Assembly (NCBI GenBank): GCA_008632985.1
Contig: QPGO01000010.1
Span: 434,001-498,000, forward strand
Source of the DNA: Psammoneis japonica
Taxonomy: Eukaryota
Direction of reading: 5' to 3'
Length of the DNA stretch: 64,000 nucleotides
Part shown: positions 1-64,000 of the stretch, one piece after another
How positions within the stretch are numbered: the first letter of the stretch is position 1
How the letters are laid out: the number at the start of each line of letters is the position of its first letter
Notes under the pieces: model-generated
What the model was told of the DNA's origin: nothing
The model's input: only the letters and a program-made list of their open reading frames with translations
The model's database searches: none
Made by a program: the position numbers and the translations under genes

Positions 1-1
1 T

Positions 2-2890
2 GCCGTACCGTCAACACTCCCTTCAGCGGTTCCAAGCAACACACCGTCTATAGAAGACAGTTCAGTGCCATCAGGGACACCGTCCAATGTACCATTTGCG
101 GCACCATCAACAGCACCGTCTCTGGCTCCAAGCAATTCACCTTCTACATCGGTGCCACCATCTATCTTACCGAGCGCAGTGCCGTCCTTGGCTCCTTCGT
201 CGAGCAATGAACCGTCCATGGCACCGTTTTTCGCCCCCTCATCGGCTCCTAGCAATACACCATCGTCGAAACCGTCGGCTGTGCCTAGTGCAGCACCATC
301 AGACGCCCCTTCAGCGGCTCCAAGCGTATCGCCAACTGGAGGAGACAGTGCAGCGCCATCAACGGCTCCTAGCGACGCACCATCGGCGGTGCCTAATGCG
401 GCACCATCAGAGGCACCTTCAGCGTCTCCAAGCGTGACACCAGCTGGAGGAGACAGTGCAGCGCCATCAACGGCTCCTAGCGACACACCATCGGCGGTGC
501 CTAACGCGGCACCATCGGACGCACCCTCAGCGGTTCCAAGCGTAACGCCAACTGGAGGAGACAGTGCAGCACCATCAACGGCTCCTAGCAATGCACCATC
601 GTCGAAACCATCGGCTGTACCATCAGACGCCCCTTCAGTGGTTCCAAGCGTAGAGCCAACCGGTGTAGACAGTGCAGCGCCATCAACGGCTCCTAGCAAT
701 GCACCATCGTCGAAACAGTCGGCTGTGCCTAGTGCGTTACCATCAGACGCCCCTTCAGCGGTTCCAAGCGCAACGCCAACTGGAGGAGACAGTGCAGCGC
801 CATCAAGGTCTCCCAGCAATGCACCATCGTCGAAACCGTCCGCAGTGCCTAGTGCGGTACCATCTGGCGCCCCATCAACCGCCACTGGAGGAGACAGTGG
901 AACGGCATCAACGGCTCCTAGCAATGTACCATCGACGAAACCGTCGGCTGTGCCTAGTGCGGTACCATCAGACGTCCTTTCAGCGGTTCCAAGCGTACCG
1001 CCAACTGGAGGAGACAGTGCAGCGCCATCAAGGTCTCCCAGCAGTGTACCATCCTCGAAACCGTCGGTTGTGCCTAGTGCGGTACCATCAGACGCCCCTT
1101 CAGCAGTCCCCAGCGCGCCACCAACTGGAGAGGACAGCACAGCGCCATCAACACCTCCCAGCAGTGCACCATCGTCGGAACCGTCGACTGTGCCTAGTGC
1201 GGTACCCTCTAATGCCCCTTCAGCGGTCCCAAGCGTGTCGCCAACAGAAGGAGACAGTGCAGCGCCAAGCATCGAGCCGACAGGAAAGCCAAGCGGTATT
1301 CCCACTGGATCTCCTAGTAACACACCGAGCATGACGCCATCATCCTCGCCGTCGGGTGTGTTTGCCGTACCTTCTAAAATCCCAAGCAGTGTCCCAACGG
1401 TTTCACCGTCGGCCACTCCAAGTCGTCTTCCAAGTGCAGTACCTTCAGAAAAGCCTTCTTTTGCTCCATCTACGTCGCCCTCTGTTTCCAATGAGGTCGA
1501 CCCCCCAACAAATTTCATTCAACTGGTTCCTTCCGCAGATAACCCTACGCCAGCTGTGGTAGAGGAAGGAAAGCCCATGGTGATGAGATACAGCGTGTCC
1601 AACACCGGAGATCGTAGACTAAGAAATGTTCGAGTACGAGAGACTTCCAGTGCTCCTGTCTTTTATGAGAGCGGCGATTCGAATAATAATAACCGACTCG
1701 ATGTAAATGAGGTTTGGACCTACCGTGTCGAAAAGGTGGCTCAACCCGGCGATAACACAGTCAATTTGAGAGCCAGAGGCAGGGCAAGAAGGAGAAACTG
1801 GCGAGCAACGATATCCGAGGATTTCTTTGTTGTCGCATCGGCTGTTAACATAAACGTTACAGCAAACAATGGCAATGGCTTGACAATCGCACCAGGGGAG
1901 ACAGTTGTGTTTGATTACATTGTCACGAACGGAGGCAACGTTCCCCTCTCCAATGTTCAAGTGTATGATAGTACGCTCAATAAATTTCTGACGCTGGAAC
2001 AAGGAGACACAAATAATGACGGAAAGCTTGACCTTGACGAGGTTTGGCGATACGCAGAAAGCGGCACCGCAGGTAGTGGTAGGTATGAAACCACCGCTAC
2101 CGTTACAGCAGAGTACACGGAAAACGGCTTGGATCTTGATGCTGACGATTCGGACATGACATCGTATAGCAATGTGGCCGTAGGTTGCAGTGTAAGATTC
2201 TGGAAGAAGAACACTGACCAGTGGGACCCATACAATCCAAACGAGTTGTTCAGGAACGTGGTTGGCATCAAGGCCTATGGAAGGAAATCACTGCGAAAGG
2301 TGTTGACGCAAGGAGGCACTACCAGGCGTGGTCTCGGGAGGCAGACGGTGGCTGCTCTTTTGAATGCGGAGAAAGGCAATTACCCATTAGAGAAGAATGA
2401 GATAATTGATGCCTTTGTTGACGCGTTCAGCAGCCGAAACGAGCAAAACTATGCTTCACTGAGAGACACCTTAAAGGCTTTCAACAAAAATGGAGAATGC
2501 CCGTTGGATCCCGATCCGCCGCCGCCACGTCGTACCCCTGGACCTACCCCTGTACCTCCTCGACCTCGTCCCCGTCCCCGTCCCCGTACGTCGTTACGAC
2601 CTCGTCCCCGTCTGCCGTTCCGACCTCTCCTCCGCACGTCGTTCCGACCTCGCCCGAGGAGGGGAAATGGCAATTTGTCCTGGAGGAGACGATTGCAAGA
2701 GACCTTGCCGGACGACCGACATCTTGAACCCGGTCGCCCTGGGAGAAGCAACGCTGAAGGAGGCAAAGGTGCAACGAGGGACGCCTTGACGGATGGCACG
2801 GGTACTGCTGCACAAGGTGGGCAACGTAAGCATCGACACCCTACACGAAGATTCCGTGATAGAGGGGACAATGTCGAACGGAATGCGTAG
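2..2890 (+). CDS. 5'-partial mucin-like P/S/A/T-repeat surface protein with two bacterial-type Ig-like repeat domains and a C-terminal helical domain
   Basis: Frame is open from nt 2 (start lies upstream of the window). Long PSAVPS/PSDAPS stalk, then two repeats (Y.V.N.G...L.NV.V ... GD.N.N..LD..EVW.Y), a GCS..FWK ... RQTVAALLNA...YP segment and a Pro/Arg-rich tail. No introns needed. Confidence 0.8.
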   Translation, partial: AVPSTLPSAVPSNTPSIEDSSVPSGTPSNVPFAAPSTAPSLAPSNSPSTSVPPSILPSAVPSLAPSSSNEPSMAPFFAPSSAPSNTPSSKPSAVPSAAPSDAPSAAPSVSPTGGDSAAPSTAPSDAPSAVPNAAPSEAPSASPSVTPAGGDSAAPSTAPSDTPSAVPNAAPSDAPSAVPSVTPTGGDSAAPSTAPSNAPSSKPSAVPSDAPSVVPSVEPTGVDSAAPSTAPSNAPSSKQSAVPSALPSDAPSAVPSATPTGGDSAAPSRSPSNAPSSKPSAVPSAVPSGAPSTATGGDSGTASTAPSNVPSTKPSAVPSAVPSDVLSAVPSVPPTGGDSAAPSRSPSSVPSSKPSVVPSAVPSDAPSAVPSAPPTGEDSTAPSTPPSSAPSSEPSTVPSAVPSNAPSAVPSVSPTEGDSAAPSIEPTGKPSGIPTGSPSNTPSMTPSSSPSGVFAVPSKIPSSVPTVSPSATPSRLPSAVPSEKPSFAPSTSPSVSNEVDPPTNFIQLVPSADNPTPAVVEEGKPMVMRYSVSNTGDRRLRNVRVRETSSAPVFYESGDSNNNNRLDVNEVWTYRVEKVAQPGDNTVNLRARGRARRRNWRATISEDFFVVASAVNINVTANNGNGLTIAPGETVVFDYIVTNGGNVPLSNVQVYDSTLNKFLTLEQGDTNNDGKLDLDEVWRYAESGTAGSGRYETTATVTAEYTENGLDLDADDSDMTSYSNVAVGCSVRFWKKNTDQWDPYNPNELFRNVVGIKAYGRKSLRKVLTQGGTTRRGLGRQTVAALLNAEKGNYPLEKNEIIDAFVDAFSSRNEQNYASLRDTLKAFNKNGECPLDPDPPPPRRTPGPTPVPPRPRPRPRPRTSLRPRPRLPFRPLLRTSFRPRPRRGNGNLSWRRRLQETLPDDRHLEPGRPGRSNAEGGKGATRDALTDGTGTAAQGGQRKHRHPTRRFRDRGDNVERNA
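250..1270 (+). repeat. Coding tandem repeat, about 9 units of 105-120 bp
   Basis: The anchor GACAG(T/C) recurs at 344, 452, 560, 668, 788, 893, 1013, 1133 and 1253. TpA sites (e.g. CCTAGC) are retained. Confidence 0.9.
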
Positions 2891-5193
2891 GTTGAAAACC
2901 TTCTGACGAAGAGAGGACGAAAAACGTCCCAAAAACTGTTGTGTCGCAAGACAAACATTCTGGAATCTTCCATGCAAGTTCCAGAGAAAGAGCTTGACAA
3001 ACTCCTTGAGTATATTTGTATTGTATATTTGTCACTGTATGTTCCTTGGTAATTTTTTTGATACAGCCACCCTCCTGACAAATACTCGTTGGGCCCGAGT
3101 TGAGTGGTTGGGTCGCGCCTGTTGCTTGTACACTCGTACATGTTATTAGGAGTATATTTTTTCACGTTAAACTTTCCATATAAATTGAAAATACATTTTT
3201 AATTTTAGCAGGCTTGTTCGAGCAATGTAAATGAGTCTCTTGCTGATTTCAGAAGAAGGAGCAAAGCTTGTCTTCAGCTAATGCGTTGCTGTGATGTGAT
3301 TGTGATCTCGGATCTTTCTGGATTTTTTCAAGATTTTTTTGTGATGGTGTGGAGGGAGGTTCGAGGTCGGAGAGAGATACTGTATTACTGTATTACTGTG
3401 GAGGTAGACGGAAAGAATACAACCCTGGGTACAACTGCGTAGGGTCTAGTACTTCTTCTACAGGGTCACCAGGAAAGCACAGACACCGACTTCCGCTACA
3501 TCAACCTGCAGCACCCTCCAAGACGCGCAGCTGCGAAGACAACCAAAAAAGAAAACGATCGCGACAATGGCCTCCCTTGCGTCGCTGATATCTATATCTA
3601 TTTTTGCCGTATTTTCCCGTTTCTTTTCGCAGCATTCGGAGCTTTTATACAAGTAATATGATGGGCTAGTGGTGCTGGCGTTGAGTTCAATCCGTCGAGG
3701 CGGATTTGTCGCTGAAGGTGCAGTGCAGAAATTGTGAGAATGCAGCATCAACATGACGGATTTTTGTGATATACTATTGTATCTTTGGTGTTGTTTCTCA
3801 CTTCTTGTCATTATTTTGACGTATGTGCTATAAGGTGTCCACGGGGCTTGGGTTTTTATGGTGCTGACTTTCTCTTCGGAACTTATCGTTGAATAATCAA
3901 AATTGAGCTGCCACTGGAATTTATGGTAAAGAGTTGGCGGCGGTGATATCTCAACATCCCTTGGGCCGATTTTCGCGATTCTTGTTTCATTATTAATGGA
4001 AATTGTACAAGGAATCCAAGAGGCTTGGTTTTGTTGTGCAAAATTCCATTCTGTGCAGATGGATTTATTGGATGCCGTGCGCACAGAAATGATGCTTCAA
4101 TTGGAAGGGGCGCTCCAGCGATGTTGTGGATTGAACAAGGAAGAATGAAGCCCTAGACACGCACTACATGTAACAAGAATATTAAATATGAATGTTAAAC
4201 ATGGCACGGGGTTTTTTACGTCAGTTGATTGTGTCGGGTTGCCTTGATTTGACAGAACATTCCACGGCACCAACCGGTTTGACATGTAGCTGGAAATCGG
4301 CTTCCTCCAGTGTTCCAACCAATTTGACCTTGCTTGCATGGGCAAGCTGTTGTCGCCTGGTTCGGGCGTTCCATACGCCTTTAGACCCATCCACCACGAC
4401 ATCGTTGGGGGTTGTTTGAATGGCCTCTGGTTGGTGAAGTCTTGTTCACATTGACAAGTCACCCCGCCAAGAAATAACGTGAGTGCTATCAAGGTTGGCT
4501 TGTAATACTTTTTAGACGGCATGGTCTCGGTTGTATTGTTGCATAAATCTATCAAAAACGCGACGTACCATGCAACAACCCGGTTGTTTCGATACGGGAA
4601 AAATTCCCGTGCTTCCTCCACAAGAACACGGAAGATACGGTCGCTGAAGTGGGGTAACGGTCAGTACAATGTGTAGAATTCAACGGAGAAATACTACGGA
4701 ATACAACATGGGTTGTATTCCCGGGATAATGTTACAGTATTGATTGACACCGCGGGTGCAGTGCGTAGCAACTGTTCAAATCATTTATCCATATATTCTT
4801 ATAGTGGTATGTTGTGATATGTCATATTTTTAAAATCCTCAGTCATATATGGTATACAAATTGGGATAGTATCATTACGTATTTATTCCCAAAGAAGAAT
4901 CATTTGAACCATTTTGATTCGCCAAAAAATTTCGAATCCAATCAGCGGTTTGCTGAGCCAATCAAACGTTCTCCGCCATACACTTCGTACGTAGATTCTA
5001 CGTGGGCGAGAGCTCTTGTGACTCAGAAGGGTGCACCTCTCGCTCGCTCTTCGCTCGGTTCGGTTGTCACTTGCTCATTCTCACTGATGTGTTGGAGATG
5101 GCTTCTCACTGATGATCTGAATGAATCATTCGAGAAAGAAAGAGCAACGACAAACGTTTTTACAACACACATTTATTACCAAGCTACGTCGCC

Positions 5194-6771
5194 ATGATTG
5201 CAGGTTTACCGTCACTAGCTGCCATACACGAAGACGAAGACGAAGGAGTACCCTCCAAGCTTCGGACTGATTCTCCCATGTCAATCCCGTCTCTGGTAGG
5301 ATCGGCTTCGAGTGATGTGAGCGAAGGTTCCTTTCTCGATTCGCTCTACGGCAGCCCCATCATGACACCGAGGAAGACACTGTCATCCAGTCCTACGCCT
5401 CCGTTTACTCCAATATCATCGCTGGTGCATGGCCGAGCCTCACCTGAGCTTGAAGAGGAAGAAGTAGTGGGAATCTCGAGACCGTGTTATGAAGTCAACG
5501 AAGCGTTTCAAGAAAGTCGTACTCCCATTACGAGCAACATTCTACCAAACAAGCCAACTCGTATCGGAATCACCCCCTCCAAGTACGAGCAGCCTGACTT
5601 TCCTGCGTCGCCAGCGAACCTGTTTCTGATGCATCAGGCTAGTATGATGGAAAAGCAACAGCAAGAGTATGTGGCTCCTCCCTCCAACATGTACTTTTCT
5701 GAAGGAAGGGCCTTCTCACCCACTACGATTCACGGTGACGGCGTTGAACGCACCTTTCACAAACCGACTGCTGGAGGGCACTTTCTTGTGAGCGCTAGTA
5801 CCGCAATCCCTCATCCTCAAGGTCTCCGTTTTGATCTCGGCAAGGGCAAGGCTGAAATCCGTAAGGACGAAGGTGCTATGGTTTCAGGAATTAAAGAGAT
5901 TCAACTATCTCCTTCCAGCAACGACTCTACCGGATCCTCAGTAACTACACTCAGTGCGTCAGTGGCAAGCTCGGTTCAATCCTGTGCCACACCCTACAAG
6001 GTCTTTTGCTTGCTACTCCACCCTCAAGACAAGATTTTTGAATTGATTCAAATCATCTATTCACCCGACGTTACAACAGTCGGTGATTTGCTTCACTTGA
6101 TTCCCGAAAACGCATCCGAAGACGCTTTGGGAATGCAAGACTATGTCGCTCTCTGCCGTCCCAAGGATGGAGCGTCGCGTCAAGCCATGTCGGATGTGGA
6201 CGCCATGGCGAGTCCAGGCAATCACGACGAGGTATCTGTCGGCATTAAGTGCGGAGAGATTCTCGTGCCGGTTCCAAACGGCTACACGGTGGAGCAAATG
6301 TCGCTTATGAGCCGTGCCATTCTCAAGAATCCACAGATTCTTAATCTCCTTCAAAAGTCAAACCCGCTCGCTCCGAGAAATTTGCCTTCGTTTGACGTTC
6401 ACAGCACTTCGAGCAAAATGTTCATCTCCACTAATAACGACAGGGAGGACGTTTCAGAACGCCGAAAGCGTCGCAAGGAGAAAAAGAAGTTGCGCAAGCA
6501 AGCTGCAAACATCGACTCTCAACAACATCAAGACGAGGATTCATCCGCGGTAGCAGACAAGGACGGCGCTACTCTTCCATCACCGGCTCAACCCCAGAGT
6601 CCTGAAGAGGCGCCTGTAGCTCCAGAGGCCTCTCCTCGTACAGCCGAAACGGAGGCGAACCATCCACACCAACACCGCCGCCGCAAAAAGCCAAGGAAGC
6701 GCATCAAGAAGGTGTTGTCCTTGCTACGACCACACAAGTTTGGCTTTCATCATAGCAGCGTTACAAGGTGA
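5194..6771 (+). CDS. Hypothetical protein, Ser/Pro-rich N-terminus plus a globular segment of a type seen in diatom proteins
   Basis: 525-aa ATG-initiated ORF; structured segment VFCLLLHPQDKIFELIQI...TTVGDLL..IP.NASE.ALG.Q.Y..LCRP; basic NLS-like patches. Confidence 0.75.
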   Translation: MIAGLPSLAAIHEDEDEGVPSKLRTDSPMSIPSLVGSASSDVSEGSFLDSLYGSPIMTPRKTLSSSPTPPFTPISSLVHGRASPELEEEEVVGISRPCYEVNEAFQESRTPITSNILPNKPTRIGITPSKYEQPDFPASPANLFLMHQASMMEKQQQEYVAPPSNMYFSEGRAFSPTTIHGDGVERTFHKPTAGGHFLVSASTAIPHPQGLRFDLGKGKAEIRKDEGAMVSGIKEIQLSPSSNDSTGSSVTTLSASVASSVQSCATPYKVFCLLLHPQDKIFELIQIIYSPDVTTVGDLLHLIPENASEDALGMQDYVALCRPKDGASRQAMSDVDAMASPGNHDEVSVGIKCGEILVPVPNGYTVEQMSLMSRAILKNPQILNLLQKSNPLAPRNLPSFDVHSTSSKMFISTNNDREDVSERRKRRKEKKKLRKQAANIDSQQHQDEDSSAVADKDGATLPSPAQPQSPEEAPVAPEASPRTAETEANHPHQHRRRKKPRKRIKKVLSLLRPHKFGFHHSSVTR

Positions 6772-7517
6772 TTCTGCGTTTGCCCTGAGCATCCACGAGG
6801 TGAATGTTCCCTGTGCAATGCAAATAGTACCCCTTGTTCGCTGTAGAGATGGATCTACGCAAGAGTGCTGCCCTGAACACAAGATTACCTATTGTTTCTT
6901 GTTGTTCCCCTTGCACACTCCTTGTTGGAACCTCCAAGCTCTATATTCATACTGCGAAGAGACGATTAGGTTCTCTTTCTCATCATGAGTGAGCGCCGTT
7001 CTAAACAAGACTGCACGGCCAAGTTTGTTGAATGCCACCGGCGATTCTGTGCTGTATTCCATTCCTGATGCATGTTTTCATTTTTCATTTCTCGGTTAAC
7101 TGCGTTCACACAAGAGTGTGGCAACCATTCGTTATGAGGTGAATTTCGTAAGGCTGGGTGACGCTGCGAATACCCGTTGTTTTCACTGTCCACATTTGTT
7201 CAAATACCTTCCATAGCCTCTCTATATTACATAAAATAGCTACACATTATTCACTTTCTGTTTCCCCGACGCCGATGCATGCGTTCTTTCTCGTCAAAAC
7301 CAGCAGGGGCGGGTGACTTTGAACTTGTGAGGACAAAAACAGAGCGATTGGTGCATAAATGTACAGTATTATTCAAAGTTGTATAGAAGAAAACGAATGT
7401 GCCGTTAATTTCATATTATTCAGATATGAATATGTATTATTGCGAACATACCGTTTCTCTCATTTTTCTGTGAGGTTTGCCGATGGCGCCTGTGCTTAGC
7501 TTAGCCCTCTCACCAGA

Positions 7518-8758
7518 ATGATATCGTCGTCGTTTAACAGAGAGGGAGAAGAGGAGGGGAAAGCTGGGGTCTGGAAGAGTGCTGTGCCCGGAAACCCGCC
7601 AGAAATTGATGTTGCGGAGACGAAAACGATTACGTGGCGGGCTCGACTGAAATGGGAACTGACTTCATCCTCACCGCTGTTCTTTCTCGAAGAGCCACCT
7701 TTAGATGGTACACCGACAAGATATATTGATGTTACGTCGTCCTTCGCCCCTAAAAGGCCATTCCTTCTCACGTTTTGGGCTCGCCTATTTCTGTTGGTTT
7801 GGTCGGTGCAAGTGTTGGCATTGGATGTGTCAACGTACCCTCCACACAACCTGTTTATTTATATGGGATACTTGACACACTGGGGACACGCTTTGTCTCT
7901 GTGCTACTTTACAGCGTCTCTCTTGTGTGTCCTTGTCTTTCATTCAACAAGACAGCCACGACTCGGGGAACAGCCGGGTCTTCTAGTTCGAACAACATGG
8001 TGTCTCTATGGAATTGTCGCACCCCTAGAGATTGCCATTACGTTGTTGTATTGGAGCGCAGTAGCGTCAGGCCCAGTCACATATGTTTCTGTAATGGAAC
8101 ACGGCGTGCTCTCTATTCTTGTCTTAATCGATGGACTAGTCATTGGCCTTGTACCAATGAGAGCGAAGCATGCTGTCTTCTTGCTCGGCGTATGTACCGC
8201 ATATGCCGTATGGAGCATTCTGGACGCAGTATTGGAGATTGGAAACGGTACGTTGGGTTGAGAGTTACTTCTACGTTTCTAATAACTTTCCGCTGACAAT
8301 TACCTAAATCTTTCTGACGCGCAGGCGATTGGGGTCCGGCATACGAGGACGATGCACTCTACCCTGTACTGAATTGGCGACGTCAGACAACGCTTGCAGC
8401 CTTTCTTTGTTCCTTTGCAATTTGTATTCTTTCTCCGGCATTGTTCTTGCTTTGTTGGATGCTGAGTTTGGCGTCCCCACGAACCTCAGTTGCAACAAAT
8501 CAGAGTAAGAAGAGATGCGCTTCCTGTTGTAATTGCGAATTCAATGGGTCGAGACGTCCACTCTTCGAAGAGGAAGTTCGCGAGATTGAGGGGGATATTT
8601 CAGCAACTGATTACACAAGCCTCGGCGTTCCTGCAGCAACCTGTGGTGCGAGATGCGGACATGTCGTTTGTTACGGCACCGCCGTTGCCGTGACGGCAGC
8701 CATGTTCGCTGCCTTTGTATTCGCGGCCGCGAGGTGGTACGGATACCTTCCACCATGA
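7518..8758 (+). CDS. Rolling-stone/FAR-17a-AIG1-like multi-pass membrane protein (2 exons)
   Basis: Exons 7518-8247 and 8325-8758, intron GTACGT...GCAG. Spliced product reads GNGDWGPAYEDDALYPVLNW. Motifs YLTHWG, ITLLYW, EHG..LID and several TM helices. Confidence 0.75.
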
Positions 8759-9458
8759 GCTAGTGTAACTCGATTCTCTTGCAATTCCCATGGACCAGGT
8801 TGTTAATCAAGGTGACGATTCAGGTGAATTGACGGAGCCTGACAACGAACAGCTCGGAAGATTTGGCTTTCGACTTTTGGTTTCTTATTCCACAAACGCC
8901 CCGACACAATGGGAACGCTCCTGTCATCTACTACAAGAATTACGTCTCTCTCAAAATTTCTTGATTAATTCAGCTCTCTAGAAAGATCGACCGATGATGC
9001 TAGATAGAATAACAACTTCCATTTTTGAGTAGAAGTACTCTACTGTACTCTCTCTCTAGCTTTAGCTGCTCTACTCTATCTAAGCCCTACTACCGGTACA
9101 CAATACTGTAGAGTACCGTAGATAAACGAGCGAGCCGTCAGTCATTCACCAGTCCTTCTGATGAGGTCACGATGTCGTCATGGCTTCCGCCATAAGTTGA
9201 AGTCTCCCCGCGACGTCACCACAAAAGTACGTCACCTTGGTCTGTCACCGTCGGAGGGCCACGTACTTCATCGTACAAAAGTCGTGTGGCGTTGCAATGA
9301 TGACGAGGTGGCGTGTGCGGAGCCGCATCGATGCTGATTTTGCCACACAAACTCGCACACAAACTGGAATTTGCGTTCCCACATTTCTTTGAAAAAACTG
9401 TGAGGTGATCACACCCGCCTTTCCAACCACAGAATCAGCACTACAAGTTAAAAACACA

Positions 9459-10398
9459 ATGGAAGCCTACACTTCGACTCTAGAGAATATCGGGGAGTCC
9501 ATTTTATCTTGGGCCGACCCTAAGGGCGATTTTCGTGGATACACAGAGGTGCGTGATCGGTTCCACTGTATTTGTTCTTTGGTGAGATTTGTCTTGTTGT
9601 GACAGTCAGTTTTCTCACTTCAACCTTGAATTGTTGTGCTTTCGCCCCTCAATTGAACGTTAGGGATGGCCATTGACGGATTTTCCCACTGCATTCAACA
9701 TTGCCGGCGCCTACGTTGGGTTTGTTGTTATTGGATCGGCTGTCATGAAGGCTGGGGTCCCCGCCATGGATCCCTACCCACTAAAGTTCATTTACAATGT
9801 ATCCCAGATCATGCTGTGCGCTTACATGACGATTGAGGCCTTCCTTCTTGCCTACCGCAATGGATACAGCATCACTCCCTGCAACGATTACAACACCACT
9901 AATCCTCCTGTTGCCAACCTGCTGTGGCTCTTCTACATCTCCAAGGTCTGGGATTTCTGGGACACTATCTTTATCGTCGTCGGCAAGAAGTGGAGGCAGC
10001 TCTCCTTCCTCCATGTGTACCACCACACCACAATTTTCTTGTTTTACTGGCTCAACTCCAACGTCGACTACGACGGTGATGTCTACCTCACCATTGTCTT
10101 GAACGGTTTCATCCACACCGTCATGTACACTTACTACTTCATCTGCATGCACACCAAAGTTCCCGAGACCGGCAAGTCCCTTCCAATTTGGTGGAAGTCA
10201 TCCCTTACTCTCTTGCAACTTGTCCAGTTTGTGACCATGATGTCGCAGGGTACCTACCTTTTGTGCACCGACTGCCAGAAGACGAGTCTCAGAGTTGTTG
10301 GTGCTTACGTTGTCTACATTTTGTCGCTATTTGGTCTCTTTGTTCATTTCTTCATCCAGTCTTACGTGAAGAAGCCTAAGAAGAAAAAGACGGTATAA
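9459..10398 (+). CDS. ELO: Fatty-acid elongase (ELO/GNS1 family, delta-6 PUFA elongase type), 2 exons
   Basis: Exons 9459-9548 and 9664-10398. Motifs KVWDFWDT, SFLHVYHH, NGFIHTVMYTYY, TLLQLVQF and a C-terminal KKKTV ER-retrieval signal. Closely resembles diatom delta-6 elongases from memory. Confidence 0.95.
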
Positions 10399-10977
10399 AT
10401 GCAATCACCTAGAGTACTGGCGATGCGATAAACACAAGATAGGATTTGTGCCTGCGTTGAAAATAATATAGACAAGTTGTTGAAGAAACGATGCTTCAGT
10501 TATTGTTGTATGGTACTGTAGCAAATGGAGCAGTTGTTTAGAGCTGATCAAAACGAATTGCTCAAGCTATTCCCGCGCACCTTAACCAAAAGCAAGAAGG
10601 TCTTCAGCGTTCTCACAAGAAGGGCCGAAAACCTCTACCGGTACCGGTATATAATATATAAGGTACTAGTGTGTAGTCCCGAGCCTATGGCTGAAGTTGG
10701 GAATCAAATACACGTTGTGACTTCAACACACAAACAGAGAAAGCAAGGATTGTGTAGAAGATAGAGGAACAAAGTGTCTACGGTTGGTGATACTACATCA
10801 AACTACACATACGCAATATTAGCAACTACTTCTTATTTTAAAACAGAAGCTTCAAAGGCGACTTCCGTGAATCCTCACTATTACCAATCCTCAGTATTAC
10901 CATTCGACCGAAAGGTAAGATCATGAACATACTATTGATCTAAGCGATCGGATCGGAGTACTAGCAATTCCGCAAAG

Positions 10978-11647
10978 TTACTGCATCGGTGACGGACCTA
11001 CCGCAACCATGCGAGTACTGCCAAAGTGGCGTTGTTGTACAATTTTATTTTTGATATGAGGAGGGATTTCCGCACCAACAGCAGCTGTTGCATTCGTAAC
11101 GACGTTCAGCAAGAAGAAGGCCGCAAGAGGACTTAGATCTAAACCTCCGATAGGAGGGATGACACCGCGAAATAGGTTCAAGAAGGGATCAGTGATTTGA
11201 TAGAGGGGTTGCAAGGCTCCAACTCCTTGTGCTTGCGGGAACCACGACAGCAAAATGCGAGCGGTAATGACAAGGTTGTAGATCTGCAAAAAGTTGGCGA
11301 ACCCGCCAACAAAGACTTGTTCGGCGAGCTATTCATGCAATCAATGAACCAAAGATACTGTCAGTTTCGATTTGAAAATCATTGTCAAAATGTAAGGAAA
11401 ATTGCACGATTGCATCACACTTTCTTTGATAACTCACGCCGTTTCCAGGAATAGCCATAGCTGTGACTACCTCGCGCTGATGACGACGATGCCGAGTCCT
11501 CAAATCAAGGTGGCGGTTAGAATATGACGACAACGAAGACCTGCTGGTCTTGACGTTGCATGGAAGAAAGACGGATGCTTCGGAGGTTGCTAGCATGCAT
11601 GCCACAGTGGCAAATAAGCCGAGAAGGAAATTGGGAGAAAGACGCAT
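10978..11647 (-). CDS. YGGT/YlmG family plastid membrane protein, 2 exons
   Basis: Exons 11647-11438 and 11328-10978 (GTGAGT...TAG). RILLSWFP...ITDPFLNLFRGVIPPIGGLDLSP motif; signal peptide ending ASVF (ASAF-like). Confidence 0.9.
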
Positions 11648-11954
11648 GCTATTAAAGGTCTTCCTGATGATTGCTAGCACTTTCTTGTAAAGAAGAATAA
11701 GGGACGCAAATGGAATGGCCAACCAATAGGGCCCTACACACAATACAGCAACCAAAACCAACGCGGCCGCAGAAATCTGGAATCAGCGCAATGCGGCGTT
11801 TGCGCACCGCGATGACGTGGTGATAAAAAGAGGAATCCGGAATCTCCATTAGCTTGGTCCTTTCTAATTTTACAACTCGGTCTCTATTCCTCTCTAGCTA
11901 CTAGAGAGAGAGTCTATGCAAAGAGAGTAATGTCTACTATACTAGTATTCTGGC

Positions 11955-13625
11955 TCATTGCTCACTTTCAAGCTTCTTTTTCAGCACAGCCTCATAGGCC
12001 TGGACCGCCGACGGCTCTCCGGGTTCAATGACGTCTAGTATTCTCTTAAATGATGCAAGGGACGCGTCGAGATCACCTGCTTGATAGGCATTTACGCCTT
12101 TGTAGTAGTATGCAGCTTTTGCGTTGTTCAAAGCTTCTTCATTGGTCGGCTCGATCTCGAGAGCGCGCTCGTAACACTCAATTTCTTTTTGAGAATCTCC
12201 ATCTTCACCAAAGATCACACCCAAGTTACAATAAGCATCGGCATGGTTAGGTTGTACTAGAATAGCTCTCTCGTACATGGATCGCTCTCCATGAACATCT
12301 CCCCGTCTTCCGAGAATGAGTCCTTGTCGATAAAAGGCGTCTCCGTCTGAAACAGAGTACGGCAGTGAGATATTATTTGTCCTCAAGACACGTTCTTCGA
12401 GGAAAACCTACGTACCGAATTCATTGAGTTGTGTCGCGGTCCGGTACCACTCCATCGCTTCAACGTCGTGTTGGAGTTCCCCATGCATGACGCCCACCAT
12501 AAAGGCAGCATCGGCACTTCGGGGGTTTGCTTCAAAAGCATCCATGTATGATTTCAAGGCACCAGGCGCATCATCAAACTTTCTCAAACAGTGAGCAACA
12601 CTCATGTATACTTCAGGAAAGCGGGGGTTGTAGTCTCTTGCCAATTCAAACAATCGCCTCGCTGTAGAAGTGTCACCATCCGCAAGCGCCTTTGTTCCAC
12701 GTGTTAACAACTGTCGAGTATGTTCACAATTTTCTCGTCCCGCCAAGGTTACAAAGCCGCCAATGACGTATCGTTGTCCTGATGTAATGGGTTGGCCTCG
12801 ATGTCGTAGACCCGCGGGTCGAAAGGTTACATGGCCTTTGCTCATGGGAACAATCTCTCCCTTCTCTCCGAGCGCTTCGAAGAACGTGCCACCCCCACAA
12901 AAGTCTTGTTCTTCATTCAAGAGAATTGTAAAGGAGAGCAAGGACGAATCCATGTGCATGTCGGTCTTTTCCCCGGATTCCGGTGCGTATTTGAAGAGGT
13001 AGGCACTCTGTACGCAAAGCAAACTTGCATCCTTCACAACGTCGGGGAAGAGTTCTGATATGGCTGGAAATAGTTTGGTCTTGAGCAGCTGATTAAAAAA
13101 CGTTCGTACAGTGGGAATATCTTTTATCCATGATCCTGCGATCTCATATCTTCCCGACGGCAAGGACGTCCAGCCTCCAATCGAGTCAAAGTGCTTTGCG
13201 GCCATTGTCACAATTTTGTCACATTCCTCAGTTGACAACAGTGGCTTTGTGGTGACTTGCACCAATTCATTTCCCCGAGATTGACGGAATTCCTTGTCAA
13301 AGTCCGGTAACGTGACGTTTCCTACGTTATACCCCTTTGTCTTCAGCAGTCCCGGAGGAAGCTTTTCGCACGGTCCGTGATGGTAAGAGTTGTTTCTTGT
13401 GTTTTCTACAATTTCTGCATTGTGCGCTTCCAAGTTCAGCTGGATTTCGTCAGAAGGTAAAGGTATCGACACCTCTGGAGAATCAAGGCTTGCGCCACCA
13501 CGAAATCGATCAACATTGGAAGCAATGAACCATCCCGGCTTGGAGTGTGCCAGTGAACATACCGGTAGATAAGCGTGGACTAACAACAGGCGCGTGAGAA
13601 AGCTCCGCCGCAAAGATGCGTTCAT
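11955..13625 (-). CDS. Secreted/targeted 2OG-Fe(II) dioxygenase (prolyl/lysyl-hydroxylase-like) fused to TPR repeats, 2 exons
   Basis: Exons 13625-12416 and 12346-11955. HxD (HMD)...H(RG)..ITSG.RY motif, followed by multiple TPRs (DAYCNLGVIF, AAFMVGVM); N-terminal hydrophobic signal. Confidence 0.85.
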
Positions 13626-13855
13626 TTCTCGTACTCCTCTCAGGTAATGAATGCTAAACAAAAGAAGCTGCCCAGAATATTTCCGTGACTAGATGTATGG
13701 TAGAGCCAAAAGATGATGCATATGCTGATGCCTCCGCCGCCGCCATTTTTGGCGACCAAACCTGGAACCGACCAAATGTCGGTCAGACGTCAAAGTCGCA
13801 GACCACAATTTTCGCGCCATAAATTCTTTATTATCTTCATTTTCGAATACACCCA

Positions 13856-14221
13856 TATGGGGACATCCCGAATAAATTTAGCCAGTGGCTAAAAATCTCC
13901 TGTTGAATTCTACGCATTTCTCCTGGTATGCGATATATTTAATGATAACGCCTTTTAACGCCACCCCATTGTTTTCTTTTATATACATACTATTATTTGA
14001 AGTTTTTTGTTTTTGTATTTATTTTTAAAAGCTTAAAAGCTGAATGTTTTATATTAACGAACGTTATAGTTTGCATAAAACCGTTACAGATATGACATTT
14101 ATAGGTGCAGTAAAATGGATAGTAAATATTTTCTGTGTAGAAAATATACCAGAGTACAAACTTGGTATGTGTCTACACAAAATTTTAGCCACTGGCTAAA
14201 ATCATTCGGTATGTCCCCATA
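13856..14221. mobile_element. MITE-like element with ~40-bp terminal inverted repeats
   Basis: Left TATGGGGACATCCCGAATAAATTTAGCCAGTGGCTAAAA versus the reverse complement of the right end TATGGGGACATACCGAATGATTTTAGCCAGTGGCTAAAA; AT-rich non-coding interior. Confidence 0.75.
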
Positions 14222-15710
14222 AGTATCCAACTCCCTCCGAGACCGTCCGTGTGTCATCCAATCCTTGGTGTCATCACGGCCAGCGGCATCATTCCGCATT
14301 ATTTTCAATTTGGCGTCGGACCATGGTGAACAACGGCATAAATACGGCATGCACTCTCTCGTCGTGACACAGAATGGTAAAGTTACTGTACTTCCTGAGG
14401 AGGCGTCCTCTAGCCCTGGAAATGTGGTGGTTCTCGCATCAATTCACACCAGAAACTCAAGACTCCCTGCGAGCAACGCTCGCGACGACGCATACGCTAC
14501 AATAACAAGCGGCTGAAAGCTGACGCGAGAACCGCAATCGACTTGCAACACGAAGAAATTAAACTTTTGTTCGAGACGGCGAGTTCATGAATGGATTCGA
14601 TAGCCAGTCGCCACCCTACACCGTCGCATTGGGGCTGGTCTCTGGAATCATCGTGCTCACCGCTCGTTTTTTATATTCCCTACTGCACTGCTAAGTTCGT
14701 GTTCCATTTCGATGCCTTTCGCCGCACGATAGCGTTACTGGAAACAATGTCGACCGCTGTGCTGACGGATTGGAAAATTAGAAAATTGCAAGTCGCAGAT
14801 GAAGAAAAACAACTTGAACCTGATGAGCTCATTTTTACAATGCTTGCCAGAACATCAGCGGTACATCATGACTACGTACATCTTGTTTACCGGGTAACCA
14901 CCACAGAAACATTTGAGCTATGCATCAAGCGAGAGACCTTTGTCGTCTTTCGACATGGGTTCGTGACTCAGATTAGGCCAATCAACGTAATGAACACGTT
15001 TGACAGTCTCATTCCAATTGCTGCTAGAGGGCCTAGGGCCCTAGAGAGGACGCCACAGGCCTAGTGCGCACCAATGTAACCCTCACCCACTCAAGATTAC
15101 ACGCAAAGGCTTATGACTCCCTTATTTCCCATTGATTTAAGGGCAGCAAAGATCCACCCAAGGATGCGTACCAACTGGAAATGAAACTCGAAAACGGTTT
15201 TGATTGACCCATTCCGCATGCCAAAGCTTAGTGGTTGGCTTCCTCATCACGCCACTACTGCGGGATCGAGGTGCTAGTTAAAGAATCACAGTCACAGCCG
15301 TGCAATTACGCACAAACCGTGTTGACGTTGTTGCGTGAAACAGAATGAATAGGCATTATTATTTGGAATCCGTCTCTCCTTCACCGAAAGTGCCATCTAA
15401 AATACACATGGGAGAGCGAGAGAATCGCAAGGTTGCCAGTTCATATTCGTATCACGTCATGCTCACCAAACCAATGGCTGTCTCGTTTAACGCTCTCAAT
15501 TGAATTTTTGGATGCCCTGTCTATCCGAAGGAAGAAAGAAGGTTGTGTATGCAACATTCGAAACGTCACCCTTGTGTAAATAAATCTCGAATTCTATCTT
15601 ATGTAAAATGATGCATATCGAATGAGCAAAATGATTGGGGAGCAAAGCTCAAGCACGGTATCATGTATCATGCTGTGCCAATCATTTCTGCACCTTCAAG
15701 TTCTTTCAAC

Positions 15711-16603
15711 TCAACTTAGATCAATGCTGGACAGGAACAAATTCATCTCCTCGTCGTCGATCAACGGCTGATGATCGTCGCCATTCATGGGACTCGGGGA
15801 CAAAGGAGTCGGTTCTATAACAGCAGACTCACTCACTACAGGTGACATGGGTCTGGCGTAGAGACAGAGAGAAGGGTCTTCCCCGCAGGAGGAGTAACGA
15901 TGGTATCTGGTTGCCAATCTCTTATGTTCTCTTGCCTGCTCCCACTTTTCAAGTGCAATAAAATAGCTCTTTCGCTCTTCCATGGCAAGGGATTCGTATT
16001 TTTCACGAGTGTCTTTATCAAGAGCTTTCCATCTGGGTGCAATGATTCTGCGCGGCATAACATAGACATGCCAAAATGAGGCTTTTTTTGTAGATAGGGA
16101 TAAAGTAAGTCAAGGCAGTTTGAGTTGACGTACCGAGCAATGTCAGCAAACCTGGGCGACGTTGGACCCCGTTCTTTGCGTCTGGAACCGACAATCTTGA
16201 GTCGCTCGTCGCGGAAGAACAAATTGTAGGCAGAGAGCGGCCTCTGTGGCTTCTTCTCGTTCGCTGATCTCGCTACACAACGTTTTTTTGAATACTGAGA
16301 CCGCGATCCTTCTTCTACTCTCTTACGATCTATGGTTGGACTCGATAGTGGAGTGACAATTCTATGCGGTTGCTCGACAGCGAAGTTGCGGGTAGAAATA
16401 GTTTCATGATACCCTGGCATGTCTTGTACTCTTGATTCTGGTGCAAAAGAGGTTGACATTATCGGTAGAACGGGATAACCATACCTTTGACGAAGCAACC
16501 CATGAGGCGAGACGCGGTCTACAATTTGTTGTCGCATGCTTGGTGGTGGCGACGGCGACACAGCATGACACTCAAATGTTTGGTCGTTGGTGTTGGTGTT
16601 CAT
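15711..16603 (-). CDS. HMG-box protein, 2 exons
   Basis: Exons 16603-16134 and 16047-15711. KPQRPLSAYNLFFRDER...FADIARIIAPRWKALD...KYESLA..ER..Y HMG box across the intron. Confidence 0.9.
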
Positions 16604-17274
16604 AGTTTCTCATTCGAAAGTGATCGACTGTGGTCTTCGTTGTCAAAAGAAAAAGACTGAAAATTGAGACACGACGTGTTGATGTTGGGGTTCGGCAACA
16701 GATGCTGGAGAGAGGAGACGAGAGCTAAGAAAGCTTGGTGGGACAAGAAAAATGAGCGTTTCCTCGTTTTCGATTCAAAATTACTTAGGTCCCTGTGAAA
16801 ACACACGTGGGCCTTACATATGGTAATTTCTCATTCTCGTATAAATCAATATCGTCAATCGTGGAGCAGGAATGGGAAAGACATGGAACAATGGAGAAAG
16901 CGTTTTTATAATTAAGAAAGAGAACCCCTCCGATAGAGTCACGGGTCATACTGATGGGTTAATTTATAATAGTTACCATATACTTTAGAATAAACAGTTC
17001 TTGATAACATAATAAAAATGTTCTATGATACTGTATGTGACACCTATCCATATTTCTTTTATTTAGGGCCGTATGATGCGGACTCGCGTGTGTGTGATTT
17101 TGCTCGCTCGGGCACGAAGAACTCATCACACAGCCAATCGGATAACGTCACGATTTCGACACCCATCGAGAAATTTAGCTATCTCCACATCGCAGTACTT
17201 TACCGTAGACTAGAGCTAACCTTCTGTAGCAGGCTGTGCTACCAACACTTTTTCGGCTGGCGACCAAGATCACC

Positions 17275-17850
17275 ATGGTACGGCTTCGATCCTTGATGTT
17301 ATGTTGTGGAATACTAGCTCACACGACAGCCTTTTCTAGCTTGCAATATGCGGTACTGCCTCATGTTGGAGAAACTGGTTACGGAAGGAACGCGAATGGC
17401 TCTCTTTTGACACTTTCTGCGGGTGGTATGCTTGAGCTTGATGATTCAAACTACAAGGAGGTTCTACTGGAAAGAAACGACAAAGCTGTTCTCGTGGATG
17501 CGTGTGCTGAATTTTGTGGGCCTTGCAAGTTGATAGTTCCTGTGTTGGATAAATGCGCGAAGAAATGGTCCGAGACACTCGAGTTGGTAAAGTTTGATGT
17601 CGAATCGGAAAGCACAAACCTGAAAATGGAATTACTCATGCAGAATGTCCGGTTCGGCAGCCTTCCGTCTCTCGTGCTCTTTAAGAATGGCAAGGCTATT
17701 GCGAGCCATACGGGGGTCATAACAGAGGAGGAGTTGGATTCGTTTTTGGAAATGAACCTCCGAGTCTCGCGACCCAAGAAGAAGTCTGGTGCGGGTTTCG
17801 TCAGCTTTGCAAGAGATGCGGGAGATGACTACATGTTGAGTGGTTCGTGA
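17275..17850 (+). CDS. Thioredoxin, probably plastid-targeted (FCGPC active site)
   Basis: VLVDACAEFCGPCKLI...SLPSLVLFKNG thioredoxin fold; signal peptide followed by TAF motif. Confidence 0.85.
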   Translation: MVRLRSLMLCCGILAHTTAFSSLQYAVLPHVGETGYGRNANGSLLTLSAGGMLELDDSNYKEVLLERNDKAVLVDACAEFCGPCKLIVPVLDKCAKKWSETLELVKFDVESESTNLKMELLMQNVRFGSLPSLVLFKNGKAIASHTGVITEEELDSFLEMNLRVSRPKKKSGAGFVSFARDAGDDYMLSGS

Positions 17851-17998
17851 CTCGTGACTATCGAAATGGACCCCTCAAAGTATTATTGAAAAGAGGAAAG
17901 GAAGTTCCGGTTACTTCTTTCGATCGTTGGTGCTAGAGAAGGACAGCTCTGTCAACATACCGTCCAACCCATAGCAGCACAGCGCGTTTACACTAACT

Positions 17999-19795
17999 CT
18001 ATAATTTACTTTCTATGCGATCCTTTGAAGCAAATCGATCAATCAGCACGTGCTTGAGAACTTTACCTGATGAGTTGCGGGGTAGTTCGTTCAAGAAATA
18101 GACATTACGAGGACGCTTGTATCCCGCTAACCCACGAGAAGAACAAAACTCACGTATCTGTCGAGCACCTAGCGGTTCCGATCCTTTGCTCTGGTCTTGA
18201 GAGCAAGCTATTGCAACACTCACTGCTTCGCCCAATCTCTCGTCCTTTAGGGCGAATACAGCACATTCTCGTACATGCGGATGTTGGAGAATGACCCGTT
18301 CCACCTCTGATGCCCAAACAGTTTCACCGCCTGTACGAATCACATCCTTGACTCGTCCACAAAAGTACAGTCGACCAGAATCATCTAGAAAGCCCAAATC
18401 ATTGGTAAGAAGCCATTGGTGACGTGGAAAGACATTGTCGCGAGAGTCGTTCCGGTTCCAATAACCATTCATTACGTGATGACCTCTTGTGGCGATGATA
18501 CCAACTTGAAATGGATCTGTGAGTATCCGGTCCTTGTTATTTTGGTCAAAGACACATATATTGACGTGGTTGGGAGGGAATCCCACACAGTCGCCCGGTG
18601 GTGTTCGTCTTCTTGAGAACTGAACTCTACCGGAACGATCGTTGATGTGGAGAAATGTCAAAGAGGACGCGGCCTCTGTACACGCAAAGGTTTGAACCAC
18701 CCGGGCACGGGGAAATATATTCATGCTCTGTTTGAGTGTTTTGGGTGACGCCGATTGACCGCCAATCAAAATCAATCTTACCGAATCATAAGTCGCATGT
18801 TTGGGAGCGTTTGCCAGTACCGATTGAAGCATGGCAGGAACCACCACAAGCGTAGTAGGAAGATGCAACGTAGGATTCGACAGGGAATGAATGACGGCTA
18901 TGGGATCGAACCCTTTTTGGTTCTTGATTTGTTGGGGAAAGATCCAGCTCCCACCAGCAATCAGAACAGCCAGCACACTGCTCAATCCTCCGACGTGGAA
19001 AAGTGGGACTGTTGTTGCCAACATTTTGGTTTCTTCATCATAGCAACAAGGACTATGCAATTTGCTCATTGCCTGAATATAAAGTGCGTTATGACTGAGC
19101 CTTACTCCTTTGGCACCACCACTCGTACCCGATGTAAAGACAATGACTGCATCCTCCATCTCCTGTTTAGTGGCATTCAAAGATGCGCTTCTAATCATCT
19201 CATCGATTCTTGTATCTCGACGGTGGCTGTCCACAATGCTGCTGTACCCGGATACTTGTTCCTTATCAACAAGCTTACTTTCCACTGTAAAAGAATGGCG
19301 AGAGAATTCAGGTAGAGCCATGACGCGCACATTATGGTTTGATAGCTTTGCGACTTGTTCAGCCACGTTGTAAAACTGAGGACCAAACAAAAGAAGGGTC
19401 TTGGCATTCTTAGTTTCTCCCGTATTCACTCCAGAGGAAAGAGCATCTGCCATTTCCAAAGCTGTCCAACGCGTATTCAACAAGACAGGAAGGACGCCAT
19501 CTAAAGCCATGGATGCCAAGAGCGAAAGGAGAAAATCCGAAGAGTTGGAGGAAAGGTATGCGACGACCAGAGTGCTGCGGAAGATCGTTCCGGGTTTATT
19601 CTTCAAAAACAAGACATGACTTTCAATCCACTGCTGATGCCATTTTGATGCATAAAGAGCTTCGGTGTAGGTCAACGCAGAAAATCCACTTTTTGTGTTT
19701 GAGAGGGAGACCACAAAGGCGGGACGTTGGGCATAGCGTTCAGCGGATTGGCTCAGGAGCTTCGAGAGATGCATTTTTTTTTTTATCACTTTCAT
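17999..19795 (-). CDS. AMP-dependent acyl-CoA ligase, o-succinylbenzoate-CoA ligase (MenE/AAE14)-like, with PTS1
   Basis: IVFTSGTSGGAKGV AMP-binding motif, PLFHVGG, CTEAASS, GRVKDVIRTGGE, LPRNSSGKVLK; ends SKL. Confidence 0.8.
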   Translation of the reverse strand: MKVIKKKMHLSKLLSQSAERYAQRPAFVVSLSNTKSGFSALTYTEALYASKWHQQWIESHVLFLKNKPGTIFRSTLVVAYLSSNSSDFLLSLLASMALDGVLPVLLNTRWTALEMADALSSGVNTGETKNAKTLLLFGPQFYNVAEQVAKLSNHNVRVMALPEFSRHSFTVESKLVDKEQVSGYSSIVDSHRRDTRIDEMIRSASLNATKQEMEDAVIVFTSGTSGGAKGVRLSHNALYIQAMSKLHSPCCYDEETKMLATTVPLFHVGGLSSVLAVLIAGGSWIFPQQIKNQKGFDPIAVIHSLSNPTLHLPTTLVVVPAMLQSVLANAPKHATYDSVRLILIGGQSASPKTLKQSMNIFPRARVVQTFACTEAASSLTFLHINDRSGRVQFSRRRTPPGDCVGFPPNHVNICVFDQNNKDRILTDPFQVGIIATRGHHVMNGYWNRNDSRDNVFPRHQWLLTNDLGFLDDSGRLYFCGRVKDVIRTGGETVWASEVERVILQHPHVRECAVFALKDERLGEAVSVAIACSQDQSKGSEPLGARQIREFCSSRGLAGYKRPRNVYFLNELPRNSSGKVLKHVLIDRFASKDRIESKL

Positions 19796-22628
19796 TCGTT
19801 TTGTATCGCTTCACCGAGAGACATACTCTTCTTTTGCTTCGTTCTCAGTTCAGAGACGGCGAGTGTTCGTCTACAGTATTTGTTTATAAGTAAAATTAGG
19901 GCCTATGGTGTATCATAGCGGGCACGGGCAGCAGCGGCAGCATCGTCCCCAGCGCTTGAAAGTGCCCGGGTCGTGCGTCGTGCCCGGGTAAAACCGGTCT
20001 GTCCTCTACCTTTTGGCATCTGTGTAAAAGTCGATTTTGTTTCCAAAATCGATTGGTTTTTCACTATACAATGCTTCTTACGTCTTCTAACATTGTCAAT
20101 TGACATGTTCCCATGCCTGTATTTGCCAGGTTCACGGTTCTGAACGCCATTGCTACTGTCGCAAGAAGGGCCTTTTTTCGCTCCAAGAGGACAGACCGGT
20201 CGTCAGTAGAATTCTACGTGGCGATGTACCGAGAAATTTACACAGTTTTTTTTGCATCCGACGTCAAACGCTTCGCCATTATCTCTCGCATCGGCAGCAT
20301 GGTAAGTCCATAATACACACTCTTATCGAATCATATGGGCCCATAAGGTCTCATTTGTTGTTGTTTTGCCTTGTTACTCACATTGTGTATCCAGGTGTTT
20401 GTCACCAGTCGCACGGACACGGTGCAACTTCTAACTTCTTGTTGTCGTCGGTGGAGAAATCAACGAAAGGCTGCGGCGATATGTCATGCTGGACTCTAGT
20501 AAATACATAAGCTGGATATCCTACTGTGCAAGTTGGTGATGCAATGATTCTGTTAAAAAGAAAAAGGCAGGAATGCATGATACAGGTACATTGTTTGAAA
20601 TGTATGGTTTGCTGCTTGCGGGGTTGTGGGGGGTGCTAATGCATCTAAAAGTGTTTCATCGTCACACAGCATATCCTCCAAATTCTCTGGGCACTACCGT
20701 GTGACATTTTTAATGGGTTTCCTTTGCAGTTGGACATGTCATCAATTTTCTTCCGGTGGGAAAAGGCGATGGATTCGCTGGCATGCTCAATGCCGCCGTC
20801 TTCAAATGGTAAGTTCATTTTTTGAAAAGCCTTGTACGCCAGACGCACCAATGTCTTTGTCTTACATGTGTCAGGTTGTACTGCTTTTAGGACATACTCC
20901 TGGTCAAATAGGAACTCCCAAAAATGAGGGCTTACCTGGGTCTTGACGTCGAAAGAAAAATTCGGGTGGGGGTGGCGTGGATTCCGATCGCGGTATCATT
21001 GATGTCGTTGTTTCGTAAGAGACTAGGAAGGGTAGAATTGCGCCCAAAATTGCATTGACTTCAACATCAAAACCTGTCTTCTGTCTCTCCTTTCCCCTTT
21101 ACGAAATTGACAACCTTCGGGTGGTTTCTTTCCGAGCTTGCTTGGCAACCAGATCACGGGTGCGTGCTGCTGTTTTGGTCACAGTCTTTCGTTGACGCGA
21201 CGATCGAAGAGGATACACCATGGTGGGCTGGATGTGGCGGTTGCGTTGACGCAACGAACGACGAGGACACACCATGCATGGGGCTTGATGCAGCGGTTGC
21301 AGCGAGCAATAGGGTTTGTTGGCTTGTCGGAGGTACAGTACAGCATAATTTTGAATTTGAAATGGACAAAGTTAAAAACATATGATAACGTAGATAATTA
21401 ATGATCAAAAATCTGTGTAAATCTCAAACCGTGGATTTTTTTTAGAAAATGACGATGTGCCGTCTTTGGCCCCCAATTGTGCCGTGATGTAACGCTCTTT
21501 TATCCCACTGTTTTCACAAGGATCTCTGTTGACCTTCTGACCGATGCTAGTAGATAGGGTTTGCATGTGAAACAACGGGAAGCCACTGTTAGAGTGGTTT
21601 TACACAGTTTGCTCTTGCAAGAGGACAGACCGGTCGGAAGAGGACAGACAGGTTTTTTGCTTGTACCGGGGGTAGATTGGGTGGATCACGAACGTGAATG
21701 GAATGGAAAATGGCGGGAAAACCTTCAACCTTCAACCGAACCGCGAGCTCAAGGCGCCGCTCAGAACGCGAAGCCGCGATCTCATTTCTGCGTCAGGATT
21801 TGTTTTTCCGATTGCACAACATGTGCACGACCGGACGACTGCCGGATGTTGCAAGTCCAACAAGAAACAAGCGGAAGGGAACACAACATTCCAAACCAGC
21901 AAAGGAGACATTAAAGATTCGAGAATGTCAACCCAAGGGGAAAAATTGCAAGATCGCCGTCTCCTCCTTCCCCATCGTTTTGCCATTGAAGATGCTTCTC
22001 AGGACTCTCCTTGTTGTGAGCCTGCTTGCCAGTGGCGATGCGCAAGAGACAACACTTCGCAGATCAGATCCTCATCAGCCTGCATCGAATCGTTGCAGCA
22101 AGTCAGAGAGGTTGCAACGACTCAAGAATCACTTCAGTGCTCCTCACCATCGAGAGGTCTTGGCTCTCCTTGACAAGTGTCATCAACAAGATCCCGTCCC
22201 AGCAGACTGTGGCGGATGTCATCCCTGTGAGCAATGCTGCAGGCTTGACAACAATCCAAAGTTGGGACCGGCGCAAGATGCAGAACATGGCAGCAGGGAT
22301 GAGATGGCTCCCATTCGAATCCGGTTCGTCACGGAAATCCTTGAAGAGCAGCCAGGTGCAACAAGCGATGAAGCTGATGTTGCAAAAGGGGATGCAATTG
22401 TGAATGAGGTGCTTCCCACAATGCCACAGGAATGGTCCTCGCATCTGTCTGTGTTTCCTGCTGTCGGCCGACTGGCCGTGAACAATGAGACGTGTCTCGG
22501 AAATTGCGCAAAACGCAAAACTCGACTCATTGCAGCCGTTCTTGGAGACTGGCATTGATGATGCGGACATCGCAGTCATTGCACAGGGATCTGTTTGCAA
22601 CGAAGGCTTGCCAGCCTTTGCCGGTCCA

Positions 22629-22904
22629 TGACAGAAATTGAAGGCAAATGGCAAGAATTCAAACAATGACTCCTTGCTGCTGTTCAAATGGCAGATGAGT
22701 CTCTGCTCAGAGACCATCACAGGAGCCGAAAGACGTGCAAGTCGGCACAATCGGGCTGCTGTTGTTATTCTTGTGAGCCTTGTGGCTCGAAAGCAAACTG
22801 CATCGCGCGCAAACGCGCGGAACTAAAGCACACAAAACTGTGCACGGCAAACTAAACAGCACGCGACATTTCGCGTGCACCTAAATCCTGTTCAAATCCT
22901 GTCA
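22629..22904 (-). repeat. 3' LTR (276 bp)
   Basis: TGACAGAAATT...AAATCCTGTCA; direct repeat of 26137-26412 with short terminal inverted repeats. Confidence 0.92.
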
Positions 22905-23289
22905 CTCCCCAGTTTGCTTGAGGAGTCACAGAAACAGATTCGACTTCGGATTGACCAAAGAACTTTGGAGTCAAAGCACCAAAACATGAGGAGACAAGAA
23001 AGGATCAAGATCCGAGAGCAACGTTGCATTTTCCAAGTGGGTCATCTTGAGATGAGCTGCGTCTCCCCAATTGCAGATGCCGTTGTGTTTTTCAAAGCTC
23101 AAGGCACACTTGGGATCTTGTGGGATTCCACATCCGCGCTTGCAATGGAAGGAGCAAAGCTTGGTCTGGTTGACAATGTTGAACGGTGGGGCAACATTGC
23201 AGGCGGCATGGCGTTTGCATGACTCGGGGAACAGAGCAAGCATCAGTTCAAAGGCACAAGTGGTGGTCTTGTGTTCCACCAATCCGACT

Positions 23290-24338
23290 GCATCTCCTGA
23301 GAGACTGATCCAATTGGAGAAACGAGTCTCAAGGTGCAAGCCTTCGGGGATCGGATTGGAGCAAGACATCTTGTGGTGCAAGGCTGCAGATGTCTGATTG
23401 GGGCAACCAGTCCCGTGCTGCAAGACTTCTGGGATCCAAAAGGATTTGCCAGTGTTGTGACACGAGTCTTCGGGGATCCAATCAGGAGGCCAAGTCTTGA
23501 GGTGCGAGACTTGGGGGATCCAATCAGGAGGCCGAGTCTCGTGGCACAAGACTTGAGGGATCCAATCCGGAGGCCGAGTCTTGAGGCATGAGACGTGGAG
23601 GATCCAATTGGGGGGCCCGGTCTTGAGGCACGAGACGTGGAGAGTCCAGTTGGGAGGCCTGGTCTCAAGGCACGAGACTTGGGGCATCCGATCAGGGGGC
23701 CCAGTCTCGATGTACGACACTTGGGGCATCCAATCAGGAGGCCCAGTCTCGAGGCACGAGACTTGAGGCATCCAATCAGGAGGCCTGGTCTCGAGGTGCG
23801 AGACTTGGGACATCCAATCAGGAGACCTGGTCTCGAGGTACGAGACTTGGGGCATCCAATCAGGAGGCCCAGTCTCGAGGTACGAGACTTGCGGCATCCA
23901 ATCAGGACGCCCAGTCTCGAGGTACGAGACTTGGGGCATCCAATCAGGAGGCCTGGTCTCGAGGTACGAAACTTGGGGCATCCAATCAGGAGGCCCAGTC
24001 TCGAGGTACGAGACTTGAGGCATCCAATCAGGAGGCCCAGTCTCGAGGTACGAGACTTGAGGCATCCAATCAGGAGACCTGGTCTCGAGGTACGAGACTT
24101 GGGGCATCCAATCAGGAGGCCCAGTCTCGAGGTACGAGACTTGGGGCATCCAATCAGGAGGCCTGGTCTCGAGGTACGAGACTTGGGGCATCCAATCAGG
24201 AGGCCTGGTCTCGAGGTACGAGACTTGAGGCATCCAATCAGGAGGCCTGGTCTCGAGGCACGAGACTTGAGGCATCCAATCAGGAGGCCTGGTCTCGAGG
24301 TACGAGACTTGAGGCATCCAATCAGGAGGCCTGGTCTC
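23290..24338 (-). repeat. 42-bp tandem array inside the LTR element (about 21 clear plus about 4 degenerate units)
   Basis: Unit GAGGCCTGGTCTCGAGGTACGAGACTTGGGGCATCCAATCAG; reads ETRPPDWMPQVSYL in frame with the gag/pol remnant. Confidence 0.92.
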
Positions 24339-26136
24339 ATGGTGCGATGCTTGGAGGATCCGAAGACAACAAAGCTGCTTGGATGTCCTGAACTCCCCAT
24401 CTGATGAACCGGTTGAACTGTTGTGAACAGATTCAATGACGGGAAAAGGAGGCTCCCCATCAGGAGACACGAGAAGCAAGTTGTCACCTCCATCAATTCC
24501 CAAACGAAGACTGTGAAGGGTGACAGCGACAGAAGTCGACACGTGGAGGTTGGCAGCACGTGGTTTGCAGGGTGCAAAGACTGCAGCTTTGGAAGCCATG
24601 GGTGGAGTGTCCCAACTGGTCTCGAAGTGCGGGCCTGTGCAAGGGCTGCAATCCTGCACTGGGCCGAGGTTGCTTGCAGGCGGGTTGGTCAAGACATGCG
24701 GGGTGCGACTGACACCACTTCTAGGAGACACCTGAGTGGCGGCACAGTGCAAGGCTGGTGTCAAAATGGCACTGGGTTCATCTGGTTTGGATGGCAAGGG
24801 ACTCGGCACAGGTGCGGAGGGTGCTGCGCCAGTGGCTAGAGAGGTCAAGCAGTCCGGACCAAGGCGGCAGTTGCGAAATTCCTCGGGTGTGAGCAACTGG
24901 GGTTCATTGGTCACATCATCACCGTTGCAAACTTTGACAAAGCAGAAGCTGATCAAAGCTGCTAGGAGGTTTCTGTGGGTCTGTGGCAAAGGCACTACAT
25001 TGGCCCGTCTCTGTAAGTGAGGGCGTCAATTTGGGTGGGTAAGAACGTGAACAATTCCTCGCACGATTCAATCCCGTTGATGGACAGGGCAGAACGAAGA
25101 GGGCTGTCATCGTCTTGATTGAGCACAGTGCCTAGAATGTGTTTGAAGCTTTCGGTTTGTTGCTGTCACGTGAGAACCATGACGGAGGACGGTGCAGTGG
25201 AAACAAAAGACAGGAACCAATCTAGAGCGCGATCTTGACTCGGAGTTTTGACTTGGAACTTGGCTTGAAAAAGACGTGACTTGAGCTGGACTTGACTTGA
25301 AATCTTGGACTGTCTTAAAATCAGAAGTCGCCGGGTTGTGCCATCCCGTTCGTTGTCAAGTGCTAAACTTCCTGTCCGGTCCGTAGAGTTGTGCCGGCAC
25401 GTTCGAACCCGCAGCCAGTGGTGCTTTGGGTTGCTTGCGAGCGGAGTGGCGGGTTGCAAACCCCTGCAGGCAAGCTGACCAGAGGTGGACAAGACCCCCG
25501 AACCGTTCTTATTTTGTGTCGGTTGGATTTCCCGATCAGGCTGGCCAGTTGACGCAGGTGTCAGGCGCTGTGGACGAACGAACAAACGCGGGAAAGCACC
25601 CTCGCCCCAACGCAGGCTGCAATCATGGCCACTTGCTCTCACAGTCATCCTCGTGGACCTGGTGGAACTGCAGAGCACCAGCAGTCCGGGGTAGATCAGG
25701 TGCAATGGACTCGGTGTGCTTGTAGAGTGGCAGCAAAACCGCAGTCCGAAGAGTGGGCACAGGTTCTTGGCCGTGAAGACATGCACACATGTGCATGTCT
25801 TCAGCGATGCAGATCCTTGAACATGTGGGGTTCTTGACTGTTAACTGATGAATGGGTGCATCAAGGGATGAGGATCAAGGATGGACTTGGATGTGACCGT
25901 TGAATGCATGTCTTCAGTGATCAAAGGCAGTGTGATCAATCCAGACATCCAGCGGTGAGGAGACTTGACGGTGACGTTAACTTCCTGCCGATGCCCTGGT
26001 GTTGAATGCGCGTAGACTTGCCGATGTATGTAGAACATATACGGAGGTCCACGCAGAATTGAAATGGCGTCGTTGGTAAATCAACGACGACGATGGCGGT
26101 TGCTCAATGGGTTGACAATGAGCAAGACTGTCAATC

Positions 26137-26412
26137 TGACAGAAATTGAAGGCAAATGGCAAGAATTCAAACAATGACTCCTTGCTGCTGTCTAAACAGC
26201 AGATGAGTCTCCACTCAGAGACCGTTGCAGGAGCCGAAAGACGTGCAAGTCGGTGTGATCGGGCCACTGTCATTGTTCTTGTGAGCCTTTTGGCTCGAAA
26301 GCAAACTACATCGCGCGCGAACGCGCGGAACTGAAGCACACAAAACTGTGCGCGGTAAACTAAACAGCGCGCAACATTTCGCGCGCACCCAAATCCTGTT
26401 CAAATCCTGTCA
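26137..26412 (-). repeat. 5' LTR (276 bp)
   Basis: Direct repeat of 22629-22904, followed by TSD GTCCA. Confidence 0.92.
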
Positions 26413-28049
26413 GTCCATGCAACCGTGATCAGTTCGACCGACCTGCATTTGGAATTGTGACTTTCTGTTTCAATGCGGAATTCGATCCGACCGACGACGA
26501 TGATGTCTTTGACCTCTCCCTCATGGCCCTGCATGAAATTGGCCATGCGCTGGGCTTTCTGAGTCAATTGACTCCCCACTTCCGGCAGCGTCACATCCCG
26601 GACTGTGCCTTGTGTGAATGGAGTTGATCAAACCATTCCATTCGCTGGTGAAAACACACTCAAGGCATTTGTTATGAGCCCCGGTGCATCTGGGCAAGAG
26701 CGCATGCACTGCGAAGTCGTGACGCCAAAAGTTGGGGAAGTTGCTCGCAATCTGTTTGACTGTCAGTCGCTGGATGGAGCTCGTCTTGAAAACTGACCAA
26801 CATCATCCGATTGTGCCAGCAACCATTGGGATGAACACTTCTTTTTCTCCGAAATCATGTCAGCCATTCTGAACCAAGCTGGTGACGGACAGGGGGTCGT
26901 GCCATCACCCCTCACCCTGGCCTTTTTTGAAGACAGCGGATGGCATTTGGCATCCCATGAAAATGCAGGACTGGCGGGCTGTGGCCTTGGGCTCGGTTGT
27001 GACTTCGTGGAGGGTGATTGCATCGTGAACAATCAAGTGCCAGAATGTGGTCAGGGCATCTTCTGCAGTGCTGCGCACAATCCCAGTCCCGACGTTGCAA
27101 ATCCGCAGCACTGCGATCCAACTCACATGAGCTTCTGCCACTGTGATCTAATTGACCCAACATTTCTTGCTGCGAACAGAACTGCGAATGATCGCACTTC
27201 ACATTTTTCGAATCCCAATCTGGTCACTCTGGCTGACACACAGCACAACTTTTGTCCTTTGCCATTGCTCCATGCACCATTGGTTCCAGACCAACCTGGC
27301 AGCTTGGACCTGGTGGACTGCACAGATGAAATGACAGACACTGGAAACTCGGTTTTTGAGGACGAAACGCATGGAGCCAACAGCAGGTGTGTGAGTGCAG
27401 CCATTCCAGGCTTTGTTGCACGCCCAGCCTGTCTTCCCATTGCATGCGACAGCGAGAACTTTCAGGTTGTTGTGGGTGGCAGGGCGTGTGAGTTTGATGG
27501 TCAGATGCACACAATCTCCCCGCTCCCGGCATGCCAAGGGGTCCCAGAGAGTGCATTTGTTTGTCCACGGTTGTCTCTGGTTTGTCCCAATCTGTTTGGC
27601 TGTCCTGGTGCATGTTCGGGTTGTGGAGTTTGCAACTGCAGTGTCACCCCACCGAGATGTGAGTGCTTTAGCTCAGCCGATGTCGACAGCAGCTCTCCTC
27701 TTTGCGCGGCGGCGGCAGTGCAGCTTCCCACTCCTCCAACTGAATCGCCTTCAACGTCTGGAAGCCGTGCTGCGGCTGCACTCTCTTTGCTGAATGCAGT
27801 CGTTGTTTGTTTCCTTTTCAATGCATGGGTTTGGTGATTGGCGAAACAGATCTTACAAGACACCAGCCGCCGGACGGCCTGTTGCAGCAGAGGTCATTTT
27901 TGTGCATCTTCACCAGTTTCTTCATTGTCGCGAATGTACAGCCAGTTCAACCTTTTTAAAAGATGTCAAACAGATCATCACTCGTGCCGTGACTTTCATT
28001 GAAATGACCGTTTCAAGCTTTCGTTGGCAATTGACAAGCAAATTGCTGT

Positions 28050-28834
28050 AAAAGGAATGCCACAAGGTGCCACATCACGATGAAATCACATCACCTCGCC
28101 CAGGGACATGAGAGATGTTTTTCCTAGACAAGGAGTCAAGAGCCCAGAAAGAAATGAGTGGCACGGCAGAAGGGTGCATCAAAGAAGCTGCTGCTGGAGC
28201 AGATGAGCAGAAGGGGCACGTGACGCATGGCGCACAGGGCATTTTGTAGAGGGGGTGGTGGAAGTGCCCATGCAAAAGGCAGAGAGGAAGTGAAAAGCAT
28301 GAGAGGAGAGGAGAGGTGTGGTGTTGAAACTGAGAGTCTGGTGAGTTTCCCACTGAGAGGGGGGGGAGGAGTGGTGGGCACTGCTCAAGCGATCACTGGC
28401 AAGTTGATTCTGGGCAAAGTCAGCAGAGGGAAGGAGAGAGGAGGGAGAAGTGAGCACATGGAGGAAGGCAGAGCAGGAAGTGCCAGAGTCTTGCAAGGCA
28501 GACAGCAATGGCCATGGATGCTGGGGCTGAGAGCTGTGGCCCCACCCTGCCACCAGGGCAAAGGGGCCGGGTGGAAGCACATGACGAATTGAGCCACCAG
28601 CTGGAGCAGTGCACCAGCTCGCCACACATGGTGCATGCCATGCACAATGCACACACCAAGAAAATGGTGGGCACCACACAGCAACAGCATGCAAACATGT
28701 GGAGAAGAGTGTTTGCTTTGCTCGTGGACCTTTCAAGCAACAAAGCACAAGCAGGTCAGCTGGGCTGGCCTCCAGTGTTGCTGGAAGAGAAAAGGCAGGT
28801 TTTTTGAGGCCACAGCAGCCAAAAACCAGCAGCT

Positions 28835-28865
<31 letters not shown>

Positions 28866-29845
28866 TGAACAAACAATCAAAATTGGTGAAGCCAATTTTC
28901 CGTCAAATGTGACAAACAAATGACACAAGCAGCTGAGGCAGAGCCACACTCAATCAGACATTTGTGTCCAACTGTTTCAGTGCAAATGGCAGGCACAACA
29001 AGGTTGACCAAAGTCAGGAGAATGGGGCTTTCAAGAGCAAATGAATGAATGAACAAATGAATGAATGAATTGAGTGAGTGAATGAATGAATGAATGAATG
29101 AATGAATGAACAAAATTGTGCAGCCAATGTTCCATGAAATGTGACAAACAAATCTGAGGCAGCTGAGGCAGAGCTGCTGCTCAGATGCTCATGTCCAAGC
29201 TGCCGCCACAGCAAATGGCGGGCACAATGGCATTGGCCAAAATCAGGGTTGAGACTTTTGCAGCAGCACACGTGCAAAGAGGAGGGCTTGCTTTGCACAT
29301 GGCCCTTCTTGCAGAGGCAAAGCAGGTCAGCTGGGCTGGTCTCAGGCATTGCTGGAAGAGAAAAAGCAGGCTTTCTGAGGCTTCTGCTGGACAGCAGCCA
29401 AGAACCAGCAGCTTTTCTCTTTCTGATGTGCTCCAGCTTCAGGTGGGACCTTGAGCTGCTGAATTGTGACATGAAGAGTTTTTTGGATCGTGCAGCATGT
29501 CGCGCACGCAGGTGGCTGCACAGTGTGACAATCTGTGAAATTGTCCCATGCTTCCAGTTTTGCAAAGCCAAAGGCTTTCTATTTTCAACATCCACAAGAA
29601 TGAAAATGTGCTGGGCACATTCTTTGATGTTTGCAGAACACACCCGGGTGAACTGTCGATGATGCACTTCAAGTGTGAAGGAGGAGATGTGTTCATAAAA
29701 ATCACCTCTTTTTCTGTTGGCAATCATTCACATTTTCATCGCTTGACAAATTTGCTGTGGAGCTTGCACATGGAATTCCACGGGCCTGATGTCACATGGA
29801 GCCCCGCCCAGGGCTGGAACCTGTCTTCTTTCAAACAACGACGAA

Positions 29846-29894
<49 letters not shown>

Positions 29895-30200
29895 GCACAC
29901 ACACGCACACACCTCCTGTTGGCAACCTGGAAAATTTGTGGCATTGGCAAGCTGGCCAGAGAAGCACACAAATGAAAGTGTTTTTTGTTTCTTTTGCCCC
30001 GGCGAGCAATGAGCAATGATGGCCAGACCTCACCAAAGACATTTTTTTCATGCAAGCATGAGCTTTTTCTTCTTGTTTTGTGTTGGCTCACCACAAAACA
30101 AAAAGGAAACACTGCATTGTTTGCGACCTTGACTTCTCCCACAAAAGCAACCCATTGCTTCATTTGTTTCTCACTGCTCGTGAATCAGGAACGTGAATTG
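28050..30200. repeat. TpA-depleted degenerate repeat region with internal duplications and microsatellites
   Basis: 28750-28810 resembles 29320-29380, and 28880-28945 resembles 29110-29175. (CT)n near 28840 and 29850; (TGAA)n at 29041-29110; very few TA. Confidence 0.65.
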
Positions 30201-30622
30201 AAAAAAGGCGGAATCGCTCGCGGCGACCCACGGTCATCGCACTTGGGTCAGCGTGTCGCGTTCGGTGTTTGCACGTGAATCACGAACGGGAATGGAAAAT
30301 GGCGGGAAATGGGAGGTCTGACGAAATGACGATCCGCGAATAACCGACCGCGAATGCCAAACCCAAATGCCAATCACACATCTGCGTGTTCGCACTTTGC
30401 ACGATTGGTTGTCGAGATGTTGGAGGCCTTCTGTATCCTGTATCTTGCATGCAATCCAACAAGAACAAGCGGAAGGGGACACATCCATACCAAGGAAAGG
30501 AGTTGATACATAGAGTCATCTAATTGCAGCACACGAGATCTCTCGTCGTACCGCAGCGTTTCCTGAATTCAAACAGCTATTGCAAGATCGCTGTCTCCTC
30601 CTTTCCCGTTTTGACTGTGACG

Positions 30623-33073
30623 ATGGAAATCTGGCTCCTGTATGTTCTCAGGGCTCTCCTCTTTCTGAGCCTCTTTGCCAGGAACGATGCACTTGAGAAA
30701 CTCCTTCGCAAAAAAGATCCTCATCAGTCGGTGTCCGTGTCGAAACGTCGCAGCAAGGCGGAGAGGTTACAACGACTCAGGAATCACGTTACCGCTCCCT
30801 ACCATCCGGAGGTCCGGGTTCTCCTTGACCAGTATCATCAACAAGATCCCATCCCGGTAGACTATGGTGGACGACATCCCTTTGAACGACGCCGTGGGCT
30901 TGACGATAATTCAAGGCTGGGTCCCGTGCAAGATGTAGAATACGGCAACAGAGATGAGATGGCGCCCATTCGAATCCGGTTTGTCACGGAAATCCTTGAA
31001 GAGCAGCTAGGTGCAGCAACCGATGAAGCCAACGTTGCAAAAGGGGATGCGATTTTGAATAAGGTACTTCCTGCCATACAGGAGGAATGGTCCTCACACT
31101 TGTCTGTATTCCAAGCATCTGGTGCACTCGCAGTCAACAGTGAGACGTGTCTTGGAAATTACGAAAGAATCCCGCTATTACAGTCTTTCTTAGAAACTGG
31201 TATTAGCGATGCAGACATTGCACTTATTGCACAAGCAACAGTCTGCGACCAAGGCCTGTTGGCCTTCGCCGGTCCCTGTAACCGTGATCAGTTCGACCGA
31301 CCTACCTTTGGAATTGTCTCGTTCTGTACTAATGCGGACTTCGACCCGACGGATGACGATGATGTATTTGATCTCTCGCTTGTGGCCATCCATGAAATTG
31401 CCCATGCATTAGGTTTTCTCAGTCAGTTGACTCCCTACTTCCGAGATGCGACGGGGGAGCCGCTGACGCCGCGAACGGCAAGTGGCGGCGTTGCATCCCG
31501 GACGGTGCCTTGTGTGAATGGAACTGATCAAAACATCCCATTCGCCAATGAAAATACGCTGAAGGCGTTCATTACGACCCCCGGTATATCTGGCAAGGAG
31601 CGCCTTCATTACGAAGTCGTGACTCCGAAAGTGAGGGCAGTCGCTCGGAATTTGTTCGATTGTCAGTCGCTGAGTGGGGCTCGTTTTGAAAACCGACCAA
31701 CGCTTCCTGATTGCGCCGGAAACCATTGGGATGAACGTTTCTTTTACTCGGAACTCCTCTCGCCCCTTCTAAACCCATCTGGAGATGGTCAGGGTGCCGT
31801 GTTGTCACCTCTGACCCTCGCTTTTTTTGAAGACAGTGGATGGTATCGTGCGTCTTACGAAAACGTTGGACTGGCAGGGTATGGCCTTGGACTTGGTTGT
31901 GACTTTGTGGAGAGGGACTGCATCGTGAATGACCAAGTGCCAGAGTATGGTGAAGGCATCTTCTGTAGTACTCCGTACAATCCAAATCCGGACGCCGCAA
32001 ATCCGCAGTACTGCGACGCAACGCACACGAGCTTTCGTTACTGTGGTCTGATCGATCGAAGATTTCTAAATAACTTTACTCCGGATGATCCAATCTTGTA
32101 TTTTTCGGATCCTAATCTGATTACTGTGGCCAACAGACAGTATGACTTTTGTCCTTTGCCATTGCTCGACGATTCATTTGTGCCGGATCAACTTGGCAGC
32201 TTGGACTTGGTAGACTGCACAGATGAAATGACCGACGCTGGAAATTCTGTTTTTGAAGACGAAACGTATGGAGCCAATAGCAGGTGCGTGAATACAGCCA
32301 TTCCTGGCTTTGCTGCACGCCCAGCCTGTCTTCCTATCGTGTGCGACAGCGAGAACTCTCAAGTTATTGTGGGTGGCCGGGTATGTGAGTTTGATGGCCA
32401 GATGCACACAATCTCCCTGCTCCCTGCTTTCCAAGGAGTTCCAGAGAGTACATTTGTTTGTCCACGGTTGTCGCTGGTTTGTCCCGATCTGTTTGGCTGT
32501 CCTGGTGCGTGCTCGGGTCGTGGAGTGTGTAATTACAGTGTCACTCCACCGAGATGCGAGTGCTTCAACTCAGCCGATATCGACAGTAGCTCTCCTCTTT
32601 GCGCGGCAGCAGCAGTGCAGCTTCCCACCCCTCCAAGTGATCAGCCTTCGACATCTGGAAGCAGTACCCCTACTGCACAACCTTCGACATCTGGAAGCAG
32701 CACCCCAACTGAACAGCCTTCGACATCTGCGAATAATACTGCGGGAAGCAGCACACCAACTGAGCAGCCTTCGACATCTGGAAGCAGCCCCCCAACGGCA
32801 CAACCTTCGACAACCGTAAGCAGTACCCCGACTGATCGGCCTTCGACGTCTGGAAGCAGCACCCCAACTGAACGGCCTTCGACGTCTGCGAGTAGTACTA
32901 CCCCGACTGGCCCGCCTACAACGCCTGGAAGCAGCACTCCGACGGAAGCGTTCACATCACCTAGAAGCAGTGCTCCTACGGAATCACCCACCCCGTCTGG
33001 AAGCCGTGCTGTTGCTGCACTCTCTTTGAACACAGTTGTCTTTTTGTTTCTCGTCAATATATGGGTTCGATGA
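30623..33073 (+). CDS. Leishmanolysin/GP63-like zinc metalloprotease (peptidase M8), probably GPI-anchored
   Basis: Signal peptide (MEIWLLYVLRALLFLSLFA), HEIAHALG zincin motif, HWDERFF..ELL, LTLAFFEDSGWY, EGF-like CPGACSGRGVC, S/T-rich 12-aa repeats and a hydrophobic C-terminal tail. Confidence 0.93.
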   Translation: MEIWLLYVLRALLFLSLFARNDALEKLLRKKDPHQSVSVSKRRSKAERLQRLRNHVTAPYHPEVRVLLDQYHQQDPIPVDYGGRHPFERRRGLDDNSRLGPVQDVEYGNRDEMAPIRIRFVTEILEEQLGAATDEANVAKGDAILNKVLPAIQEEWSSHLSVFQASGALAVNSETCLGNYERIPLLQSFLETGISDADIALIAQATVCDQGLLAFAGPCNRDQFDRPTFGIVSFCTNADFDPTDDDDVFDLSLVAIHEIAHALGFLSQLTPYFRDATGEPLTPRTASGGVASRTVPCVNGTDQNIPFANENTLKAFITTPGISGKERLHYEVVTPKVRAVARNLFDCQSLSGARFENRPTLPDCAGNHWDERFFYSELLSPLLNPSGDGQGAVLSPLTLAFFEDSGWYRASYENVGLAGYGLGLGCDFVERDCIVNDQVPEYGEGIFCSTPYNPNPDAANPQYCDATHTSFRYCGLIDRRFLNNFTPDDPILYFSDPNLITVANRQYDFCPLPLLDDSFVPDQLGSLDLVDCTDEMTDAGNSVFEDETYGANSRCVNTAIPGFAARPACLPIVCDSENSQVIVGGRVCEFDGQMHTISLLPAFQGVPESTFVCPRLSLVCPDLFGCPGACSGRGVCNYSVTPPRCECFNSADIDSSSPLCAAAAVQLPTPPSDQPSTSGSSTPTAQPSTSGSSTPTEQPSTSANNTAGSSTPTEQPSTSGSSPPTAQPSTTVSSTPTDRPSTSGSSTPTERPSTSASSTTPTGPPTTPGSSTPTEAFTSPRSSAPTESPTPSGSRAVAALSLNTVVFLFLVNIWVR

Positions 33074-33819
33074 TTGACTTAATACCATGCCAAGGTCCAT
33101 TCCCGTGCCTTTTGTACGTCTAGAGAGCTCTTCGTTCTCGACATAATCATTTTGCTCCCGATCAGCGTGGTTGGTGACCCGTGCAGGAATAATGATAGAG
33201 CAAGGATACGGTAGGATTGAGGAACAATCCCCGCCAGCCTTATCCTTGTAGTTTCTGTTCGAGGCTGTGCGTTCACTTCCAAAAGTTACAGATGAAGACC
33301 GTTAACTTGGCGGATGCCATAGAGAGATCTCCACGTATCTTGAGTTATCTGTATCTGCGATTCTTGCTGTTCTCGCCCAAAAAGTAAATAACTTGCAGAT
33401 TTGGTTTGTAGAAAATGGAGGAATACTGAGTAAATGTCACCAACCTTGTCCTGTTCCAAAGGCATTAGCGACAGTAACACCGGTACCTCTCTCACTCTAG
33501 TCTCTAGAGTAGAGGGCTCTACTCTACTAGAGCTAGAGTAGAGACTAGAGTTAAGTAAGTTATGGTAAGTAAGTAAGTCGTTGGGAACAGACGAGAAGCA
33601 CAAACAACGAAATTGGAAAGATCACGCACCGTTCATCCTCCTTCCGCCGAAGAGTCGCAGCGCCGCCGCGTCGCCGTCTCCACGACTGCCAATGGCGTCG
33701 CGGTTGACATCATTTGGATTTGAAAACAACAAACACACGCATGTACCAAGAACTACTCTAGCAACTAATAACACCCAAGACTAACAACTGCGACTATCAT
33801 CGTCAGATTCCGGTAGACA

Positions 33820-34597
33820 ATGTCGAGTAAAAACGGAGACAAATTCCATCCTGAAAACTATGAAGCGTGGTCTGCCGAGGAACTTGCGCATTACCTCAAG
33901 ACGAAATGTGGCTTGGGCAACTATGAGGAAGTGGTGAAGCAACATGATATTACGGGCAAGATCGCACCACGATTGGAGGAAAGTGACTTGAAGGAGATGG
34001 GTATCAAGTCTATTGGAGACCGCAAGCGATTCCAAGAAGCAATCGAAACTCTTCAGAAAAGTGCCAGAAAGAAGGAACGAGAAAAGGTGATTTGGCAGGG
34101 CGAAGAAGTTTTGTGGTTCTCTTGTTGGGACAGGGCGTGTGGTACTTGCTGTGGCTGTTGTCCCGCAGATCCAGCCACTTACGAATTGTCCGGGACTTAT
34201 CTTTCCATAAAGACGAACCATCCTTCACGTTGTGGTCCCATACGTTGTTGCTGTGGACATGAATTTGAAGTAGACAATGTGGTGAGTATTGCCGAAACTT
34301 GTATATCAGTCATATGTTACACCCTTTGCTTTTGTCAACCTGTAGTGCCTTGTTCTCAATTCAGTTCTCCTTTTCTGTTTTTCAAAGGATTTGACGTACA
34401 TTTCCGATGCAGATTTCAAGAGCGAGTCGGCGCCTTGCTTTCATCACGTTGTTTGCTGCGGCAAGGGTAGAGATACAATTACGATAAGCACCTCTAGCGG
34501 TCAAAAGGTCTTACACTTGCCAAAGGGAGAAGGTCAATCTGTGACGCGTAAAATCATGAATCAAGTGGAAGAAGCCCAACGGATTGAACGGGACTAA
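33820..34597 (+). CDS. SAM-domain protein with Cys-rich (palmitoylation-like) segment, 2 exons
   Basis: Exons 33820-34281 and 34388-34597. WSAEELAHYL...GLGNY...ITG.....LEESDLKEMGIKSIGDRKR SAM motif; CGTCCGCCP. Confidence 0.85.
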
Positions 34598-35051
34598 GCA
34601 ATTTGCAGCATCGAGGTCGTACTCATGTCATCGACTCACTCTACATAAGGAGAAGAATTGTAGCTTCTTACTGGATTGTGGGAACCTTTGAGTGGAAAAT
34701 GCTTTGGTCCTATACCTATGGTCTGAACCACTGCTCTGCTACACCTCTGTCCTGTAACCGTTCTCGTTTCTGGGACTGTAGATAATGACGCTCTTGGCTT
34801 GCAATACTGAATGATTCTACTGTGACCGACTCTTCGCATACACCTTCTTACGTCGCACCTCTCTAGTAGAGAACCTTCAACGAAAACGCCCATATTTTGT
34901 ATGCGCACATGCTGCCTAATAGCTTCCCGACCTTTCTGGGCACTATCATGAAGTGTACCGTACTGTGTTTGAAAGGCTAAAGATCCACAACGGGCTAAAT
35001 ACATGTGTAGTACAGGAACCTAGAGCTTTTAAACAAATTGTTTAAAACCCA

Positions 35052-36322
35052 TCATTCAGCGTCTCGCTTTGCCCATACCCTTGGCAATTCGTTTCTGTAT
35101 TTGCTTACGCGTTTTCCTTCCTTTGCTTGTGCTGCGGCCCGTTTGCTCACCCGCTTTCTTGTGAGGAAGGTTGCTGCTATTCTTCTTTTCACCGCGGGCA
35201 CGTTTGTTGGCAGTCTTCTGGCCGCCATTCTGGACGGTACAGTTGAGCGGATACCTTCAAAGTTTCGCCTTTTGCTCTGCGCGTCATTCTTTCCCTTTTT
35301 GTTCTTTGTACGTTTACCACAAACTTGAACACGCAAGTTGCGCTTCAGATATAAAGAGTTCGGGGTCTTTTGCAAGGCGGTAGCAACCATGGCCTTATCT
35401 TGAAACAAGACGTATCCAAAGCCCTTACACTGCATGGCATCCTTATCACGAACAATCCTCACACCCTCAACCACCGTATCGTTTCCGCACAAGTCTTCAA
35501 AATGCGTCTTTAGCGATTCTTCATTGGCATGATAGGGCAAATTGCCCACAAAGACCGATCGAGATGCGTCCATGGTGGGACTGGCATGATCCACACGAAT
35601 ACGCATTGATTGCACAAGAGTGTTGTTGAGTTTCAAGGCCTTTTCGACGGATTCAGCAGAGGCAAACACCACGTATCCTTGCGCCGTTGATTTGGCGTCT
35701 GAGTCTATCTTGTTGGTGTTTGCACAAACCTTCTTCATTAGATTCTGTTTTATAAGCAAGACGATTAGAGTGAGAAAAACTATTGCATTAACAAGATAGT
35801 GTTGGACAGCCAAAATGCAAGACGCACCTGATCTCCGGCTCTTTCGGGCGGTAGTTTGACGCCTGCAGCTGCAACCGAACGCAACCTGGTGCTTTCAACC
35901 TTGCCACAAGACTTAAACAGCGATGCCAAGGATTTTCGGGTTGTATCAAGTGGCAGGTTTCCTACAAAAACGATTCGATCCTCGGCGTCGTTGTCTTTTG
36001 ATTGATCGTCTCTGCGATTGGTAGTATTTTCAGTTTCGGCATCGGCTGCATCACTTTTCTTTTCAGAATCTCTATCAGAAGGAGTTTCATCATTTGATTT
36101 TTTCTCGCGTTTACGTTTCTTTCTCTCGCGGCTAGACTCTCCCTCTTCTGGGGCTTTCTTTGAATCTTCACTTGTTGTCTCTTGCCTTTTCCTTCGAGCA
36201 GGAAAAACTGTGTGTTGCGGCGGAGCAGGCAAACTACTTGATGCATCGAACAGTCCACCTCCTTTTTCCTTACTGCCTTCATCTGCACTACTTCCTCCAA
36301 AAATGGATCCTAAGAGAGACAT
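35052..36322 (-). CDS. RBM34: Two-RRM nucleolar protein (RBM34/Nop12-like), 2 exons
   Basis: Exons 36322-35828 and 35744-35052. RIVFVGNLP..VESTRLRS, GYVVF, RIRVD, RSVFVGNLPY, VRIVRD...KGFGYVLF. Confidence 0.85.
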
Positions 36323-36877
36323 TATTTTCTCACACTGTTTATTGGCCTACAAATATCGGTTTCGATCTTCTGTATGATGTGGGTGTTGTCTTGAAGTGTG
36401 AAGTCAGAAGTCTATCACCTACCTGGTACTGCACTGTCTCATCGAATACAGTAATCACTCATCATCGATGTTGCTTTTTTGTCGGCGACATTTTTTGGTT
36501 GGTTGGTGATGCCCGCCTGCCCGCCGCCCGCCCTCGTCGTACACAAAGAGGACGGTCCAAAAACTCCGAGACAACGTTCAAACGATGAGATTTTCTCAAT
36601 TTTTGTCATCAAATTTGGTGTACGATGGGCGAATTATCGATATGAAGGAGTAAGGAACTGTGAGATATGTGGCGAATCATTGCTGCTGTAACCGCTCTTT
36701 GTTTTGTCTGGCGGGCGAAGCATGAAGCGCTCACAATCAGACAACAAAGCAACTGTGCTCACAGACGCAACAAGCCGTCGTCTTCTGCAGCAGAGAGAGG
36801 AGCTATATGTATGGTGATACTGATAGCTAGTCTAAGATTCATAACAATACTTTTATTCGCACATTCCCGATGCCTCC

Positions 36878-37513
36878 TTACACTATTAGTAGAGCATCTT
36901 CTGGAGATGCATCATCTAGCGTCATGCTTGTCGAACTGCTGTCCGAGGACGAGGAGTCGCGCGCTTGTTCACAAGCTACTTCAAAGCCCTCATCCAGTAT
37001 AATGACTCCTCTCGCCATTGTGAGTTCATGTTTTTGGCTGGATTCGTAGACGCCCCTCATCCAGGAAGAGCAAATCAGCCGCCATTCACCAAACTCACTT
37101 TGATAAAGTTCCAGCTCAAACTCGCTGTTCATTTCAGGAAATTGTAGGCATTTCTGCATAAAGCCCATGTCTTGGATCGGCTCTTGATACATACAAACTC
37201 GTCTTATGGATGCCGCCCATTCTAGAACATTGGGGATGTCAACGCCACTCATAATGAGCTGAAGTTGTGTCGTGCCACTTCGACGAAACACCAATCGCTG
37301 CAGCATCTCTTGAATCGCAAAAAGCTGCTGCACATCACTTGATCCCAATAACGAAGCCGAATCAACGGATTCGCCATTTTGTTTTGAGGACTTGGTTTTG
37401 CTTTTCTTTGATAAGATTCCTTTTCTTGTCAACACACGACGAGTTGGGCGCTTTCGTCGATGCTCGTTGTTTCCAACATTGCGACTTTTTCTCTTGAACA
37501 GTAGCTTTGCCAT
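36878..37513 (-). CDS. Hypothetical protein (basic N-terminus)
   Basis: 211-aa ATG-initiated ORF with normal composition in a TA-normal region; no recognised motif. Confidence 0.55.
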   Translation of the reverse strand: MAKLLFKRKSRNVGNNEHRRKRPTRRVLTRKGILSKKSKTKSSKQNGESVDSASLLGSSDVQQLFAIQEMLQRLVFRRSGTTQLQLIMSGVDIPNVLEWAASIRRVCMYQEPIQDMGFMQKCLQFPEMNSEFELELYQSEFGEWRLICSSWMRGVYESSQKHELTMARGVIILDEGFEVACEQARDSSSSDSSSTSMTLDDASPEDALLIV

Positions 37514-38113
37514 TTTCTTGTTTTATGTCTTGTCTTTGATATGAAGAAGAAGGGTAGTTTTGTGTCACGGATGAACGTCTCCGACGTCTTGAGAGTGACG
37601 TTCAAAGCAGGAAACGAGCGAGGAGTTGAGACAGGGCTTCTCCGATCCGCCAGGTTTCTTTCGCGCATTTCCAAAATTTCGTTCGCGGGATTCAAATTTT
37701 TGTCGCACACGACCCAACAGATCGCGCATCCTTGCATGAATGAATCGCGCGAACTCTGCCCTGACGTCACGCGAACGCGCGAACAACCACACTGACGCGC
37801 GAAACTCGTGCCGACGGCGAAAAAAGCACGACAGCAAAAAACAACACAGCGACATGCGACATCCGACAGCAACAAGTAGCACGACTTGACCTTGCGGAGA
37901 GCATTGCTCCTAGATCGACAACAGCTTGCGTTGAAGAAACTCTAAAAGCTGTTATCTGCAATTGCTTATTAGAGAACTTATCGTGAAACGACTTGATTTG
38001 GGGAGTTAGTATTACACAGAGCAACAAAACGTTCGCTTCAACGCACGCCACCGCACTGGTTCCTTTTTCCATCCTTTACGAATTCTTATTACTTGTACTC
38101 AACTGATATAGCC

Positions 38114-38800
38114 ATGGGGGCGATTCTAGGCAAGCAGGTACCTCTTAAAGAGCAGCTACGACAGAATAAGAGGATCATCACTCGCGCAATAAGAGAGCTG
38201 GATCGGGAAAGAGCGGCTCTTGAAAGAGATGAAAAGCGCCTGACGATTGAAATCAAAAAAGCTGCCAAGGAGCAGCAAATGGGCGCCGTAAAAGTCATGG
38301 CTAAGGATCTGGTCCGAACGCGTCAGTATATCACCAAGTTCATTGAAATGAGAAGTCATCTACAGGGCTGTGCTCTCAAGCTTCAAACAGTCAAAACACA
38401 CCACGCCATGGCAGAAGCCATGAAGAGCACGGCCAGTGCTATGCACAAAATGAACAAGGCTGTAGACGTGCCGGCGATAAACAAAATGATGGCAGACTTT
38501 GAACGCGAAAACGCAAAGACAGAACTTATGCAAGAGGTTATGGGTGACGCCATTGACGATGCATTGGAAGGCGAGAACAATGAGGAGGAGGAAGACCGCA
38601 TTGTTTCTCAGGTATTGGATGAGATTGGCGTCAGCTTTGGTGAAGAAATTCCCGATGCACCAATGTTGGGAACTCCCGCAGCCGCACAATCCGAGTCGAC
38701 GCCGACAAAGGTTGCAGCAGCAGCCGGTGGTGGTGGCGAACCGAGCACCGATCCAGCGCTCAGCGAATTGGAAGAACGACTGAACAATTTGAAGCGATGA
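38114..38800 (+). CDS. CHMP2A: ESCRT-III subunit CHMP2/Vps2
   Basis: EQLRQNKR.I.RAIRELDRER, KVMAKDLVRTR, SQVLDEIG, C-terminal LEERLNNLKR MIM. Confidence 0.93.
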   Translation: MGAILGKQVPLKEQLRQNKRIITRAIRELDRERAALERDEKRLTIEIKKAAKEQQMGAVKVMAKDLVRTRQYITKFIEMRSHLQGCALKLQTVKTHHAMAEAMKSTASAMHKMNKAVDVPAINKMMADFERENAKTELMQEVMGDAIDDALEGENNEEEEDRIVSQVLDEIGVSFGEEIPDAPMLGTPAAAQSESTPTKVAAAAGGGGEPSTDPALSELEERLNNLKR

Positions 38801-39073
38801 GCACAAACTTTCCTCTAAGAAGTCAGAAAATATAATATCATATGCTGCCTCCATGGAAACCGAGTCGGTAGTCTACTTTATCGTATCTCTCTCTCTTTCT
38901 CTCCGTCTATCTCGCCTGGACCGTAATTTCTTACCACACTCGGGCGTGCTCACAATGCCGTTAGCACAGGGACACTCACGACATGTGGTGAGTCACCAAC
39001 GGCATGTTCTTTTGCCTTGCATCATGGTTTCGTGTTTTGCCCACCGTGTTCTTTTGTCAGAAGATGATGAACT

Positions 39074-39207
39074 GAGAAGCACACCAGTTTTGTCGGGACT
39101 TTCTGGTGATGAGACGACAGCTGTCTCACACGTCTTTAACAATCTCTCACATGGGTGTCTGTTCTGAAATTCACAAGCATTGACGACCATGTGGTGACTG
39201 GCAAATC
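39074..39207 (+). pseudogene. Truncated duplicate of the 5' UTR/start of the iGluR-like gene at 48532
   Basis: GAGAAGCAC..AGTTTTG...GATGAGAC..AGCTGTCTC...CTGTTCTGAAATTCACAA.CATTGA aligns to 48500-48618. Similarity stops where the TA-depleted TE block starts. Confidence 0.75.
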
Positions 39208-39449
39208 GAGCAGCATTCTTGAAAATCAGAGGGGGGGGGGCAAATTTTGGGTGTCTTGCCCACTCATGGTTGCATTGCCATCAGAGTCCATGTGCTGGGG
39301 GTTCCAACACAGGTTTCCAAAAAATGTTTCTTGCAGGCAGTCTCGATTTGCAATGGTTTGTCATCCCTCGACATTTAATTTTCACCTCACACAGAACACC
39401 CCTGCTTTGCACAGGTGCTGGGAACATGGAAGTTCAACACAACAAAAAA

Positions 39450-40950
39450 ACTGGTGAGAAAAATGCTTGATGCCAACAGCACCTTTGCTCTGAACAAACA
39501 ACACAAAGAAATTGCACAAAACAGTGTGGAGTGATTGCTGAATGCACACAGCTGCCCTGTTGCAGTGCTGCATCTCTTGCTGCTGGGTCTGTCTTTTGAG
39601 AAAGTCATTGGCAAGACTGTCACACAGAAGAGTTCACAAAGAGAAGTCCTTGATGATTCATGTGCCTTGAGGTGCACCTTTACAATCAGTGAGCACAACG
39701 TGCCTGTGCTTGTTTCTCAGCTTCTCAAACTCTTCTTTCTTTTCCAAGACACACCAAGACAGTCTTCTGGACACCATGAATGATTTTTTCTGAGGATGCT
39801 GGGGTTGCTTGACACTTCAAGTGACTTTCAATCTGTCTTTGGCATGCAGTTGCCTGGCTTGCATTGCACCTGAATGAAACAGGACAAAGCATCAGGCAGT
39901 CACACCCTGCCAGCTTCCTTTGCGTGGTGCTCCATTTGACTCACATGCCGTCCTTCACCACCTTCCCTGCCACATCCCACACCCCTTTAAAGTGGCATTT
40001 CTGTGCAAACCAGCAAGCAACTACAACCCTGTTGACTGTGCTTGCAAGTCTTGCCATTCTCAAAAAGTTTGGGTTGCACTTGCACTGTGGCCCACAGCTG
40101 TCCATCCACACTGCAATGCACTTCAGGTTGATGCGTTGCTTCTTGAAATCACACTTGCAGTGTTGGACAGAGACAAGGCATGCATTGTAGAAAGCATGGT
40201 CACTCTTCTCACCTTTTGATGTTGTTTTGCCAAAGAAGTGCCACAAACGTCACATTCTTTGATTCACCATTTCTTGTTTGCACTGTTGTGCTTCACTGCA
40301 ATTGTTCTTGCAGAGTGCGGGACAACAAAGATGCAAAGGACAGCGTGGACATCAAATTGTTGGTGAGGTGCACTTGCAGATCACATGCATTGGAGAAGTT
40401 GGTAAAAATCAGCAGCTCCTTGCTGGCAAAGGCATGGGTGTCAATGTGTCTCATGAAATTGATGAGTTCAGTCTCACAGCAGTGCTTTCCACACTCTTTC
40501 AGCTGCATCAGCAGTCACTCTGCAGCTGTTTTTGCCAGAAGCTCAGTGTCCATCAGTTTAATCTGTGCACTCTGTTCACCTTTCACATTGGCCCCCCATC
40601 TTTCAGTGCCAGCAGCATTCCTTTGCAGGGACATTGATGTTGCACTCAGTGAGTGCTGCACACTCTTGCAGCTTCTTCACAGTTTGTTGACTCCACAATT
40701 CTGACAGCCCCTGTGTGTGCATTTCCAAGGGATTGGCTTTGGTGGGTGGCCTCCAACCTCAGTGCAAAGCATTGGCTGTTCCTCTGCCAGATGGCACACA
40801 GCTTTAACCATGGACTTGCAGCCTCCATTTTCTGGCAGTGAAAAAATGTTCTCCATGCCAGATCCATCATCTTCATCCTCCCTCATTTGTGTGTGCGCAA
40901 GTTGAAAGCACAGTTCTTTGCTTTTTTACAAGCAACTCAGTTGCTCTTCA
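39450..40950 (-). mobile_element. Decayed DDD transposase, Sola2-like
   Basis: Fragments on the minus strand, reading Tyr back in for Cys/His: KC...GCQNCG, ELLIFT(D)FSNA(Y)DL, SDHAF(Y), IAVWMDSCGPQ(Y)KC..NF, WFAQK(Y)HFKGVWDVAGKVVK. This resembles the Sola2 pattern DFAENY / SDGCA.QYKN..NF / FFAT.HGKG..DG.GG.VK. Confidence 0.6.
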
Positions 40951-41309
40951 ATGCTTTGTTCAGCACACTCGTGCACTTTTCTAGAGCCCAGTCTTTGGCA
41001 AATCCACACAGGAATGCTCAGACAGATCCTGAGCACACAGGCAAATGCAACCTCAGAGTTGTTCCTTGCCTGTCATGCTGCACAGCACTGGGTGACAGAG
41101 CTGAAAAAGTGTGCAAAACCAAAACAATTGAGCTGGACATGATTGGTCAAACCAACCAGGCAAGGCAGCAAGTGCAGCAACAGGCAGCTGGGTTGCTGTC
41201 CTCAAGGTCAGCCAAGGGATGGCAAGCAACCACCAGCACATCACAACGAGCACCAAGTGCTCCAAATCCAAAAAAGCAACGGCAGCAAGAGCCTCCAAGC
41301 CCACCCCAA

Positions 41310-41460
41310 AACCAGTTGAACCCAAGTGCCTTGTCTGCAACATGACTGTGTCAAATGCATTGAAGTGTGATTTGTGCACTGCGTGCACACATGCAAGCTG
41401 CTTGTTGGCAGATGAAAACAATGAGAGATTTTGTTGGGATTGCAGCAACGACTTGCAATG
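41310..41460 (+). pseudogene. PHD-finger-like remnant inside the TE block
   Basis: KCLVC...LKCDLC...THASCL...FCWDC matches C4HC3 spacing; followed by TGA stops; lies in TA-depleted DNA. Confidence 0.45.
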
Positions 41461-42059
41461 ACTTGAAATTGCTGCAAACAGTTTGTGGAGCGCAACTGTC
41501 ACGATCACAAAAGCCAGGATCATTTTGGTCTGTGTGAGAGTTGGTGGGAAGTTGTGGTTTTGGTGTGCAAGAAAGATGGGTGCAACCGCAAATGGAAAAA
41601 GAATGACAAGAAAAAAGCATGGTTGTGCAACGGAAAAAACCAAGGGTGTTGCTGTGGGATGGTTTGTTGTGTGGGAGGATGCTTTGAGCAGGCTGTGCCA
41701 TTGGAAGGATGTGGTCACAAGCAAGGCGCCGCACTGCAACTGAGGTCAATGCACCAGCTTGTTTGGTTGGTGTGGAACAGAATTTTGTTCAGGCAGTGCA
41801 GGATTTCTGTCAAATGCAACAGCACTCTTTGTTGCAGTTAGAAATGAAAGCAGAAACTGTGGCGCAACAGTTGGAATTTGCTGCAGCAGGTGACTTGAGC
41901 ATCTGTCGTTCCCTGTGTTGGGAATGATCCTCCACATTGACAACAAGTTGATGCTGGAAAGGCAACATGCTGCAGCTGGGGTTGTGGAGTGGCTGTTTTG
42001 ATGATTGAGAAATGAAGTGTGATGGCATCAGCATGCTGCAATTGGGGATGTGGAGCAGC

Positions 42060-43385
42060 TGCACAAAGGGTGCAAGGTGGCCAAGTGCACAAAATTGCAA
42101 AGGGTGCAAAATGGCCAAGGGCACAAAATCTTTGAGAGCACAAAATCATGAAGGGCACAAAATCATGAAGGGCACAAAATGATGGCTGATGGGAAAAATC
42201 ACAAAGGGCACAAAAAAGCAAAGGGCAAAAAATGGGAAAGGGTGCAAAATCACAAAGGGCGCAAGGTGGCCAAGGGTGCAAAATCACAAAGGGCACAAAA
42301 TGGCCATGAGCACAAAGTTGCAAAGGACCCAAAATGGCTGAGGGCACAAAATCACAAAGGGTGCAAAATGGCTGAGGACAAAAGATGCAAAATGGCTGAG
42401 AGGGCGCAAAATCATGAAGGGCACAAAATGATGGCTGAGGGCACAAAATGGCCAAGGGCACAAAGTGGCTGAGGGCAAAAATGGGAAAGGGCACAAATTC
42501 ATGAAGGGTGCCAAATGGGAAAAGGGCAAAAAATCACAAAGGGTGCAAGGCAGCCAAGGGCACAAAATCACAAAGGGTGCAAAATGGCCAAGGGCACAAA
42601 ATTGTTGAGGGCACAAAATGACTGAGGGCACAAAAAATCACAAAGGGTGCAAAATGATGGCTGAGGGCACAAACCCACAAAGGGCACAAAATGGCCAGCA
42701 CAAATTCATGAAGGGCGCTGAGTGGGAAAGAGCACAAAATCACAAAGGGCACAAGGTGGTGGCCAAGGGCGCAAAATCATTGAGAGCACAAAATGGGAAA
42801 AGGCACCAAATCATGAAGGGCACAAAAAGACGGCTGAGGGCACACAATTGCAAAGGGCACAAAATGGCAGAGGGCACAAAATGGGAATGGGCACAAAATC
42901 ACAAAGGCCACAAGGTTGCAAAAGGCACAAAATCTCAAAGGGTGCAAAACAACCAAGAGCACAAAATGGGAAAGGGCACAAAATTGCAAAGCACACAAAA
43001 TCACAAATGGCACAAAATGGCCAAGGGCACAAAAGAAGCATGTTGAGGGCACACAATGGCTGAGGGCACAAAATCATGAAGGGCACAAAATGATGGCTGA
43101 GGGCATGAAACCAGAAAGGGCACAAAGTGGCTGAGGGCACAAAATCACAAAGGGCACAAGGCTGCAAAGGGCACAAAATCACAAAGGGCGCAAGGGCACA
43201 AAATCTTTGAGGGCACAAAATGGCTGAGGGAGCAAAATCACAAAGGGTGCAAAATGATGGATGAGGGCTGAGGGCACAAAATCACAAAGGGCACAAAACG
43301 GTCAAGGGCACAAAGTGGCCAAGGGCTCAAATTGGGAAAGGGCACAAAATTGCAAAGGGCACAAAATGGGAAAGGGTGCAAGGCA
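42060..43385. repeat. Degenerate array of short GGGCACAAAAT/GGGTGCAAAAT motifs (probable subterminal repeats)
   Basis: Dozens of AGGG(CA/TG/CG)CAAAAT motifs with variable 5-15-bp linkers, ending near AGAGTGCACCCTC (about 43413). Confidence 0.85.
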
Positions 43386-43414
43386 GAAAATCAGAAGATC
43401 AGAGTGCACCCTCT

Positions 43415-46400
43415 TGACCAGACAGCCTGGTCTGGTGTGATGTCAGGAGCCACTCCATTCTTGACCACATTCTTGGCATCTGCAGGTCGCTTTTGCTTTT
43501 TGGATGCACCCATGCTTGGCGACATCAAAGAAACATTTCTCAAACTCTGCTGGTCCATGTTGAGCAGCTTTGGAAGTTTGTTGAGCAGACCTGCACTGGG
43601 TGCTTGTCCAAAGAGCCCTCGCCACCTTGGAACATTTTCCAGTGCACCACTCTCCAGCACATTGTGTTTGGAGCCAGTCTGGGGTTGGATGAAGTGAGCA
43701 CTTGTGGAGGCCCAAGAAGTGCATGGGATGAAGCAGCTTCAAGCTGTGGTGCCCTCCTCTGCAGCAATCATTGCTGCACCTCAACTGTGCCCCCTGCTGC
43801 TCCTTCTGTTCAATGAACTTACCAGGCCATTGTGGTGTGTCACAGCCATGACTCATTTGGGCCATGTTGCTTGAGCAAAAATTCTGGTGGAGAGCCATGT
43901 TGTTGCACCCTTTGGCATTGCCAGTTGTTTCATGACATGTGCTTGAAAGCAAGTGTGGGAGCCAACCAAGACACAGCATGTTTGCCAAAAGATCCATTCT
44001 TTCTCTTGCAATGTTGCAGTGCATTTCTGCAAACATCTCTCTCAGTGCATGCTGTGGCTCCTGGTTTCCACTCAGGAGCACTTTGCTCTTGTTGCTTGTC
44101 TTCAGAAGGGTGTGCAGCCACTCCAAGTGAAGAGGCCACAGGCTGTGGTTTTGGCAAGACTTGTTGCCAAGATTGCCCAAGGTGACAACTGTGGGCTGGG
44201 CCTGCAGGTGGCCTGTGTTGTTGTCACAAAGAGCAGAGCAACAAATGCAGTGAAACCAGAAGGAGGCAATCTCATTTTGCCCAGCTCTCTCAGAAATGTT
44301 CCTTTGGAAGGCACCACTCCACTCGCTTCACTTCTGCCATCATTCAGTGTTCAAAGAATTGCAAACCTGCTCATTTGTGTTGAGATGTTGTTTTTCATTG
44401 TGCAACCATTGGCAAGACATCACAAATTCAGGGCCCCAAAACATCCCTCCTGATGCAATGAACCAATGAGAAACAGCACACATGCATGGGAGGGAATTTA
44501 ACCAGGTCCAGCATGTGCAGCATGGGGTGGATGGGCTCAGGGCCAACATGACCCATGTGACTCTTTTTGCCTTGTTCATTCATCTCAAGGCACAGTGGAT
44601 CATGAGAAATGTGACTGGCAGCCATGCTTGTTTGCTGTTTTTGGAGTTCCAGTTTGGCTGCAAGAAGCCTTGAAAGACAGCAAGGCAGGTGGTGCTTTTT
44701 CCCCATCACGGCCAACTCTTCCTCCACATGTGGGGCAACTTCTTAGTTGATTTCATTTCCTGAGTGGCCTGGGAGTTCCAAATCTGCACTTCAGTTGCCA
44801 GCTGGTCAAAGAAGAACATGTCAACGGCTGGTTGACAACTCAGAATTGTTCCAGCACAACCACAGCTGGGCCTGCACCCAATGCTCTGGCTGTTCCTGAA
44901 AAAAATTAGAGTGGGCAATTCCTGGCAAAACAAGAGAGGTGCACAGGGAGGCTGAACAAGACACCAGCAGTGGAAAGAACAGTGGGGAGGGGGCAACATC
45001 TTTGACAAAGAAGAAAGTGAAGGGTGGTCAGGTGTGTGTGTTTGTTGGTTGGAGCTCATCTTTTTTCAGCAGTGCTGTCCATGTCCTGACATGTCAGCAT
45101 CAAGCCACTCCACAGCTCAACCTCATGGTGGTCAATGAGAGCCAAACAAGATTGTGGGAAATGATGTTGCTTGCATCATGTCTGGCAAGCTCTGATTTGA
45201 CTGTGTCATTCTCCAAGCACTGCCAGAGATCTGGCTGGTGACTTGCCAACCACTGCCTTTGCTTGGCCAGTGCTGCCCCCCTGCATGTTGCCTCATTTGA
45301 AAGCCAGGCAAACAACAGGAGCATCAACCAGTGCTGCACACTCTCTTGTCAAAGACAGCGCCCTGGTCACAAACACTGCTCCTGCCCTGGGCTCCCACCA
45401 AATCTGCTGCTCACATGAGGATCCAAGTGATTTTTGTGCCTCTGGTGTGCCAGCAAGTTGGTCACAGCATCACCTGCCTCTCGATGGCCAACAGCTTTTT
45501 TTTTTTTTTGACAAAATGCTCTCAGATGCCTGCACACCCAGGTGCAGAGAAGCTTGTCACTCTGCAAAAATTGTGTGCACATGGCACACAGCAGCAGCGT
45601 GGCAAAACAGATTGAACACCCAAGAATCTTGAGACAGATTGCTCCTTTGCACAGAAAATGACAGAAAAAAAACAAGAAAGTGGCATGACACACACCAGAT
45701 TCAGAGAGCAAAAGTTGTTTTTGGCAGCATTTTGAAATTGTGACTGAAGTGACTGCCATGCAGTGTGCCAAGAGCCCACACCAGTTTGTGGCTGTCACTG
45801 TCCTCAGCAAGCTCTGACATTTGTGCACTTGGAGATGGCAGGCACTGCCAAAATGCATCAGGCAAGACAGCTCTCAGCCAGAGTGCACAAAGTGTTGAGA
45901 AAACTTTGTGTGAGACACTTGGCTGCAAGTGCCACACAGGCTGCCAATTTTTGGATGCTCTTCACAGCTCTGCCATCATCACAAAATGCTCCCACATGAT
46001 TTGGGCATCTTGGGCAGCATTTCTTCCTTCTCTTTGCCATGAAGCCCTGTTCAATCTGCACCCTGCTTCTCCAATGGATCCAACCCAACTGCCTGTGAAA
46101 GCCCCATTCCCCTGCAAAGAATCTCACAGGGTTGTGCTCACTGCCACCAAAGCTGGGAAGAAGCAGCTGCTTTGGCAAGCGAAACAAGCTTGCAAGAAGA
46201 GCTGTGCAGCCTTGTCAATGAAAACAACCTGTGGTGCAAACCAACTGCAAAGAGCCAAAATCTGTCATGTCTCCATGCAGATGTTCAAGATCCTGGAAAT
46301 GGGCATCCCAAAGGTTCAAAAAGATGAACTCAAGTTTTTGTGCCACCACTCAGATTGATGTTGGTCGTCAAACAACCAGGCCATCACAAAGCAGACCAGT

Positions 46401-47790
46401 GATGAGTGAGCTCATGGTGAACCCCACAGGGCAGCACATGTTTTTTTTTTCTGAAAATGAAGACCATTTGAGCAAAATGTGGCTTCCCACCCTGGGAAAT
46501 CTGCTTGCATGCATTGACTGTGCCAAACAAAGAGAGTCTGTCAATGAAGAGGTGCTTGCCTTGCTTGTTTTGAGCAAAGCTCCCTTCTTGCAAGCACCTT
46601 CCTTTTTGGGCAAGGAAATGGGATTTCAGGCTTGTTCTCCCAAATTGGAACAATGTGCTTGTGCATGGCTCTGAGGAAATGGCCCAGGTGAAGAGTGTTG
46701 CTCACAGCAATGCTTGAGTGCACAACAGCTGGGCTAAATTCCCAAAAATGACACCTTTGAATGAACAAAATTTTGTCATTGAAGAAATTTGCAACCCCTT
46801 TCATGATGCCTCTGTGATGATGAGTTTGTGCAGGGGAAGAGGAAATCAAGGAGACATTGAAAGCACTGCCAGTGGCAAGCTTCTGGTTGAAGATGCAATG
46901 ACAGCTGGCAGGACATGGCAAAACACAAGATTTCTGGGTGGGGGAAATTGGGCTCATGTGCTGAAAGCCATGCACCAAAAAACAGGTTAAGATCCACTGC
47001 CCAACCAGAAAAAAGTGCGAGATGTTGCGCACACATTGTGAGATCTGTGGCTGCCCCACCACTTCTCTGCTTTGTTCCCACACCCCTGCACATGAGAAGT
47101 GACCATTGGGGGTGAGGGTGGGAGTGTGCATCAATCCACACTGCTGCTGCACTGCAGCAGTTGTCCTGGTGGTGTGAGAAAGGAGATGAAAGCTTCATCA
47201 GCTTGTGTGCCAAAAAGAGCCTTGAAAGCCAAGCAGATCATCTGTCATGATGATGATCACCACCGCAATTGTGCATCCTCTCACATGTTGGCAGTTTGCA
47301 CAATGTGTGCATGACTGCTGTTGTGCCACACATGACTTCCCACTCATCTGGAGAGAACAAATGAGTCTCAGATTTGCACCCTTGTTCATGGCAGACAACC
47401 ATCAGCTGGGGTCACCACTGTCACATCCTCCTTGGCTGCCATGGCTTTCTTCAGAGAACTGTCCCCCCATCTGCTGCAACCAGCCACCTCCAGGCCCGCC
47501 AACAGTGATTTCAGAAATCTCACACTTTGAAAAGAGTGGTGCAAGCTTTGAGTGCTGAGATTCTCCCTCTGAGAGTGAGACACTTTTTGAGATGAAACAG
47601 AACGCACAACAAGCTCCTGAGAGGTTTCTTGGATGACTTTCATGGTGACAACTGCTTTGCAAGGCACCAACTCTGTGTTGGGTGTTGTTTGAGTGCAACT
47701 CAAAGTTGCCTCCACGATTTGATGATCAGAGCACCACAAATTTGGGTCTTTGTCATTGGCAAAATGAGCACACCTCATCATCAGCTGCTT
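43415..47790. mobile_element. TpA/CpG-depleted decayed repeat or TE of unidentified family
   Basis: Almost no TA or CG; many overlapping Cys/His-rich, Tyr-free ORF fragments; no family motif recognised. Confidence 0.5.
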
Positions 47791-47793
47791 CTC

Positions 47794-47912
<119 letters not shown>

Positions 47913-48531
47913 TTTCTCAAATGGGCGCACTCTTTCATTCACACACTGTGGACCCATCTTTCATGACTCTGTTTGCCAAAGAGGTGTGCTTGCTGAGCTT
48001 GTCTTTGCCACTGGAGTGATCAGCCCATGAAGCCAAAGCACAAAAGCTCCCTGCAAACACCCTGCCATGCTGACAAGCAGCAGCTGACACACTTGAGACA
48101 CGCTTCATTGTTTTGCACAGCTCAATCTGGAGAGCAGCAACTTGCGTGTGGTGTGTGCACACACCCACACCCACACCCACGCAAGCTTCTGTGCAACATC
48201 ACAACAACTGCTGGGGGTGGGCATTCAAAACGCGTCCTCATGCGTGTCACAATTGTCAGGATTGGAAGGTGCCACTGGCCACGGAAAACCGAAGTCGCAC
48301 TCTAGAGTGTGGAAAGCGCTTGCACAGCAGGCACCCGCACTTTCGGAAGGGGAGTCACGATCCTTCAGTCACGAACGGCGCATTCTTTGGTCGCGGCGCG
48401 GGGCGTCCACTGCGGGGCGTCAGGCGTCAGGCAGAACACTGAACAGATGATTGAAGATGGCACAAGTAAGAAGCCATCGCACTTTTCACGAGTGACAGCG
48501 AGAAGCACAGTTTTGCCTGAACTTTCGGAAG

Positions 48532-50493
48532 ATGAGACAGCTATCTCGTACATCTTTTATATTCTTATGGGCAGCTGTTCTGAAATTCACAACCATTGAT
48601 GCTGTGACCGACAAATCCACCGGAGATGAATCGTGTCCTTGTCTTTCCTCGTCGGACCTGAGTCCTGTCGATGTCAATCTACTTCTTCCTGGATTCGATT
48701 CTTCTATTGACTTCTCAACGTATGGCATTGGCTGCGCTCCTCACGATGCCAACACTACCGTATGTTCCAGTGAAAGCGGTTCTCAATGTGACACGACCAA
48801 TGGATTCGGCGGGATACCCTTGCCAGTGAACGACTGCCAAAGAAGCTGGTGTGCCCGTTCTTGGTGCTTTGTCGACACTCGAAATTGCCAGCTTCTGCAT
48901 AAACCAAGCTACTCGATATCCAATCAGACTCGGTTCTACTCTTACGCTACATGTGGGCACATGGACAGCTTCACAGATGATGCTAGACTTGCGTCGTTGA
49001 GAGGAAAAGTCATGAGAGTGGGATACAACAGCAACTCAGGTGGTTGGACTGGTGCGTATCATCCCGATGGCCACTTTGCAACCTCCGCAAACTGGTATGG
49101 GCCAACTGTGAATTTTGTAACTCAGGCAGCACTGAGGGGTGGATACACCATTAACATTACCAAACCACCAGACTGGCTAGCTCCTCTTGCGCAAGAGTAT
49201 TATGGAACAACTTCCAAGTTTGACTTGTGTGTATATGCCGCCACACTCGGCTACCTCGACTTTTGCGTGGCAGATTACACAATCACTGATAAGCGAGCTG
49301 CCGCGACGACATTCTTTCTCTTGCAAAACAAGCCACTTTACTTGATTACGTTTGAGGCGGAACAGACAACATCGTTTGAATCCTTTGCTGAAAACTTCAA
49401 AAAGATATTCGCGCCGTTCACAGCGGGGGTTTGGTGCCTCATTCTTTTTGTCGTCTTGCCCCTTGTGGGATTACTGATGATTTATCATGAGTATGGAGCA
49501 AAAGATGGATCCTTCCCAAAGCAAAGAACAGTTATCGTGACGGATCAAGAGGGGAGCGAAGAGATTCAGTCAAGAAAAATCCACATTGGAATTCACGTCT
49601 TTAGAGCTTTGTATGCAAGTACTCTTGGCTTCTTTCAGCAGAGCTATGGACAGCGCATCGTGACAATCGGCGGGAAGTTTAACTTGCTTGGAATCTCCTT
49701 CTTCATCCTGACGATTGTCACTCTGTACACGAGTAACCTAGCTGCCATTTTGGTCCAGGAGTCACGAAGGGGTGAAATCAACAGCCTTGATGATGCCATA
49801 AGTGCCGGCTACAAAATATGCGCCACTCGCAAAGCTGCCGAGTTGGTGATGGAAATTTACGATGTGGGAGATCAAATTGTAGTTGATCCACCAAGCATCG
49901 GCGGAGACGGACTTCCCGGGTTTAGCTGTTGTGGTGCCCGACAACGCGTCTTTGATTTCATGGCAAACCCTAATCCTGATGGAAGGCTTTACTGCGATGC
50001 TGCAATTACAATTCCAGAAAACCTGGACCAGCTTCAACGGAGTGGTACGCATTGCAACAAAACAGTAGTGGGTACTCCCATTGCGTTCGGGTTGTCGGGC
50101 TTGCCGATTCATGCCGCTGTTGCTGAGCCACTCACTAGTCTCTTTTTAGCACTTCGAAATGAGGGAGTAATGAGAAAAGAGGTGAAGGACGCCCAGCCTA
50201 CTAGCAAATGCTCACCACCGAAAAGTGAAGGTGACGCTTTAACGATTGCGGATTTAGCAGCAGTCTGGGTCATAACGTTTGCCTTTGCGTTTTTGGGCTT
50301 AATAGCAAAGGCAGTCAAGAACTTTGTAAAGAAAAGAAAGGCGCTGGTTAATAAGCGACAAGGGGCAAAGATCATATCAACCAGGTCAGTCGCACGTTTC
50401 GATCAGTGGGGACCGTTGGGAGATCCTGGGGTCGAGACTAGTTGTAGAACTGACTCGGGCGTAGTGGCACAAGGGGATGACAACGATTCTTGA
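48532..50493 (+). CDS. Ionotropic glutamate receptor-like ligand-gated ion channel with N-terminal Cys-rich module
   Basis: Signal peptide; CPC...YGIGCAPHD...WCARSWCFVD...YSYATCG module; DFCVADYTITDKR S1 motif; APFTAGVW M1; LYTSNLAAIL (SYTANLAAF-like) M3; final TM after ALTIADLAAVW. Confidence 0.85.
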   Translation: MRQLSRTSFIFLWAAVLKFTTIDAVTDKSTGDESCPCLSSSDLSPVDVNLLLPGFDSSIDFSTYGIGCAPHDANTTVCSSESGSQCDTTNGFGGIPLPVNDCQRSWCARSWCFVDTRNCQLLHKPSYSISNQTRFYSYATCGHMDSFTDDARLASLRGKVMRVGYNSNSGGWTGAYHPDGHFATSANWYGPTVNFVTQAALRGGYTINITKPPDWLAPLAQEYYGTTSKFDLCVYAATLGYLDFCVADYTITDKRAAATTFFLLQNKPLYLITFEAEQTTSFESFAENFKKIFAPFTAGVWCLILFVVLPLVGLLMIYHEYGAKDGSFPKQRTVIVTDQEGSEEIQSRKIHIGIHVFRALYASTLGFFQQSYGQRIVTIGGKFNLLGISFFILTIVTLYTSNLAAILVQESRRGEINSLDDAISAGYKICATRKAAELVMEIYDVGDQIVVDPPSIGGDGLPGFSCCGARQRVFDFMANPNPDGRLYCDAAITIPENLDQLQRSGTHCNKTVVGTPIAFGLSGLPIHAAVAEPLTSLFLALRNEGVMRKEVKDAQPTSKCSPPKSEGDALTIADLAAVWVITFAFAFLGLIAKAVKNFVKKRKALVNKRQGAKIISTRSVARFDQWGPLGDPGVETSCRTDSGVVAQGDDNDS

Positions 50494-50923
50494 AGCACGC
50501 GAGACAGTGAAACGGTGCTCTGTGGCAGCAACTCGTGTCCATGAGTTTTGATGACTGGTTGCTTATTCTGAATTTCCAGAGGGTGAACGCACTATGCTAC
50601 TTGAAAAGTAACGAGAGGTGGACCAGCTCGACCTGTCGAGGTAACTAGAGTCGTAGGTTTGAATTAGCTATACTCTCTTTACCCATTTAGGGAGTCTCTA
50701 CCTTTTGCGAGAGAAGCAGAACTCTAGCTAAAGTCGTAGAAAGCCAATACAGCTTTGAGATGCGCTTCAAGCCGGTGTGCGCTCGCTCGCTTGTCCGATT
50801 CCCGGTCCGTCTGCCACCAACTTCAGAATCCGACAACGGACAACGACGGAGCAGGCCATGACGGCCGGCCCACTGCATTGACTTGTTCACATCAATGGCT
50901 GGACGTCTTAAGAAGCGACAACA

Positions 50924-52080
50924 ATGAGCTCAACGTCTAAAGTACTACATTCTCGAAGCTCTAATTTGGGAATACTGAAACTGAACCACCCAAAGGCTCT
51001 GCATGCGTTGACTCTGGACATGGTGGATGCTCTTAGAGTTGTTCTTTCGGACTGGCACCAAGACGATAGTCTCAAGGCAATCCTGCTTACCTCCACCGAA
51101 TGCAAGCGTCCATCGTTTTGTGCTGGTGGAGATGTCAAGGCTGTGTATGAAGCGGGGCTGGATCATGCTCATAACATGGTCTCGGTCATCCGTCAGTTCT
51201 AACATCCGAATTTTTTCGACACGAGTACCAGGTCAATCACGCTATTGCAACCTCTAACAAAGCACAAGTGAGCATATGGGACGGAGTAGTGATGGGTGGT
51301 GGAGTGGGTCTTTCAGTTCACGGAAAGTACAGAGTATCAACGAATAGAACTTTGTTTGCCATGCCAGAAACAGCGATTGGACTGTTTTGTGATGTCGGGA
51401 GCATGTATTGGATGCCAAGAATCCTCAAAGGTGGACTAGCACCGTATGTAGCGTTGACTGGTAAACGCTTAGATGCGTCTGACCTGCTTTATGCTGGTGT
51501 AGCTACGCACTACGTCCCATTCGAGAAGATGGAAGATCTTACAAATGCTCTCGTGGATGCAACTTCTGGTGATCCGACGGGAGATGATGACGTGGTTGCA
51601 ACTGTACTTGATTCGTTTCACGAGCTTCCACCAACAGATCCGGCTGACTCATTTTTGGCTCAGCACCACCAAGTCATTGATGAGATGTTTGGGGACGCAG
51701 CGCGAGTAGAAGATATTGTTTTGAACCTTGAACAACACGAACACAATACCTTTGCACGGCACACGTTGGAAATAATGCAAGGCATGTCTCCAACAAGCAT
51801 GAAAGTTACGTTTGAAGGATTGATTCGAGGTGGCCGCTTGTCAAAAATTGGCGAATGCTTGCAAATGGAATACCGAATGGCTCAAGGGTTCATGAGAAAG
51901 GACAGTGACTTTTACCGCGGTATCAGGGCTGTGTTGGTCGACAAGAGCAAAGAAAAACCGCATTGGAAACCACATACCCTCGAAGAAGTCACTGATGAAA
52001 TGGTCCAAGCGTATTTTGCCCCACTTGGAGACTATGAATGGGAAATTCCGGAGATTGGAGAAAGCAAGGCAAAACTGTAA
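50924..52080 (+). CDS. HIBCH: 3-hydroxyisobutyryl-CoA hydrolase (HIBCH/CHY1-like) with PTS1; one apparent frameshift
   Basis: LNHPKALHALTLDMV, FCAGGDVK, FFRHEYQVN, WDGVVMGGGVGLS, FAMPETAIG, SPTSMKVT, DFYRGIRAVLVDK; ends AKL. Frame changes at about 51173 (CATAACATGG, one base short). Confidence 0.88.
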
Positions 52081-52366
52081 CCGAATCATGCATGGAAGAA
52101 ATAGGAAGACTTAAAAATTCAAACGTATGGTTATGATTTAGATACCAGGTATTTCATTATCTAGCGACTGCTTTTAAATGCACACGCCCTCGAAGAAATA
52201 GTACTGATGAAATGTAGCGAGCGTATTTTGCTGGAGAAAGCACGGCCAAGCTCTAAAGCGAATCACGCATGGGAGAAATAGGAAGACTTTTTAAAATGCA
52301 AACGTATGGTTATGATTTAGATACCAGGTATTTCATCATTTAGACGGCGACTGCTTTGAGTGCACC
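51978..52366. repeat. About 210-bp diverged tandem duplication spanning the 3' ends of two convergent genes
   Basis: CCCTCGAAGAA...AAACGTATGGTTATGATTTAGATACCAGGTATTTCAT...GCGACTGCTTT occurs twice (about 51978 and about 52187). Confidence 0.85.
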
Positions 52367-53119
52367 TGTTTCACCGGCAATGTCGAACAGATCGTCGAGA
52401 AAGAACCTGTCATCTCTAATTGTACCGAACTGGACGTCTTGAAGCGCGCGTACGAAAATCACGTCTGAGGGTGTTTGTTGAAGAGACGGAGGTGGAGGAG
52501 CTGGAACAAAGCTTTCTTCTTCCATGAAAGCCGAGTCCATCGAGACAACCGACACATCATCCAAATCAGCGACGCCTTCTGGGATCCAGCTCTGAGAACT
52601 TACTAGTTCTGGTGGCGATGGCGTCACGGAATGGATAATGGACTTAGCAGTGTGAGAGGCAATTGTTTCCGGTACGGTTGCATCGCTTTCCTCCTCGGAC
52701 TTGATACTTTTGCGAAGTGCTGTGGCACCCTCGCGAAGCGCTTGACTGGTCTTGCTAATAGCCTTCCGTCTGTGAATAATCCTGTAGCCTCCGGTTCCCT
52801 TGTCGGCCTCCAAGAATCTGCCAGGTGGATCTTGACGAAAGATTGCCTCAACGATCGACTCAGCGACAAAGCCTTTGCGATCCTTTCTGCAAGTCTGGTA
52901 GGCTCGTTTGTTATACTCAACTACTTTGCGAAAGTTGACGTTTCCTGGATGCCTTATTGCATGCCCACCTCGTCCACACAGGACGTCGTTCGGGTGAGGT
53001 TTGTGCACAAGAATTCCGGTTGGTTCATTGAAGCTTGAAGTACCTCGGGCCTTTTTCTTTACCGGAGCGGCTTCCGGGGTTGCAGCATCTGATGCTTTAC
53101 GTTTAGTACTCATGATCAT
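52340..53119 (-). CDS. DUF6824-type protein (diatom-expanded family)
   Basis: PHPNDVLCGRGG...HPGNVNFR...Y...K..VAESIV..I...PPGRFL...KTSQALRE motif. Confidence 0.88.
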   Translation of the reverse strand: MIMSTKRKASDAATPEAAPVKKKARGTSSFNEPTGILVHKPHPNDVLCGRGGHAIRHPGNVNFRKVVEYNKRAYQTCRKDRKGFVAESIVEAIFRQDPPGRFLEADKGTGGYRIIHRRKAISKTSQALREGATALRKSIKSEEESDATVPETIASHTAKSIIHSVTPSPPELVSSQSWIPEGVADLDDVSVVSMDSAFMEEESFVPAPPPPSLQQTPSDVIFVRALQDVQFGTIRDDRFFLDDLFDIAGETGALKAVAV

Positions 53120-54009
53120 GGTCTGTGTTCGGTTCGGGTATCAGTGTAGAAAATAAGACGAGTTTTGAGACGAGTGAGCGTGCCCTTCAGTCCTCAGTCG
53201 CTTCTTCGCGCTCCTGGGCAGGAATGCAGTCACGAACGAAATGACACGTCAGAGCTATCAGAATGTTTCTTCTTTACTTAGCTGAGAAGGGCTATTATTT
53301 GTTAAACAAGTTGCTGGAGGGAGTTTTTCGAAAATTTAGTGGGCGTGATAATGACTGAACGTGAAATGGATTCTCTCAAAGCAAGCCCATAAATAAAAAT
53401 ATCAACGTGTTAAATGATCTGGAAATGATACTGTCGTTAATGTATGCGATATTAATCGTTGATTTCTACGTGTCGTTCGTACTCTTACGTAGGCCCTCTC
53501 TACTTACACGCAATAATTGAGTCTTGCCGGCGAAAAGCGCGATTTGCGAGTCAAGTCACGATTCATTGGCGACAGCGCCGCACGGCAAGCGTGAATGAAT
53601 GACCCATTGCGGATTAAGCGACCCAAGCAGCTTTCACTTTCACCTTTGAATGATCGGAATGGAGAAGAGGAACTTGTAACTAAGACGTAAATCTTCGTCA
53701 TCGTTCATGTATGTTTCTGTTGAGGATCAGACGAGTTGTCCGAATAGGATCGTGTGTGAAAAGCAGTTCTGAGATTGCGAAAAGATCTTAACTGCGACCT
53801 CGGCGGTGCGGCTTCTTCCGTGAGCCCCTGGAGGAGTTTAGTAACTGCGGGACCGCTTCCGGAATGCACGATATCTTCCAGTTCGTACCCCATCGTCATT
53901 TCCGATCAAATGCTTTTTTTTCATGAGATGTGATATGATCGTCAACAATCATCCTACAATCCAACACGAGTCACCTCTGAAGGTTGAAGAGATGACATTA
54001 CATCCCGCA

Positions 54010-54356
54010 TCTTGCAACTATACGCGATTCGAAAATGATAAAAGGTCAATAAGGAAGAGTCGGGGTGTTGACGAGACTGCCTATTCAAATTTTGCAAGGT
54101 CTAGAATGGATTATCTTCGTGAGTAGAGTAGCAGACAGTACTTCGTAAGATAGAGAGCGCGTCTCAAAGTGAATGAGAGCGTGGTGTACTCTTGCAACTA
54201 TACGCGATTCGAAAATGATAAAAGGTCAATAAGGAAGAGTCGGGGTGTTGACGAGACTGCCTATTCAAATTTTGCAAGGTCTAGAATGGATTATCTTCGT
54301 GGGTAGAGTAGCAGACAGTACTTCGTAAGATAGAGAGCGCGTCTCAAGTGAATGAG
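54010..54356. repeat. Near-perfect 180-bp tandem duplication
   Basis: TCTTGCAACTATACGCGATTCG...GCGCGTCTCAA at 54010 and at 54190. Confidence 0.95.
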
Positions 54357-54393
54357 CGCAGGTGTGCACGTGTAACGCCGCGAAAATCAGGCA

Positions 54394-56956
54394 TTACACA
54401 ACTTCACAAAGCTTCTCTGCAGTAACCTTGTCTCCATATAGGTCTTCGAGGATACTTTCCAGTGCTTGCAACTGAGATGATTCGACGTCATCTCCTTTAA
54501 ATCCAGAGGAAATGGCAATGGCTCGTTCTGTCAAACGCAAGGCTGTCTTGCAACCTACATCTCCGAGGCGATCTATCATAAGATTAGCCATTGCATCGGC
54601 GTTTGCAACAGCATCGGACAGACTATCTTTCAGTAGAATTTGAAGCGACTGTGCATCCTGGAGGGTAGACACAACTAGAGTCTCGTCGAAAAGCTCGTGA
54701 AGAGTCACACAAGCTGCATCAGATCGCGATGTAGCAGCTAGAATGTGGAGTGACTTCCCCCGTCCTTCCTTTGACGATTGCGATTGCCCACCAGCTTTTG
54801 CAACAGTGAAGCTTTGTGGTGGAGATCGAAGAAGCGCTCTGAGTGTTGCAAGCATAACACTACTGTATCCTCCAGGACCGGATCCAGCGCACAACTGATC
54901 AACATCGTCCAGGACAAGCAATGAATTGGACATTTCTCTTGCTTCAGCGAATTGTTCCACCAATGCAGCCGCCCTTGCTTCCTCGCCAGTCTCACCACTG
55001 CCACTCAGCAGATCCAAAGCTGTAATGAAACGAACATAGTCTGCTTTCCCATTTGAAGACGCCTGCGCTGCAGCCCATGCCGCCAACGCTGTGGCACCAG
55101 CACCTCCATTGCCGCCGCCACCCACCACAAGAATTGACTGCAATCGCGGAGTCATAGTTACGGGCGGGCTAATGAATCTTTCGAGATCACGCATGATTCG
55201 CTTCATCGACGCGGAGCACGGACTTATTCCAAGAGGGTAACGAGCTTTCAGTACCTCGTCTTGCTTGCCAAGGGCTGGACGTACTTCTCGGAGCGCTTTC
55301 TTCAAATCAGCCACACTTACTACCCCCGAAGCATCCTCATCGTCCGATTCTAGCGTTCTGGCAAGGGCAAAGCTCGCGGCGCTTCGCACCAGTCCAGCAA
55401 GTTCGGCGCCAGAAAAGTGTTCTGTTCGCCCGGAGACACCGCTTTCAGTATCGTCTTCAAGCCACTTGACTGCTTCCTCACTGATACCGCCAGCTTCCTT
55501 CATTTGTCGGGTATGAATTCTAAGGATATCGCGTCGCCCCAACAGATCCGGAAGTTCAACACGCAACTGCACCTCCAGACGCCCCGGGCGCAGCAGAGCC
55601 GGATCCAACAACTCAGGTCGGTTTGTCAGTCCAACAACAAGCACGTTACTCGCCTCTTTAACCCCATCCATTTTCGCCAAAAGCTGGTTTACAACAGAGT
55701 CGCGGACACCCGTTGTGTCGGAGGTCATGGTTCCACGTTTACGCGCAATGGCATCCATTTCGTCAAGAATGATAATGTGGAGTGCAGAATCGTCTCCAGA
55801 TACCTGGTATTCTAATTCGGCGGGTGCAAAAAGATCTCGAACTCGTCGCTCCGCTTCGTTTTTCGGGCCCATTTACAATCTGCGGTTCTCTTGCGCCGAG
55901 TAGACGTGCGAGTTCTCTGGCGAGCAATGTTTTACCGCAACCCGGTGGACCGGAAAGCAAGATACCGCGAACATGGCTAACCCCCAATCGTCGGGCAGCA
56001 GCTGGGTTTGCTCGGCTAGCCAAAACTCGGCGCGCAATCGCTGTGAGCTGATCGTCGAGTCCTCCAACCGCGTCAAACGAGCCGCCCATTTTGGATCCAA
56101 CCTTCTTCAGTGTTGTCGCCGTGTCCTCTACATGTTCGTCCTTTAATTGTTCTTCAAGTTCTGGAAGTGGTTCAATTATGGTAAATGTTTCCTTCAGATC
56201 AATCGGCAGGGGTTTAATGAATTCGGGTGAACTGTCTTTCTTTCCAATCGGAGGTCGAACTGTCACTTCCAACAAGACAGTCTTGCCATAGGCGCCAAGA
56301 TACTGCCGCAGCGGTCCACCCACATACTTGATACAACCTTCTCCAGAAGCTCCTCGCGAGCCTGCAAAGGATCCATCACTCCCTCCCCTTAGCTTGCGCA
56401 CTGTTCCTCGTGGTTTAAAATTACCATCTCGATCCGGTCCAGAGACTGTACAAGTTTCAGCCATACCCGTGAGTGCTTTGAGGACGGTCCAGGATCCCGT
56501 CGGCCAACGACCTTTCCATGAAGTCTTTTCCGGTAACACATGGAGCATCATGTTCCAGTTGTTCCCCGATGCGACCTCGTATCGCATCGATTCTTCCGAT
56601 CCTCCCTTGAGTTTCTCGAAAGCACCCTCATGCAATCCGATCATATCAACTTGTTCCATAAGGTATTCAAGGGATTCCTCGATTGCCCAAGTTCCCCATT
56701 CAAATCGAAAAGAATCATGAGCGCCTTCTGAGGTCTCGGCTGTACGAAGCTCCGTGGCGTTGGCAGCGGCGTTGAAAAGCGGCTGAAAGTTGGCGGGAAT
56801 GTCATCGAGAATGGGTGCAGTGGGGACTTTGTCAATTCGAGTGCTGTGTATTCTGAAAACTTCGCTGCAATAATGATTCCTCCGTCTCTCAGTTGACACA
56901 GGGACAAAGCAGGACACTGAGGACAAAAGTGGCAGGCCTGATAATAATGCATTCAT
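54394..56956 (-). CDS. NSF/Sec18-like AAA+ ATPase with N-terminal extension; small deletion/frameshift at about 55860
   Basis: [92 protein letters not shown], plus a degenerate D2 domain. The usual ILDK(F/Y)(I/V)G after GPE is missing. Confidence 0.85.
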
Positions 56957-57634
56957 TTTCCCTCATTATCATGCACACTCGACTAGACTAGTCTACAGCA
57001 CTTTTTTGGGGAACGTTTCTTCTTTCTTCATTCGTTCGTCATCGTTGATTTCTGATGTTGACTTTTGACTTTTTGCAAAGTGCGTTTATACACGGTCGAT
57101 GGACGTACCGACGCCCAAATTCTTTCGATCGCGCAAGATCGCGCGCCAGCGGTTATCGCGCACCGAAGCAGAATTCCGCGCGATGGCGGGTCGTGTCATG
57201 TATGTCAGCATTGTTCTGCTTACGTCACTAGATCCCATGAGTATCAGATGTTCAGAACTTCCCTTTTCGTAATAATTCTACAGGATTGCTACGAATAAAC
57301 AACGGTTCCTTGCACATGAGAACATATTCATATTAAATTATATTCTTATTTTAATATGGTATTGACAGCTGTTTCAACGGCCTCTGTGGATTCTACGTAA
57401 AAGTTGTATGAATGTACCACAATGCCGTAAAGGGTACGAGGAAGCAATTCGCGAGCAGCTTTTTCGCGCCAATCTTCTGTAGGATTGTACGTAGATCTCA
57501 TACCAATTTTTGGTATTTTTGCGCTCTGCCAGGCTCTCGCTCACAATTTCTCAAAACTCGCAAATCGAACACAACACACCGCGTTCACACTGACTGCACA
57601 ACACTTTCATACGCGAACAACAACGATTTCCCAG

Positions 57635-58702
57635 ATGCACGCGAAACCGATAACTAAAGATAGTCAGAGACGATGTTACATAGCATCTGTTTCCTCGATA
57701 AGCGCCATTGGATGGGTATCAATGTTGCTTGTTTTGTCGGGGGCATCCGCGTTCTCATACGACGTCAGAGCAATCTCTCGAACTTCCGGAATTCCGAATT
57801 CTGCGACAGCCCACGTAGAATCTACGAGGCGCCCATACCGCAGACGTACCCACGCACAGACACATACAGGATTTCTACGATCAAAAATTCATGCCACTCG
57901 GAGTATCAACAGTAACCGGGAGTCACCTGTGTTGTTTTCTACAAGACTGCATTACCGCGATGACGATGGTGCACAAGACGGTGTTACCTCTGCTACTGAA
58001 AGCGATAAGCCCAGTTGGTGGAGAGGTATCATTGCCCCTACCAGGAAGGAAGACCCTGTCGACGAGAAGCAACGTAATGTGGACGACTACCTCGAGTTTC
58101 TTGATCGCAGATACAACCGACTCCACAGCGAAGAGAAACCAGAGAGCAAGAAGGCAGGCTTCTCCGCTTTAAACTGGCTTTCAGACAATTCCCCAACGAG
58201 TGAGGCTCACACGGCACAACAGCATGAGGATGCTCTCTACGTTCTTGGTGTTGCCGAGCTTGCAAGCAAGAGACTGTTACAGAAGCACCACATTCCGGTG
58301 TCTAATGACCCTCCAGTCGAAGAGCCTGCGCCTAAACCTCTAGAGATCATCGATGCAACAGTGGTTGACGGAGACGTCACCGCAGTCCGCCCGGAAATTC
58401 CAGTCACGGCGAAGCGGAGTGCCATGATTGTTACGGGCGCAGTTGACGCAGGCGCGACCGTGTTGCGTCGACTACACGCTCGCCGCAGGTTATTGGTGCG
58501 ATACCAAAAGATGAAGCTCCGTGCCGCCGCTCTGTTGCTGTTGAAGGCGTTTTCGAGAATTCCCAAGACCGCAGCGGACATGTGGAGACTCGGAGGCGGC
58601 AACAAGACGGTCGCCTTCACGGCGTCTGCGGCGTTTGCTGTTTTTCTTGTCGTGCGCCCGTTGGTGCAGGCGATGATTTACGAGGCAGCTTACCGAGGCT
58701 AA
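57635..58702 (+). CDS. Hypothetical protein, probably plastid-targeted, C-terminal TM helix
   Basis: Hydrophobic signal ending GASAF; conserved-looking NVDDYLEFLDRRYNRLH and DALYVLGVAELAS.RLLQKH segments. Start codon uncertain. Confidence 0.7.
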   Translation: MHAKPITKDSQRRCYIASVSSISAIGWVSMLLVLSGASAFSYDVRAISRTSGIPNSATAHVESTRRPYRRRTHAQTHTGFLRSKIHATRSINSNRESPVLFSTRLHYRDDDGAQDGVTSATESDKPSWWRGIIAPTRKEDPVDEKQRNVDDYLEFLDRRYNRLHSEEKPESKKAGFSALNWLSDNSPTSEAHTAQQHEDALYVLGVAELASKRLLQKHHIPVSNDPPVEEPAPKPLEIIDATVVDGDVTAVRPEIPVTAKRSAMIVTGAVDAGATVLRRLHARRRLLVRYQKMKLRAAALLLLKAFSRIPKTAADMWRLGGGNKTVAFTASAAFAVFLVVRPLVQAMIYEAAYRG

Positions 58703-59610
58703 GCGCAACACGAAGTACGTGTTTGTATACAGGCAAGGCATAGAATGTGAATATGATCTCAACGAATCAGCGTGGCAGCAAACAGCTGGTTTTTCCATGG
58801 TTGCACTCAGGACATGATCAATTCTTGAAGAGAAGGACACGCGACATTCGCGTTTCTTGGTTCTCATCTGGAACGTCCTTGGGTGCTGTATAAAGAAAGC
58901 ATACATTTTAGAAATATTATAGACTACTACTAAACTACAACCTTGTACAGAAGCGTTCTACCGGACTAACTAGCGTGTTGTTGCTGGATTGTCGGATACT
59001 ACTTATTAGCCTAGGTCTGCTTCCCCGCCTTTATCGACTTGGCGTTGATCACGTCATACTACCAGTAGCTACTGTACTTCTCTAGAGTAGAGGCTCTCTA
59101 CTAGAGTAGATCTTAACGTGAGCCGCGGCCAACAAAAAAGACACTCTAAAATTTCTTCAGACATTATTTGGTTTCCGTTGGGCATAGCTGTTGAGGCGAA
59201 ATTTTCATTAGCACTCTAGAGCACTGTTCTTTGATACTAAACCCCGACACTTAACCACTAGCCAGTGAAGAGGGCATGCCGTTGTGAGACCATCTGCTCA
59301 ACTATCCAATTGCTGTGGTTCGGAGTTGAACATCGTCACCATCGTCCTAAGTAAACCAAGGCTAGATTTTTAGATGATTGTGAAGTGCGAAGATAGAGCA
59401 ATAGGCCCCTCTAGCTAGCTAGTAGCTAGAGAGAGTAGAGAGTAGCTAGAGTAGGGCTCTCTAAGCACTGCTTTGGAAAATTTTTGTGTTGCCTTCCGTT
59501 GAAAGGCGAAAGTAAAAAAGATACGGTATTGGCTGACATTAGTCGGAGTCGACGCCATTGCCTGAGAGGAGAGTTCTTGCGATTTTTTTGGCTCCAGCTG
59601 GCTCCAGCTT

Positions 59611-59638
59611 TTTGGCGCCAGTTGGGACGCTGACGTCA
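59611..59638. promoter_or_regulatory. E2F-like site (TTTGGCGC) plus palindromic TGACGTCA upstream of the TOPBP1-like gene
   Basis: Exact motif matches about 300 bp upstream of the ATG; short motifs, so chance occurrence is possible. Confidence 0.35.
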
Positions 59639-59938
59639 GCGCAGTTCACTTGTTCAATTCTCCGCTGCAAATAACATTAAAATTTGAAAATTATATTCAT
59701 TTTGTGTTTATTTCTATTATTCAATTGCATCGCCAAACCACCAAAAATGGCGCGCCTCGTCCTACCGGTACCTGCGGCGGCTCTTCGCGGAGTGCGGAGT
59801 CTGAAGTTTGCATAGCATCATCATCCATCTCTCTACCAGTAGTAGAGCGTGTAAGCAAGTGGCTACTACCAGAAATAAGGTTACTCTACTACAAGCAATC
59901 TAGAGCATCGTAGGTTCCTGGTTTGACTACCCTAAAGC

Positions 59939-61732
59939 ATGATACATGTCGAATCCAGCGGGAGCTATCCATCAGGCCTCTCCAGCTCAAGCCAACACGA
60001 ACTCCTTGATTGCGGTCGCGATCAAAGTCGTGACGGTCCTCTTGCTCGAGTCGTGGTATGCCTGACAGGTCTTCCGCCGGATCAAAAGACTCAGTTACAT
60101 TCTTCAGTAGAAGAACTGGGAGGAAAGTGAGTATCGTTGTGTCTCCTTCCGCTCTCTATGATTTGATGTTTCTCTTTTGGCACTTTCTCAGTCACCTATT
60201 ATGTGTCGCGCTTTCTCAACAACCATTCAGATATGTTCGAGACTTAGACACCTCTGAAACGACACACTTAATTGCTTCTGGTCCAGAGGGCGCCAAATAT
60301 CAAACAGCGAGATCTTGCAGTCATATATCTATCGTTTCGCCAGAATGGCTAGTTGCATGCGCAGAGAAGAAAAGTCGAGTAGACGAAGAGGCGTATCAAG
60401 TGACTTGTTCTCCTTCACACAACGAAGGCAAGACGTCACCCTCAACAACAATCGTAAAACTGATGGATTCTGTGGAGAAAGCTCCACGAAGTAGGCTATT
60501 CTCTTCGTGTCATTTCTTCTTGATGGGCTTTGACGGCAAAGAAGAATCATCATCCTGCTTGGATAGTATGCTTTGCAAATTCATTCGACGAGCCAGAGGT
60601 TCTATCTATTGGCAAATGAATGAGAGTATCACTCATATCATTGTTAATGATCAGCTCAAGGACGAAGATAGGTTCGTTGTTCAATGCAAATACTCTTACA
60701 GTTCTTTTGTCATTCGCGCTAAGCTTTCTTCTGATTTCCTTCATCAGAGACGTCGCCAGGACTTTGTGTTTGAATCATCCAAACGGACCTGTTCAGGTAT
60801 CGCCATTATGGGTACTGTCGTCACTGAAGGAGCAAGCTCTCTTGCCAGCGTCAAATTTCTTTCCGCAAAAGCAAGCATCCGCAAAGGTACAAAAGCCTTC
60901 CAAGAAAACGACAACAAAGCGTTCAAATGCGAGATTGTTTCGGGGATCGCTCTTTGCTTTATTGCGCTTAACTCCACCAAAGGGTACTGTGGACTTTGAC
61001 ACGGTGGAACTAGAGAGGCTCATCTCATCCCATGGTGGACAGTTGCTGTCAGGCAAGTGGATAGACGCTCTCAAGGCCGATTCGAAAGTGGACGGTTGCA
61101 AGCGACGCACATGTTTTGTAGTGACGTGGGGTGGATACAACTCGTCGCATGTCGCTGTGCATCCCTTATTGTCACAGATAAAGCGGTATGACTTGTGTAA
61201 TGTTATTCTCGTCACGCCAATTTGGCTGCAAACCTGTGTCAAGGAGAACAAGGAGATATCGCCGTCATGCCATCCGCTTCTGTTTGAACCACAGTCGTGG
61301 CCGATTTGTCGAATTGTGAGCTCTAGTGAGAAAAAGAAGGATAAAGAACGCAACGTTCGAGCTTGTGTCACTGGTTTTGTGGGAAGCGAGCGAACAGCAT
61401 TGATTTATTTGCTCGGGGCGATTGGTGCAACCTACACGGACAACATGAAAAGCAGCAACACGCATCTGATATGCAAAGTCGGAAAGGGCCCAAAGTACGA
61501 GAAGGCCATCGAATGGGGCTTGCAGGTGGTATCTGTAGAATGGCTTTATCATGTAATGCAGTACGGATACGGAGGCAAAACGGAAGATGATAGCACAAAC
61601 TCGGGGATTGGATGTGAGGACAAGTTTCCCTTGTCGGAGTCAAACTTGCCCTTGACAGAAGCAGGAGATGCTGTGCCAAGACGAAAAAAGAGACGAACAT
61701 TGCCCAAGGAAAAGATGAAACCATCACTGTAA
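59939..61732 (+). CDS. Multi-BRCT protein, TOPBP1/Rad4/Dpb11-like, 3 exons
   Basis: Exons 59939-60126, 60231-60671 and 60748-61732. VCLTGL..K...VEELGGKY...TTHLIA...G.KY...VSPEWL; CVTGFVGSER...IGATYTDNM...THLIC...G.KYEKAIEWGL.VVS.EWL. Confidence 0.85.
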
Positions 61733-61891
61733 AACGGCAGAGCGTCAGCGTTTGTTTCAGATCACTTTTGTACATTTGCCCAATGCAACGATCGACAGGT
61801 CTCGGCAAAACATGAGTGGGAAATCGACATTATCTCCTAGTTTCTTTTTCACAGTAACGTCAACTGATTTAAGTCCATCATGTTAAGAGCC

Positions 61892-62269
61892 TTATTTTCC
61901 GGCTTTGCTTGCTTCTTCCCGTAGTCTTTCTAGTTGGGCCAGCTGATCCTCTGACAACTCCACATCTGGCGACATGTCCTGCCCAAAGTCGTACCTTCCA
62001 TTCTTTCGGGGGCTACTGATCGTGTCCTGCTGTGAGTTCTCTATTGACATTGCTTCTCTCGCCCTAGCTGTCGATAGAACTTGATCTAAATACCGCTGCC
62101 ATTCGTTGAAGAAGAGTGACAATTGCGCTGGTTTCGTCACCTCCTTGTGCGCACGAAACTCGCTCTTGACATAGGCGTCGCCGAGTTGTCGCATTTCTGG
62201 AGGCAAATGCTTGGCATGAGCTCGTAGCAACGATCGATACAGTGATAACACTTCTGTGCGTCCCTTCAT
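61892..62269 (-). CDS. SDHAF3: Succinate dehydrogenase assembly factor 3 (ACN9/Sdh7, LYR family)
   Basis: LYRSLLRAH.KHLP.EMRQLGDAYVKSEFRAHK...FFNEWQRY...LSEDQ..QL..LREE. Confidence 0.92.
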   Translation of the reverse strand: MKGRTEVLSLYRSLLRAHAKHLPPEMRQLGDAYVKSEFRAHKEVTKPAQLSLFFNEWQRYLDQVLSTARAREAMSIENSQQDTISSPRKNGRYDFGQDMSPDVELSEDQLAQLERLREEASKAGK

Positions 62270-62459
62270 TTCCGCCTGTTGCGTCGGTGTCGGGCGCCTG
62301 ACTCAATGCTTAGAGAGAACGCCGCCATTGGCCATTTGGCGGAAAGCTAAAAGCTAATTACAAAGGATGTTTGTTTGTCTGAAGAATTGGCGTCTGCAGT
62401 GTGGCCAGCTTCCTTGGCCGGTGGGAATAGAGCAGAGGGCACCACTGGATAGAGTGAAG

Positions 62460-64000
62460 CTCTTTGGACTGTTGTTTCAACACCTGCCTGTTGAGTGTTT
62501 TGTTGCATCCGGGAGATGGACGCCGGCTCTCTCAATGCCCACCAATGTGGGTGACCGATGGCTTCAACACTCTGTTTTTGAGTGTGTGCACAGGGAGACA
62601 GACCATTTCAATGTCTCTCAAACATGCACCCCGGTGGGTGGATGGTTTCAACACCCATCCCCCCCCCCCCTCCCCCAGGAGGACGTGGGGATGGCTTCAA
62701 ACCCTGTTGCGTGCACATGCCAGGGGATCAGTGGTTTTTCAACACATGTGTCAAACATGTGCCCCAGGGGACAGACAGCTTCAGCACCTGCACTGAGTGT
62801 GTGTGTTGAACCAACAAGACAATGTTGCCAAAAGGGAACCCTTTGAGGTTTCCTGTGCCACTCGTCACACTTGTCCTGGTTGCTCCTGTGGTCTGCGGCA
62901 GCCATGGTTTGCCTGGAAGTCCTTGACAAACTTCAATCTTGCAGTGCAAAAGCTGCCTGCTGACACCACAGTGCAATTTGTGCAAACCAGATGATTCACT
63001 CCAAAGAGTGAGAAAAAAAAGGTTGGTGAGATTGGCGATGAATGCACACTCGCTGGTCCGGTGTTGCCAAATCCACCATGTCAGGATCCAAAGCATCTTC
63101 TCTTCAACATTTCCACTTCTGGGTTTTTTGCATTTCCTGCTCATTCTAGATGCTCCAACAACACACTCCTTCCACTTGGGTCAATGTTCAGAACACTTGT
63201 TCATGACACACAGGGGAAGGCCCCTCAGGCATCCACACACAGTGGGTCTGCTGGCCCAATCTTCTTGAAAGTTGCTGTTGCGATTCACATTGGAACATTG
63301 CCAGTTGGCATGTCACTCTTCATTGGCAAAATCCAACATCTCATTGAGTGCATCCATTGTGCCTTGTGTGCACTCCATGAACTTGCCAATGCAGGCACAG
63401 CAATTCTGCTCCACCAAGTTCATCATGTGAGGACCAACCAACCACCAGCTCATGATCTCCAACCATTGACCACTTCAGGATCTGACACAAAGAACCCCAT
63501 GCTGTGACAAGCCCACTTGTCCGGGGTCTTGCCTTGTTGATGTTGCAATCAACAACAGTGCTGGCTTCAGCATGCAGAAGTCAAGTCCATTCTTGTCTCA
63601 CACCTTTCGCAATGGACCTTGCCACACTCATCATCTCTCAGACTGTGCATCATGAGCGGGCCACAAACCCCCTCATCATCCATGCCATGTGCAGGACAGC
63701 TGATCATTGGCATGTCCGTCAGTGCTGCAAGAACATCTTGTCTGTCCAGTGTGAGTTGAAGATTCCCATTCCTGGATCTGGCAATTTGTTGGTCCTTCAA
63801 ATTTCTCTCGGGCCTCCCATGTGCCATTGTCAATTTCAGCAACATGTCTTGCCCTGCAACTCAGCATCAAAGCCAATCATTTGCCAGTGCTCGCTGTTCT
63901 TGTGCACATTCATTCTGTGCAGCTCAGCATCTTCTGTCACCATGCTCCCATCAGCATGTGTGGAGAACATCAGTGCTGTGGCAGTGGACACACACTTTGG
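62460..64000. mobile_element. TpA/CpG-depleted decayed repeat or TE (runs off window end)
   Basis: About one TA seen in about 1.5 kb; repeated TTTCAACAC motifs and a poly-C tract near the left edge; Tyr-free ORF fragments. Confidence 0.6.

Follow-up and report, generated by a model that had tools for sequence, protein, structure and literature searches.

Loss of TpA and CpG steps through transitions in kilobase domains of a diatom genome, recorded by an LTR pair and an interrupted host-gene copy

Fungal RIP acts by C-to-T changes, prefers CpA and enriches TpA. A TpA-specific hypermutation has been described in giant-virus and virophage DNA integrated in the genome of Bigelowiella natans (Mettrop et al., bioRxiv 10.64898/2026.01.13.699255). 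According to that preprint, the mutations were caught de novo in mutation-accumulation lines, and in some lines only; of 231 such mutations in two viral inserts, 230 were A>G or T>C, and the GC-biased ones all fell on TpA. The TpA-poor genes of B. natans are reported there to be enriched for reverse-transcriptase and transposase domains, and the same source states that ADAR favours U 5' of the edited A. In diatoms, transposable elements (TEs) are described as CG-methylated through DNMT5a (Hoguin et al. 2023, PMC9998398). Neither TpA decay nor RIP-like mutation in diatoms turned up in full-text searches of the literature.

The window analysed here, a stretch of 64,000 nucleotides from the diatom Psammoneis japonica, contains three domains depleted in TpA and CpG (Table 1). 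The observed/expected ratios (O/E) were 0.63 for TpA and 0.98 for CpG outside the domains, and 0.02–0.21 and 0.12–0.70, respectively, inside them. Within domain 1, the TpA O/E was 0.02 over 21912–22628, while the gene flanks had a CpG O/E of 0.64–0.70 and the 28.2–30.3 kb part one of 0.35. Domain 2 showed TpA-free gaps of up to 1981 bp and edges sharp within 250 bp, with 1065 TG and 1104 CA, and the TG/CA O/E was ~1.9 in both domains 2 and 3. The domain boundaries at 30.3, 39.0, 48.3 and 62.45 kb coincide with gene promoters. The cut-offs applied to B. natans in the preprint (three or more clustered 1-kb windows with TpA rho <=0.43 and CpA+TpG rho >=1.52; 10.64898/2026.01.13.699255) were passed by all nine 1-kb windows of 39001–48000 and all three of 27001–30000, on a rho formula that may differ slightly from the O/E used here. 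Domains 2 and 3 held no recognisable genes and no homologue within the window. For domain 2, neither long repeats nor termini were found, a comparison with the remaining window, the purine/pyrimidine alphabet included, gave nothing but a 100-bp match, and tblastn found no decayed copy of the adjoining ion-channel gene. A Pfam search of 23 ORFs of domain 2 and four of the element interior, 27 in all, gave no credible family, as all four matches lay under their cut-offs.

Table 1. Features of the window, with coordinates in window positions.
Feature	Coordinates	Strand	Description
Decay domain 1	21912..30341 (8.4 kb)		Encloses the element; TpA almost absent; edges sharp within ~250 bp
Interrupted paralog, left part (pseudogene)	21945..22628	+	BLASTN to 30579-31278 at 75%; tblastn 64-68%
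Target-site duplication GTCCA	22624..22628 (left), 26413..26417 (right)		5 bp, flanks the element
Left LTR	22629..22904	n/a	276 bp, ends TGACAG...CTGTCA; boundary confirmed by family contigs with loose ends at 22629 and 22904
Element internal region	22905..26136	n/a	TpA O/E 0.20, CpG O/E 0.65
42-bp tandem array, ~21 units	23449..24338		Inside the element
Right LTR	26137..26412	n/a	276 bp, TGACAG...CTGTCA; 28/276 positions unlike the left LTR
Interrupted paralog, right part	26413..27840	+	BLASTN to 31272-32678 at 79%; Peptidase_M8 match
Intact leishmanolysin-like paralog	30524..33073	+	849-aa open frame; Peptidase_M8, E = 2.5e-35
Decay domain 2	39000..48300		TpA 18 observed vs 617 expected (O/E 0.03); CpG 65 vs 543 (0.12); TG 1.89, CA 1.85
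Decay domain 3	62450..64000		Continues past the window end; TpA O/E 0.02, CpG O/E 0.20

The element in domain 1 belongs to an LTR retrotransposon family that is very abundant in the diatom genome. Its LTRs are free of indels relative to each other, ~90% identical, and have TG...CA ends and short terminal inverted repeats. The GTCCA pentamer occurs once at the homologous point of the intact paralog, the interrupted copy carries 5 nt extra, and the ends of the BLAST matches overlap; the single target-site duplication and the empty site in the paralog thus indicate one insertion event. No gag or pol was found in the interior, where the five ORFs tested matched no Pfam family, and this 3.8-kb copy either is non-autonomous or no longer has any coding capacity that can be recognised. 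The family contigs part from it at 22951. The element retains 42 TpA steps. Inspection by eye revealed no tRNA-type primer-binding site beside the LTRs. On the minus strand, a GGGGAG purine run, read from the sequence, lies directly next to the left LTR, so the element may be minus-oriented. In the 42-bp array, one column pair appears as TA, CA or TG and another as CA, TG or CG.

The comparison of the two LTRs revealed 27 transitions among the 28 differences, the only transversion being G/T at LTR position 154. Seven double sites at which one LTR reads TG and the other CA, hereafter flips, account for 14 differences (LTR positions 61–62, 76–77, 90–91, 118–119, 120–121, 129–130 and 135–136). 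Six sites are CG in one LTR and CA or TG in the other (positions 88, 183, 216, 233, 237 and 248), six are TA in one and TG or CA in the other (positions 57, 139, 172, 197, 220 and 254), and one transition, at position 56, lies outside these classes. A sequence-only reading of this DNA had already placed the two 276-bp LTRs and listed about seven reciprocal TG-vs-CA sites, about six CG sites and a single transversion, with coordinates and counts that proved essentially exact; for the TA class, the class itself was recovered, with six sites instead of the proposed five or so. A YpR dinucleotide is present in at least one LTR at 27 of the 28 differing positions, compared with 144 of 276 positions overall (binomial P = 3e-7), and all but two of the 28 differences are YpR-step transitions. 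The changes show no strand bias and are clustered, positions 56–139 holding 18 of them. Compensatory RNA structure was considered for the flips and rejected, as the LTR folds no better than shuffled sequences (z −0.26 to −1.45) and no flip pairs with another. The flip at 61–62 alone completes a 7-bp inverted repeat, in the right LTR.

The states of other family members were taken from 2193 contigs of one run (X1) of a single sample, perhaps the window's own, as depth-weighted marginals that describe single positions and not haplotypes. An exact 28-mer of the LTR gave no loci in public metagenome contigs. Among the family-variable places, 31 of 32 are transitions. The family majority was TA at 22685, 22767, 22825 and 22882, where one LTR reads TG or CA, and TA made up 63% at 22800; a change from TA to TG or CA is thereby polarised by the family majority at five single LTR sites. 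Likewise, the family majority was CG at eight positions where one LTR reads TG or CA. Of the seven flips, only that at 76–77 has a CG majority, with CG in ~95% of the family depth. For the six non-CpG flips, the marginals require TA-bearing copies at four (at least 17%, 8%, 18% and 6%) and CG-bearing copies at none. At each of these six, the left LTR agrees with the family majority and the flipped state is found in the right LTR (two-sided P = 0.03). Independent TpA decay of both LTRs does not predict that all six flips fall on the right LTR, and two-step changes, a conversion tract or subfamily structure may have played a part. The earlier reading would have been contradicted by a family in which every flip derived from CG and TA was the derived state; here, CG is the family majority at one flip of seven and TA is the state that is lost.

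The element interrupts one of two leishmanolysin-like paralogs. The intact one has TpA at the normal level of the window and was used as the unmutated reference, in a comparison of 2094 aligned columns with 79% identity; the data comprise one paralog pair and one LTR pair in all. In its right part, the interrupted copy has frameshifting indels of 41, 7, 4 and 1 nt and one in-frame stop, CGA>TGA. The 65 TpA steps of the intact copy correspond to 27 TG, 30 CA, one retained TA, one CG and six other states in the interrupted copy. Of the 123 CpG steps, 51 are kept and 48 read TG (27) or CA (21). In the reverse direction, only two of 308 TG or CA steps of the intact copy read TA in the interrupted one. 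Moreover, A>G and T>C changes together number 161 in the interrupted copy, against 122 for C>T and G>A. Since 57 of 65 TpA steps of the intact copy are now TG or CA, host-derived single-copy DNA has been mutated in place, while the intact sister keeps its normal composition 2.6 kb from the decayed DNA. The proposal that mutation took place in situ after integration, far above background, is supported by the single target-site duplication with its empty site, by the same signature in the host-gene flanks and by the small number of exceptions to YpR-step transitions, two among 28 differences. It can be refined in two respects: the process has a direction, with loss of TA and CG and accumulation of TG and CA, and it belongs to kilobase domains and not to LTRs as such.

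A domain-limited change of TpA to TpG or CpA, running alongside a slower CpG decay, is the best reading of these results and, in our judgement, probably the correct one. Decay of 5-methylcytosine alone, in which every TG-vs-CA site would be a former CpG deaminated on opposite strands and the scarcity of TpA a separate matter, appears very unlikely. It does account for the eight of 28 differences that go from CpG to TpG or CpA against a CG family majority and for the flip at 76–77, and it agrees with the depletion of CpG in all three domains and with the CG methylation reported for diatom TEs (PMC9998398). However, a CpG-only model based on 15 CG/CG sites and six CG-vs-TG/CA sites predicts 0.30 flips, whereas seven were seen (P for at least seven = 3e-8), and the three site classes cannot be fitted with one rate (chi-square 14.6, P = 1e-4). 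Part of the flip count could be saved if the CpGs differed strongly in methylation, but at four of the six remaining flip sites the family has TA and not CG, and both the TpA changes in the interrupted gene and the TpA O/E of 0.02–0.03 would be left unexplained. The TpA class, with one TA/TA site and 5–6 TA-vs-TG/CA sites, gives a decay probability of 0.71–0.75 and 3.1–4.5 expected flips; per site, TpA decay is roughly 5–8 times CpG decay, and it exceeds the rate of change at other positions by a factor on the order of 100. A classical RIP-like defence, making TpA as the derived state by C-to-T changes in duplicated DNA, would find repeated targets here, an LTR family and a tandem gene duplicate, as well as one site that went from CpA to TpA (22848), and many diatoms are reported to encode DNMT4, which is related to fungal RID (PMC9998398). 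Yet TpA is erased in the domains and not enriched (O/E 0.02–0.21 vs 0.63), the A>G and T>C changes exceed C>T and G>A in the interrupted copy, and only one paralog of two is affected, so that we give this account almost no probability.

Both the abundance of the family and the clustering of the differences bear on whether the LTR differences were imported from other family members, through ectopic gene conversion or through assembly or polishing cross-talk; the LTR "clock" would then be void, although the family-wide mutation bias is real. The contig depth summed over the LTR was 1e5–6.5e5, against 66 on the unique flank, which apparently corresponds to thousands of copy-equivalents, and given this abundance cross-talk may have occurred in the LTR interiors. 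The concentration of 18 of 28 differences in positions 56–139 and the presence of all six non-CpG flips on the right LTR also favour import. We nevertheless hold it to be rather unlikely, as derived states occur in both LTRs within the same patch, the left LTR departing from a family majority of at least 94% at positions 56, 57, 76 and 88. As several states of the right LTR stay under 5% in the family, a donor would itself have been a rare, heavily decayed copy. The private letter of the left LTR at 22684 is present in the read-derived contigs, as its depth of ~81, about that of a single copy, is close to the 66 of the flank; and the unique flanks, which have no possible donor, show the same process. 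The view that the domains are foreign or compositionally distinct DNA, or were edited by ADAR- or APOBEC-like enzymes at the RNA or cDNA stage, so that nothing mutated in place, gains from the lack of recognisable genes and of a window homologue in domains 2 and 3, but is extremely unlikely: the depleted DNA of domain 1 represents a host-gene copy with a normal sister nearby, differences between the LTRs of one insertion postdate integration, and strand bias is absent. The sequence-only reading had likewise argued against an event at reverse transcription, and the changes indeed differ between the LTRs, favour no strand and reach into the flanking host DNA. Another route to the same transitions would be thymine chemistry, in which a modified T at TpA (e.g., of the hydroxymethyl-uracil type) mispairs with G, or deamination of N6-methyladenine at a methylated palindrome, parallel to that of 5-methylcytosine at CpG. 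TpA and CpG are both self-complementary, which fits a symmetric modification, and this chemistry would account for the strand symmetry (27 TG vs 30 CA; 1065 vs 1104) and the co-located decays. We consider it unlikely. A-to-G on one strand and T-to-C on the other look the same in sequence; the authors of the B. natans preprint prefer adenine deamination, as a proposal (10.64898/2026.01.13.699255).

Under the preferred reading, a TpA process beside a slower CpG decay, the element landed in a gene copy whose decay had already begun, one of a tandem pair of leishmanolysin-like genes. Across 21.9–30.3 kb, and likewise in the two further domains, both palindromic pyrimidine-purine steps are erased through transitions on both strands: TpA goes to TpG or CpA (A:T to G:C) and CpG to TpG or CpA (G:C to A:T), and TG and CA build up to about twice expectation. 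The LTR pair is then a time-stamped sample, in which about eight differences are CpG decays, at least five are single TpA decays, and the six non-CpG TG-vs-CA sites are most readily seen as former TpA steps that decayed in both LTRs, to TG in one and to CA in the other. The signature, its direction and the limits of the domains are directly visible in the window, as is the action on non-repeated, host-derived DNA. The CpG part is presumably deamination of 5-methylcytosine in methylated, silent chromatin, and the TpA part a targeted hypermutation of the Bigelowiella natans kind, possibly by DNA adenine deamination; what enzyme carries it out, and whether it is coupled to the CpG process, are matters of conjecture.

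As a broader and more tentative proposal, which we rate somewhat below an even chance, diatoms may possess an enzyme-driven, chromatin-domain-targeted DNA-editing defence that deaminates the adenine of TpA, with the cytosine of CpG together with or beside it, on both strands of silenced DNA of any origin or copy number, at ~100-fold (TpA) and tens-fold (CpG) over background; together with Bigelowiella, this would point to an old, SAR-wide genome defence. If so, LTR dating would be systematically falsified and ORFs inflated in these genomes. In the present window, the expectation that LTR dating overestimates the age holds by about 14-fold (28 differences vs two of background type), and LTR-divergence ages are inflated in such genomes. 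Stops of the TAA and TAG type are lost from decayed DNA, which therefore shows spurious long ORFs, and the detection of repeats and pseudogenes needs transition-blind alignment. In the literature covered here, TpA-specific DNA hypermutation has been described once before, in the 2026 preprint on a chlorarachniophyte (10.64898/2026.01.13.699255). The same signature in a diatom would extend the phenomenon to a second major lineage, ecologically the foremost eukaryotic phytoplankton, with a record that consists of an LTR pair of known starting state and a host-gene copy with an untouched sister. The target would be a chromosomal domain and not "viral" sequence per se, and the process would be tied to CpG loss. 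As diatoms are genetically tractable, candidate deaminases and methyltransferases are open to knockout and the process is measurable.

Compared with fungal RIP, the process shares the permanent, in-place, transition-only scrambling of repeated or invasive DNA, the spill-over to neighbours and the falsified LTR dating. RIP, however, turns C to T, enriches TpA and strikes both duplicates, whereas here TpA is destroyed, A:T-to-G:C changes dominate and one paralog is untouched; the present process is not known to be tied to a sexual cycle. The CpG decay of methylated TEs is similar in that CpG goes to TpG or CpA on both strands of silent, repeat-rich DNA, and it covers eight of the 28 LTR differences and the CpG O/E of 0.12–0.70; unlike here, TpA is untouched there, and the flip count is out of its reach. 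ADAR or APOBEC editing of retroelement RNA or cDNA also produces deaminase-type transitions, but it precedes integration and would therefore leave the same changes in both LTRs, is strand-biased and does not reach into flanking host DNA, the opposite of what is seen here. The comparison with B. natans rests on what the preprint describes. The host here is a diatom (stramenopile) instead of a chlorarachniophyte (rhizarian), and the process has struck an LTR retrotransposon, a pseudocopy of a host gene and DNA of no recognisable kind instead of viral inserts. Erasure is near complete here (O/E 0.02–0.03), against 0.45 in the B. natans NCLDV region, and CpG loss accompanies TpA loss, while the word CpG does not occur in the accessible text of the preprint. 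The evidence is comparative here and comes from mutation-accumulation lines in B. natans. In both organisms, nevertheless, TpA goes to TpG and to CpA on both strands and in similar numbers (27 and 30 here), within sharp-edged, kilobase-sized regions and at orders of magnitude over background.

The element, an LTR retrotransposon copy, is bounded by a direct repeat of 276 bp without indels, ending TGACAG...CTGTCA (repeat search and pairwise alignment), and carries the pentamer GTCCA on either side. In the window self-BLAST, both flanks were aligned to the same intact leishmanolysin-like frame of 849 aa (Peptidase_M8, E = 2.5e-35) and thus represent the two parts of a single gene. The two flank alignments overlap on the intact paralog by the TSD, and in the global alignment the interrupted copy is exactly 5 bases longer than its sister at the insertion point; these results establish a single LTR-retrotransposon insertion, for which the paralog shows the empty site. 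Even apart from the insertion, the interrupted copy is a pseudogene: one CGA codon has become TGA in frame, and there are indels (41, 7, 4 and 1 nt). The 3.2-kb interior of the element contains a 42-bp tandem array, and the search for gag/pol gave no Pfam family in any of the five internal ORFs tested. Of the 21 units of the array, 12 have TA, 7 CA and 2 TG at one column pair; at a second, CA and TG prevail (9 each) and CG occurs once. The partial recurrence of the TG/CA pattern every three units suggests that a 126-bp higher-order unit was amplified.

The dinucleotide profiles set three decayed domains apart from the normal remainder of the window, and the loss of TpA and CpG is a property of these domains, not of the LTRs. 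Stretches without any TpA are up to 1981 bp long, and the domain boundaries are sharp to about 250 bp and lie near the adjoining intact genes.

Positions of the features and observed/expected (O/E) dinucleotide ratios
Feature	Position	TpA	CpG	TG	CA
Normal DNA	rest of window	0.63	0.98	1.13	1.15
Domain 1, gene flanks	in 21912-30341	0.02-0.08	0.64-0.70	1.55-1.57	1.45-1.64
Domain 1, element	22629-26412	0.21	0.70	1.34	1.43
Domain 1, right part	28.2-30.3 kb	0.02	0.35	1.61	1.67
Domain 2	39000-48300	0.03 (18 observed, 617 expected)	0.12	1.89	1.85
Domain 3	62450-64000	0.02	0.20	1.87	1.93
LTRs, left and right	22629-22904, 26137-26412
GTCCA pentamers	22624-22628, 26413-26417
Left flank (75% to 30579-31278)	21945-22630
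Right flank (79% to 31272-32678)	26413-27781
Intact paralog	30524-33073
42-bp array	23449-24338
Long open frames	22971-25025 (-), 23243-24688 (-), many in 39000-48300
Ion-channel gene, start	48500-48599
110-bp similar stretch	39074-39183
17-bp minisatellite	42078-43376
Microsatellites (GT x57, TC, AATG, CT)	47798-47911, 28835-28865, 29040-29110, 29846-29891
180-bp repeat	54010-54356
NSF-like AAA ATPase gene	54394-56962 (-)
962-aa open frame	2-2890
108/216-bp tandem repeats	270-1267

The interrupted and intact leishmanolysin-like copies were compared over 2094 aligned columns (79% identity). Where the intact copy has TpA (65 sites), the interrupted one reads TG (27), CA (30), TA (1), CG (1) or another dinucleotide (6), and where it has CpG (123 sites), CG (51), TG (27), CA (21) or another (24); only 2 of 308 TG/CA of the intact copy read TA in the interrupted copy. 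Because the TpA level of the intact copy is normal for the window, the difference is a loss in the interrupted copy. The pair shows that host-derived, non-repeated DNA was mutated in place, which rules out RNA/cDNA editing before integration; a foreign origin of the composition is ruled out as well, since the DNA is host-derived and has a normal sister. The sequence-only reading had attributed the LTR differences to mutation in situ above background and not to a reverse-transcription event. This interpretation is supported and can be extended, as the process is domain-wide and the host gene flanks, now a pseudogene, also mutated in place.

The two LTRs differ at 28 of 276 positions, by 27 transitions and one transversion. 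Besides the latter, there are seven double sites with TG in one LTR and CA in the other (flips), six CG-vs-TG/CA sites, six TA-vs-TG/CA sites and one other transition, so that the earlier description of TA/TG/CA/CG interconversions was accurate. YpR dinucleotides hold 27 of the 28 differences vs 144 of the 276 positions overall (P = 3e-7). A compensatory RNA-structure explanation was tested and found to be without support. The flip at LTR positions 61-62 makes a perfect 7-bp inverted repeat, CTGCTGT ... ACAGCAG, in the right LTR (22677-22696 vs 26185-26204); TG, which gives G-U pairs in RNA, is the state of these positions in the left LTR and in 86% of family depth, and a quasi-palindrome templated change is conceivable at this one site alone.

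The states of the LTR family were taken from 2193 contigs of one run (X1) placed on 22400-23280; of the words sampled from a 10-kb stretch, 74% occur in this run, which may be the assembly's own sample. Contig depths, which do not give copy numbers, sum to 1e5-6.5e5 in the LTR vs 66 in the unique flank and show that the family is very abundant; the depth step and loose contig ends confirm the repeat edges 22629 and 22904. Of the 32 places at which the family varies, 31 show transitions. Among the LTR-pair differences 17 of 28 are family-variable, and at the other 11 the left-LTR letter has at least 95% of depth. With the family majority taken as ancestor, from single-position frequencies with haplotypes not separated, 9 positions of the left LTR are derived: six by CpG decay, 22685 by TpA-to-CpA, 22800 by TpA-to-TpG (where the ancestral TpA majority is 63% only) and one by C>T. 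The right LTR has 19 derived positions; 12 of them belong to six double flips, and the rest are two CpG decays, three TpA decays, one CpA-to-TpA and the transversion. LTR positions 76-77, the seventh flip, are a CpG decayed both ways, since CG makes up about 95% of family depth. For the remaining six flips, single-position frequencies require some family copies with TA at four sites (minimum 17%, 8%, 18% and 6%) and with CG at no site; the flips, which the earlier reading had proposed to check against the family, thus do not all derive from CG. The private T of the left LTR at 22684 has a residual depth of about 81, near single copy. Family contigs hold LTR-like depth about 46 bp past the left LTR (22905-22951) and then pass into uniform other sequence from 22951, and the element interior from about 22970 has 50- to 170-fold unique depth; the element therefore belongs to a less abundant variant, whose LTR is common to a far larger family.

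CpG decay alone, modelled from 15 CG/CG and 6 CG-vs-TG/CA sites with an independent decay probability of 0.17 per LTR, gives 0.30 expected visible flips vs seven observed (P = 3e-8), and a single rate for all three site classes is rejected (P = 1e-4). For a TpA class of 12-16 sites with a decay probability of 0.71-0.75 (input 1 TA/TA and 5-6 TA-vs-TG/CA sites), 3.1-4.5 visible flips and an equal number of invisible ones are predicted, a number consistent with the six flips not attributed to CpG. Expressed as -ln(retention), exposure is 1.39 for TpA and 0.18 for CpG in the LTRs and 4.17 and 0.88, respectively, in the gene flanks, so that TpA decays 5-8 times faster than CpG. TpA was retained at 1 of 65 sites in the flanks vs 7 of 12 in the LTRs (Fisher P = 2e-6); the gene flanks were decaying well before the element's arrival. 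As only 2 of the 28 LTR differences are of the background kind, the naive 10% divergence overstates the age about 14-fold, an overestimate that had been anticipated from the sequence. Two observations speak against the simple reading: at each of the six non-CpG flips, it is the left LTR that agrees with the family majority (P = 0.03), and 18 of the 28 differences are gathered in LTR positions 56-139. With so many family copies, the LTR interiors may also, though improbably, reflect conversion or polishing cross-talk. These caveats bear on the 'clock', not on the process, which the unique flanks show independently.

The 32 surviving TpA of the domains (counted in 21912-22628, 26418-30341, 39000-48300 and 62450-63990) lie in TTAA in 9 cases vs 4% of 1880 TpA outside (binomial 3e-6), a possible hint of the sequence preference of the process; ATAN contexts are rare among them. 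Long open frames, e.g., of 684 aa, occur in several frames and on both strands of the decayed domains and have no Pfam match; with TpA gone there are no TAA/TAG, TGA is the sole stop left, and gene finders are expected to over-call ORFs there. Repeat, within-window homology, Pfam and tblastn searches gave no clue to the origin of domain 2. The 110-bp stretch just inside its left edge is 74.5% like the start of the ion-channel gene beginning just past its right edge, and domain 1 likewise opens with a copy of the gene that comes after it; both may have started as tandem duplications. In the middle of domain 2 lies a degenerate minisatellite (about 76 units, 62% matches) with a very A-rich plus strand (AT skew 0.57). 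Domains 1 and 2 contain microsatellites where their decay is strongest; the long GT run lies close to the right boundary of domain 2. Elsewhere in the window, the 180-bp unit (1.9 repeats at 98% identity) adjoins the NSF-like gene, whose two overlapping frames suggest an intron or frameshift. Among the relatives listed for the NSF-like ATPase (at least 120), the three that bear an organism name are all from diatoms (Stephanodiscus, Attheya and Amphora, 63-79% identity), and the nearest Atlas protein clusters of two proteins of the window occur most often in Bacillariophyta; with a best hit of only 74% identity, the genome is that of a diatom and not of Bigelowiella. The 962-aa frame, cut by the start of the window, is built on tandem repeats and contains PT repeats and DUF11/DUF7507 domains.

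The one directly relevant paper found by full-text literature search is a preprint on Bigelowiella natans. In mutation-accumulation lines of that alga, two integrated viral regions took 231 of 302 nuclear point mutations, 230 of them A>G/T>C, with every GC-biased one on TpA, at a rate of about 6e-7 vs 3.5e-10 elsewhere (10.64898/2026.01.13.699255). That genome has 124 clusters of windows poor in TpA and rich in CpA+TpG, its TpA-poor genes are enriched in reverse-transcriptase and transposase domains, and the authors propose DNA adenine deamination, with an ADAT2-like candidate, as a defence; the words 'CpG', 'LTR' and 'retrotransposon' do not occur in its text (10.64898/2026.01.13.699255). Diatom TEs are CG-methylated through DNMT5a, and many diatoms have a RID-like DNMT4 of unknown function (PMC9998398). 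For diatoms, the literature search found no description of this kind of decay. The functional analogue in fungi, RIP, has the reverse effect on TpA, which it enriches. We infer a mechanism of two parts, in which CpG would be lost by 5mC deamination and TpA by a TpA-specific process of the Bigelowiella kind. The signature is the same, and the windows of 27-30 kb (domain 1) and 39-48 kb (domain 2) lie within the B. natans cut-offs for TpA and CpA+TpG, but here the host is a diatom, the DNA hit comprises an LTR element, a pseudogene of host origin and anonymous sequence, and the TpA erasure is near complete and accompanied by CpG loss. By this comparison, the present case appears to belong with the very recently described TpA hypermutation, and combines an inbuilt time stamp with a tractable host.

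Follow-up and report, generated by a model that had tools for sequence, protein, structure and literature searches.

Three zones of the 64,000-nucleotide stretch of Psammoneis japonica DNA analysed here (the window) are almost devoid of the dinucleotide TA, and the explanation that we favour, with a probability of about 0.8, is a hypermutation process that operates at the DNA level, is confined to particular regions and is specific for TpA steps. Its specificity, its direction, its use of both strands, its action after integration and the sharp borders of its domains were demonstrated in this window. In the process envisaged, TpA steps would exchange one T:A pair for C:G, on either strand, yielding CA or TG, and because a single hit destroys the target site, every site would be changed once only. 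A slower decay of CpG to TpG or CpA takes place within the same domains.

Two copies of a gene for an M8 leishmanolysin-like peptidase are present in the window, one of them intact and the other split by an LTR element. The following features were located:

30623-33073 (+): intact parent gene, M8 leishmanolysin-like peptidase, an open frame of 816 aa
21681-22628 (+): 5' piece of the M8 pseudogene, located by blastn against the parent
26413-27840 (+): 3' piece of the M8 pseudogene, located by blastn against the parent; it includes the Tyr-free ORF 26857-27837
22629-26412 (+): LTR element, read as non-autonomous, 3,784 bp, with direct terminal repeats and a target-site duplication
22629-22904 and 26137-26412 (+): LTRs of 276 bp each, with TGACAG...CTGTCA ends
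22624-22628 (left) and 26413-26417 (right), no strand: 5-bp target-site duplication GTCCA, read from the sequence and the alignment
23462-24338 (+): 42-bp tandem array of approximately 20 units (TRF: period 42, 20.9 copies)

The protein encoded by the intact gene matches PF01457 (E = 2e-35, 122.8 bits; the curated Pfam cut-off is 21), carries a Pro/Thr/Ser-rich C-terminal repeat and has the sequence HEIAH at the HExxH zinc site, the defining motif of the peptidase M8 family. This gene is not hypermutated. Its ORF contains 78 TA, the 500-bp bins across it show observed/expected (o/e) ratios of 0.47–0.74 for TA and of about 1 for CG, and its TA level equals that of the rest of the window. The named relatives of the protein are diatoms without exception (at most 44% identity), and an NSF-like AAA protein encoded at 54397-55872 (-) is 62–70% identical to proteins of Epithemia, Cylindrotheca, Mayamaea and Cyclotella, matches that identify the source of the window as a diatom. 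A protein atlas look-up with the Snf7 protein of the window was uninformative on taxonomy. The window is eukaryotic and has few introns.

The split copy, situated 8.6 kb upstream of the parent, reads as a dead local duplicate of this neighbouring M8 gene that lies within a mutated domain. Its identification as an M8 pseudogene, already made in a reading of the sequence alone (hereafter the sequence-only reading), was confirmed: PF01457 matches both copies (28.2 bits for the ORF of the pseudogene, over the cut-off of 21), HEIGH stands at the zinc site in the projection of the pseudogene, and the duplicate bears an in-frame stop, indels, a 13-codon gap and the 3.8-kb LTR insertion. The Pro/Thr-rich repeat of the parent is missing from it. 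In blastn comparisons, positions 21945-22630 of the 5' piece corresponded to 30579-31278 of the parent (75% identity) and positions 26413-27781 of the 3' piece to 31272-32678 (78.9% identity). Weak homology starts at 21681, where a short upstream match was found (21681-21720 with 30275-30309), and coding homology begins near 21992, preceded by approximately 300 bp that resemble the upstream flank of the parent. The homology thus begins some 350 bp upstream of the parent ATG, and a retrocopy origin was ruled out for this reason. Read depth in a public sequencing run showed that the pseudogene, which is host-derived, is single copy. The same sequence-only reading had also spoken of a captured host gene, a description that is not supported, in view of the short distance to the parent, the upstream homology and the finding that no transposon structure encloses the copy.

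TA steps have nearly disappeared from the duplicate. One TA is present in the 948 bp of the 5' piece (TA o/e 0.02, CG o/e 0.83), whereas 1424 bp of the 3' piece gave a TA o/e of 0.04 and a CG o/e of 0.63, with three TA in its aligned part, at 26673, 27149 and 27669. The 65 TA steps of the parent that could be aligned correspond in the duplicate to 30 CA, 27 TG, 1 CG, 1 TA and 6 other dinucleotides, whereas the remaining dinucleotides were retained at 56–76%, and CG at 41%. Given a retention of 0.65, the probability of keeping at most 1 of 65 TA steps is 3e-28. Classification of A>G changes by the 5' neighbour, on both strands, gave 60/130 for TA, 37/277 for AA, 41/309 for CA and 23/309 for GA, which means 46% per base at TpA vs 7–13% elsewhere (101/895; Fisher test, odds ratio 6.7, p = 2.6e-19). 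A near-saturating A>G mutation at TpA on both strands had been proposed in the sequence-only reading, which had named A>G rates in the AA, CA and GA contexts equal to that at TA as a finding that would speak against it; the rates in these contexts are lower, 64 of the 65 TA steps are lost, and the products are evenly divided between the strands (30 CA vs 27 TG). The specificity for TpA therefore stood, but adenine is not fixed as the attacked base, as T>C on the opposite strand looks identical. A second change, absent from that earlier reading, runs parallel to the loss of TA: CpG is also lost, with C>T at 52/246 before G vs 7–11% before other bases (p = 3e-7).

The strand affected varies at random along the gene: 33 runs of CA and TG were counted vs 29.4 expected (z = 0.96). 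This indicates that there was neither processive working along one strand nor a single edited RNA as the source of the copy. Differences of the TA type make up 60 of the 435 between gene and pseudogene; hence, a burst of mutation and a long-standing raised rate are inseparable from the pseudogene alone.

The consequences are visible in the encoded protein. The 326-aa ORF at 26857-27837 contains 0 Tyr, 11 His and 26 Cys, and the 11 Tyr of the parent (positions 408-638) that align with it are replaced by 8 His and 3 Cys, in full agreement with the earlier claim; the pairs of DNA words quoted in support of that claim were all located at homologous places (9/9). Over the entire duplicate, the 20 Tyr codons of the parent correspond to 11 His, 6 Cys, 1 Phe, 1 deletion and 1 apparently kept Tyr. 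This last codon is an alignment artefact (T, a 7-base insertion and AC), the real frame giving Cys. In order to establish the polarity of these changes, 100 homologues were aligned. Most of them carry Tyr, Phe or Trp at 10 of the 20 sites where the parent has Tyr, and the Tyr of DSGWY is present in 100/100. Of the seven columns in which at least 60 of the 100 homologues show Tyr, six are also Tyr in the parent and none in the duplicate, a result that goes against a His/Cys ancestor and upholds the earlier view that TA came first. Because the homologues keep Tyr, Phe or Trp, and because the reading frame of the parent is open and its TA content typical of the window, TA is, as judged from the alignment, the ancestral state, and CA and TG were derived on the branch of the pseudogene.

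The LTR element inside the pseudogene provided evidence on the stage at which the mutations arise. Six-frame Pfam searches of its interior outside the array (24340-26136) found no family, hence no gag-pol, and the rest is the 42-bp array, which is why the element reads as non-autonomous. Its family has a very high copy number (depth of 5e3–4e5 vs about 60 for single-copy DNA in the public run), and the element has a TA o/e of 0.21 and a CG o/e of 0.69. The two LTRs of an element are identical at integration. Here they show 89.6% identity: 28 of the 276 columns differ, 26 of them at YpR steps for which each LTR has CA, TG, TA or CG, and 2 elsewhere, and after RY coding, in which purines and pyrimidines are each merged, the identity is 99.6%. 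Among the step differences there are 7 CA/TG pairs, 6 cases of TA vs CA or TG and 6 of CG vs CA or TG. As estimated from the numbers of shared sites and of sites lost in one LTR, each LTR has lost approximately 75% of its TA and approximately 17% of its CpG, at rates per base of about 90 times background at TA and about 12 times at CG, figures that rest on small counts and give the order of magnitude. Since the LTRs have diverged at precisely these steps, the mutations arise in integrated DNA and not in an RNA copy. The CA/TG pairs were also considered as proof of a TA ancestor, a use that was rejected: a CG ancestor would produce an identical pair, and at 22704/26212, one of the seven, most copies of the family have CG.

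The tandem array within the element has the same character. Across 20 units, the cTAg site of the 42-bp unit is CA in 7, TG in 9, CG in 1, another dinucleotide in 3 and TA in 0, whereas the two CpGs of the unit are kept in 18/20 and 16/20 and lost in 2 and 4 (Fisher p = 1.5e-9 for TA loss vs CpG loss, calculated on tandem units that are not independent samples). A second TA, in the gTAc where units join, is still present in approximately 12 of them. Because tandem units are not independent of each other, the array was taken as supporting, not as decisive, evidence.

The depletion extends well beyond the gene copy, in zones delimited as follows:

21681-30340 (no strand): first TA-purged zone, 8.7 kb, comprising the pseudogene, the LTR element and a spacer
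27841-30340 (no strand): spacer block between the gene copies, TA o/e 0.05, CG o/e 0.40
38980-48300 (no strand): second TA-purged zone, 18 TA in 9321 bp
62460-64000 (no strand): third TA-purged zone, continuing past the end of the window, 1 TA in 1541 bp

Together, the three zones (19,522 bp) contain 73 TA vs approximately 832 expected from the density elsewhere, the rest of the window having 1895 TA in 44,478 bp. TA o/e is 0.01–0.11 in the zones vs 0.63 outside them, CA and TG within them reach 1.5–1.9 times expectation, and the window is bimodal for TA in 500-bp bins. The values for the second zone are 0.03 for TA, 0.12 for CG, 1.85 for CA and 1.90 for TG, and those for the third are 0.01 for TA and 0.20 for CG. 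The surviving 73 TA are mostly in the tandem array, and a flank preference is not interpretable from them. CpG o/e is 0.98 outside the zones, 0.63–0.83 in the pseudogene and the LTR element, and 0.12–0.20 in zones two and three, which are taken to be the older ones; thus, TA is lost first and CpG later. The borders are sharp to tens of bases and are situated 200–300 bp from the ends of the flanking genes. On the left, normal TA density ends at 21673 and the duplicated segment starts at 21681, so that the first zone begins within these few bases, and on the right it ends approximately 280 bp ahead of the parent ATG. The second zone occupies the gap between the Snf7 gene and a glutamate-receptor-like gene. 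As a control, 512 kb of metagenome sequence around M8 homologues, a sample biased to gene-rich contigs and transcripts, were divided into 1-kb bins, and 0/902 had a TA o/e below 0.2 (minimum 0.37) vs 32/127 in the window.

The targets observed are the LTR element, repeated pieces of the spacer (with a depth of up to 15,203 vs about 60 in the public run) and the host-derived single-copy pseudogene. Pfam searches of six-frame read-through translations of 38950-48401 returned only DUF6303 (E = 0.0074, 16.5 bits, against a cut-off of 25), and six-frame searches of the spacer (27841-30341) and the third zone (62460-64000) returned no family; six-frame Pfam thus found no transposon or viral coding remnants in the large purged zones. 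An RY-coded self-comparison for old repeats shared between zones recovered nothing beyond the gene pair, the LTR pair and a microsatellite. Repeat or foreign DNA as the target was consequently shown only for the LTR element and parts of the spacer, the other zones being without recognisable coding remnants. The domains are probably silenced chromatin holding repeats together with the DNA between them, with CpG methylation. Neighbours that are presumably expressed, including the parent M8 gene, would be spared, and the outcome would be an irreversible inactivation of the domain DNA. Because the parent gene is spared, targeting appears to depend on the state of the domain and not, as in RIP, on sequence homology.

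Several other explanations of the pattern were weighed. A change in the reverse direction, in which RIP-like C>T at CpA/TpG would have made the TA steps of the intact gene, has a precedent in that RIP is described as turning CpA into TpA (PMC2621366); it is contradicted by the outgroups, with Tyr, Phe or Trp at these sites, and the intact gene retains an uninterrupted 816-aa frame and the TA level of the window; we give this direction practically no credit. Editing of a transcript by an ADAR-like enzyme (A to I), followed by reverse transcription and integration, scarcely fits better, although the 5'-U preference of ADARs, as discussed in bioRxiv 10.64898/2026.01.13.699255, resembles the TpA rule. 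Hyperediting by ADAR or APOBEC shares with our case clustered transitions, a nearest-neighbour rule and action against mobile elements, but it uses RNA or single-stranded intermediates and hits one strand in runs, whereas here resident DNA was changed, with both strands of one molecule hit in random interleaving. Moreover, the LTRs diverged after integration, the tandem units diverged in place and the homology of the pseudogene reaches upstream of the transcript start. A systematic miscall of a modified base, in sequencing or assembly, was considered because the platform is unrecorded both for the window and for the public run (X1) with which it was compared, a run that may be the window's own source sample. 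Nevertheless, independent k-mer contigs from this run, at a depth of about 60, are identical to 21620-22656 and show 6 differences from 26387-28828. A strand-dependent miscall, once merged, would give many CG and many TA, whereas 1 of each was found in 65 sites with CA and TG alternating randomly, and ordinary substitutions and indels are also present in the pseudogene. This makes an artefact most improbable. In contigs of a second run (X2) only the intact M8 gene is represented; the pieces matching the pseudogene show 74–77 differences and hence belong to the contig of the parent gene. An untargeted context bias, by which TpA would change rapidly to TpG or CpA genome-wide and be masked by selection in genes, so that the zones are simply old neutral DNA, would agree with the lack of coding remnants in the zones and with a TA o/e already at 0.63 outside them. 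Stretches without an ORF of at least 250 aa (for example 19800-21670) nevertheless hold 9–24 TA per 500 bp, the borders of the zones are abrupt, and the young LTR pair, with its 2 background differences, is already down by approximately three quarters of its TA per copy; we therefore regard such a bias as very unlikely.

The remaining alternatives concern the chemistry. Pol eta prefers WA motifs for its errors, and in a scheme comparable with the second phase of somatic hypermutation, the processing of deaminated 5mC would recruit a Pol-eta-like polymerase, which would explain why TA loss and CpG loss share domains. AA, however, is not raised (13%, equal to CA), and TA is saturated while 60–80% of CpG persists in the pseudogene and the LTR element, which indicates that TA loss does not follow from what happens at CpG; in addition, the mutations reported for Bigelowiella natans are all at TpA. 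There is very little to be said for this scheme. The attacked base may also be thymine. Oxidised thymine mispairs with G, and a TET/JBP-type dioxygenase might modify the thymine of TpA steps in silenced repeats (to 5hmU and further oxidised forms), with mispairing or faulty repair leading to T>C, which fits the symmetric signature as well as A>G does. In dinoflagellates, a TET/JBP homologue is reported to make 5hmU, which is enriched in repeats and silences transposons (PMC11572971), and according to older work cited there thymine is replaced preferentially in TA and TC. As far as that account goes, this is a modification of repeats in the SAR lineage, silencing and TA-favouring, as is the case here for TA; it is, however, an epigenetic mark that also favours TC, whereas the diatom pattern is a record of mutation without TC. 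TpC is no target in the pseudogene (TC>CC 11/155, compared with TT>CT 15/156 and TG>CG 14/178), which is mildly contrary to a rule of the dinoflagellate type. No report of 5hmU in diatoms was found, and the authors of the B. natans study propose a deaminase. We consider the thymine route rather unlikely. For the TpA-specific hypermutation that we favour, an enzyme acting on DNA at TpA would be needed, and an adenine deaminase (A to I, read as G) would be the likeliest candidate by analogy with the ADAT2-like DNA adenine deaminase proposed by Mettrop et al. for B. natans (bioRxiv 10.64898/2026.01.13.699255), although we put this chemical step at somewhat less than an even chance.

A process of this kind has been described once, in 2026, and among the literature found our window gives the first sighting of TpA hypermutation in a stramenopile, as a new member of that kind; literature searches found no report of it in diatoms. 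The sequence-only reading had made no mention of this precedent. According to the B. natans preprint (bioRxiv 10.64898/2026.01.13.699255), a mutation-accumulation experiment gave 231 de novo mutations in two silent viral inserts, an integrated giant-virus region and a virophage region; 230 of them were A>G or T>C, and these invariably lay at TpA, at a rate approximately 1000-fold over baseline and in some lines only. The diatom pattern resembles these data in the nearly exclusive change of TpA to TpG and CpA on either strand, in being limited to certain regions, where rates exceed background by orders of magnitude, and in that a single-copy silent target is possible. The two cases differ in the host, a diatom here and a chlorarachniophyte (Rhizaria) there, and in the stage observed: in B. 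natans the process is in action and the targets are reported to retain 3.3% TpA, whereas the diatom offers a fossil record that is 97–99% saturated. In the diatom, a duplicated host gene and an LTR element are among the victims, and CpG is lost in the same domains; neither CpG nor diatoms are mentioned in the available text of the preprint. Fungal RIP is similar in that region-limited, both-strand, dinucleotide-specific transitions in DNA kill repeats and duplicated genes. RIP, however, changes C to T at CpA and creates TpA, which is destroyed here, and it mutates both duplicate copies, whereas here the parent, with its open frame and 78 TA, is untouched. Diatom transposons are reported to be CpG-methylated (PMC9998398), and decay by deamination of methylated CpG accounts for the CpG to TpG/CpA half of the pattern and for its location in repeat domains; the change of TA to CA or TG is beyond its reach, and TA loss outpaces CpG loss.

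These results have practical consequences. TA-purged domains defeat homology-based repeat finding, and they yield pseudo-ORFs that are Tyr-free, rich in His and Cys, poor in Arg and terminated only by TGA. The dating of LTR insertions by divergence is distorted, since 26 of the 28 differences between the LTRs do not behave in a clock-like manner. With regard to the biology, it is possible, although we advance it tentatively and with more doubt than conviction, that diatoms and chlorarachniophytes share an ancient, chromatin-guided base-editing defence in which every TpA in silenced domains would be rewritten alongside CpG methylation, permanently killing duplicated host genes and mobile elements, and whose agent may be a thymine-oxidising TET/JBP enzyme and not an adenine deaminase. 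Genes common to this diatom and B. natans, and missing from diatoms without TA-free domains, would be candidates for the enzyme. The end-state found in a diatom indicates that TpA hypermutation is not a quirk of a single strain, that it can reach completion and that host genes falling within a target domain are also hit.

In three TA-purged stretches, namely the second purged zone (38980-48300), the spacer between the two M8 peptidase gene copies (27841-30340) and the end of the window (62460-64000), the stop codons TAA and TAG were nearly absent because TA itself is nearly absent there. The stop codons that remain are almost exclusively TGA, and every frame of these stretches contains spurious ORFs 120-290 aa long. 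Two repeats of the second purged zone and three features located elsewhere in the window are as follows:

218-2890, Ala/Pro/Ser-rich ORF of 890 aa
42062-43390, degenerate tandem repeat array midway through the second purged zone (~70-74% identity among shifted copies)
47790-47950, long (CA)n/(TG)n microsatellite within the second purged zone
54010-54376, tandem duplication of 189 bp (95% identity)
54394-56956, minus strand, NSF-like AAA ATPase in two overlapping ORFs (54394-55872 and 55763-56956)

Microsatellites of this (CA)n/(TG)n kind may be seeded through the CA/TG enrichment that the mutation process generates. The two overlapping ORFs of the NSF-like ATPase suggest a short intron or an assembly frameshift. 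The 890-aa ORF contains internal tandem repeats of ~108 bp at 233-1267 and is overlapped by a TA-free antisense ORF at the window start. Another tandem repeat, Pro/Thr/Ser-rich, is located at the end of the intact M8 gene (32626-32947), with units of ~72-80 bp sharing 71-75% identity; it is missing from the M8 pseudogene.

Survival of TA was unequal within the 42-bp tandem array (23462-24338) of the LTR element that splits this pseudogene. The cTAg site lacked TA in all 20 units, and the junction TA (gTAc) between units was kept in ~12 of 20. A flanking-base preference of TAG over TAC may account for this, as may, alternatively, an effect of array turnover.

Depth in one public run was 5e3-4e5 over the LTR element (22629-26412), versus ~60 for the single-copy flanks. 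This LTR family must be present in the genome at very high copy number, and its copies would provide a large natural data set on the mutation spectrum.
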